From Octopus sinensis (taxonomy: Eukaryota): a DNA stretch of 64,000 nucleotides. Below are positions 1-64,000 of the stretch, piece by piece (position 1 is the stretch's first letter; every line of letters begins with the position of its first letter). The notes beneath the pieces were generated by a model. The model ran no database searches, had not been told where the DNA came from, and saw only the letters and a program-made list of their open reading frames with translations. Both the position numbers and the translations under genes were made by a program. The stretch is from positions 558,001-622,000 of the forward strand of contig NW_021829832.1 of the NCBI RefSeq assembly GCF_006345805.1, given 5' to 3'.

Positions 1-1900
1 ACAAACGTATAAGCAGACCATTTGAGGAGCAATTGTTGAGCAGCGTTTTCTAAAGCATTCTGAGTCGAATGTGGAGCCAAAACCACGTCAACGATGTCTT
101 CAAGCCACGTCGCCCACTGTTCTATACTTGTAAACTGCGACAATGCAAGTGAAAATTTTCCTTGAATTTGCTGTACAAAGTCGCTTTTACAATGCGACAG
201 CCAAATCATTTGTTCCTAATATATTTGAGTTTATATGAACTTGGATTTCAGCGAGATCAATTTGGGAAATTTCGGCGGACATGACTTTGAGCTGGTCGTG
301 ATCTTCGAGTATTCCTTTTGTCGCTTTCGCCAGATGTTGAAGTTTGGTGTGTCTCCTCAATGTTTCCGCAAACGCAGCCACCGCATTTGACTAACGAAAT
401 TAATTTATACACAAACTTTAAGTGAAATTAGTGTTTTGTTTAATTTAGTGGGAAATAAGACAGAATCGAGCTCATCTTTGATGGATTTTGCGAAGAGTCG
501 AATATCTTGTACTTTTGAACCTACATTGGTTTATAAAATCGAGAGACCTGTCTCATGTAATACGTCCGGAACGAATATGGACACAATGTGTTGGTATAAC
601 ACACAGTCTGCTTGATAGACGTAGTTTATGACCTCCTCGTAAGACATTAGTTCGTAAAATCTATCAAGTGGCATTCTATAATTGAAACTAAACGCATTAC
701 CTTTTGAAATTGGACCAAAAATCCTCCCAAAGTGAAGGAATCCGTTCAAAGTTAAATTTTACAAAAACTTGTTTGATTTCCTGTTTTTGAGCATAGTTAA
801 ATTTACAGTGCAATGCTGTCTATAAACGGATTCAAAAACGTCCAGACTTTCCTTAATATTTTTACTAATCACGGAATTCTCAATTTTTTGGAAAGGCGGG
901 ATTTCCTCAGACACATCCGGGAGTTTTCTAGGTGTATAGTTCCTGGCCGAAAGATAAGGCATTTCATTTGAAGTTGCGCAAAGAATGACTTGTCTTGGGA
1001 AATTACTGTTATTTTTTGGTCTACAAAATATGTAAACACGAATACTGGCTGAGAATGCGATATGAACGTTTAGTTGGGATAACCTCTTCTATTCGATTCA
1101 ATTTAGAATTTGGTTTAAGTCTTATGCCATAATAGTGGTATTTAGAATTTCCCCTGCCAAATAATCGATTTTTGATGACCTAGTGCCTAATCTTCGTGTA
1201 CGCAGTCCCAAGAACACAGAACGAATCAATTTTCCGAAAGATGCCTGATTCATTGGAGGAAGATTCATTTCAGCACAGTGAGTTTTGTAGTGATAGTAGA
1301 GAGTGCAGCGAGGAAGACTGACTCCATCAGCTGTTTCGTAATTATCTAAGAGCCAGGTGACCTTCCGTAGTGAGTATAATCATATACCGTTGTCGAGGAG
1401 GAACGAGATGAATTGCTGGAATATGATGGATAAATTTCTTGATGTTTTACAGGATAGTTTTTACTGTTTACAAATTGAGAGTATTTTTGTTCATTTTGAT
1501 TAGTGTAAACAGGGGACGAAAACGTCTGAAATATAGTGATCAAATAAAACATGATTATAAAACTCGTCTGCGTATATCATCGGTTGATTAAATTCGTAGG
1601 ATCGTCTAATTTTTAATTATAAATAATTCACCGCTTATCCGTCCTATCGAAGACTTCTACTGAAGGCGTAGAACAGAACGTACTCGCACTAATGAGTTTA
1701 TCACGTTTACAATCCATTGAAGATTTACTCACTGAATATTTGTTACATGTATATACACATACTCTGATTGATATAGTTCATCTCTGAATTCTCATGCAAC
1801 GTGTTTGTGTCGAGAACGAATGGAGAATTTCTTTTATTCTTAGCAGTAACATGATTAGTGATACCAGAGATAAACCGTAAAAGTTTGATTGCATATATGC
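1..1900 (-). CDS. RFX: RFX-family winged-helix transcription factor, multi-exon; 3' end runs off the window, 5' exons approximate
   Basis: Splicing 26-nt introns (e.g. 1154-1179) gives VTWLLDNYETADGVSLPRCTLYYHY...[38 protein letters not shown] (RFX DNA-binding domain). ORF 187-381 AFAETLRRHTKLQHLAKA matches the RFX dimerization region. Confidence 0.93.
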
Positions 1901-2963
1901 TGGATTCGTTATATTCTATAAAATATAATTTATTTACATATTTATGATACTGCTCTAATAAGGGGTTATGTTTAAAAATAAAAAAAACTTAAAGGTATCA
2001 TGGATATAGTTGACAGGTTACAGGGAATATGCATGGCGAGTTACAATGGAAATAGTTGCGTAGATATAGTCGGCAGCTACTAATGATGGAACTAGGCAAC
2101 ACCTTCTATATAAATGTGGTTTTACCACCGCATATATCATGAAAATAATAATTATTAATTTTTATAATAACAAACGAATTAACCTACTGTCAATAAGAAT
2201 TATTTTTCCAGTTTTTTGAGCAAGATCGTCGTTCATTCGTTATTAAAAAAGTAACTAATCATGTACAAAATTAATTTTGCTTTTTCAAAATCTTATAATG
2301 CTTATTCTTGGAAATGATAGTCAAAATATAAAATAATTTCACTTTCATTTAGTAATTATAAATAATATTTTGAAATGAATTAAACAAAATTATTAAGTGT
2401 TTTAAATGATTTTAATTGCACTATTTTAATAGTTTATTAGTGACTATTGTTAGTAAAAATGAGTGGCTATTGAAAGAAAGGAATATGTTTTTGAATTTTT
2501 TAGTCGAAATTAAACTAAACAAAATAAAACTAAATTGATTGCTGTTTAAATAATTTAAAATTTTTTTACTGGGAAAAACAAACCAAATCGAATACTATCT
2601 AAAATGCATCAGAATCATGAAGAAAATATTTAGTTATATAAAACTATTTTTACCTATCCAAAACGATAAAAAATATTTGAAGACACCCGCCGATAGAGGT
2701 CATACGTCAAATCTTTTGTAGCAATAAAAGACGACCCAGTTGATGAACATTGTCGGTCGTCTCAAAAGATTTCAATGTAACATGGCTATAGTCACAATAT
2801 CTACAATACTAGAGTTTGCATATAATTAAAAATATATTGACTAACACCACCCTTAGAATATACAAACACAGATATAATCTGTATGAAATAAAAAACAATG
2901 TTTCCTGATGAAGAGAGGTTTAAAATCAACATTATTATATTTATAATGAAATGGTGGAATTCA

Positions 2964-3987
2964 CTATCTACGACTTCTATGTTTCTTCCTCTCCCGTGAC
3001 TCGTCTTTCTTCCTTTTACTACTCCTCTCATCTCGACTCGAATCACTGGACCTCCTTCTCTTTTTCCTTTCTTTATGTCTACGAACATCTCCCAAAGCAA
3101 ACAATACTTGCTCGTCTTGTTAGAAGAAACGTCCGATCTATGCATTAAACAGCTCAAACAACTGAGGAACTTTGGCGGGAGGCGGAAAACGAGGATTAAG
3201 CTCAGGAGGGAGCATTGGCGGATGGAATGAAAGAGGTCGGACTCCAAAACGAGGACCCATAAAATTGTTTGGGTAAATATGCGGTCCTCCGGGAAAAAAG
3301 GGCGCCTGTAACCTGTGGAAATCAAGGGAAGTAGATCCAGGAGGTGCCATCACTAAATATAAAAAATGCAAAAACTAGAAGGCGGGTTCATTAGAGGTTC
3401 AGGTACTCTAAAATATAGAATCACACCCAAACAGCATAGAATCGGAGTTGAGAACCATAATTCCGTCAGATTGAGCCATAAGACCCTCCCTCTGGAGTTT
3501 GGAGGACTGGGATAATTAGATCACTCAACCTCCAGTCTCATTCTCTTTTGTTTTTCTCGATATATATTCCACGTCTCTTCCACAAACCCATAATTAAAAT
3601 AATCCGTAATATCAGCCCCTTAAAGAATATATTTGGCAGTTACCTGGTTTATTCCAGGGTCTGTCGTCCACACTGACTGGATCCAAATCATACAGCAACA
3701 TATTCTTGTAGTAAGGCTCTGATTGCTCAGTTTTCATTTCCCCCCGTTCTGTTGTCCTTGGTCGTCTGAAGTTGGAATAAAAATTTACTCGAATGGGGTA
3801 GTCCCGACTTCACCGATTGTTATTGAAATGTCGCCTTCGGAGTCAAAATCGTCAATATTTCCAAAATCATCTTTGTGTTCCCCAATGAGCTAATTTATAG
3901 AGAAATCGTCTTTACATCGTCGTTGTGCATTGAATCTAGCAACCCCATTGAGTCGCTTAAAGTCGGAATTTGTTCATCTCCATTCAT
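2964..3987 (-). CDS. FIP1L1: Pre-mRNA 3'-end processing factor FIP1-like, multi-exon
   Basis: Spliced translation contains [36 protein letters not shown] (Fip1 motif), then a Pro-rich segment and an RS/K-rich tail. ATG at 3987, TAG at 2964. Confidence 0.88.
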
Positions 3988-4252
3988 TTTAGTCCCCACT
4001 TCAATAACACAAGACGAATAAATATCCTATTTTTTAATTTTTTTTCTATTTATAAATTTAAATAAAACTTTATTTTAACTTAATTGTCCTTCTTTTATGA
4101 ATTAAAAATAGAAATTGTTATTTTTAAACATATTGTTTCGTTCTAGACAACCTTGAAAAACGTGTAGATCTTTCAAAGGCATTTATGGAATAAGTTGGTA
4201 AAAAACTTGTAACGAACAAAGGATTAAATTGTTATTTTAGTGTAAGAAGCAA

Positions 4253-5714
4253 TTATTCTCTGGCAATTTTTGAGGCAAAACTGGTCAGAGCAATGCTAAA
4301 GGCCTGGACAGGAGTGAACGGGTATTTGAAATCAAGGGAAAACTTGTTTGGCGATACTTTTCCAAATTGAAGAATAACATTATCAGCTGTTAATAATCAA
4401 CAAAACTTTTCTAACGTTCATCAGGTTTTATCAATTGAAAATTCTTGATAGAAGCCTGACTGACACGTCCATAGAAGTTTAAAATATACGATTTGTAGTC
4501 TTTTAATTACATTTAAGTTAATAAACCTTCACTCCAAACTGGAAATTTGTTAATAAAACGTTCTGTAATTGGTGGATTCTTTGAATCCGTATATTTTAGC
4601 ATTGTAGGAATGATCGCCTGTATTTTCCTTGGCCCGTTGAGCCCCAACAAATTGTATCCCTGCATAAATATATAAAACAGATTCACATAATAAATAGTCG
4701 CCAGCTCTGTCCCTTCATTCCCTATGAACTCGAATTTTGTGCACATCAGATTAGCCCTGGGAATTAATTTTTTACTGTACTTTAGTTTGCCAATATAAGA
4801 GGAATCATTTTTATAGAGACTTACGGGATCTGCAGATATAATATAACTGATTTTTGTTGTTTTTTTCCTTTTTCTGGCTGCCAGTAAAAAGAGCTAAGCA
4901 AAAAAATCGACGGGATACTTTTTTGCCATTGATGTTTTCGTGGTAGAGAACGTACACTGGATATATAGCTCGATCCAGACCATTGACATCTCTTGTGATT
5001 TGACATTTGAAGGTGATCTCAGACTTGATTATTGGGCGAAATACAAAGCTCGGCACATCTTCAAGTTCGTTCATTTTAATATCATTTGGATCCTATTTTA
5101 TCATCATCTTTAATATAACTTGGCTAGAGAATTCATCTTGGTTTGTTGTCGTGTTTTCAGGAAATATTTTTAAATCTTGCTGATTATTGGTCGGTTTCTC
5201 CTTTTTTTGGTTTTTTTTCCTCGGCGAGCTGATTTTATCAGGCAATTCTAAGTGAGTTGACAGAGGTTCTTCTGAATTTGATTTGCTCAGTTGTGTTTCA
5301 ATTTTTGTTCGTTCATCGATATCATTTTTACTTGTTAATAATTTTCAGTAATTTACATTGAAGGTGTGTTATCAACTGTGTTTATTTCTTCAATTTGGCT
5401 TGTTTCTGAAATATTGTTCATTTTATCGTCGTCATGAGAAATTTCAAGTGCAGCTGATGTAATAATTTTTACTGGATGAGAACTTTCTTTTATGGTTGAA
5501 ACTAAACAGTCACAAGAGAGTAAATATACTGGTTTGAGGAGAATCTTCTGGATCAATTTCGTGCTCACTGTCCTCAGTATATTCAAGTATTTTAGATTTA
5601 TTGTTTGACTTTTTTAGTTTTTTTTGATAAGATGAAATCTGTGTACTTAAATATTCATAAAATATATACAAAGGAGTCCATTTTATTCCTTCTAAAATTC
5701 CATTCTTCTTCCAT
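4253..5714 (-). CDS. TUB: Tubby/TULP family protein, multi-exon
   Basis: FVFRPIIKSEITFKCQITRDVNGLDRAIYPVY, LNGPRKIQAIIP and C-terminal DNVILQFGKVSPNKFSLDFKYPFTPVQAFSIALTSFASKIARE* are Tubby-domain hallmarks. 5' exons are joined via 24-28 nt introns; the start is inferred. Confidence 0.9.
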
Positions 5715-6469
5715 TGCGAAATTCTAGCAACAAAACTAAATTGATAATCTCTGCGTTTCTATGGATTTTTAAGTACGCAGCATGTTATAAAAATTTGTAA
5801 AATAAATTTTATAAATAAATATTAAAAATTACATCTTGATTTAAAATTGTGACTTATTTTATACTTATAAATTTGACTCATAATATAACTTTTTTCCGCC
5901 TGTAAAGCAGCTTTCTGTCAATGAGGTATGTTGGCTCGATAAAAGATTGGTAAAATCATCGGATTTATTTCATTAATTAACTAATTTGTGGTTAATAAAT
6001 TTTGTTATAATAAAACAATGGATATTGTTAGCTGTAACTGTTGTGCCGTTTTATTTCAGCAATTTTGATAATCCAGGCTTTATAGTACATTTTTAACAAT
6101 TTACCAGTGACCTCAGATTTTAAGAGAAAATCACTAAAAATAACTTTTTAAAAGATAAGAAAACTAAACATAAAGTAAATACATAAAGACATAGCTTGAA
6201 CATTACAGTTTGATGACTGATTTTCCAAATTGTCAAAAAAATTTTCCATTTGCCATCCTGCAAAAATACATTTAAAATAATTTTACTTACTAATTCGCAA
6301 TCTTTGACCATTTTGTTTTTTAGCTATCCAAAAAATAGCTCTATAAACACGGATGTTCAAGAAAATAATTTTAATTTCAGGAAATTAATTAATGACTATA
6401 TTCATATTCTTTGAAATTATGTGATACGTTAATAATTGAATTTATTAACAGATTCAGTACTCACGTGTG

Positions 6470-8588
6470 ATGCTAAAAGTAATATTTGCCCTTATTTTAT
6501 GTCAAGTTAATCCTGAACATCAATTTTATGCTGGACAAGCAGATACAATAATTTCCTTCAGCATTCCGAAATTGACTGAAATGAGTTGCCCTGGCAAATC
6601 TATCAGCCAACTCATCAATATTACGGAAATCCAATTGATGATTAACGTAACTAATTTCGGAGCAGCATTTCAATCAAACTGTTATAGTTATTATAACTCT
6701 ATGGAAAATGCCCTAAATCTCAAATTACACACAGACTTGCAGAAATTAAATATTCCAGTAGTGATCGAGTTGGGAGCATCTGCACTCACTTCAAAAATGA
6801 CTTCTATTTACTCGGAATTGGAAATTTTGCACTTAACATCAGATTTCTTTCTGACTCCAATATCTGAGAAATTGGTAAACTATATTTCTCCTGCGGAAAG
6901 TCGATCTAGTTCGATTATCGAGTTTTTATCCCACGGAGAATCAATTACAGTTATATACGACTTAGAAGAATATTCGAAAAGCATATTCGATCATTTTATA
7001 GCAAAAATTACTAATCAAATTTACATCAACGATAAAATAGTGGCGGAAACGCTTGAAAATGTATGCGATCTAAATAATAATGAAATTATCGTGATATTTC
7101 TCACAGATCAAAATGTGGAATTATTGCTTGAAAATGCAAAGGGAGATTGCAGTGATATTTCACTACTGGTTGGGACTAATAATGAAGAGAGCTTATTTTA
7201 TGAAAAATACAGTCATTTCAAAAATATTTTTCTAGTAAAAAAAACTTTTCGACAATTAAAAAATGACTTTTTATCCACTACAAACATTGTAATTCAAATA
7301 ATGACCAATTGTTACGAAAATGGATGCGAAGGCTCATTAGAAAATAAATGTCAGAATTTTTCATTAATTAAAGAGTGTTTTTCGAAGCTTACTAAAAAAC
7401 ATTACATTACAAACGAAATTGACTTTTTGAAAATAAATGGAAACTATGCGTCAAAAATCGGATCACAACGAGACACGGATACAATTTTCGACATTGATAT
7501 TAACACGTTTCTGACCTGGAAATGTCGAAAGAAGTGCAAAAATGGAGAAATGAAACAGCCGAACGTCTATAACAACTGCTGGAAATGCGAAAAGTGCAGC
7601 AACGAAACTATTTTAAAAGAGAACTCATGTCAGAATTGCCCAGTTGGTCAGCAGCCTAACGAAGAGCAGTCAAAGTATGCTCAGTTATTGCAAACCGTAG
7701 ATGCTTAGATATACAGCTAAATCATCTCAGTTTAAAATTTCCTTTCTTTGCCATTTTGTATGCCGGTAATTTAATATTCCTTGCGGAATTATTGGTGGTC
7801 TCAGGGCTGTATTTCAAGAATTGGACACATCCTTTGATTAAGGCATCTGGAAGAGAAATGATATCAATTGTGATTTTAGGGATGTTGATACTCCTCATAA
7901 ATCACATATTTATTATAATAAAGCCATCAGAATTATTTTGTCTGGTAATGTATACTACTTGGAGTTTTAGTATTTAATTAATTCAGATTTTTGCTTATTG
8001 GTGCTAATCTTAACTGCAGTACTTTTTAGATCGGCACGACTTTTTTATATATTTAGAGCAAAAAATATAAACGAATCCAGACTAATGAAAATTATTACTT
8101 CTGGAAAATATTTGATTCTGTTCAGCATTCTACTGGCACTAGTTCCGGTACGATGATTATAATGTATGCAGATTATTGTAAGAATATCAGTGAGTATCGG
8201 ACAATCGTATGTACAAAAGGATTTTAATACGAAAATTGTAATTTGCATGTATAATATCAGCACTGCATTCAGCCTTTTCTTTCTTTCCCTTATTTTTGTC
8301 ATCAACTCGATCACTTTGTATTTCACTTTCAAGTCGAGATCAATTCCGGCAAACTTTCGGGAAACTTTTTTTATTTTTATGGTTACAATTCTGTCGCAAA
8401 TTTTACTTATTGTATATTTCGTGATTTCTGAGCTGACTCTTGATTCGTACAACAAATATGTTCAGTACTTATTTCAAAAACTTCTCTTCAATGTCATGTC
8501 CTTCAACTTTATCGTCTTTAGTCGTATTTACGGAGTCTATTTCGTCGGCAAAGATGATATCCACATTAGAGACTATAGCACAAACTAA
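6470..8588 (+). CDS. Class C GPCR (metabotropic glutamate receptor-like): signal peptide, divergent ectodomain, Cys-rich NCD3G domain, 7TM
   Basis: NCWKCEKCSNETILKENSCQNCPVGQQPNEEQSKC (NCD3G); HPLIKASGRE and IPANFRETFFI 7tm_3 motifs. The three ORFs join in frame through 26-, 23- and 24-nt GT-AG introns. Confidence 0.85.
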
Positions 8589-8738
8589 CATACTAATCAC
8601 ACTTTTTAAATAAATTTGATAATATTTAACCTTTCTTCCACAAGCTAGCAATCCACGCAATTTCCCCTATCAATGTCATCTATAATTTCCTACAATTATG
8701 GGAAAAGCGAAAAAATAAATTGATTTAACAAAAATGTC

Positions 8739-9912
8739 TCAAAATGAATGTTTTAATGCATTTCCCACAGCAGACATCTCCAAATCCACAACTCTCTGTC
8801 CCAACAAGCCCACATACTCAACCAATTCATCCATCTTGCGACACTGGGCCGACAGCATTTCAGCCAAGCCACCATCGTCGGCACTGACCTCAACCCTTGT
8901 CTTTGATACATTCACCTTTAACTCGTCAATAGGCACCTACCATTCCAAACTACCAAAACCTGAAAGTTGTGCCAATTATTGACAAGCTGATACGACTGCT
9001 TTATCTGCATAGTCACCTCATCGGGAGGATCCCTCGTAGACATGAGGGACACCACACGACTCAGTCGACAGGCAAGTCGATCCTTCCGTTGTGAGAGACC
9101 ATTCAATGCACTGTTCGCTGAGTAAAGTCCTCGGTTTATATTCTTTAGACGATCAGAGATATTCTAAAATAACAAATAAGACATTACCGCGATTCTCTCA
9201 CTGTGAAGACAAATTCTTTTCTTTTGGAGAAAAGAACGACGGGAAAGTTCTGCCAAACTGAACACACTCGTCAAAATAACACGTGATTTTCGCGGATTTT
9301 TATCAAAGGCCTCTTTCCACTCAATATTTGAGAAGCCTGAAAATTTCAAGAAAAAACAACCTTCTTCTCCACGGAGATTATGTTCTCGAACATTCTCTTC
9401 CGTGATTCCGCGACATTTAAAACAACTGAAAACGGTGAGGTTTTTCAACTGGTTGATTATGGACTGAGTCGAATTTATTCTCTGCAACAACAAATCAGCA
9501 GAGATTGTCTCATTTCCACTCCTGCAGTGAAATGTGACCACCGTCCTACAATCATGACTGTCCCTTACGAGCTTGGAGACAATTCTTCAATAGAAAGGAC
9601 ATGAAGGGTCGCCTGAGAATTGTACGTGATTATATTCGCAAGTCGATTTTCCACTGTCTCTGCTATTTGGTGGCTGGGGAGACTGAAAAGGAGACTGACC
9701 TCCCCTTCTGAGGATTTCTTGAGGTCGACCTGGTTGTAACAAATTCCCTGGGTGTTAGGGAGTGTGGGTACTTTAAAAATCTGTAATAAATTGTTTCTGG
9801 GGAAGAGAACACACTTTCCCTGTTCGTATAGTCCTCTTCCAGTCCCGATTGAAGCCAGGTAACAGTTAAGCAGTGTTAGTACTCTGTCACGACTGTCTTT
9901 AAACTCTGTCAC
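8739..9912 (-). CDS. Hypothetical multi-exon protein with C-terminal coiled-coil-like segment
   Basis: Consecutive minus-strand ORFs (9565-9912, 9164-9541, 8918-9106, 8739-8936); the first two join via a 23-nt GT-AG intron. No family recognised. Confidence 0.55.
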
Positions 9913-10303
9913 TGATTTACATGCACGTAATATGTCTGAAATATTTTTAGAAACCGCTATAGGGTCTAAATTGGAATTTGTAGAGTACTTTGAGGTTGAC
10001 TTTGGGTATTAAGTCCAAAATTGAACATATGGACCTACAAGAATGCACTTTTTCAAAAGTTTATTTATTAAATATCATATTTTTATTTAATAAATCTAAT
10101 TATAAAAATTAATAGTTCGATTGATTCTTAATTTATTGTTATATCGATAACGCATTCCACGCAAAGATAGAATCGAGTTGCTTAAATTCTTATTTAATTA
10201 GAGAAATCAATATTTAAATTTCTAATAAAAGATAAAAAAAAATTTCGAAAAATAGAATTAAAATAATTAAATAAAATCTGAAAGAAAGTGTTTTTGTGTT
10301 GCC

Positions 10304-10800
10304 ATGTCTGACCTTAATGACCTTTGTTCGGATTATTCGTTGTTTAAAGTGATCCCTTGAAATATCAAAGTAGGAATATTTGAGGAATTCAAGAAAGTCT
10401 GACGACCTTCTAGTCAATGCATTTAACGCCTCTGCCGATGGAGTAAACGCCCAGGCAGAGTGTTCAAGTCTGTTCTCGAGACTCCAGAACTCCCACCAAA
10501 CTCGTATCCACATGATCGACACGTGTACTAACCAGTCATCGGAAAACCTTATCCGTCTTAAAAAGGAACGAGAGAATAATCAGGAGGACTCCAATACCCA
10601 GAAAAGACTGAGAGCCAGTCTTTATAGGGTAATCAGCAATTTTGAGCCTTTTTAGTTTAATAATATTGCCAATGAGAAAAATGTGGAGGAAATCGTGCTT
10701 TCCAGTTATTATAAGGTTTCCGTGTTTTGTGTTTTTGCAGACTTTTTATGGGCGGTGTAAGAATTTTTATCTTCCACCAGAACTGGAGCACTATCACTAA
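10304..10800 (+). CDS. MIX23: Mitochondrial intermembrane-space protein MIX23/CCDC58 homolog, 4 exons
   Basis: Spliced: MSDLNDLCSDYSLFK-EYLRNSRKSDDLLVNAFNA...AQAECSSLFSRLQNSHQTRIHMIDTC...KRLRASLYR-FNNIANEKNVEEIVLSSYYK-TFYGRCKNFYLPP*. This aligns by eye along the whole of CCDC58 (introns of 25, 27 and 25 nt). Confidence 0.85.
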
Positions 10801-10951
10801 TTTTGATGTCTTAATTGTTTTTGAATATTATTTTTGATGATTTTTGTTTTATTATTTATTTGTTTAAAATTGATTTTTTTATTTACGAATAGAGATATGA
10901 AATAGTATCTTTAATTTTCAAGCGATTTTTTGTTTATTGTGTAACTATGAA

Positions 10952-12073
10952 ATGTTAAGAGATGCGCCTTCCGATTTTCGTGTCACCGATACTCCCGATG
11001 AGTCCCATTCTTCTGCGGCATCGCTTCCTCCATCTCTCGAAACTACCCAACATAACTCAAATCTGGACATTCCTACCGTATTAAATAATTTTAGCAGTTA
11101 TATGCCTATCGGATATTTCGGAGATAGACCGACCATCCCTAATATTCATGGAATGTATCATTCTTCCTCATTAAACCACGTTCAACAAACACAGAACTAC
11201 GCTCCTGTATTTATGGAAAACTACCAACACTCATTCCCATCTTACTACTGCGAACTAAAGCCTGATTTGCGAAACAGTTACTCGGAACAGTACAGAAATG
11301 ACTTGTACAGTCACGACCAAAGCTACTCGGGAAAGGACTCTGTGGACTCGGACGGGCCATGTGGGGGGTCGGAGGAGATAAATACGCGGGAATTGTCTAT
11401 GCAAATCATTGCCGAGTTGAAAAGATTCAGCATTCCTCAGGCAATATTTTCAAGTCGAGTGCTGCGGAGGAGTCAAGGAACTCTCTCTGATTTATTAAGG
11501 AACCCAAAGCCGTGGAGTAAACTAAAATCAGGCCGAGAGACCTTCCGGCGAATGAGAAGGTGGATCATGGAACCAGAAAATGAGCGAGTGACTCAGCTAA
11601 GAGATGCAGGTTTTATTAAGTATTGATTATGACATATTCGATTAGTTATATTGATTATATATGTTGGCAATTAGTCCAGCAATATGCTCTCATAACAGTG
11701 CCATATGTTAACTTTCGTAGTGCTCCACAGAAAGGATTTGGACCACCATCACCATTCCAAGAGGAGTAATACTAATAAGAAGCCCAGACTTGTGTTTACT
11801 GACTACCAACGTCAAACACTCAATGATGTCTTTAAGGACTGTCGACGCCCCTCCAAGGAGATGCAGACCACTCTTGCCACAAATCTGGGACTGGAAGTTA
11901 CTACTGTCGGCAATTTTTTTATGAATGCCCGACGAAGGAGTGTCGACAAATGGAATGACGACCCCCTGAAAGAGGATCATCCATTTTTGGCATCTTCTAT
12001 CAACACGGACTTTCCCCAACTGTTTCATAAGGAACACACATTAAGTCACGTAGATAATCTTAATGACCAATAA
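10952..12073 (+). CDS. ONECUT: ONECUT (CUT + homeodomain) transcription factor; intron 11610-11720
   Basis: CUT domain EEINTRELSMQIIAELKRFSIPQAIFSSRVLRRSQGTLSDLLRNPKPWSKLKSGRETFRRM, plus the atypical homeodomain KKPRLVFTDYQRQTL...VGNFFMNARRRSVDKW. Confidence 0.96.
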
Positions 12074-12784
12074 TAATTCTTTTATTTAGAAATGATAGTC
12101 TTTCTCGTCTGTACACGTTTTCTCTGGATATTAGACTTTCTTTCATGTTATCGTGTTTTAAATAGTCTATTGGATGGCATGTCGGATTAATGCGTCTACT
12201 ATCATCAATTAGTATGTTCAGGCATGGTAATGTATAGATACGACTTAAGTAATTATTCAGGTATTTCCTATTCGTTCACATAAATTCAACGACGTGATTC
12301 ATTAGTATTCTTAATTATAAAATACAATAAAATTTCGCCGTAAGATATCAATTATTCACAGTAGGAAACTGTCGTGAAAAATGGAATAAAATTTCGTGAA
12401 GAATGCTTTAAAATTTAAAGTTTAAATTAATAAAAAACATACTAAACGCAATAATTGTTGCAATAGTTCATGCAACAAAATATTAATGGTGTACTATGAT
12501 AACAATTTTTTTATAAAAAACACTAATAAATCAAAAAATGGTAATATCTTAACCAATTATTAAAATTTTAGGGATATAAAAATATTTTCAATGTGATGAA
12601 ACTGTTTAATTTTGTAAAAAATGATTAATGCTAAAACTACTTTATCTTTAAATAAAAACATGTAGAATATTAAAATTTATCAACTGGTGCTATGACTTTT
12701 CTGAAACCACGGTAAATAATATGCCTGAATCAAAGAAAAGAACATTTTAGTTTTTGTTTAAGTTTAAAAAAGTGATAAAAGATT

Positions 12785-12895
12785 AATCGAAGGGAAGGCC
12801 AGCAGCCTGGCAGATCGCCAAACTGTTCCTCCGGATAACGACGATCGAGAACCGTCGGAATAGCCAGTCCACCTCCCGAGGAGTTGTAGAATAAA
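12785..12895 (-). mobile_element. CRE-clade non-LTR retrotransposon, short 3' fragment
   Basis: PREVDWLFRRFSIVVIRRNSLAI matches the CRE C-terminus seen at 50891-51127 (PRESKWLFERISLAIVRGNCVSI). Confidence 0.7.
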
Positions 12896-13036
12896 ATTGT
12901 GTTGCTGCACTAAAATATGAAAAATTTTGTTTAATTATTTTATATTTCAAAATAAAATTGCTGTTGATGCACAAAAATATGAAAAATTATTCAACTTTTT
13001 CAAATACGAGTACGACTAAACTGGCTCCATTTTCCA

Positions 13037-13090
13037 TTACAACTTCCAGTACTTTCACTACAACTTTAACACCAACCACTACTACAACAA
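13037..13090 (+). repeat. Thr-rich module, inverted homolog of 20590-20655
   Basis: ACAACTTCCAGTACTTTCACTACAACTTTAACACCAACCACTACTACAACAACTACTAGTCCGA is a near-exact reverse complement of the end of the 20389-20660 array. Confidence 0.75.
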
Positions 13091-13354
13091 CTACTAGTCC
13101 GATCACAACTCTTTACTTTTCTATGAGTGAGTAGTAGAATAGTGTAGGTTTTACCAGTAGATTGTAGAGACGAACGTCCAGTACTCTGCGGGCGAACCAT
13201 GTTTTTCTCAGTGTGTCTAGTGTGGCGTAACGCTTTAAACTAGATAAACGGCATTTCTAGTCATCATGTTAGGCATGCCTTATATCACAAGTGCCCTAAC
13301 AATTCTGACAGTCTATTTTTACCTATCAATAAAAAATTAAATTTGTTTACAAAA

Positions 13355-13650
13355 ATGGCATGGGAAGACGCGTCCGAAGAGACGACAGCAAATTGTTTCA
13401 AATTTTTGCATTAATCAGATAACGAAATTCTCAAAATGGATATAAATGATACAACAGTCTGAAGAACAGAAATTTTCGACCCTCTCAAAATTGAAGATTT
13501 TTTAAGCATCAAATATACAGAAATTGAAACATTTATTAAAAATCTAGATTCGTTAGAAGATTCAGAAAATAGTAAACGAGAATCTGAAAAAACAAGGCAT
13601 ATGGACAAAATGGATATTGCAGCTAGATTAACTGCAATAGAAAGAAATTA
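13355..13650 (+). pseudogene. Possible pogo/Tigger transposase C-terminal remnant
   Basis: AWEDASEETTANCF resembles the AWxxVxxxTIxNCF motif; stop-disrupted. Confidence 0.35.
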
Positions 13651-14253
13651 ACTGCAATGTTAAAAATAAACATGAAGTTTCTCTTTATTATTATTATTAT
13701 TTAAAGACCAAACACGGGCAAAGCCAGTTAATTATAGTTATTCCCGTGATCGCCGATCCAAACGAGGGAGATCCTTCTGAAAGGTTCAATCCTTCCCGCA
13801 AGATCGGCCTGAGACGACGATGTCCCAGGGTCTGAGAAGCTAAGAGTCCTTTTTCGGTAGGCATTAAGTGCCTCCTGAGCGTTGCCATATCCGGAGGAAT
13901 TTCCAACTGACATGGTGGACCCCGTAACGCCACGCTAAGCCCGGAAGGTAAGAGATCCCCATTTCCAACTGTGTCGTGCCAGAAGTACTCGTTGCCTCAC
14001 GGGCAGGGGAACGATAACGAGAATTTGCCCCAGGATGAAAACTGGCCTCCTTCGGAGTCGAACTCACGACCGTCCAAATCCATTATCCATAGCCTAGTCT
14101 TCAGCCAAGGGGGCATAGCTTTAATAAGAAACTACAAAGCGAGTATTATTGTGACCGGTTGAATACGAGCCCAGGTTGAATACGAGCCGTTAAACGAGCC
14201 GTCAAAGTGGCGTTATACGAGCCGTTAAATGGCGTGAATGCCGTTAAATCATA

Positions 14254-14524
14254 TTAGGGTTAGGGTCAGGGTTAGGGTTAGGGTTAGGGTCAGGGTTAGG
14301 GTCAGGGTTAGGGTCAGGGTTAGGGTCAGGGTTAGGGTCAGGGTTAGGGTCAGGGTTAGGGTCAGGGTTAGGGTCAGGGTTAGGGTTAGGGTCAGGGTTA
14401 GCGTCAGGGTTAGCGTCAGGGTTAGCGTCAGGGTTAGCGTCAGGGTTAGCGTCAGGGTTAGCGTCAGGGTTAGCGTCAGGGTTAGCGTCAGGTTTAGCGT
14501 CAGGGTCAGGGATTAGGGTTAGGG
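14254..14524 (+). repeat. Interstitial telomere-like array: (TTAGGG-TCAGGG)n followed by (TTAGCG-TCAGGG)n
   Basis: Directly visible hexamer array; it switches to TTAGCG-containing 12-mers at 14398. Confidence 0.97.
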
Positions 14525-14808
14525 TCCTGTTTTCTTTTAGTGTCTTTTTTTATGATGAATATGTTTATAAATAACGTTGAAATCATTTATAGTTAGAGTT
14601 AAAGTTAAGATTAGAGTTAAAGTTGTTACAAACTTGTAATTTGCTAATGTTGCAATTTATAATATCAAAAATAAAAATAATTCACATTATCATTTGCTAA
14701 TGTTGTAAATAATTTTACTATTTTAAAGCAAACATGGTTCAAATATAAAACAATCATTTTCAAAATTTTAAAGTTCAATCATTAATTCGGATGTTTTTGC
14801 ATTTATTG

Positions 14809-17800
14809 AGGTTTATGTTTAATTGTTGTTGGACGGGTTGTTGTGGTGTAATGTCAGTTTTCAAGAGTGAAAATAAGGCAACAATAAAGACAGAAAACGA
14901 GCATTTATCATATGAAAACAAGTTTGGAGGCAACATTACTGTTGTGCTTAAAGTCAATAACCCCTCGATGGGATCTATTAATATTTTTAACACGCTATGC
15001 AACATGAAATCGATCAAGAAGGCACGAGTTTCTCGCCGACAGTCAGGAGAGTTTCTACTGAATTTCAAAGTCGAAAAAGATGTGGAAAACTTTCAAATTG
15101 AATTAGAAGAAAGCAAACCTTTTGGAGAGGGAGGCCACTCTCTCAAAAATAAGAAATTCGGGCCAGTGGCAATAATTCTAAAAAATGTCCCAACTTGGAT
15201 CGAAATTGAGGAACTCGAAGACTTCCTGAAGGGCAAAGTGAAAGGAAAAATGACTCTCGAACGCTTTGAGAAAGGGGAGTGAGACTCCCTATTATTAAAT
15301 TGGTAACTTCTGATCATGGAGAAGCTCAATCGCTTGTACGATTTGGGCTAAAGATTGGCTTTTCGAATGTAAAGGCCGAGTGGTACAGAAAACCGGAAGT
15401 CCAGTGCTATCGATGCCAAGGGTTTGGCCACATAGCACGCTTCTGTAAAAATCAGGAGAAATGTCTATTTTGTTCGGGTACACATGCTGGAACAGATTGC
15501 AAGGACTCTAACATGAAAAAATGTGTCAACTGCGGTTCTTCGAGCCACTTGGCAAATTATCGGGGCTGTGAGAAAGCTAAAGAAGCTTCAAAGCTGAAAA
15601 ATGATAAAATTCTAGTTCAGAAACTGTTAAAAGAAGCTTCGGAGAATGCTAAAATCAACCAAACAGACATAAAAAATTTACCCTTGAAGCCATGGGCGGG
15701 ATGGAACGTTCCAAGAGTTAGGAAAACAGTTGAAGCTGGAACACAGATTGGAAACGACTATATCTCACTCTGCGGTGCAGACTTTGTCGACTTCAGGAGC
15801 TGGGTCAATGACGGGTCGACCTCGAGCTGACTTAATTAGTGAGCTCGAAAGATCTATTAAGGACGTGACCAGAACTAAAAAAGATGCCAAGCTTTTACTC
15901 GGTTTGGTGGCTCTCCTAAAAGAGGGAAGCAGCCACCAAATAAATCAAACGTGACCAGGATTACCCTGGTTAATGCCCGCTCTCTTCGAAAGCGGGCAGC
16001 AGAGCTGATAGCTCTTATCAGCACAGTTCAGATGGATGTATTTATCATTAACGAGACGAAAATGAAGAAGTCTGGAAGTATCACTATTCCTGGATACAGC
16101 TCGATTGATATTCCTTGGCATCCTGGTGCTAACGCCGGCACAGGAACATCAATATTTTACAAAAAGTCTATTGACATTCGGAATCCAAGAATAATTGAAC
16201 AGAATGTATGTGAATTAGCATCCATTGATTTAAAAACTTCTATTGGATGGATAACCGTTGGAGGTATACTCCAAAAGGTTGAAAGATTATTCGTCGATTG
16301 TCAAAAATTTTATGGAAGGAAATGAGAATCCAATTCTTGTTGGAGACTTAAATGCGAAGCATACTGCATATGGGTGCGTGAAGTCAAATCAGGATGGAAA
16401 TTGTTTACTTAAGATCAAAAAAACCTCAAATTTTCAAATTTTAACGTCTGAAGAGCTTAACCACTTTCAGCAGCAAGGTGGTGATCGATTAGGATTGTTT
16501 ATTGTTGCAAATGCCTTAGTGGTTTGTGTGACCGGCCTTATGTTGAAAATGATGTTGGGAGTGACCATCTTCCGCAAACGATGAAACTACGAACGGGAGC
16601 AGTTCTCACTGAGGATGTATTTCTTGGTTATAATATCAGCAACATTAATTGGAATCATTTTAACTTTTATATGTCTATGAAATTTGCAAATACTCAAGAA
16701 TTGAAAATACTAAATCTTGACGAGATCAATTATTTGGATGAAAGAATAAGGAACATTATTCGAAATTATCTGGAGGACTATGGAAAAAAGAGGTTTCTCT
16801 TCTCGTACAAAAATCGATTGATAAATGAAGAGCAATCCAAACTACTTCGTGAAAAAAGGAACTTGGAAAGTAAACTAAAGCGGTGTTGGGACCCGCAAGA
16901 CGCTATCTTCCTCAAACAAAGAATAAAATCGATTAAAAACTTATCAGAGGAATTCTAAGGATATAGTAGAGGAGAGCTGGAAAAAAGAATGCTCTAAACT
17001 CTCTCATAAAAATCCGAATTTTTGGAAACTTTTCTCAAAGATGAGTTCTGATAAAAAGGGTGGAGAGATAAAACTCAAGTCCAGTGATGGCAATCTGATT
17101 CCAAGAGAGGAGGTACCTGAGAAGTTAAAAGAGCAGCTAGCTAAGATTCAAGAAGTGGACCCTTTGTCTATGATTTCTCAGACTATACAAAATGAGACGT
17201 GTATTTGGGAGTTACTATCGCTTACGGAGGGGCCATTATGTGGAGCTATTTCTATGGAAGAAATCAAATCAGCAATACACGGATGTAAAAATAAATCCCC
17301 TGGTTGGGACTACATACCGATGATTATCTTCAAAAAGGCGGGAATGCCTTTGTTATATGAACTATGGAAGCTATTTAACTCTTCGTGGAGTATTGGACAT
17401 GTTCCCCAAGCATGGAAGAGGACAATTGTTCGCATGATCCCGAAGAAAGGAAAACCGAGTTCGGATCCTGCAAATTACAGACCAATCAGCCTCATATGTT
17501 CTATCTCAAAAATCATGGAAAAAATTGTCTTTAAAAGACTATCAACTTATATTGAAGATAAACAGTATCTCTTGAAAGAGCAATGGGGTTTTCGGCGGAA
17601 CAAGGGCACTGGAAATTGCTTTTCACTGTTAAAGGAGGCCATATCTACAGCACAAAGGAAAAAAGAGTATCTTACGGCTGCATGTCTAGACATATCAAAA
17701 GCATTTGATAGCGTCTGGCATGCCGGGCTATTACGAACTTATATACAATTTAGCGTTGGAAAGACAGCCCTAGTTTGGATGAAGAGTTTCCTCTCGGAAA

Positions 17801-18678
17801 GAGAATCGTTTGTACGGGTCGGTAACCAATTATCGAAGAGAATTTTGCTTAAGAGAGGAGTTCCGCAGGGATCTGTCATCAGTCCACTTTTATTTAACTG
17901 TGTGATGTGCGACATCCCTCAAGTGGATCTCCCTAGCATGGAGATGGTCATCTACGCAGATGATATTTTAATTATGGATTTCTCTATGAGCAAGTCAATA
18001 TCGTGGAAAAGAACCCACAGTCATATCGAAAAAATTGGCAAATGGTGCCAGGATAAAGGCTTGTCTTTATCTTTTGAAAAAAGCACTGTTTGCTGGATTG
18101 GTAAAAGGAGAAGGAAACCTGATGTTTGTATTAACACCGGAGCGATAAAACCCGTGGATGATCTTAAATACCTCGGAATAGTTGTGGATGCAACTGGTTC
18201 ATTCAAGATGTATATAAGGAAGAGAAAGAACAAGGCTACCCAAATGTTGAAAGCTCTGATGCGATTCCAGCTGAAACCGGAAACGTTCTTATACGTATAC
18301 TCTGCGTGTATAGAACCCTTCCTGATCTATGGATCTCAAGGATGGTTCGGAAGCTGCGAAGGAAAGAAACATATTGATCTTTTGGAGAAAACGCGGAGAT
18401 ATGCCATTAAACTGGCACATGGCTTGGACTTAAAATCCAAACTAACCCCAGAGCTGGAGGGATCGGTACGATCCATTGAAAAACTGTTGCATCACTTAAA
18501 TAAATAGTGGTGCAAGGGGTCGTTATTTTTATCGAAGGGACATCTGGTGTCCCATTAGAATTGACCCCAATCAGCAAACAAACTTGTTTCTTCCGTCTCC
18601 TTGGTTTCGTTTGGCTCTTCTCTCCCCTTTTAATCTAGTGACGAGTTTGTTACATAGAAAATAAACATTTCAATTCAA
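14809..18678 (+). mobile_element. Non-LTR retrotransposon (Jockey/I/R1-like: gag ORF1 with 3 CCHC knuckles; ORF2 APE+RT, no RNase H), near full length, frameshifted
   Basis: 12-bp TSD TTGCATTTATTG (14797-14808 / 18679-18690). ORF1 CYRCQGFGHIARFC. ORF2 NARSL, GDLNAKH, CLDISKAFDSVWH, GVPQGSVISPLLF, YADD. 3' AATAAA followed by a CAATT-type tail. Confidence 0.93.
15951..18507 (+). pseudogene. LINE ORF2 (apurinic-like endonuclease + reverse transcriptase), frameshifts near 16270 and 16560 and a stop at 16958
   Basis: ORFs 15951-16325, 16258-16584, 16524-16958 and 17041-18507 are successive pieces of one APE-RT protein. Confidence 0.88.
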
Positions 18679-19564
18679 TTGCATTTATTGTAATTGGCCT
18701 TTTGAATCGGTATATTAATTATCGATCTTTTAACGGCTCGTATTCAACCGTATCTCATTATGAACCGGTCACATTATTTAAAGAAATAAAAAACAATTAG
18801 AAATTATACTTTATTTTAATAAAACCATACTTTTTTTTTAAAAAATATTTCCTCATTGTCTTTCGAAATTATTGATTTATTTTTTCAAATTAGACACATC
18901 TCCTTTACCTGAAAAAGTAGTGATAACCCGTTATTCTGCTTCTTGGAGACATCCTGGCAGCGTACCCTAGCGCCATTTCTTCCCTGCGATCAGGAGGAAG
19001 GTTTTGGCCACCTTCTTTTGTGCATTAATTGATAAATTTGCTGTAAAGCATTGCTTGAAGCATTAGGCCACTCATCCTGAGAGCTCTTCCCATTACTTGG
19101 AAAAGAGCGTATTTAACCCAGTCCTCCCAGGTCATGAAATAATTTTATTTTTTTCTGTGAGAGAATCAGAATTACTATTAAAGTAGTTCTCCGTCTCATC
19201 TATTTTTGTAAATTCCTAATTGATTTTCATTAAATAGGTGCAATTGAAAATCTAAAAGCTAATCGCTAGCACGAAATGCTTATAATTAACAATTTCAGTT
19301 TTTTAAAGTAAACTGGATATAGCGTCCACGAGAGAAATTGGAAGACATATGCTAACTAAATTTTGTTTTTTTGTAAAATTCGTATTAAAGATTAAATTCA
19401 AAATTGTGGCCAATTTTTAAATTAGCCAATTTGCGATAGTCACGTTTAATTAAGAAATGACTATTTTTTGATTTATAAGTGTTATTTAATAAGTAAAGTT
19501 TTGGCAGTCTTTATGGCTAGCTTTTTAGAGTGCATAGGATAAAAGAATGTCATTCTGTTAGATT

Positions 19565-19830
19565 TTTTATTAAGAGCCTTTTCTGGATTGACTTGGTAAT
19601 GTTACCATTACCAGGTTTCTTCATTAGGCCGGAAACGCACTTTATTTAGAAAGAGAGAGTTAACAAATCGGGTAAATCCAACTGTGCGAGTCCGAAAGAG
19701 ACATCCGGTTCCGCAGTGAAAATCACTGATGACAACGTCACTCGTCAAGCCCTGAATGCATATCAAATGCATGGAACCTTCACCTTCAGTAGGAATGATG
19801 TCAGCGAGATTCGAACCCGGGAGCATCGCA
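19565..19830 (-). mobile_element. tRNA-derived SINE, 5'-truncated
   Basis: 13-bp TSD ATTCTGTTAGATT (19552-64 / 19831-43). Minus strand starts with GGGTTCGAATC (Pol III B-box) and ends with AATAAAA. Confidence 0.7.
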
Positions 19831-20388
19831 ATTCTGTTAGATTATTTCTTTTAAAATTTGTCCATAAAAATGTTGTTATGTGTTAAATTAAAAATTTTAT
19901 AATTTTTTAAGTTATTTGTTTTATTCCTCTTGGTCTTGGCGATTAAATAAATGAATAAAATTCCAAAAATGTTAGCAAGTATTTAATGAATGTAACTAAT
20001 AGCTAAATTATGTTGGTCGCCACTTTATCGTCAGTCCCATAATGGCGAGCAATGGACTTTCTTAGTTTTCTCTGTTTTATTATTTTATATTTTGAAATAA
20101 AATTTCCGTGGATGAACTAAAATATGAGAAATTATTAAACTTTTCCAAACACAAGTAGGAATAAAAGACTTGTCAATGATATTCCGAAAAATATTTGTAG
20201 TTTCAGTCTAAAAAGCATAACTTTTTAATAAACTTGATTTGGTCATTCTTCCAATTTTCTAAATTTAATAAATATATGTAAATTAACCATTTGGTTTTTT
20301 CGTACTTTGTGAATAAACCAAAAAACCCTTTTTAGTATTTTGTGAAGTTATTACTTTTTCATGAGTTGTTTTAATTTTAGTCGAAGTA

Positions 20389-20660
20389 TTGGTCTTAGTA
20401 GTGGTGGCTGGTGTTGTAGTCGGACTAGTAGTTGTTGTGGTGGTGGTTGTAGTCGGACTAGTTGTTGTTGTAGTGGTGGCTGGTGTTGTAGTCGGACTAG
20501 TAGTTGTTGTGGTGGTGGTTGTAGTCGGAATAGTAGTTGTAGTGGTGGCTGGTGTTGTAGTCGGACTAGTAGTTGTTGTGGTGGTGGTTGTAGTCGGAAT
20601 AGTAGTTGTTGTAGTGGTGGTTGGTGTTAAAGTTGTAGTGAAAGTATTGGAAGTTGTTTT
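20389..20660 (-). repeat. Thr/Pro/Ser-rich (mucin-like) minisatellite; plausible exon on the minus strand
   Basis: Tandem GTAGTCGGACTA-containing units. The minus frame is open (TTTSPTTTPATTT...) after a TAG acceptor near 20673. The poly-Val plus-strand ORFs are the complementary reading. Confidence 0.75.
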
Positions 20661-20834
20661 TACCGTAATTACCTAGTTTTAATAATTTATAATTCAATAC
20701 ATTTTGTAATAATATCTTAGCAAATATATCCAGATCTCCAGAATTATCTTGACCGGGATCACTGAAATGTATTGCAATATTTACTCGCTAAGTCGAAATG
20801 TTTTCCCTCCCATATGGACTATGTTGCTGAAATC

Positions 20835-21826
20835 AAAAGAGCTAACAAACGTAATCAAAATATAGAATGACTAATTCATTATAAAAACGCAAAACTATCA
20901 TTTTGAGTATTTAGGCCATGATTAAATGTATTATTGTTTTTCTGTATCAAAAGGTAACTTTAAAAAAATAACAAGTTCCATTTAAATCGTTTTTAATTAT
21001 AATTAATTAATTCATTTGTTCGGTTTTACTTGCATTATCTATTGGGCTGATCAAAAGCCATAATCTTTAATTCCACTCAAGGTCTTTTTCCTCGACCATC
21101 CCAGCTTGAAACTGCAAATTAAAAAAATTAATTGAGAGTCTGATTTTTTAATTAGTTTATGATAAGCACAAGGTTTGAGTTGGTCCAGAAAGACAAGTCA
21201 GCACTGAGTATTTCCATTGAGAGATAGTTAAAGGAGTCAAAAATCTCAGTAGTGCAGCCCTTATAAGTTTGTTTCTAATCTGAGATGATGACAGACGTTG
21301 GAGAGCATTGATGGCTATCGATCATTGAAAATATTGTAATTTTTATAAAAAAGTAAATTTTATCTCTGATAATGTTAAAAAAGAATTATAAAACCAGCCA
21401 AGATTATATTAAACTCCATAAAAATGTTCCAACAATCATTAAGTCAGTCTTTATATTGGACGAGAACATCTTTGTTGTTTATTTTAACCAAAATGCAGAA
21501 AATAATTTCTTTAGGGGAAGGTTTTAAGGACCTCATCATCGAGGATATTCTTGATATGTTAGATTTTTGGGTGGATGATTATGGATGACCTTGTCACTTT
21601 GGACTTGTTTCCCATTATTGGCTAGTCATAAGGGAGATATTTTTACAATTTCACTGTATTTTGCTAATTTGAAGTTTGTGTGCAGACAGAAAAAACACAC
21701 CATTCCATTTTATTTTTAAGATTAATTAGTATAAATCTACTAATGATATTGGATAGCTGCTTACAGCTCTGTTATAAAAAAACCGTTTGTTTCAAATACA
21801 CATTTTTTATGACTTTAGTACTTAAT
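20835..21826 (+). repeat. Segmental duplication, copy 1 (paralog of 25159-26916)
   Basis: Colinear, highly similar sequence from AAAAGAGCTAACAAACG to GACTTTAG(T/C)ACTTAAT. Confidence 0.92.
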
Positions 21827-24800
21827 TTTAATTTTTTTTTAATTTTCAAATCCAATATAATATCAATTAAACATCAATTAACAAAACAAATGCTAACAAA
21901 TAATTACTTAAAAGACCCTTCAGCTTTCGGAGTCCGCTCTACGAGCTCCATTACCTTCCCGGTCTATCATCCCAGGGCCCACACTTCCGTCAATTTTAAC
22001 TCGTTTCGAACCATCCAGAAAAGGAACATGGTAGGCATCCTCGACAAGTCGACGCACCGCGATCTCTCGGTCACCGATCCCGTTAGCTTCCTCGTATTTT
22101 GAGAGTACCTCCTCAACCCGGGCTTCGTAATCCATTTGCGAAAGACCTCTCCGAAAGTCCAGCACAATGCTCTCCATCGTGCGCTTAAGCACAATTGATT
22201 GCATATAAGCAATCAGATGTTCCCTCACTCTGATCGACTCCAAATATTTTTTAAAATATTTAGACACAATGCCATCCCATGTAAGGACAACAGGAATTAT
22301 ATTCACTTTGGCCTTGTGAATCAAGGATAATTCATTAGCGAGCAAATCATATTTTCTTAACTTTTCAAGTTCTACTCGCTGTAAATTATCTTGAGAAGTA
22401 ACTCCCACTTCCACAATCCAAATTACGTTCTCTTTTTTATCATATACCAATAAATCAGGTTTGTTATAACGAACGGTAGAATCAGTCTCGATTCGAGTGT
22501 CCACCCGTATCTCAGCTCTTTCATTCGATATAACCTCCTGCACCGAATGTGTCTTCAACCTTTTCTGATTCTTCAATCCATAAAGACGACAAAAATGGAG
22601 ATGCAAACAGCGTACAACTTCATTATGACGTCTTGTGTAGTCAAGATACAGCATACGTTCACATCTAGTGGCCAGATGATCCACTGTTTTCTTCGCCGCT
22701 TTACAATGAGGGCACCTTGAGACCAGTTCTTCGCTGGAAAAGAGAATATTCCGATCCTGAAGAAAACATGCCAATCCTTCATTGCGCGGTGCCATTTGCA
22801 AGCCATATAGATGAGGACTTATGATCAACATTTGGAAGGTTTTGTGAATTGAATAGGATAGAGTGTAAATTTTTCCCTTTAATCTTGGTCATTAGAGAAG
22901 TTTCCTGAAGGTTTATTAGGTTTCCAAGACACTGCTTCAATGGGACTCCAGAAAAATACTCTTCTCCATACTTGGACTGCAAATACTCTACAATTGTTGA
23001 CATATGCGTCTTAGCACAATTTTCTGCTTGTAGTATTGCAGCTTTACGTGGAGAGGTGAGGCTTTTCTGTTTGAGGTCGGTCAAAAAACTCAATAAAATC
23101 CTTTCACTTTTAAAATTGACTGATTGTAGCCCCCTCCCATAAAATGTTCTTGGAAGATACAATCTGTCTAAATTCGCCGGTTTGGCGTGTATATGCACGC
23201 TTGTTAAGAACTGCCGTATACTTTTATCAACTTGATCGAGCATGGCCGGCTCAACATTTAGGACTCCAATATAATAATTATAAATCGATAATGCATATTC
23301 GTTAACTGATTTAAAGAAATTTCCAGAATTTAGCTTTGTATTAGCAAGCTTCTTAATCCTTGGAATTGCTTCACTTTTCAAGACATCCATCACTTCATTA
23401 CTCTTCATTTCACTAGACTTGTTTTCAATGATTCCAAGGTAGCGATATCCTTGCAATCCATCCAATACACATGCTTCATCACCCAGTGCCATCGAATTTG
23501 TTGCAGACTTTTCGAAGTTCTTCTCCATTCCCGAGGCTTCCAAAAACTCATTTGTATAGCTCATTATTCTTACTAGCAGGTCTTCACTTTCAGCGAACAT
23601 TTTAATATCATCGATGAACATAAAATGATTCGTAGAAAAATTTTGCGTTAAGGCTTCTTCACTTGTTTTGACAGATATTGTGGGAAACTTGAGATTTAAA
23701 CCTCTACTCAAGGGGTCCATCACCAACACAAACAATAATGGAGACAAACTATCCCTTTGTAATATGCCTCTTCCCAATTTCACTTTACGAATGGTACGAG
23801 TACTCAGCTTTAGATGCACAGTCCATCTTCCCACCAATGATTTGACAAAGTTAACAATCCACTTAGGGATTCCAGAGTTGTCCATGATTTTAAACAAAAA
23901 CATATGATCCACAGAATCAAAAGCCTTCCTGATATCAATCCATAAAGAATATAGCTTGTGGTCCATGGAGTTAAATACAGATTTATTCAACAGGGCTTGT
24001 TCCTTTGCACCATGACAACTTCGTCTCGTACCGAGTTGGTTTTCTGATATAACATCAAATGCCTCCAGGTAATCAGCCATTTTTAAATATACACATTTAG
24101 TCATCAACTTATACAGTGACGGCATGCATGTTATAGGCCTCAACTCCTTTGGAGAAGTCAGATTCTTACACTTTGGAACCAAATAGGTTACCCCAGTATA
24201 GAACCACTCTCCAGGGTAGTAATTATTTCCAACAATCCTCATTATTTCTGCATAAATAAATTTGTGAAAAAAATCAAGCTTCTTGATGAAGTAATTAAAT
24301 ACTCCATCACACCCAGCTGCCTTCCAATTGGGTAGAAATTTAATAACATCCGTTAACAACTCCTCATTAATCTTAATCGGATCATTCTCAACTCCAGTAG
24401 TTCTTCGGAGAAGCGGATAATCACCATTCAAGACGTTTTTAGGTTTCCATACACTCTCCCAGAATTCAGCACACTCTTCCTCATCAATATTTTGGGTAGT
24501 AACTGGCTCTTCAGATTCAAGGTTCCTGTAGAACCTTCTTCGGTTTAGCTCAAAATTCATATTATCACAACGGAACTTCCTCCTCGACTTTAATAATTCC
24601 TTTCGTTTTTCCACAATCTTAATCCTGTCATTTATTAAGTCACCAATCTAGTCCGCTCATTCTGAACTTTCCTGTACCCAAATGATGATAATGCATTTGC
24701 CGCCTTTGGTTTTTCCTCCTTGGTCAACTTTTTTCCAAAGAATTTTGTAATAAGTTCTAGTTTTTCCTTCAGTTCGCAAATAATCTTATCAAAAGAGTCC

Positions 24801-24915
24801 ACTGGGTCTTTCTTAGCAGGGTTCCTCATAGTCAATTTCTCATAGGCCACTTGACCTGAATATATTATATCCGAGATTTCGTCACTTCCAAATATTGGCG
24901 TAATTTAGGAAAATG
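21827..24915 (-). mobile_element. R4/Dong-type RLE non-LTR retrotransposon (RT + Zn knuckle + restriction-like endonuclease), 5'-truncated, 2 frameshifts
   Basis: LPNWKAAGCDG, RPITCMPSLYK, WIDIRKAFDSVDH, DSLSPLLF, FIDDIK, YRYLG, CPHC..DHLATRC..RHNEVV, NKPDLLVYDK..IVEVG, KLRKYDLLA; A-rich 3' tail near 21827. Confidence 0.9.
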
Positions 24916-24934
24916 TAAAATATTTTGTTAAAAA

Positions 24935-25001
24935 TTAAAAGAGCCTACTTAAGAGTTAAAGAGCCTCCAAAAGATCGCGCGCCAGCTTTTGCCGACCCCT
25001 G
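24935..25001 (-). mobile_element. hAT transposon terminal fragment
   Basis: Minus strand begins CAGGGGTCGGCAAAAGCTGGCGCGCGA...GGCTCTTT, a typical hAT terminus and similar to the end at 32639. Confidence 0.7.
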
Positions 25002-25158
25002 TCGTAGTCGGACTAGTAGTTGTTGTGGTGGTTATTGTAGTCGGACTAGTTGTTGTTGTAGTGGTGGCTGGCGTTGTAGTCGGACTAGTAGTTGTTGTGG
25101 TGGTGGTTATTGTAGTCGGACTAGTTGTTGTTGTAGTGGTGGCTGGTGTTGTAGTCGG
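25002..25158 (-). repeat. Second copy of the Thr-rich minisatellite
   Basis: Same unit as 20389-20600. Confidence 0.85.
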
Positions 25159-26916
25159 AAAAGAGCTAACAAACGTAATCAAAATATAAAATGACTAATT
25201 CATTATAAAAATGCAAAACTATCATTTGGAGTACAGTAAACATCGGTTAATTGCATAACATTTGTCCACGGAAAATCTTATGCAATTAACCGATATATGC
25301 AATTAACCGATGTTTTTTAATAAAAATCAATAATTTTTTAGTAGTCAAGAAAAGAAAATAATCAAAAACGTTTAAAAAAATCATTAATTTTGGACTGTCT
25401 AGTCTCTGGCAAAGGCGTAGGACGCTTTTTTCTAGTTCATAGAAGTTGTCCATATCCATTTCACTTGTTAAATCGCTGTTAGTAAGAAACTGCGTATTAA
25501 TCTGCATGTACCCATAACTTCCGAACTGGTGTTTTCACGGGTATGGGACATGTGTAATAATAATTAAATTTTAAAATTACAATTATAATGCAATAATTAT
25601 TATAATTATAATTACAAATTCTAGACGAAACAGGATCCAACGAGACTCGTCATCTTTTCCAAAGAGTCCGAGGGAACTGCCAGGCCATCTTATGCGCCGG
25701 CAGTTCAAAATAACTGCTTGGCTTTTTTTCTTGAATTGATAAGTTTTATTTCAAAAAAAAAATTATGCAATTATGCGAAAATTTTTATAAGAAAAAATAG
25801 TAAATGTTCCCCATGAGAGTATGCAATTAACCGATTTATGCAATTAACCGATATGCAATTAGCTGATATTTTTTCAATGGAAACCATATAAGTTATGGTT
25901 TTAAACATGAATTTATGCCATTAACCGATTATGCAATTAACCGATATGCCAATTAACCGATGACTACTGTATTTAGGCCATGATTAAATGTATTATTGTT
26001 TTTCTGTATCAAAGGGTAACTTTGAAAAAAATAACAAGTTCCATTTAATTTGTTTTTAATTATAATTAATTAATTCATTTGTTCGGTTTTACTTGCATTA
26101 TTTTTCTGGTTCAATAAATAAATAAATTGGGCTGATCAAAAGCCATAATCTTTAATTCCACTCAAGGTCTTTTGCCTCGACCATCCCAGCTTGAAACTAC
26201 AAACTAAAAAAATTAATTGATGAGTCTGATTTTTTAATTGGTTTATGATAAGCACAAGGTTTGAGTTGGTCCAGAAAGACAAGTCAGCACTGAGTATTTC
26301 CATTGAGAGATAGCTAAAGAAGTCAAAAATCTCAGTAGTGCAGCCCTTATAAGTTTGTTTCTAATCTGAGATGATGACAGACGTTGGAGAGTATTGATGG
26401 CTATCAATCATTAAAAAAATTGTAATTTTTATAAAAAAAAGTAAATTTTATCTCTAACAATGTTGAAAAAAGAATTATAAAACCAGCCAAGATTATATTA
26501 AACTCCATAAACGTGTTCCAACAATCATAAGTCAGTCTTTATATTGGACGAGAACATCTTTGTTGTTTATTTTAACTAAAATGCAGAAAATAATTTCTTT
26601 AAGGGAAGGTTTTAAGTACCTCATCATCGAGGATATTCTTGATATATTAAATTTTTAGGTGGATGGTTCTTGGATGACCTTGTCACTTTGGACTTGTTTC
26701 CCATTATTGGCTAGTCATAAGGGAGAAATATTTTCACAATTTAACTGTGTTTTGCTAATTTAAAGTTGGTGTGCAGACAGACAAAACACACCATTCAATT
26801 TTATTTTTAAGATTAATGAATATAAATCTACTGAAGATATTGGATAGCTGCTTACAGCTCTGTTATAAAAAACCGTTTTTTTCAAATACACATTTTTTAT
26901 GACTTTAGCACTTAAT
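25159..26916 (+). repeat. Segmental duplication, copy 2, interrupted by a MITE
   Basis: Matches 20835-21826 once 25234-25969 is removed. Confidence 0.92.
25234..25969. mobile_element. pogo/Tigger-type MITE or deletion derivative
   Basis: TIRs CAGTAAACATCGGTTAATTG / CAATTAACCGATGACTACTG; TA TSD; the empty site is visible in copy 1; repeated ATGCAATTAACCGAT subterminal motifs. Confidence 0.9.
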
Positions 26917-28525
26917 GTTTAATGCAAACTGATAAATTAGTTCCTTTAGCGACATGTTTCTATTCACAACTAAATATTTTAAATTATCATTTAAAATTTT
27001 CAAAATCTAATTTCGTCGGTTTTTTATGCATTGAAAGCATCGATATTGAAAGACTTGATTAACTGTTTGCATATAAGTTTAGGGGAGAAAGACTTTGTCT
27101 ATTTATTCTATAGATTGATCTATATTTTTTCAACGTGGATGAGAGTCTATGGTGACTTGTTAGAATTTTATAGGAATTTCTGTATCAATTTAGAGTAGTT
27201 TGCTTTTTTTGTATCCAAAAACTTTAGACAAACATTCACTGGGATATTCAAGTTTTTTTGGCAATTAGTCATCTGCCTTTTTCTTTTGACTTTAATTAAG
27301 TAATCTGAACATAACCAAGTAAAAAATAATATTGAACACGTTCAAATACCACAGGGTGAGTCAGTCATCTCTTATAGACTAAATTGCCTGGAAAAAATGT
27401 TTTGCTCATTCCTTTCAGTCTCTGCCAAACAGTTTTAGCCCCAAAAACTGAGGTGGTTTTTTCAGATCAAAAATATTTTTACAGAATAGAAGTTTTAATT
27501 TCCGTACAACCGGGAGCTTAACTATTTCATACACTCATTTCTGCGAGAGTATTTCAGGAACTAGTGTTGACTAAACCTACATGATGTTTGGAGTTTTGTT
27601 TATAAATGCAAAATGTGAGCAAATATCCCACAACCAGAAGTTATTTACGTCAAAGGATGTAATAATTTGTAGAATTAACTCGTCCAACCTATAAAAGTGG
27701 GTTTCATATTTTTGAACTGTGTCAAAGATCGTCTCTAGCCTGTAAAATCTTTGAAGAACTATTAATTTAAATTGATCAAAACAAACCAATAGCAATCGTG
27801 AAAGACACTTTTGAAAAAGATCGATAGTATGATTTTGAAAGAACTGTGTTTTAGAAAATCTTAGTACCGATCCTGTTTAAATTTAAAACCAAGTTCTTGT
27901 CCATGCACAACATTTTAATGTGTTTATTAGTCAAATCAGATTAGTGTTAGAATTCTCAGCTACAGATGATTCTGTTGACGTATTTATTACAGCAATTATC
28001 CCACATTTTCTCAACAGAACAGTCCTCCTGTCCCTTCTGCAGACTCTCGTCATAACACAGAGTATGTTCACAGTCCTCCTCTACATCATACAATTGTCAC
28101 ATTATAACCATAATTGGCAGATATCAACAAAAGGCAGGAAAGTAATAACAATACAGGTTTCATTTTATGTTTTTATTTATGCTTCTTTTAAACTTGTCCA
28201 TGTGACAGCTGCTGTTTGGCATGAATATTTTTGTAATTACTGACTTGTGTCGCACTTCCAGCATGTCATTTGAATACTCAGCACCTAAGTGCTCTCAAGT
28301 TACACAGACGTTTCCAAGAAACGTACTTTAGCCATTAAGAGTAACAGAATGTGCCAGCAAATGTAGACCTTCAGTGACCAGCCTATTCCACCTTTCCCAT
28401 TGAATTCAGACATTTCAGGTTGTGTAGGTCCTAATATTTGGGATTAAGTTGGGGTTTAAAACTTCAGTCTTCAATAGCAGTTTATTGACTTTATTTTTAT
28501 TATATGACCAAAAACATATTTATCA

Positions 28526-30409
28526 TTAATAATTATCGTTAAAATTTTTCTTAAAGCCCTGACAATGCTGAGCAAGGTGCCTTATTCGGTCGATCCTCAA
28601 GGAATGGCCAATCATGGAGTTGAAGATATCTCCACAGGCCTACTATGCTTGAATCCAAACATACCTCATTCCAAGTGCTCTTATTTCGTCTGTATTCCTT
28701 CCACTTTTTCTGTATAATTTTGACTGCGACAACTCGTCTAAATTTATCAATTTTCCTCTGAAAATGAGAATTTAAATTTGACTTGATAGGTCAGAATCCC
28801 CTCTGTTTTTTGTTGCCATTTTTTCAGTAAACGTCTGAGCCTCAGACGTCTCACGGCGAGACACTCCTTCTTCTTGGAGTAATGACAGAAAAGGTTACTA
28901 GGAGAATGTATTTCCGCACTGTTTTTTGGATTATTTTTACTGCTCTGTTTTTTATAAAATTCTGCTGTCGCTTTTGTCTCAAGACAAGTTTGAAAAATTT
29001 TTGTATATTTATTGCTGCTCTTTTTCGGATGAACTGGTTAACCTCTCTCTAATAAGTAATAAAGGATGTAACTCCCTCCTTATGGACCGACGCCCTGTGT
29101 CTCCGCCAGTTCCTTTGAATCACTATAGATGCTCTCTTGCGACTAAAAATGTCAATCTGTTTTTTCAAATTCGTCTCCACATCTCGATCACTAAAATCAC
29201 GTGACTCATCTCGACCCAACTCGACATATTCCCCTAACACGATTTGTTTAACTGGTTCCTCCACTATTTGGGGTGAACTTGAGTACTTAACCAAGTGACT
29301 CACCTCGGGACCTCTTCTTCACATTTGAGAGTCAGTCGGTTGATCGTGGTTTGCATGTCGTGGATTTTTCTCAACAAAGCAATCTCCCGATCTTGTAAAA
29401 GGACAATTCTTTCCTCGACAGTGCCTCTCAGACGGATCTTCTTGCCTTTATTGAGGTCAAATAGAACTCCTCACAGTATTTCTGAGCCAATTTGTTCTCT
29501 ACAGCAACGAGGAATAGTTTGTTTGTGGACTAAGTCCATATAACAGTACTACTACCCCCATTCCCAATGTGTCCATCAGTCTTCTCTCTTCTTCAAGTTT
29601 ATCTACGTGTGATGGGCGGGACTTACTTATTTGTGCTTTGAGGACGCCGTTTTCTTGTATGGTTTTGTTAAGTTCGTTTTTTGTGATGGATAAGTCATTT
29701 TTTGCGCCTTCGTAGGTTTTGCTTATTCGGATGAGACTGATTTGGGATTCTGACAGTTTTTCGATCAGTTTTTCTTGTCGGCTTTGGATTTTTGCAGTAA
29801 AAATAACTTTTCTGAATTTTTTTCACTGCCTTCTATTATTTTTTTAAGACGTAGACATTCGTTGTAGTATATCTCCAATTCGAGTCGTAGTTCTTTATTA
29901 TTCACAATTTTGGCATCTGATTCTAATTCCCTAAATTATTATTTTTTAAATATATTTAACAGTATTCTTTCGTCTTTTTTTCGTACTAGTCTTTTTAATT
30001 TAATGATGTTAAATTTGCTTTCTCGCAGTATCTATTTTAGTGGCTACTTTTATCACCTCATCATCCTCTTTGATCTCTCCAGTTTTTTGTTCACCGATGC
30101 CGCATAGTTTTTCAATCTCCAGTCTCTAACAATTAATTTTTTCTTTTCTGTACCTCTTGGTCGCCGTGACGGACCTTTATTTTTAACTCTTTTACAACTC
30201 TGTTTAATTCTGAAATTCTCTTATTATTATTTTTAACTTGAAATACTTTTTTAAGTACAAGAATTTCTTCATCTTTGTCTTCCGAACAGTCTTGACTTGA
30301 ATTTACTTTTTTTGATTGTTTTTCTGACTTGCCTATCGAATGATGATCAGAGAATACATGCTACATCTCCTATGTACTTTCCTGGCTTGATTTTGGATGG
30401 CTTGCTCAT
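28526..30409 (-). CDS. IQCE: IQ-motif coiled-coil protein, IQCE-like, multi-exon
   Basis: EDKDEEILVLKK-RISELNRVVKELK resembles IQCE EDMYDEIIELKK. Long coiled coil. C-terminal AVKIIQKKWKEYRRNKSTWNE-ACGDIFNSMIGHSLR resembles the IQCE tandem IQ region. Start uncertain. Confidence 0.62.
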
Positions 30410-30629
30410 ATTTGTTTGGCTGGTATTTTTCCGTACAAAACGTGTATTTGTGTGAAGAACTCGATCACCATAAAACTGAAGAAATAGTATGTGAGTGGTA
30501 TACAAGAATGTCATAGTCCGATGCTTTGCTGGCTGTTGAAGACATCAATAGTTATGAAACTATAGAAATAATGACTTTGTTTAAACATCATTAGATTTAC
30601 AAAAATAATTATTTATTTATTATTTATTT

Positions 30630-32639
30630 TGCACGATACAGTTAGCGGAAATGATATTCTCGATGCGGTTTTACAAATGCTGACAGAAACGAATATGGAT
30701 ATATCTAAACTTGTTGGAGTTACAACAGATGGAGCTCCCGCGATGATAGGAAACAAAAAGGGGGTGGTGACATTACTTTAAGAGAAAATGAGAAATTTGG
30801 GAAATACGGAAAAGTTAATATTCATTGTATTATCCACAAGAGGTCTTATGTGGAGAAAATATCATTACTAAGGACGTTATGGATATTTTTGTAAAAACTG
30901 TTAACGTATATGTCACATTGGCGACTATGTCGCTATGGGCACCAGTCCTTTTACGTGTTTCTATGAAACCGCAGAAAGGTAAATATTAATATAGCACTAT
31001 ATATGGAAAGTGTAGATTAATCATTATTCTAATTTAAAATACATTTGAATTATCTTTTAAAAATGGCTTACCAGATATTAATTTTAACAGCGTGGTTACT
31101 CACACTTTGTGATGTCTGGGTTTACGGGTTCGTAGAAATATTAACGAATACAATCAAATTAAGGAAGCGTTAATCGGATATTCCCGGAGATATGAATGCT
31201 TGAAGCAAACACCGGTTGCCAAAAAGCTTCCAATTTTTGTCAAAAATGTCTGAAAAATCGTCAGCGGAAACATCATTTAATTTCGAGTTGGGTTAGGTAG
31301 ATTTGAATATTTAGTTGTCACTTGCCACGTTAGGTTTGGGTTAGGGTTAGATTTTAATTTTATGTTGTCACTTGCCAACGTTAGGTTTGGGTTGAAGTAA
31401 GTTAAAGTTGTTACGAAAATGATGTAAATTATAATTTGCTAATGTTGCAATTTATATTACAAATAAAAATAATTCACTTATAATTGCTAAGGTTGTAATT
31501 TTACTATTTTAAAGCAGCATGTTCAAATTAAAAGATCATTTTCTAAAAATTTAAAATTCAATCATAGTTCGCATCGTTCCTTTATATAGTTGGCCTTTTA
31601 GTAATATTTGCTATGTAGTTGCCATGGAAACACGTAAAGGCAGGTTGCATAGGGGTCTGATCACCCATGTGATAATATTATCACGAGCCTTGTATCATCG
31701 TCAGTTTCAGCAGTTTTTGCTGATTATAGAATCCGAATACGGAGATCTAACGTATTTTTTTAAATGTTAGATGGCTAAGCAGGGGATATATGTTGAAACG
31801 ATTGTTTTCATTGCATAATGAAGTACGATTATTCCTTGAAAATAAAAATTTTCGTGATCTTGAATGGCTTTCAAAATTTGCATTTCTGGTTGACATTAAT
31901 TTCCATCTTAATGATTTGAATTTACAAGGAAAAAACCTGCTGATACATGAATTATATTCTCACATTATTGGATTTGAAAATAAGATTAATTTGTGGATTT
32001 GTCAATTCGAAAATCGAAACTTCATTCATTTCACAAATTTAAAAGAAACAAAATCAAATGAGATGTCCATATAGAATTGAAATCCTAGTTCTCATCTCGA
32101 TTTTTAGACTTTAAAGCTCATTAGGACGAATTTAAGATGATTTCTATACCTTTCGATGTAGAAATCAATTCAGCGACTGAAATCTATCAATTGGAACTTA
32201 TAGATTTGCAGTCTGATCACGTTCTTAAAACGATTTTTTATTCAAATCCTTGTAACATTGTGGAATTTTATGAGAAATATGTTCAACCGTGTGGAAAATA
32301 TCCCCTATTAGTAAACCATTTCAAAAAAATGATATCTTTATTTGAAAGTACTTTTGTTTGCGAACAGATTTTCAAAAATGAAAAACACTAAAAACAATGA
32401 TAGAACAAGAATTACAGATAATCATCTTAATGGTGCTTTAATTTTAGCGTCCACGACCTATGCACCTAATATCAATGAACTCTCGAACAATAAACGACAA
32501 TGAAAAATTAAACATCAAATTCAATTAAAATAAAATTTACTCGTTATTTGGTTAAAGTTTTATTCAATTAATTAATATTAGCCTTAAATAAGTAAAAAAA
32601 ATTATCCGGCCCGTGAAGTTGGAAATTCTGCCGACCCTG
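30630..32639 (+). mobile_element. hAT (SPIN/GTF2IRD2-like) transposon, 5'-truncated, decayed, interrupted by a MITE
   Basis: VTTDGAPAMIG, HCIIH, RWLSRG, LAFLVDI..HLNDLN, F.STFVCEQIF motifs; right end TGCCGACCCTG at 32639. Confidence 0.9.
30911..31674. mobile_element. TGT-ended MITE, 'element C', with degenerate GGGTTA repeats; its internal part is homologous to element A
   Basis: Imperfect TIRs of about 100 bp (TGTCACATTGG... / ...CCCATGTGATA) splitting the hAT ORF; 31420-31600 aligns with 14620-14808 + 18691-18705. No clean TSD. Confidence 0.8.
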
Positions 32640-33086
32640 CTTTAGAGGTTTAAATTGTTTTAATTCCAACTTGTTAGAATTTGTAATTCTTAAAGCATTA
32701 GTATATAACCCAGACTGGCTAAACCAAGAACCTCCCACTTGGACCCAATTTGGTAAAAATTAAAAAAATAATTGAAGGCATAGTTGCCCTCGCAGTCGCC
32801 CTATAAAATTGCACGTAAAATATTCTGGAACAGCTAGTAAGTCTTGCGATATTTGCAGATCTTTGAGCAGATGATACGATTGAGGCATGGGAAGATTAAG
32901 ATGTATCCATTAGTGTTAATTAATTATTAATAAGATTAAGGGTTTCGTTAAATTGGTATTTGACCAATTCTTTTTCTAGAAATTCATTTTCCTTTAACAA
33001 CGTGTACATTTCTTTGCTATTTGTTGATTATTTTTTATTTCACCTGATTTGGTATTTTTGAATTTGAGAGATCTCATCAACTTGAG

Positions 33087-34358
33087 TCAAAAGACGTCTT
33101 CCATGACCTGAGACCACTCATATTCCAGCTCAAACTTCAATTCACCGTCCTGCGAGTATACACTTTTTTCAAGCTAAAATAATCCGGATTTTTCAACCTC
33201 TTCAACATCAAACGGAAGTGCCAGTTTCATGACTGAGGGGCCTGCCAATTTAAAATAATGAAATTTGATGGGTCGTTGACTCAATTTAAAATTATTCTTC
33301 CCCTGAACGTAGGGAACAAGACTAATTCTGAAAACCAGCCTCTTGTGTTGTCTACTTGCCAGTTCGTCGATATCTGCTGGACTGATTATTACGTAACATT
33401 TCTGTCCTTCACAATTCAGGGAAACACAAAGTTTGAAAAATATATTGCTCAGAGTGAAAGAGCCATTTTTCAATTTCAATGGGACAGTGTAAAGTGTGAA
33501 AAAGTTCAGAAGGTACAATTCAAACTTGAATGTGTTGGAGACTTTGTCAACGATTTGGAAGACGTTGGCACTCACTTCGTACCCTTCAGAGACCTGGTCG
33601 CTTAATTCCTGACGAAGGACGTTGGATTCAATGTTTTCAGTTCCGGGAAACTTTACTTTATACTCCATAAGGCATCTCTGAGTCGTCGTTGACAGTCGGT
33701 TAATGTTGATCATTATTATGTTTGGCTTTTTTTGAGTCTGGCCAAATGGGTAGACTGATATGTTCCATTTGTATCCGCCATAGTAGAACTTTGAGGTGAC
33801 AAGACAAACTTGTCTTCCGTAGTTAAAATCGGGTTTTTTATCCAATCGTAATTGCTGACTGAGAACTGTCTGAGTGTTGTGTAATTCCAGGCAAAGCAGT
33901 ATCCTGTCTTGACCCACAGTCACATATTTGTGTATATTTCCAATATAAATAAAAGCCTTTCGACATTTTACTGGTGAATTTGAATTGAAAATGCTATTTG
34001 TTTCTCCAAATGAAATGTTATCAGTGTAGTGATCCCTACACTTTATGACACGATGTTACTGAGCTTGGAGGTAAAACTTGAAGTCGACAAGCACTTTGAG
34101 GTGTTGAGATGCGTTTTTAAGTTCAAGGGATGCCCCAATATGTCGATCCGATGCAGGAAATGACACGATCCAGTCTTGGTGACCGACTGTCACTTCCATA
34201 GAATTGTGAACTTGGAGACCGCCAGGAACGCCATGTATCATCGAAAAAGTGAATATTTGGGCCCCGTCCGTAGCTCGAACACACTGACAAAGTTTGAGTC
34301 CGTGAAGGACATTTCTAGATTGTTCTAAAAATTTAATTTTTGCTCAACTTGTTTCCAT
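33087..34358 (-). CDS. MATH/TRAF-like domain protein, 4 exons
   Basis: Three 24-nt introns join METKQSRNVL...DRHIGASLELKN...VDFKFYLQAQ-DHYTDN...SKFYYGGYKWNISVYPFG...FELEYEWSQVMEDVF*. Confidence 0.7.
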
Positions 34359-35130
34359 TTAATTGTATTAGAAAGTCCCGAATGCATTAATGATTCAATT
34401 TAAGGCAATAAAGCCAAATGAGTCAATCGATGTTAATTAAAGGCCGTTAAACCGGGAAATCCAGGACTATTTTAAAATAGTCAAAATTATTTTAAACTAT
34501 GGTCCGTAATAAGTGGACTTAAATAATCGGAAATATTTTTAACTTTTAAAAATGTCACCTGTAGCAAATAAATCATCAAGATCCCGTAAATATATATTTT
34601 TTTTTCTCTATTGCTCATCATTTTTCGGACCGAGCTAAAAACGGCGACTACGAGATTTTTACGAATAAGAGAAATAATCAATATCGTATCTTCTATTGGA
34701 AAAAAAATTTATACAATTTTTAACAATTCATTTAAACAAAAATCTGAATCATTTATTCGAAAAACAAAGATTTTCAGGAAATTAATCATTTAGAGTTTTT
34801 CTATGATCGTTTTTTTATATTTATTGCATTTGTATTGAACTTTCAGGCATATTCACATCAAAATTGTCGTCATGTGAAAAATATTTTTGAGGTCCAAAAC
34901 ACTTTTAATCAGATCTCCTTTAATTTGTTAAAATGAGATTTGAATGATTGAATGACCCCTTGATCCATTGGTTGAAGTTCAGTCGTCGTGTTTTTTGGTA
35001 AATATAAAACGTATATCATACATAATTAGATTGTTATTTTATGAGAGGGACAATGGTCTACAACCAAAGTATCCTACTTTTTATGTAATCTATCCAGATA
35101 ATGATTTCGGAATCAATTGATAAATATCTA

Positions 35131-36093
35131 CAGTGGGCCCAAAAAGTCATGGCACCAGTTAATAAATTTTAGTATTTTACGTTTTTACCCATAAAATATG
35201 AAGTATTCCTCCAAATATATTTGTTATAATTGAGACCAAAAAGTTCAATTTTGGTTTCATCTGACCATAATATGTTCATTATATATTTTAAATCTTTATT
35301 TAAAATATTCTGAGCGAATTTTAGTCGCGCTGATATATGGACTTTTCTTAGTAGAGGAATATGTCGTGCCCTCCTTTTATGAATTCCTTGTTTACGCAAT
35401 GTATTAGTTATCGTAGATAAACCAACTTTGATTCCCACGGTATCTAAATCATCTACCAGCTTGCTTCTAATAATTCTGGGATCATTTGCCACACTCCTTT
35501 TTATCATTGAAAGAGAACGGCTCGATATCTTTTTAGGTGCACCAGACCTCAATTTATTGCAAACATTTCCTCGTTCTTTCCAACGGACTATTATATTCCT
35601 TACTGAACTTTTCGGAATATTGAATTGTCTGGAAATTTGGTTGTAACTTTTTTTTCTTGGTGGGACTTGACGATCATCTGTTTTAGCTCAAAAGAATATT
35701 CCTTCCGATTTCCCATAAAGTAGTGCTAAAAACGGCTGTTTTCGTAATATCAATATTGATAATGCGTTATTAAGTGATAACAAAGCTTTTGTGAAGAAAA
35801 CTTAAAAGAAATAATCTGACAGAATGACATTCTCTTATCATATGCACTTAAACTAAAACTGTAGATATAAAAGTGCCAACACTTTTTGACCCTTCAATAA
35901 CGCTAAAAATTAAAAAAGTTGTTTTTTCTTTGTAAATTATCAATATTTTAAGGATTTAAAATTATTTTCTAAATCAAAATCTTTTTAATTTTTCAAAAAA
36001 AATAATTAAAAGTCAAAATACTTCATATTTTATGGGTAAAAACGTAAAATACTAAAATTTATTAAGTGGTGCCATGACTTTTTGGGCCCACTG
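35131..36093 (-). mobile_element. Tc1-family transposon, internally deleted
   Basis: TIRs of about 77 bp starting CAGTGGGCCCAAAAAGTCATGGCACC; TA TSD; transposase N-half up to ILWSDETKIELFG. Confidence 0.93.
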
Positions 36094-36699
36094 TAAGTTC
36101 CAAAAAACGACAACTTTTTTCCATAAATTGAATTAATTCCAAAAATTTCTGAACTTTTCGATCATAAGTAAATCTAGAGCAATTCCTCATGTTACACAAA
36201 AGGACACGCGGGATAAATATTTTATATTTTAATTTTTAATATTAAAACTTAGCGAGTAAGAGAATTTGGTGAGAAATGGGATTTTCTTTGTAAAAATGGC
36301 ATTTTTTCTAAAAAATGACGAGTTATAGAAATAACGAGCAATCGAGGATAAACTGTATTCTCATAATAAAATTATTAAAACATTAAAAAGTCAAACGTAA
36401 TAGTATTTAGTGGTCGTCAATTCTAAATGGCAATTTTTTAAAATCTTAAGTTACACAAAGATCTATTTGATGCAGAAAAAATTTGAAAAAGAAAACATGA
36501 TGAATATCTAAGTTTCAAAAAAGCAACGACTTCTTTCATAAATTGAATTAATTCTAAAAATTTCTTTACTAACATCAACCTTTTATATTATTATTAACGA
36601 ACACAACAATAAGAGTGCACTGGCTCCTTTCGAGGCAGGCCACCTACAACCCTCTCTGTGTTTATGAATAATGACATGAATAATGACATAAAAATGACA

Positions 36700-36925
36700 G
36701 AATAGGAATGCAACCTTTTATAATATGTATCATTTCGGACAACATGATCTTTTCCCCGATCTTCATAGAAACATCCGGAGCCATAAGCAACAAATCTCTC
36801 AAGAATCAGACAACTGATCTCCACAAGACGAAGAGAGCCTCGGGAGAAGCAATGGCTGTTCCAAAGAATCTTCATTGCGATTCTGAGGGGAAACGTCTTC
36901 TCGATCATTAGTAGTTTTAGATTAA
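36700..36925 (+). mobile_element. CRE retrotransposon 3' fragment
   Basis: FSPIFIETSGAIS...SGEA...SIAILRGN (frameshifted). Confidence 0.7.
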
Positions 36926-37249
36926 AACTAACTTAATAAAAGTTCTGACTTAAAAATAGTAGCATTTTATAAAATAAATTTATAAATTATAATAAAAAAG
37001 TACATAGGTAAAAAATACGAAAAATTGATCTTTAAATATAGAGGAAATCTTGATCTTGCTAATAATTTCAATGATAAGTAATAAAAAGTTTGTCAAAATA
37101 TTTATTTTATAGAAAAAAAAGACAGTTAGAAAAGGAGAAAGATTGTTTAAGACTACGCAGTTTAGGGCGCCCTCCTATCCTCACGGAAAAGATTAATCAT
37201 AATTCAGTCGACGTAGTGACATGAATCAACAACACATCAAATACAATTT

Positions 37250-38010
37250 TCATGGCCGTTTGTTTCGTTTGTAAAATATCAAATACGCGCAAGGAGGATC
37301 GCTCTTGTGCTTTTTGTGGACATCCTTTTTATCTCTCCTGTGTGGGGCTTTCTAAGGCACACTCTTTGTTAATTCCTAATTGAAAGTATCAATAATGTCT
37401 TATGCTTTTCATTAACCCTTGCTGCGTTCGTCCCGCAGCTGCGATTCCTTCTTCCCAGTGCTTAGGTACTGAGTCATTTTTTTGCCTTCTTTTTTCCTTT
37501 CGGTTCTCTTCGCATTTTCTGGTGAGAATCCCTAAGTCAGCGAGGCTATCAGTCAATAAAATCTGATTTCACGAAAATTAGGCTTTCGTTAAATGGCGAT
37601 AAATGTGAAATAGTACGACTTTTGGAGCCACTAACATTTCAGAGTAATGCTTTTATGGTCCTTTTGGAAAGGATTGATGGCTTCCGTCTAACTGCCCTTG
37701 TCTAACTGAAAACCCTGTTGGTGTTCACGCCAGGAGATCACTTGGACTTGACTTTCCGGAGAGTCCTTTCATACACAAGAATTAAGATGTCATCAGGTGT
37801 TCACACCTGTTGGAGAGTCTTCGCTCGCAAGCCGACCTGTTGCATCTAGCTTCCTTGAACTGCACCTGCCAGCCCCACTCGGGGTATTGGCTAAACGCTC
37901 TCCCGTTGGCGCACAACGGTCTACTTTAGGAGGATGAGGCTGTTCGCATCGGAGTGTGTATTTGACTTGGACTTGATTTATGTCAACTGCACTACTGCCA
38001 ATGTGGTTTC
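37250..38010 (+). mobile_element. Degenerate, deleted CRE copy with N-terminal PHD-like finger
   Basis: MAVCFVCKISNTRKEDRSCAFCGHPFYLSCVGL parallels the start of the CRE ORF near 53260; GYWLNALP and AVRIGV-like remnants downstream. Confidence 0.6.
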
Positions 38011-38798
38011 ATGATCCCTTTGTTTTGATCAAAAAATCAAAAAACAATAAAGATGTCATAGAAAAAAATAAACTTTTCCCAAATTGTTGAATACATATAA
38101 CTATATATTGGATGCCACACGCTACAATATAGTTATCAGCTAGGAACGAGAAGACAATGTTAAGGTAGAAAGGAAATGTGTTTTAATTCTTTATTTTTTA
38201 CTTATAGACAATTTAAAACTATTCAATTCTAACATTTCTTGCCGTCTTCTTTTTTTATATCAGCACTTTCAATTAGTTTATTACAAAAAAAGAATTCGGT
38301 CAAGTGTTGAAAGCTTCATGGACGGGAAGCCGACGCGATCGAGAAAGAATTAGAGCGTACTATCGCACTTGGCATAAATTATGAGACTACTGGCTAAATT
38401 TATTTCCTCTCCAGTAATGTTGATCCCATGTCTGTTTTTGACCATCATGCCATGTACTATCTTTAACACGGCTGACTGTACTGGATTTTCGTGTTTTAAA
38501 TTATTAAAGAATCAACATTTTGTGGTTGATATAACTCACTAAACTGCGTATCTTTTCAATTTTCACACTTTTCTGATTACATATTTCACACAGAGAATTC
38601 ACTTCACCACTTGGTTATGAATCATAATCTATGATTTTGGCATAATCTTTGTTAAACAATTTCGCACATTGGGTTGACTTTGTGGGCCGAAGAAAAAAAC
38701 AACCCATATGGCCACATCACTAATTACTGCTTTTAAATATAAAATAAGCACACTCAATAGAATTGCAGATTGCAGCATTTGAGTACAGGAAAGTAATA

Positions 38799-50519: not shown

Positions 50520-50843
50520 TTCATTTTTGTTTGATTTTTCTTAGTTTTCTTATTTTTTTAGCATTTAGGTTATTAGGTCTGTACGTAGTATTTGTTCTTG
50601 GCAATCCGGTTGTTTTTTAAAACAAGGAGATTAAGTTTTTCAGTTTAAATATTAAAATACTCAATTATACTTATTTGGCTATACTCTAACAGTTTTGAAG
50701 GAATTCATTTTTTGGGGTATTACAGTCTAACAGAAAGCGGGGGTGCCCTTCCAAACAGGAAGTCTGGTTCAAACTATTGAATTATAGTTCATTTAAATTT
50801 TTGTTTATATTGCGAACAAAGAACTTTTTCACATTTTCCAAAG

Positions 50844-53500
50844 TTTTTTTTTTTTTTTTTCACATATTATATGTAATTAACAAATAGTTATTAACTAACT
50901 AAATTCCCGGCATCGTAAATGGAAACACAGTTTCCACGTACTATGGCCAAGGAAATCCTTTCGAAAAGCCACTTGGACTCGCGTGGGTCGCCCCGTTTAT
51001 GGGAGATCATGCGGCCAAGCTTTTTTAGAAAGGAAAGAGACTTTTCGCCGATGACGCCGGAAGTCTCGACGGCGATGGGAGTGAACAGATACCGTTCAGA
51101 GAGCTCCTTGTACTTTCCAATCTTCATCTTCTCGGTTTTGCGAGAGACTGAGCCAGGCTCGACAGCTGAAGAAGGAAGGTTGAGCTCCGAGAAAGTGTCT
51201 GAACACGTCGCATCCCATAACAGAGACTTGCCGAACTCAAACGGGAAAGTCGATAGGCCGTCGGGTCTTTTTCCGTCTCCCCCCGAGATTAACAGGCAGG
51301 GAAGATTGAAGCCACCCCAGAGCGTCGAAATGGATGTTGCACAGATACTCGGCTCCAGACTTCAAGATAGAATCGATATCGGATAACAGATTAGGCATGC
51401 GAAAACAAGGAGAACTCCTTAGGGTGTACAAAAGCCTCGGAGTTGAGAAATAGTTACGCAGAAGAAAGAACCCGACGTGGGCATCAATGAGGGAAAGCCG
51501 TTCGATCATGTTTGACAGATTGCTTGCCTTGGCGATGAGCGTTTGTGAGAGGGCCTCGTGACCAATTGGCGAACCAAGGATTACAAGGTCCTTTGTTTCT
51601 GATACCAGCGCGCCTTTTAGAATAGGTTCCAGGGCGTCCAGAGTTTCGGCAAAAAAATCGGAAGGAATATTCAGATTTAGGACTTCGGACTTGCTTGAGT
51701 TTATCTCCAGACCGATGGATGAAAGGGCCGGGATAATGCTCCGCAGGTCGTCTAGGACAGGGCGGGGAGGTCCACAAATCGTCGCGTCGTCCAAGTACCA
51801 GATATTTACCGAGACGGAGAGAGCGGACAGAATGAGCGACGGAGTTGACACACATAGCAAATAGGAAAGGCCCCAGGGGATCTCCCTGTTGCACTCCGGT
51901 CGATGAGACGATAAAGGAATCGCCAAACAGGAGGAGGCTGGGTTGTGAGTACGAAAGGTGGACTAGAGGATAAGCGGAGGGGGCGAGAGAAAGGCAGGTC
52001 TCGAGCAAATGATCCCGTCTCACTGTGTTAAACGCATTTGATATGTCCAGTTTAACTAAAAGATATTCCAATGAAGAATCCATAAGTTCTCTTACGGCAT
52101 GGGCAGCCGATTCACACCCTCCACTGACGCCGACGCCCAATTGGACTGGCAAAAATTTCGGGACCAACTCGGGGATCACAACGTGGCAAACGAGCTTTCC
52201 GGCCAATCTGCGGAAAACATTACCCACGGCGATCGGCCTGACCCCGTATATTTTTTGCCCAAAGCAGTGAGATTAGCCGAGAAGAAAATCGCCCGGGCAA
52301 AATCCGGTAAATTCCCACCGATAAGACGGTTACAGAGATTGGTGATAGATTCCAAGAGGAGACGCCCTGCCTCAGCAGTAAGAGGTGAAGTCAAGTCTTT
52401 AATGTGTCCGGGCTTCAGCCCATCTATACCCCCACTGCTGCTTGGGGAAAAACTTTTCAGTGCCTTCTCAACCTGTGAAGCGGTAACCAGCAGTTGCGGA
52501 AGGGCGGTCGTATCGACAGCGGGTTGGGTGCGGGAGTTTACTGGAGGACTGGGGTGCTTGGATCTCAAATTAGACAATGCGGAGGGAGATGGGGACAAAA
52601 GCCGGTTAGAGGAGGCAACAAGTCTGACAGCTCCGCGGACGTCGCCGTCCAACAGCTTGCTGTTCACCTTACGACGGAGGTAAATGCCAATCGGAGGAAG
52701 TTTTAGTGTTAACCACAGAAGGGGCGACACATTTGTGAGAGTCAGAGTGGAGGGAATCGAACTGGGAGGGAAACAGAGAAGTACAATGATCGAATAGGGC
52801 GAGTGCTGTTTAATAATCGATGCGGGAGAAAGTTTTTTAGACTCGCTGTCGGGCCGGGAGGGTTGGATCCAATACCGAAAACAGCAAAACCAAAAAGGAG
52901 TAACCAGTCAGACTGGTCATTAGATGACAAAGCGCGGTTTATAGCGTGGACAAAGATGAGAGCAGCTTGAATCCTCGCTGCCTTCGGTATCCGTGCCGGA
53001 ATTTTGCGGTTACAGCGAGAAGAATAGATGAATCTTAAAGCATCTTCGGCTGGCGGAGATGGACTTTCAGCAGGGATTTCCGGCGGACTGTTGGCCGGGA
53101 ACGGCCTGCAAGAACGACAAACAGGGCAGTTCCAGGTTATGAGAGAAGCTGAAACGCGCCTGGAAAGTCGAACACACGAAAGGTGGAAGAAACTGTTGCA
53201 GCCAGAACAGTATCTACCTTTCTTCCGATCGTTGCTAGTTTTGCACGAAGAGCAAATAGCCATCGTAGGAAAGAAATAGAAAAGAAAGATGGAAATGTAT
53301 AAAAAAGAAATAGAAAAGAAAGAAGAAAGAAGGACAGAAAGAAATGAAATAAAGAAATGGAAGAGATAGAAGGACAAATAAAATGAAAGAAAAAGAAATG
53401 AATGATAGATGAGAGATAAAATGAAAGAAAAAGATAAGATAGGTTGACAAATATACTGAAAAAGTGCACCACAAAACACAACGTGCAACGTGCAAAAAAA
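50844..53500 (-). mobile_element. CRE-clade non-LTR retrotransposon (PHD-like finger, RT, RLE), internally deleted, poly(A)-tailed
   Basis: A tail (T17 on the plus strand at 50844-60); SSGGIDGLKP, GNVFRRL, QLGVGVSGGCE, KLDISNAFN, GVQQGDPLGP, YLDD, GKRPDG, FTPIAVETSG; pyrimidine-rich 5' UTR. Confidence 0.92.
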
Positions 53501-53651
53501 AAAGTATGGCGATAATATGTCACGAGCCTAGGATGTTACCGAGCCTAGGTCGTTACACTTATGGACTTAGAAAAAAATTCAAAAAATATTTGAATTCAAT
53601 TTCAAAATCGACTTTGTCAAAAAAAATATTATAAAATGACAAATACTTAAA

Positions 53652-56600
53652 CGAACGAAGAATTTTATTGTAAGAAAGAAGAGCGAGACAGAAAATTAGT
53701 GCGGAAAGTAATTTTGACGAGACGATTGCTTTGGGCATTCGAGCTCTTCCATGGTTCGTCCGCTTTGTCTGTCTATGAGCAGGGACACCTGCTATTCTCC
53801 ACGATCGATGAATAGGTCAGTTACTTTAGAGCGTTTCCGAAAAGTTCGGATAGAAGCCTCGATGGCCTGCCGTAGCTCTGGAGACTTGCTCTCCGCCAGC
53901 TTGGGACAGGCTCCCATGGATTTAGCATATAGGCTAGTTTTAGAGCGTATCTTCGTATTTTTTCGCATTTTCGCAGAATTTTCTCATATTGTTTCGAGTA
54001 GAACCAAGCTTCCATACCATACAGTAGGCTGGGCAAGATTGTTGCATGGTATACAAATAGGAAGGTATTTGGATTCAAGTGCATGCTTCTTAGGAGTCGG
54101 AGAGCGGCGATGGCTTTCCCTTTTCTCCGTTTGAAATGCAAATGGTATCTCGAGTTTGCGTCGATTGTGAGCCCCAGGTAACGTATGCTCTCAGGGCGAG
54201 CAATTTCCACCAAAGAGCCGGGTTTGCGATCTTGCGACTTTCTTGGGTTAATTTGGAGATATGCAGATTTGTCCATGGCCAGCGAGAGTCGCTTACCAAT
54301 GCACCAATTCTTTATCTCCTCAATGTAGCCGGCAAGTCGTTTCTCCGAGGCATTGGTGTCCATCGAGGTGTCCAGAACGAGAACATCGTCCGCGTAGAGG
54401 AGTAGGGATGTCCTGGGATCGGAGGGTGGGGGAAACTGCTCATTACCAATTGAAAAAGATTGGGCTGAGACAGGACCCCTGCGGAACCCCCCTTCGGAGC
54501 GAAATATATCTTGAGAAGAAGCCCGACTCAGAGATAAAAGAGTAGCGATTTGAGAGGAAGCAGCGCATCCAGAGGAAGACTTCCGCTGTTGGCTCACAGA
54601 GTTCGATCCTTTCCAGGAGGTCTCTGTGCCAGACGCTGTCAAAAGCCTTTGAGATGTCCAGACATACAAGAGATAAAGTTTCTTTAAACTCCGTTGCTCT
54701 CGAGATGGTGGACTGTACCGTAATGAAACAGTCACCGCAGCTACGTCCAGAGCGAAAACCCCATTGCTGCGGGAGCAGCACTTTCTTCTCTTCGGCGTGG
54801 AAGTCGAGGCGCTTGGCCATAATTTTCTCCATCAGCCTTGAGATAGTTGGGATTAGGCTTATGGGACGGTAGCTGCTAGCGAGATTCACCGGTTTCGCAG
54901 GCTTTTTGATCATCCGGACCTCTGAGATTTTCCATTTTTCCGGCACATGGCCCCATTTGAGACTTGCCGTAAACAGATCCGCGAGGAACACATGTAGGTC
55001 TTCGGGTGCTTCCTTAAACAATCGCATCGGTATTTTGTCATGGCCCGGTGCGTTGCCTTTTGACGAACGGATGGCCCAGGTCACCTCTGCAATGGTGAGG
55101 TGATGGTCCGGCGACAGTGGGCGCGGCAGTGGCTCCGACTCCCGGTTTTGCGACGTTTCCGGATTGGCCTCCTGGATAGTGGCCAGGTGTTCTGCAAATA
55201 TGTTTGGCATCTCTTGTGGCGAGGCGGGCATACCAGACTGGTTGCACAACCTCGGGGGTGAGGATTTTCCTTCGAGGTTAGCCACTTTGTGGAAACAGTC
55301 CCAGAAATTTGGGTTTCTGTAGTCCAGGTTTTGACAAGCCTTCTGCCATTTCCTGGCTGCTTCCAGCTTTGTCGCGACGGACCTTATAACCAATTTCCGA
55401 GATCATGTTCCTAAGTCTTCCCCTGTCAGCTGGGTCCACACAGCGTTTGAGTTTATTTCTCAGCCGCTTCCTTTCGTTGAGGATGATCTTCACTTTCACG
55501 CTCAGAGTGGTCCTCCGTGCGCGGTCTGCACTTGACAATTCTCCGTACGACGTTAGATACTGAAGCATGAATTTGCTTAGCTTATCGCTTGCGGAGTCGA
55601 TGTCGAGGGCTGAGTTATACCCAACAGGGCGACCGTTGTCGTGCAGGAATGCACTTATGGAGCTCCTGTAGTGTGGCCAGTTGATCTTTGAGAGATTGTA
55701 GTGAGAGGAAATGTGTTCTTGTCTAACAATGCTAGTGTGAATTTTGATCTCCATTGGTAGGTGGTCACTTCCGATATCGTCAAGGACTGTAGGCTTTTCA
55801 TAAGGTTAGCGACAGAGTGAGAACAGATGCACAGGCACAGGTTGTCCCCGCCAAAGGGCGAGTGGTGGTTCGGGTCTTCGGATGTCCTGACGAAAACACC
55901 AAGCTTGTCAGTGACCTTCTTCAGTGTTCGACCATCTTGGTTGGTTAACCGACATCCAAACGCCGTGTGCTTCGAGTTTAAGTCTCCGATAAGAAGGCAA
56001 TGAGCTGTGCTTGAGAAGAATTCGTCAATCAATCTGATGCAGGGGGGGAGATATTTGCAATATATTCCACCGACCTTTATCCAGAAGGAATCAGTTTTCA
56101 CCTCAAGAGAGAGGAATTCGCACACCGTGCTCTCGATGATGGTGAGGTTACGGATTTGGAGGTTTTCGGCGTAGAAGATGCTCGAGCCAGTCCCTGGCGT
56201 AGAGCAGCTTCCCCATTTTAGGTCCACTGACCGGTAGCCCGGAAGTTCGTACGAGTGGTTTTCTTTGAGCTTAGACTCGTTGACGACAATAATGTCTGGA
56301 TGGCCGCTGTTTACCATCTCAACGAAGTCCTGGTGCCGTCTCTTGATAGATCGGGCATTCACAGCGATGATTTTGACTGGGGCTATGTTGCTGGCGTGCT
56401 CCCCTCTAATAGGAGCCGTTGCAGCACCTCAGGTTCCACACCAAGTTTGGTTAGAGCTCCCACACAACGATGAAAGAATTCCATAAGGGAGTCTCTGTTG
56501 TGCAGGTCTTCGTCCGAGAGGGCACCTCTTTGCGATGAGATATTGTCTGGAGGGGTGTTTGTCTTCTTGCGAGCAGCAGCCGTGCGGCCAGCTCTGGTAC

Positions 56601-57674
56601 TGGAACAAGTGTCAGCCGTCGGCTTCGGGTCGAGTTTAAAATCAAAGTCGGAGTCCGCCGATGTCTGAATGCAGACATCAGTCTTGATCGGATTCACAAC
56701 TGGCCTCTTTGTCCAGATCGACTCTGTGCGTTCGGCTTTCACCCAGCGAGCTGGGTTGCTGGCCGGCGGATTTCTCACAGCCCGTAAGGCTGCAGACGCG
56801 GCTTTGGCGAATGGGCATCCACCGTAACATGCCCAGTGTCCAGGACTGTTGCAGTTTATGCAGGTCTTGACAGCAGGGTCATTTGGTCTGGGGTCTGAGT
56901 TCGGACACCTATTGTGTCGGTGTTCGCCACCACAGACCAAGCAACGAACTTTTTCGGTGCACTTATGGGACGTGTGTCCAAATTGGTGACACCGAAAGCA
57001 TCTGACTGCCGGGGGTTTGTGCCATTCACATCGGATATGGCTGAAGCCCGCAGTTATTCCAAAGCGGATGAGGGTGTTGGCCTCTGCTCTGGAATCCAGG
57101 GTGAGTCTGCCGACAGGCATGTCTGTTCCATTGCGAGAGAATCTTTCGAACTTGAAGTCCGATTCTAGACTTTCTCTCAAGTGGAGGTTAAGATCCTCTG
57201 TCGAGATCCAATGAGGGATTCCTTTAAGGATCAAGACTGAGGCCTTCTCAGCTATTGAGGCAAGTTTATGGCCGCCTTCGCCAAACATATTCGATTGAGT
57301 CAGCTCTGCTTTGAACGCAGCAGCATCCTCGGGCGATCTGAATTTTAGAATGAAGGTGCCGGACTTCTGCAAAGTTATCCGAGCTTTGGAGGCAGTTAGC
57401 GACTTGGATAGGAGGTTAAACCTCTTGATCTTTCCAAGCGTCGGGTTTTCAATACTCAAGGAATATGTGAGGGTCTCATGGGATTGGGTCTCACTCTGTT
57501 TTTGGGGCCCAGTAGGCTTCGGCAGTTCTGTGGATCCTCAGCTTTGATTGGTTCACAAAAGGGCTGTGGCTTTGCCGCTGTTCGTCTTTGAGCTTTGGCG
57601 CAAGCTTTGATTGATGAGAGATTTTGATTATTCTTGACCATTTTTCTTTCTTTTCCTTGACCAAATTCAAAATT
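53652..57674 (-). mobile_element. Non-LTR retrotransposon related to the one at 14809-18678 (ORF1 open for 358 aa; ORF2 frameshifted)
   Basis: 12-bp TSD CAAATACTTAAA (53640-51 / 57675-86); CFRCHQFGH knuckles; NARSI, GDLNSKH, CLDISKAFDSVWH, GVPQGS, YADD; AATAAA + (TTCG)n tail. Confidence 0.93.
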
Positions 57675-57962
57675 CAAATACTTAAAATGGAATTGGATGC
57701 CCAAAATTCCGATGATAAAATTAAAATTAAATGCCAACAGTCTGTGCTTTAAAATCGATTTCCTAACTAAAAATAATATTTTAATTATGAATTGCTATTT
57801 TGTTCAAATAAGAAAAAATTCAAAATGCTTTCAAATAAAAAAAATACGCAGAAAATGTTATTTTATTCGAAAATTTTGTCTATTTGAATGTTGGCTATAA
57901 ATGTTTCTCTGCTAATTAGGATTTAAATTTTTTTATTAACAAAACAATCAAGACAAATTATG

Positions 57963-58215
57963 TTATTTAAATTTTTTAATTCTTTTCATAAGCGTCTTCT
58001 TAGTAGTTCCATCGTCCATTTCAACTCTGACCATATTATGCGGGAGGATTTCACTTATTGTACAAATTCTCGTATGGACTTCGAATTTCTTGAGTGCAAG
58101 TGAAGGATTGGTACCATAGTCCTTTTGAATCCTTATCTACAATTTAGAATAATTTGAGTTTACCTTATCTCCAATTTAAATGAATGTTTTGACTGATGAA
58201 CACCCATGAACACGC
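57963..58215 (-). pseudogene. C-terminal remnant of a Ginger-like integrase/transposase with a 27-nt intron (58137-58163)
   Basis: IGDK-IRIQKDYGTNPSLALKKFEVHTRICTISEILPHNMVRVEMDDG resembles the SH3-like tail of integrase-type transposases; it lies inside element B. Confidence 0.55.
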
Positions 58216-59155
58216 AATCGATACCCATCCATATCTCTTACAAAGAACGCGACATAAGTAACACAGAAGAACACGCCTTTATATATATATTACAATTACA
58301 GATGTATGGTTATCCGGATATTTTTGTTTCAATATTTAATAGATTATTTTAATATTAAGAATAATTTTATTAGGATTAGGGATAAATTAATTTTTAATCT
58401 TTATAGAAAAATAAGCGAAATGTCACGACCTAGGCTCGGTAACAACCTAGGCTCGTGACATAATACAATAAATTGTACTTTTTGCTCTATAGTTTGATAT
58501 TAATAGTCAGTTTGCCAGTTGTTTTGAAAAAGTACAGTTTTTATTGTAGAATTTGACTTGATCTTAAGAAAAGTAGTATAGAAGCTGCAGAAAACAGAAA
58601 TAAACAAAAAATTGTCAATTAACTTTGTCAAATACTTTTTTAAAGTTTTTAATAAGTGGGGAATTACGTTTTGTTAACATTGATGGTCGAAGTAGACTAC
58701 TTTAATGTTTTTCAAATTTTCCGTGTTTTGTTTATTTATGTTTTTATGGATTAATCGGTATTGCATGTTAGTCTTGGATTTTTGACTACAAAATATTGCA
58801 ATGATTATTCATTGTGTTATTTAGGAAGGTAAACAAATTTCCCTTTCCCTAAAGAATATTCATCAAATTCTGAATCGACGAAATCTATTTTATTGCATAA
58901 AATTAATCAATTAAAAATTTTTTGTTTAAAAGTTGTGCTTTTAGTAATTCTGATAATACTTACTACGGTTTGAGATAATAAATATTAAATTTTGATAATT
59001 TTTATAAAAATAATTTCGTGAAATTACTTTTTATATTATATTATTTATATGTAAATTTTAATAATTTAGTGAGGTTAACCTTATAAATAAACGATTTATT
59101 TAAGCTCTTAAACTGTAAATCAAATTATTTTTCTACTTTTTATTATGAACATTGA

Positions 59156-60308
59156 ATGAGGTCAAACTATCCCATCGAAAACCCTCGTAAATTCAGCGAA
59201 AAGATTGCTATGCATACTCATAAGCAAAGGCAAGAAATTGCTGAGTTTGATGCAGTAATGCGCGATCTCCACACAGATTTGTATATGGTATTTTTTTCAC
59301 ACGGTTTTTACCGGAAGAAAATATAAGGCGCTCTATTTAATCAGTTTTATGTGCATGTTCACCCCCTCTTTCCTTATCCCTACTAATTTATGCTTATTTG
59401 GCAATTGGATAATCAATTGATTGATTATATTTCAATATTCCACAAATCGATTGACCTTTAGTGCGAACTATAACACGCCCTCTTTAGAAGGACTCGTCTC
59501 AGACTCCTCTGCCAACAATCAACTCATTTGACCTGTTCGGTTCACAGGCTGCAAGTTCTTTTTCTACTTATCCAGACGTTCAACATGGATTCGACGTTTT
59601 ATAATCTCAATAATCCACAGGTTTCCCAAAACAGTGTTCCCGGCAGAAGGAAGCCTCCACACTGTGATTTCTATTCGACCGAAAGGTATCAGCATTGGCT
59701 CTATTCAGGACTCATTCCGAGCCTTTCCTCCCTGAAATGTCATATGGAAAGGCTTGGTCCTCTCCAAAACCTGGTCAGGAGGACAATCAATGTATTCAGG
59801 GCTTTAACCAATATTACTCCAATAACTGGAACTCAAAGTGACTAATCATTTCTCTAATTTAAGAATCCCTAACTACCTTCCAAGGAAATCTGCGTTTGAA
59901 GACAAATCTGGGACCCCCGAGGACAATTTTGGATATTACAGACCAGTACAATTGTGACTAAAACAGACTAGATTCACGACTCTGGGATATACGAGCCACC
60001 CTCAAATACATTTCAGGCACATCGACTGCTGAACGAACCATACGAAGAGTACTCAAATTCTCCTCTGGTTAACAAAATAAGACTAAATTGACAGTTTCGT
60101 GAGTCGGGGGATTATTACTATCGTTCTGAAGGAAATCGAGTTTCGACTTTTTCGAATGTAAAAATTAAATTTAATTCGAAAGGACTCGTTTAGACAGAAT
60201 ATGGATATTGACCAGTTTAATTTTTACGGAATAAACGAGGATGATTTCCTCAACTCGAGTTTTCCAAGTGCGGGGGAAGAGTCGGAAAGGGCAGGGAAAT
60301 ATAAGTAG
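59156..60308 (+). CDS. CRTC: CREB-regulated transcription coactivator (CRTC/TORC)-like, multi-exon; downstream exons tentative
   Basis: [30 protein letters not shown] is the TORC_N motif ([30 protein letters not shown]); acidic C-terminal exon ends at TAG 60308. Confidence 0.72.
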
Positions 60309-60989
60309 AGCACTGATTTTGTGCGTTGTATCTCACTAATATAGAATATATTATTTTTAATATTACTTATGTGAATCTGTCAATTTTTGTATTTTCCAAG
60401 ACATTAGAGTAATCTGCTTAAAGTACAAATCATTAGAGTGACGTCAATCTAAAATTCTTGCTTTAATTTGTTGAATGTTGAAATGAACGAGTGACGTACT
60501 AATTAAGCATTTTTTTTCGTTTTGCTGATGCTGGTTCGAATTGGGAGACCAAAATTGAATAGTCCACATCCAAAAAATGCGTATTTTTAAAAATAAATAG
60601 AATAATTGACGACTTTAGGGTATTTGTTAGGTAATAAAATGTTCTAACTAATATGAGTTGAAAGAAATAATCCTATTATGTTTAATACATCATTTTTAAT
60701 ACTAATCTATGATAAATAGAAGCAAAAAGTTTTTAATCTGACATTATTATATGGTAATGGCTATTTTGTCGAACTTTTTGTGAAACTGAATGATATAATG
60801 TCCGAAAACCACTTCGGGACATGTAGAAATTGCCAAAAGCAAAAGAACATGCATTAGTTAACGAATCCTAACAAATCCTTGACTATAACTAACTCATTGA
60901 GTGTTTTTTTTGGTGTTTTTGAGAATTCTCATTCATAAATCATTCCCAAATTGTGTAAGGCGTCAATGTTCTGCAAAACTTATTTCTGC

Positions 60990-61530
60990 ACGAAACCTTC
61001 ATTACAAAATATTACTTTGCTCTGATTGAGCAAATAAGAACGAAAAAAGTACGTGTTGTCAAACAAAAAGGAAAGATTGTACTTGTCTTCAGGACATCTT
61101 GATGTGAAGTGAGTAACGTCGTCGATTTAAATGAGTGAATTCTTACTATGATGACGATATTTTGTGGGATTATTCCGAAAGAACCCTACGGAAACTCACT
61201 AAGAGCACTTGTTGTCAATATTACATTGCTCTGATTAAACAAATGAGATCAATGAAAGCACGTGTTGTTTGATTGAATAAATGAGATCAAAAAGAAGCAC
61301 GTGCTGCCTGATTGAACAAATGAGATCGATGAAAGCATGTGAAGTTTGATTGAAAAAATAAGATTGAAAAAAACACGTGTTGTCTGATTGAACAAGAGAA
61401 AACAAAAAAAACCAAAAAAAGATTGTACTTGTTTTCAGGACAGCTTGGATGTGAAGTGAGTGACGCCTTCGATTTAAATGAGTGAATTCTTACTATGATG
61501 ATATTTTGTGGGGTTATTTCAAAAGAAAGG
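60990..61530. repeat. Minisatellite of about 39 bp nested in a tandem duplication of about 360 bp
   Basis: Repeated CACGTGTTGTCTGATTGAACAAATGAGATC-like units; 61020-61170 recurs at about 61370-61520. Confidence 0.8.
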
Positions 61531-61953
61531 CACCCATCCTATTAAAATTGGGTGGTACACATCTAGAGATCATAAAAAGGTATGTGTCGACTATGTATTG
61601 GTTTAGGTGCTACCCAGATTAATGTAAATAAGTTCTTCAAACTTCCAAAGGAATCACTACCTAAAAAGTGCTTCCCGACCCTCACCGATCAGTTATTCTT
61701 GCTTTTGAAAGATAGAGTATGACTGTCAAGTGTAGCAGTGAATCAGTCTCTACGGGCTGTCTTTTACTGAAACTTAGTCAGCCAGAGGGGCTGGACTGCA
61801 CCTCCTGAAAAAGGAGATTGGTCCATTTAAAGGCAGAGATTTTAAAAATTATTTACATTAAATTTAATAATTTATTTTAAACAAATAAAAATTCTTAAAA
61901 GATATTTTATAATAAAATGTATTAAATAATTTTTAACGGTAAGTACGTGTGGT

Positions 61954-64000: not shown

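Follow-up and report, generated by a model that had tools for sequence, protein, structure and literature searches.

Probable targeting of Ginger2/TDD-like element ends by a clade of compact LINEs in Octopus sinensis

Site-specific APE-type LINEs are described as occurring mainly in the Tx1 and R1 clades (PMC4640811). Some of them insert into DNA transposons. Tx1L and Tx2L of Xenopus are found in Tx1D and Tx2D, and in crocodilians Tx1-Mar is found in Mariner-N4_AMi and Tx1-9_AMi in Harbinger families, the latter being inserted about 300 bp from one end in several related families (PMC4494074, PMC6719617). The published cases found of a LINE inserting into a DNA transposon all belong to Tx1 (PMC4494074).

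A comparable arrangement occurs in Octopus sinensis, in a stretch of 64,000 nucleotides that was analysed as a whole and is called the window below. As in the Tx1 cases, an APE-type LINE inserts by preference at one set place within the members of a non-autonomous family of DNA transposons. Whereas the LINEs described earlier are all of the Tx1 clade, those of the octopus have an 877-aa ORF2 without a Cys-His motif and an APE that matches PF14529. Their hosts are TGTNR elements with 5-bp TSDs rather than piggyBac, mariner or Harbinger elements, and at least four diverged LINE families use one site and stack on it. The likely explanation is that this LINE clade integrates by TPRT, with a strong preference for one site 82–133 bp inside related non-autonomous Ginger2/TDD-like TIR elements. 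Earlier descriptions of LINEs that target DNA-transposon ends concern the Tx1 lineage only, and the architecture of the octopus LINEs is not Tx1/L1-like.

Two further systems are similar in part. Members of the R1 clade (R1, TRAS, SART) also combine APE and RT with a type I ORF1 carrying three CCHC knuckles, and they make precise nicks in multicopy targets and form tandem stacks. Their targets, however, are rDNA, telomeric repeats or microsatellites instead of TIR elements. In Dictyostelium, the LINEs TRE5 and TRE3 insert near tRNA genes. Their distance to this repeated feature and their orientation are set, while the local sequence of the feature varies, and they are guided by the Pol III transcription complex. 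In the octopus, distance and orientation are likewise set, but here a degenerate sequence motif may suffice.

Two composites and their host elements

The first-pass annotation had described a LINE with an exact 12-bp TSD inside a TIR element that is itself flanked by TTAT. The TIR element, both pairs of TSDs and the short arm can be read directly in the sequence, as follows.

14146–14149: TSD of the TIR element, TTAT, left copy
14150–18773: TIR element of family fam1 (copy 1), beginning TGTGACCGGTT and closing AACCGGTCACA, with TGTGA...TCACA termini
14150–14808, plus strand: long arm of fam1 (non-autonomous), with TGTGACCGGTT at the terminus, subrepeats of the GAATACGAGCC type and, at 14256–14526, a telomere-like array
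14797–14808: LINE1 TSD, 5' copy, TTGCATTTATTG
14809–18678, plus strand: LINE1, full-length but frameshifted, 3.87 kb, gag/APE/RT, with the tail ...TTCAATTCAA; ORF1 with three CCHC knuckles at about 14850–15954, APE at 15879–16584, RT at 16927–18507
18679–18690: LINE1 TSD, 3' copy, TTGCATTTATTG; its first base is the bottom-strand nick
18679–18773, plus strand: short arm of fam1, 95 bp, closing ...AACCGGTCACA
18774–18777: TSD of the TIR element, TTAT, right copy
30911–31674, plus strand: element C, LINE-free and related to the copy-1 host but diverged, with degenerate termini and without a clean TSD

The 12-bp TSD is perfect, and the 3' end of LINE1 is turned toward the near TIR. The nick lies 95 bp, and the end of the TSD 83 bp, from the near TIR end. 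In this copy the APE is frameshifted, and the RT is open over 526 aa.

Element C had been put forward as reproducing the host on both sides of the insertion point. Upstream of the site it does so, with 84% identity over 14630–14795, but the match continues for only about 13 nt past the site, which makes the comparison a weak one. A reconstructed empty site of fam1 (positions 1–262) supports the insertion much better. It aligns unbroken to at least 19 other genomic copies at 89–96% identity, whereas its alignment to the window copy breaks at the TSD. For fam1, 123 first-look genomic candidates were found.

The second composite, at 53518–58460, has the architecture that had been claimed for it, a TIR element with a 5-bp TSD holding LINE2 with an 11-bp TSD.

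53513–53517 and again 58461–58465: TSD of the fam5 element, TAATA, 5 bp
53518–53650, minus strand: short arm of fam5, 133 bp, with the target TTAAGTATTTG/TCATTTTATAA and the palindrome TTTGTCA..TGACAAA
53640–53650 and 57675–57685: LINE2 TSD, 11 bp, CAAATACTTAA (plus strand)
53651–57674, minus strand: LINE2, full-length, frameshifted, with a (TTCG)n tail; ORF2 35–41% identical to that of LINE1
57675–58460, minus strand: long arm of fam5, closing ...CTAGGCTCGTGACA

Here the distance from the nick to the near TIR end is 133 bp. A third RT in the window (about 23400–24500) is only 23–24% identical. LINE1 and LINE2 are therefore the only members of their clade in the window, and LINE2 is, as had been stated, the sole other near-complete one.

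The description of the host as Ginger-like needs to be divided. Ginger2/TDD elements have TGTNR...YNACA termini and 4–5 bp TSDs in AT-rich targets (PMC2836005, PMC10045372). The hosts in the octopus begin TGTGA (copy 1), TGTCA (copy 2, L031 and L050) or TGTCG (L034 and L040). Their TSDs are AT-rich and mostly 5 bp long (TAATA in copy 2, TATTA/TAATA in L031, AATAT in L034, CATTA in L040), copy 1 having the 4-bp TTAT. At the level of termini and TSDs only, they thus appear to fit the Ginger2/TDD hallmarks. Ginger1 is excluded as the host type because its TSD is a 4-bp CCGG or CCGT (PMC2836005), whereas every TSD here is AT-rich. A difference from Ginger2/TDD is that the elements seen are non-autonomous only, 0.6–1.7 kb long, and an integrase-like transposase was identified in none of them. 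In Ginger2/TDD, an autonomous copy would carry a DDE transposase of the Gypsy-integrase type with an H2C2 finger. The element at L050 is long and filled with LINE fragments.

Insertions across the genome

LINE1 copies were sought with the exact 3'-end pattern in the 2.7 Gb genome, and only 30 were found; about 30 genomic copies have 97–100% identity with the window LINE1. Of the 30, 25 had their flanks read, giving 22 assessable distinct loci. Nine of these 22 lie 82–116 bp inside an end of the form ...GTGACA/GCGACA/GTCACA (TGTNR...YNACA). One further locus is 271 bp inside a TIR element with the TSD AATAT, and two are in LINE stacks on GGTATTTGT. For LINE2, TIR subtermini account for 8 of 13 independent events. 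Tabulated in this way, the flanks are enriched for Ginger-like subtermini, with a binomial P of about 1e-14 even under a generous background.

Since about 10 of the 22 LINE1 loci and some LINE2 loci lie outside recognisable TIR elements, the specificity is partial. The target is used by LINE1 at 9–12 of 22 loci and by LINE2 in the 8 of 13 events, which is not near-exclusive use. Targeting is a strong preference, accounting for about 40–60% of insertions. Other insertion sites include histone 5'UTRs (LINE2), an 18S-like sequence and unique DNA.

Occupancy of the site was measured by aligning reconstructed empty sites to the genome. In famA and fam5, the two best-sampled host families, the 40 best-scoring copies were compared. 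The famA site is intact in 17 and broken in 14 (at query positions 167–182), and the fam5 site is intact in at least 10 and broken in 5 (at 133–135). In fam1, at least 19 copies are intact and the window copy alone is broken. At 1 of about 40 copies, this family, to which copy 1 belongs, is seldom used as a target.

The hallmarks of TPRT are present in the form of TSDs 4–24 bp long, LINE1 5' truncations at positions 16–3653, a constant 3' end and short repeat tails. In famA, famB, fam2 and fam5, independent insertions have used an identical nucleotide of the repeated target. At the famA site, ^GTCGTTGTGATT, LINE2 is truncated at 1661, 938, 2101 and 3516 and LINE1 at 3653. In famB, L032 (LINE position 2495, 12-bp TSD) and L040 (position 25, 24-bp TSD) have TSDs that start at the same base, and in fam2 the same site is used by L031 (LINE position 3474) and L038 (position 3078). 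The 115-bp TIR of famA contains the site, and both ends serve as targets; at L050, the corresponding site of the opposite TIR holds a member of a third LINE family. Together, the census, the independent events at one nick and the high occupancy in two host families sustain the claim of a LINE that targets the subterminus of a DNA transposon.

An alternative raised in the first-pass annotation is that LINE and TIR element form one mobile unit, a single insertion being amplified by a transposase acting on the outer TIRs. Several composites of the same TIR family do differ in their outer 5-bp flanks (L056 and L058, for example). Likewise, famA is a young and probably active family; its copies are up to 100% identical, so its transposase may be active now. 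However, wherever two composites of one family were compared, the LINE 5' truncation, the length of the TSD or that of the tail was different. A common nick with differing truncation and TSD length indicates that the insertions were independent and that the composite did not move as a unit. Furthermore, fam1 holds no other LINE1 copy, according to the census and the empty-site alignment, and the LINE copies (97–100% identical) are younger than the fam1 and fam5 copies (85–96%). The mobile unit is largely refuted and must be considered highly improbable.

It is equally hard to credit random insertion with biased retention inside junk TEs, or one insertion spread among TIR copies by gene conversion. 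Within other TEs, insertions tend to be better tolerated, and LINE stacks and repeats abound in regions of this kind, but selection is unable to give nucleotide-identical nicks or a fixed orientation, and the copies are very young. Gene conversion is excluded by the different truncation points.

The LINE proteins

One genomic copy has both ORFs intact, with an ORF1 of 381 aa and an ORF2 of 877 aa. In Pfam, this ORF2 matches PF03372, PF14529 and RVT_1. It has an AP-endonuclease and an RT, as in an APE-type non-LTR retrotransposon. No RNase H (PF00075), a feature of the I clade, was detected on it by Pfam. The protein stops about 180 aa past YADD, with nothing after the RT thumb and without a C-terminal Cys-His motif. 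This architecture is not that of a Tx1/L1-type ORF2, which has a long C-terminal region with a Cys-His motif.

Several more distant homologues carry a C-terminal CxC..H..C.

Three CCHC motifs can be read directly in ORF1 (CYRCQGFGHIARLC, CLFCSGTHAGTDC and CVNCGSSSHLANYRGC). The zf-CCHC match scores 21.5 bits against a cutoff of 20.8, and no RRM was detected in ORF1 by Pfam. Since ORF1s of type I are found in I, Jockey, R1, Tad1 and L2 (PMC4120745), the ORF1 type does not decide the clade. The earlier placement as Jockey/I/R1-like and not Tx1 is consistent with the domain architecture, that is, with a type I ORF1 and an ORF2 without Cys-His.

The APE model has a pLDDT of 90. By Foldseek, its similarity to the endonuclease of TRAS1 (TM 0.74–0.77) is on a par with that to the endonuclease of L1 (0.70–0.75), and the R1Bm or TRAS1 EN chains gave no phmmer match at E<=10. 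The nearest named proteins to ORF2 are called 'X-element', at 23–25% identity. LINE1 and LINE2 are 35% identical in APE and 41% in RT, compared with 25–30% for the best database matches. They probably represent one clade of APE-type non-LTR retrotransposons with at least four families, told apart by the 3' tails (TTCAA)n, (TTCG)n/(ATTC)n, (CCTATT)n and AATAAAATCTG(TTCG)n.

In this system the LINEs are compact, encode gag, APE and RT, and have an ORF1 of type I and an ORF2 of 877 aa; at least four diverged families use one landing site. That such diverged families keep their landing site in Ginger2-like elements points to long-term coevolution of two transposon classes and to a strategy of the 'safe haven' type. 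Several features make the system tractable. The number of copies per LINE family is low (about 30 for LINE1), the copies are young and include one whose ORFs are both open, the position of the nick is known to the nucleotide, and the target families are abundant, at least one of them being very young. It offers a natural system for how an APE-type endonuclease or ORF2p gains target specificity.

Recognition of the target

The bottom-strand nick falls at the same nucleotide across independent events. The second nick is 1–24 bp downstream of the first, resulting in variable TSDs, and the 5' truncation points vary among insertions. Because the orientation of the target is fixed relative to the near TIR, the LINE 3' end always faces that end. 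The 3' copy of the TSD regenerates the site, so that LINEs can stack head-to-tail, and at least four LINE families have the target in common and are stacked in this way.

In the proposed mechanism, ORF2p, via its endonuclease or another part, would recognise a short degenerate motif. Its commonest form would be GGTATTTGTCA(A/T)TTTATA, with a core TTGTNA 2–15 nt downstream of the nick. The abundant TIR elements would serve as a harmless landing pad, and sites resembling the motif in other places, among them the H2A and H2B 5'UTRs, would be used less often. Four target contexts (GGTATTTGTCAAT; GTCGTTGTGATTGATT / CATTATGATTGATT; TTGCATTTATTGTAATT; GCCGTTAACTACCGG) share a loose motif only, and the distance from nick to TTGT ranges from 2 to 15 nt across them. 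A simple sequence code is therefore not demonstrated.

Alternatively, the position itself may be what is targeted, about 100 bp from any TGTNR end whatever the local sequence. The guide would be a cruciform or palindrome, or an end-bound protein such as the transposase, and the TRE elements of Dictyostelium, placed by Pol III factors, would offer the parallel. Four dissimilar subterminal sequences are indeed all used 82–133 bp from the end and in one orientation. In 6 of 7 host families, a palindrome capable of forming a hairpin starts 3–14 nt past the nick (z -1.6 to -4.0). The famA nick lies at the inner edge of the 115-bp TIR, and the possibly active famA transposase would be a candidate for the bound protein. 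However, fam1 is without a palindrome, and the H2A and H2B 5'UTR sites have neither TIR nor palindrome and yet are motif-like. In addition, the host families are mutually related, so the common position may reflect homology. Targeting by position is thus unlikely.

A bolder form, also doubtful, is a non-Tx1 LINE clade specialised on Ginger2-like ends that reads a feature of the end (a palindrome or cruciform at the inner TIR edge, or a bound transposase complex) and not a simple sequence word. Such reading would explain why four dissimilar subtermini are used at about 100 bp in one orientation. If so, the insertions in histone 5'UTRs and rDNA would represent a second, related recognition mode.

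The H2A 5'UTR insertion has the TSD CAGAGTATAATGT, and the H2B site reads …AAATTTTGTTAAT. Insertions in histone 5'UTRs may matter for the host.

Two LINEs nested in TIR elements

Two elements with terminal inverted repeats (TIRs) in the window each carry a LINE with APE and RT domains, here called LINE1 and LINE2. Each LINE is enclosed by its own target-site duplication (TSD).

Composite copies (host families fam1 and fam5)
14150-18773: copy-1 TIR element, starting TGTGACCGGTT and ending AACCGGTCACA
14809-18678, + strand: LINE1
14797-14808 and 18679-18690: exact 12-bp LINE1 TSD, TTGCATTTATTG
53518-58460: copy-2 TIR element, with a 5-bp TSD, TAATA
53651-57674, - strand: LINE2
53640-53650 and 57675-57685: 11-bp LINE2 TSD

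Direct reading of copy 1 confirms both ends of the TIR element, with TTAT on either flank, as well as the exact LINE duplication described in the first-pass annotation. The nick, that is, the bottom-strand cut at the start of the 3' TSD copy where the LINE 3' end joins, lies 95 bp inside the near TIR end; the TSD reaches to within 83 bp of this end, in agreement with the distance first proposed. The LINE 3' end (...AAATAAACATTTCAATTCAA) is oriented toward this near TIR. In this LINE1, ORF1 has three CCHC knuckles, the APE is frameshifted and the RT is open over 526 aa.

Element C (30911-31674) had been put forward as the LINE-free relative of copy 1. It does lack the LINE, but it is only a weak relative. 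Therefore, the empty site was reconstructed by joining the two LINE flanks and searched against the assembly (2.7 Gb in 13,516 contigs). At least 19 genomic copies align across the junction unbroken (1-262, 89-96% identity), and the window copy is interrupted at query position 179. These copies supply the support that was sought from element C. The LINE insertion in copy 1 is real.

Copy 2 has the same anatomy in its TIR element, LINE, TSDs and orientation, as claimed: the nick is 133 bp from the near TIR, toward which the LINE2 3' end points.

The copy-1 TIR element also holds a 23-copy array of the 12-bp unit AGGGTTAGGGTC (14256-14526), in which the telomere-like hexamers TTAGGG, TCAGGG and TTAGCG alternate.

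Insertion sites across the genome

As a family, LINE1 is small and young: a search of the whole genome with an exact 25-nt pattern for the 3' end gave 30 copies. LINE1 copies are 97-100% identical. The 3' flanks of 25 copies were read, giving 22 distinct assessable loci.

Position of the LINE1 3' junction (22 loci)
9 loci: 82-116 bp inside an end in ...GTGACA, GCGACA or GTCACA, followed by a TATTA-like flank
1 locus: 271 bp inside a TIR element with TSD AATAT
2 loci: in LINE stacks on GGTATTTGT
10 loci: elsewhere or unclassified

For LINE2, TIR subtermini hold 8 of 13 independent events. The chance background was set generously on purpose, at 8 TIR ends per 64 kb with a 52-bp zone each; even so, the binomial P is ~1e-14 for each of the two families. 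The targeting of a transposon subterminus by LINEs, suspected from the window, thus holds genome-wide. The 3' flanks of two relatives in other assemblies (L087, L088) held no useful information. At one locus (L035/L046, G000:C8320:51200-62222), two inverted LINE1 copies lie one inside the other, and a third, 5'-truncated copy close by makes this a local LINE1 cluster.

The first-pass annotation also considered a composite that moves as one unit by means of its TIRs. The 5' junctions of same-family composites (loci L082, L083, L084, L050, L085 and the window) were compared, and all are different. Insertions into the same host family have their LINE 3' junction at the identical nucleotide, and vary in 5' truncation, TSD length and tail.

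Insertions sharing a nick, by host family (^ marks the nick)
famB: L032, LINE1 from position 2495, TSD CATTATGATTGA; L040, LINE1 from position 25, 24-bp TSD beginning at the same base position as in L032
famA: LINE2 truncated at 1661, 938 (full length), 2101 and 3516, and LINE1 at 3653, all at ^GTCGTTGTGATT
fam2: L031 (position 3474) and L038 (position 3078), at the same nick

A common nick with such variation excludes transposition as a unit, and likewise two further candidates. Against 3' transduction, the sequence past the TIR end varies from copy to copy, and the host element also occurs without the LINE. Gene conversion is countered by the same-nick insertions, which differ in truncation point, TSD length and tail.

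Further LINE families use these sites. L050 has a perfect TIR of 115 bp, nicked at the inner edge; in its opposite TIR the same site is occupied by a third LINE family, whose tail is (CCTATT)n. In L043 and L048, a fourth family sits on GGTATTTGT and ends in the tail AATAAAATCTG(TTCG)n. Head-to-tail stacks at one site are frequent, such as LINE2 then LINE1 in L050 and L041; such stacking would follow if the target is restored by the 3' copy of the TSD. A head-to-tail array of 5'-truncated LINE2 copies was also seen at G000:C10250:13505-21274 (L052, L063, L064), with a period of ~2.5 kb and copies linked by (TTCG)n and the H2B-type target GGACATACAAATT.

TIR targeting is not exclusive. In tandem histone repeat units, LINE2 3' ends are found 10-75 bp upstream of the start codons of H2A, H2B-like and H3 genes, with at least 4-5 independent events near histone 5' ends. 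The loci are L086 (G000:C3805:1-10000, junctions 5845-5858 and 7503-7515), L054, L057, L060-L062, L065, L066, L072-L074 and L076. On contig C3805 the histone unit has a period of 5,778 bp, and a LINE2 fragment there has a proper 13-bp TSD, CAGAGTATAATGT, spanning the H2A ATG. This TSD in genomic DNA rules out, for the H2A case, a chimeric LINE-histone retrocopy made by template switching. The H2A site AGTATAATGTC is similar to AGTATTTGTCA.

One LINE2 3' end lies in 18S-like sequence. At L075 (G000:C10696:43057-43307), a copy of an (ATTC)n-tailed LINE2 subfamily adjoins sequence that, judged by eye, resembles a conserved part of 18S rRNA in reverse complement.

Host elements and the target site

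The host elements are non-autonomous and 0.6-1.7 kb long. Their termini, TGTNR...YNACA, are made of two ~17-bp direct subrepeats, and their TSDs are TAATA, TATTA, AATAT or CATTA, with TTAT in copy 1. Ginger2/TDD elements have TGTNR termini, TSDs of 4-5 bp and AT-rich targets (PMC2836005, PMC10045372). The host elements fit this group by sequence hallmarks. Ginger1, which duplicates CCGG or CCGT (PMC2836005), is rejected on the TSDs, so that the label "Ginger-like" applies in the Ginger2/TDD sense only.

Site occupancy was read from hit coordinates after searching with reconstructed empty sites.

Occupancy among the 40 best-scoring hits per family
famA: 17 intact; 14 stopping between query positions 167 and 182 (a TSD of 1-16 bp past a nick after 166)
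fam5, host of copy 2: at least 10 intact; 5 broken at 133-135 (TSD = query 123-133)
fam1, host of copy 1: at least 19 intact; the window copy is the sole broken one

The fam5 breaks in the window and on contig C9540 have the expected overlapping second piece. Copy 2 is therefore canonical use of the target, and copy 1 is use of a rarely hit, diverged version of the site.

Over 282 bp, many of the intact famA copies show 100% identity (G000:C12469:129360-129641 and 7 others, for example). This identity indicates a very young TIR family that was active very recently, and hence an autonomous partner should exist. The fetched loci yielded no transposase and no autonomous TIR element; what fills the long element of L050 is LINE fragments.

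fam2, fam3 and fam5 have the commonest target, ^N(0-12)GGTATTTGTCA(A/T)TTTATA.

Target context in the other families
famA: ^GTCGTTGTGATTGATTATTAATTTTT
famB: ^CATTATGATTGATTTTTTAATTTTT
fam1: ^TTGCATTTATTGTAATTGG
fam4: ^GCCGTTAACTACCGG

Of the 23 sites tabulated, 16 have a TTGTNA core 2-15 nt past the nick. We favour a model in which the LINE endonuclease or ORF2p would read a degenerate local motif, with the abundant TIR elements as the main sink for insertions. Alternatively, a structure or a bound protein at the transposon end may be what is recognised. A hairpin-capable palindrome starts 3-14 nt past the nick in six of the seven host families (z -1.6 to -4.0), and none is present in fam1 or in the histone sites; recognition of this kind is considered unlikely.

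LINE proteins and known systems

One genomic LINE1 copy has both ORF1 (381 aa) and ORF2 (877 aa) open. ORF1 is of type I (CCHC x3). ORF2 contains PF03372, PF14529 and RVT_1, and a domain search of it found no RNase H and nothing beyond the RT thumb. LINE1 and LINE2 share 35% identity in APE and 41% in RT. The best matches in the protein database reach 25-30% identity. Most of them lack a name, and the few that have one are called "X-element".

An MSA-based model of the APE (pLDDT 90) was compared with known endonucleases. The TM-score is 0.70-0.75 to L1-EN and 0.74-0.77 to TRAS1-EN, at 16-18% identity. The predicted structure confirms the APE fold and, being equidistant from the two, does not fix the clade. 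Searching PDB sequences with the APE brought no informative match.

In architecture these LINEs are unlike L1/Tx1, which is consistent with this part of the earlier Jockey/I/R1-like reading. The positive part is less specific: the clades with a type I ORF1 include I, Jockey, R1, Tad1 and L2 (PMC4120745), and settling the clade therefore takes a reference phylogeny.

Target-specific APE LINEs are described as belonging mainly to Tx1 and R1 (PMC4640811). The published cases found of LINEs targeting DNA transposons are all of the Tx1 clade: Tx1L in Tx1D (piggyBac), Tx1-Mar in Mariner-N4_AMi, and Tx1-9_AMi in Harbinger families (PMC4494074, PMC6719617). The octopus LINEs work in the same way, but differ in LINE architecture and in host superfamily; in addition, four or more diverged LINE families use the site in common and stack on it. 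These differences are what is new; they matter to transposon biologists and leave the paradigm unchanged.

Other window features
21920-24647, - strand: third LINE-like RT, 622-aa open frame, RVT_1
39162-40208, + strand: pogo/Tc5-like ORF (DDE_1 + HTH_Tnp_Tc5)
41197-41889, - strand: Tc1/mariner-like ORF (DDE_3)
6449-7708: family-3 GPCR cysteine-rich domain, probable host exon
10901-11626: CUT domain, probable host exon
43206-43880: protein kinase, probable host exon
45730-46368: OSGEP/TsaD, probable host exon

The third RT shares no more than 23-24% identity with LINE1 and LINE2 and therefore belongs to a different clade. Neither of the two transposase-like ORFs is related to the TGTNR elements. 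Scanning the window for Rfam families and tRNAs returned zero matches. The best protein database matches of the OSGEP exon are at most 72% identical and are spread over ticks, sea urchins and molluscs. Straight after element C, at 31678-31700, the sequence TATCACGAGCCTTG... is similar to the fam5 terminus TGTCACGAGCCTAGG and may be the end of a second TIR element, abutting or nested.
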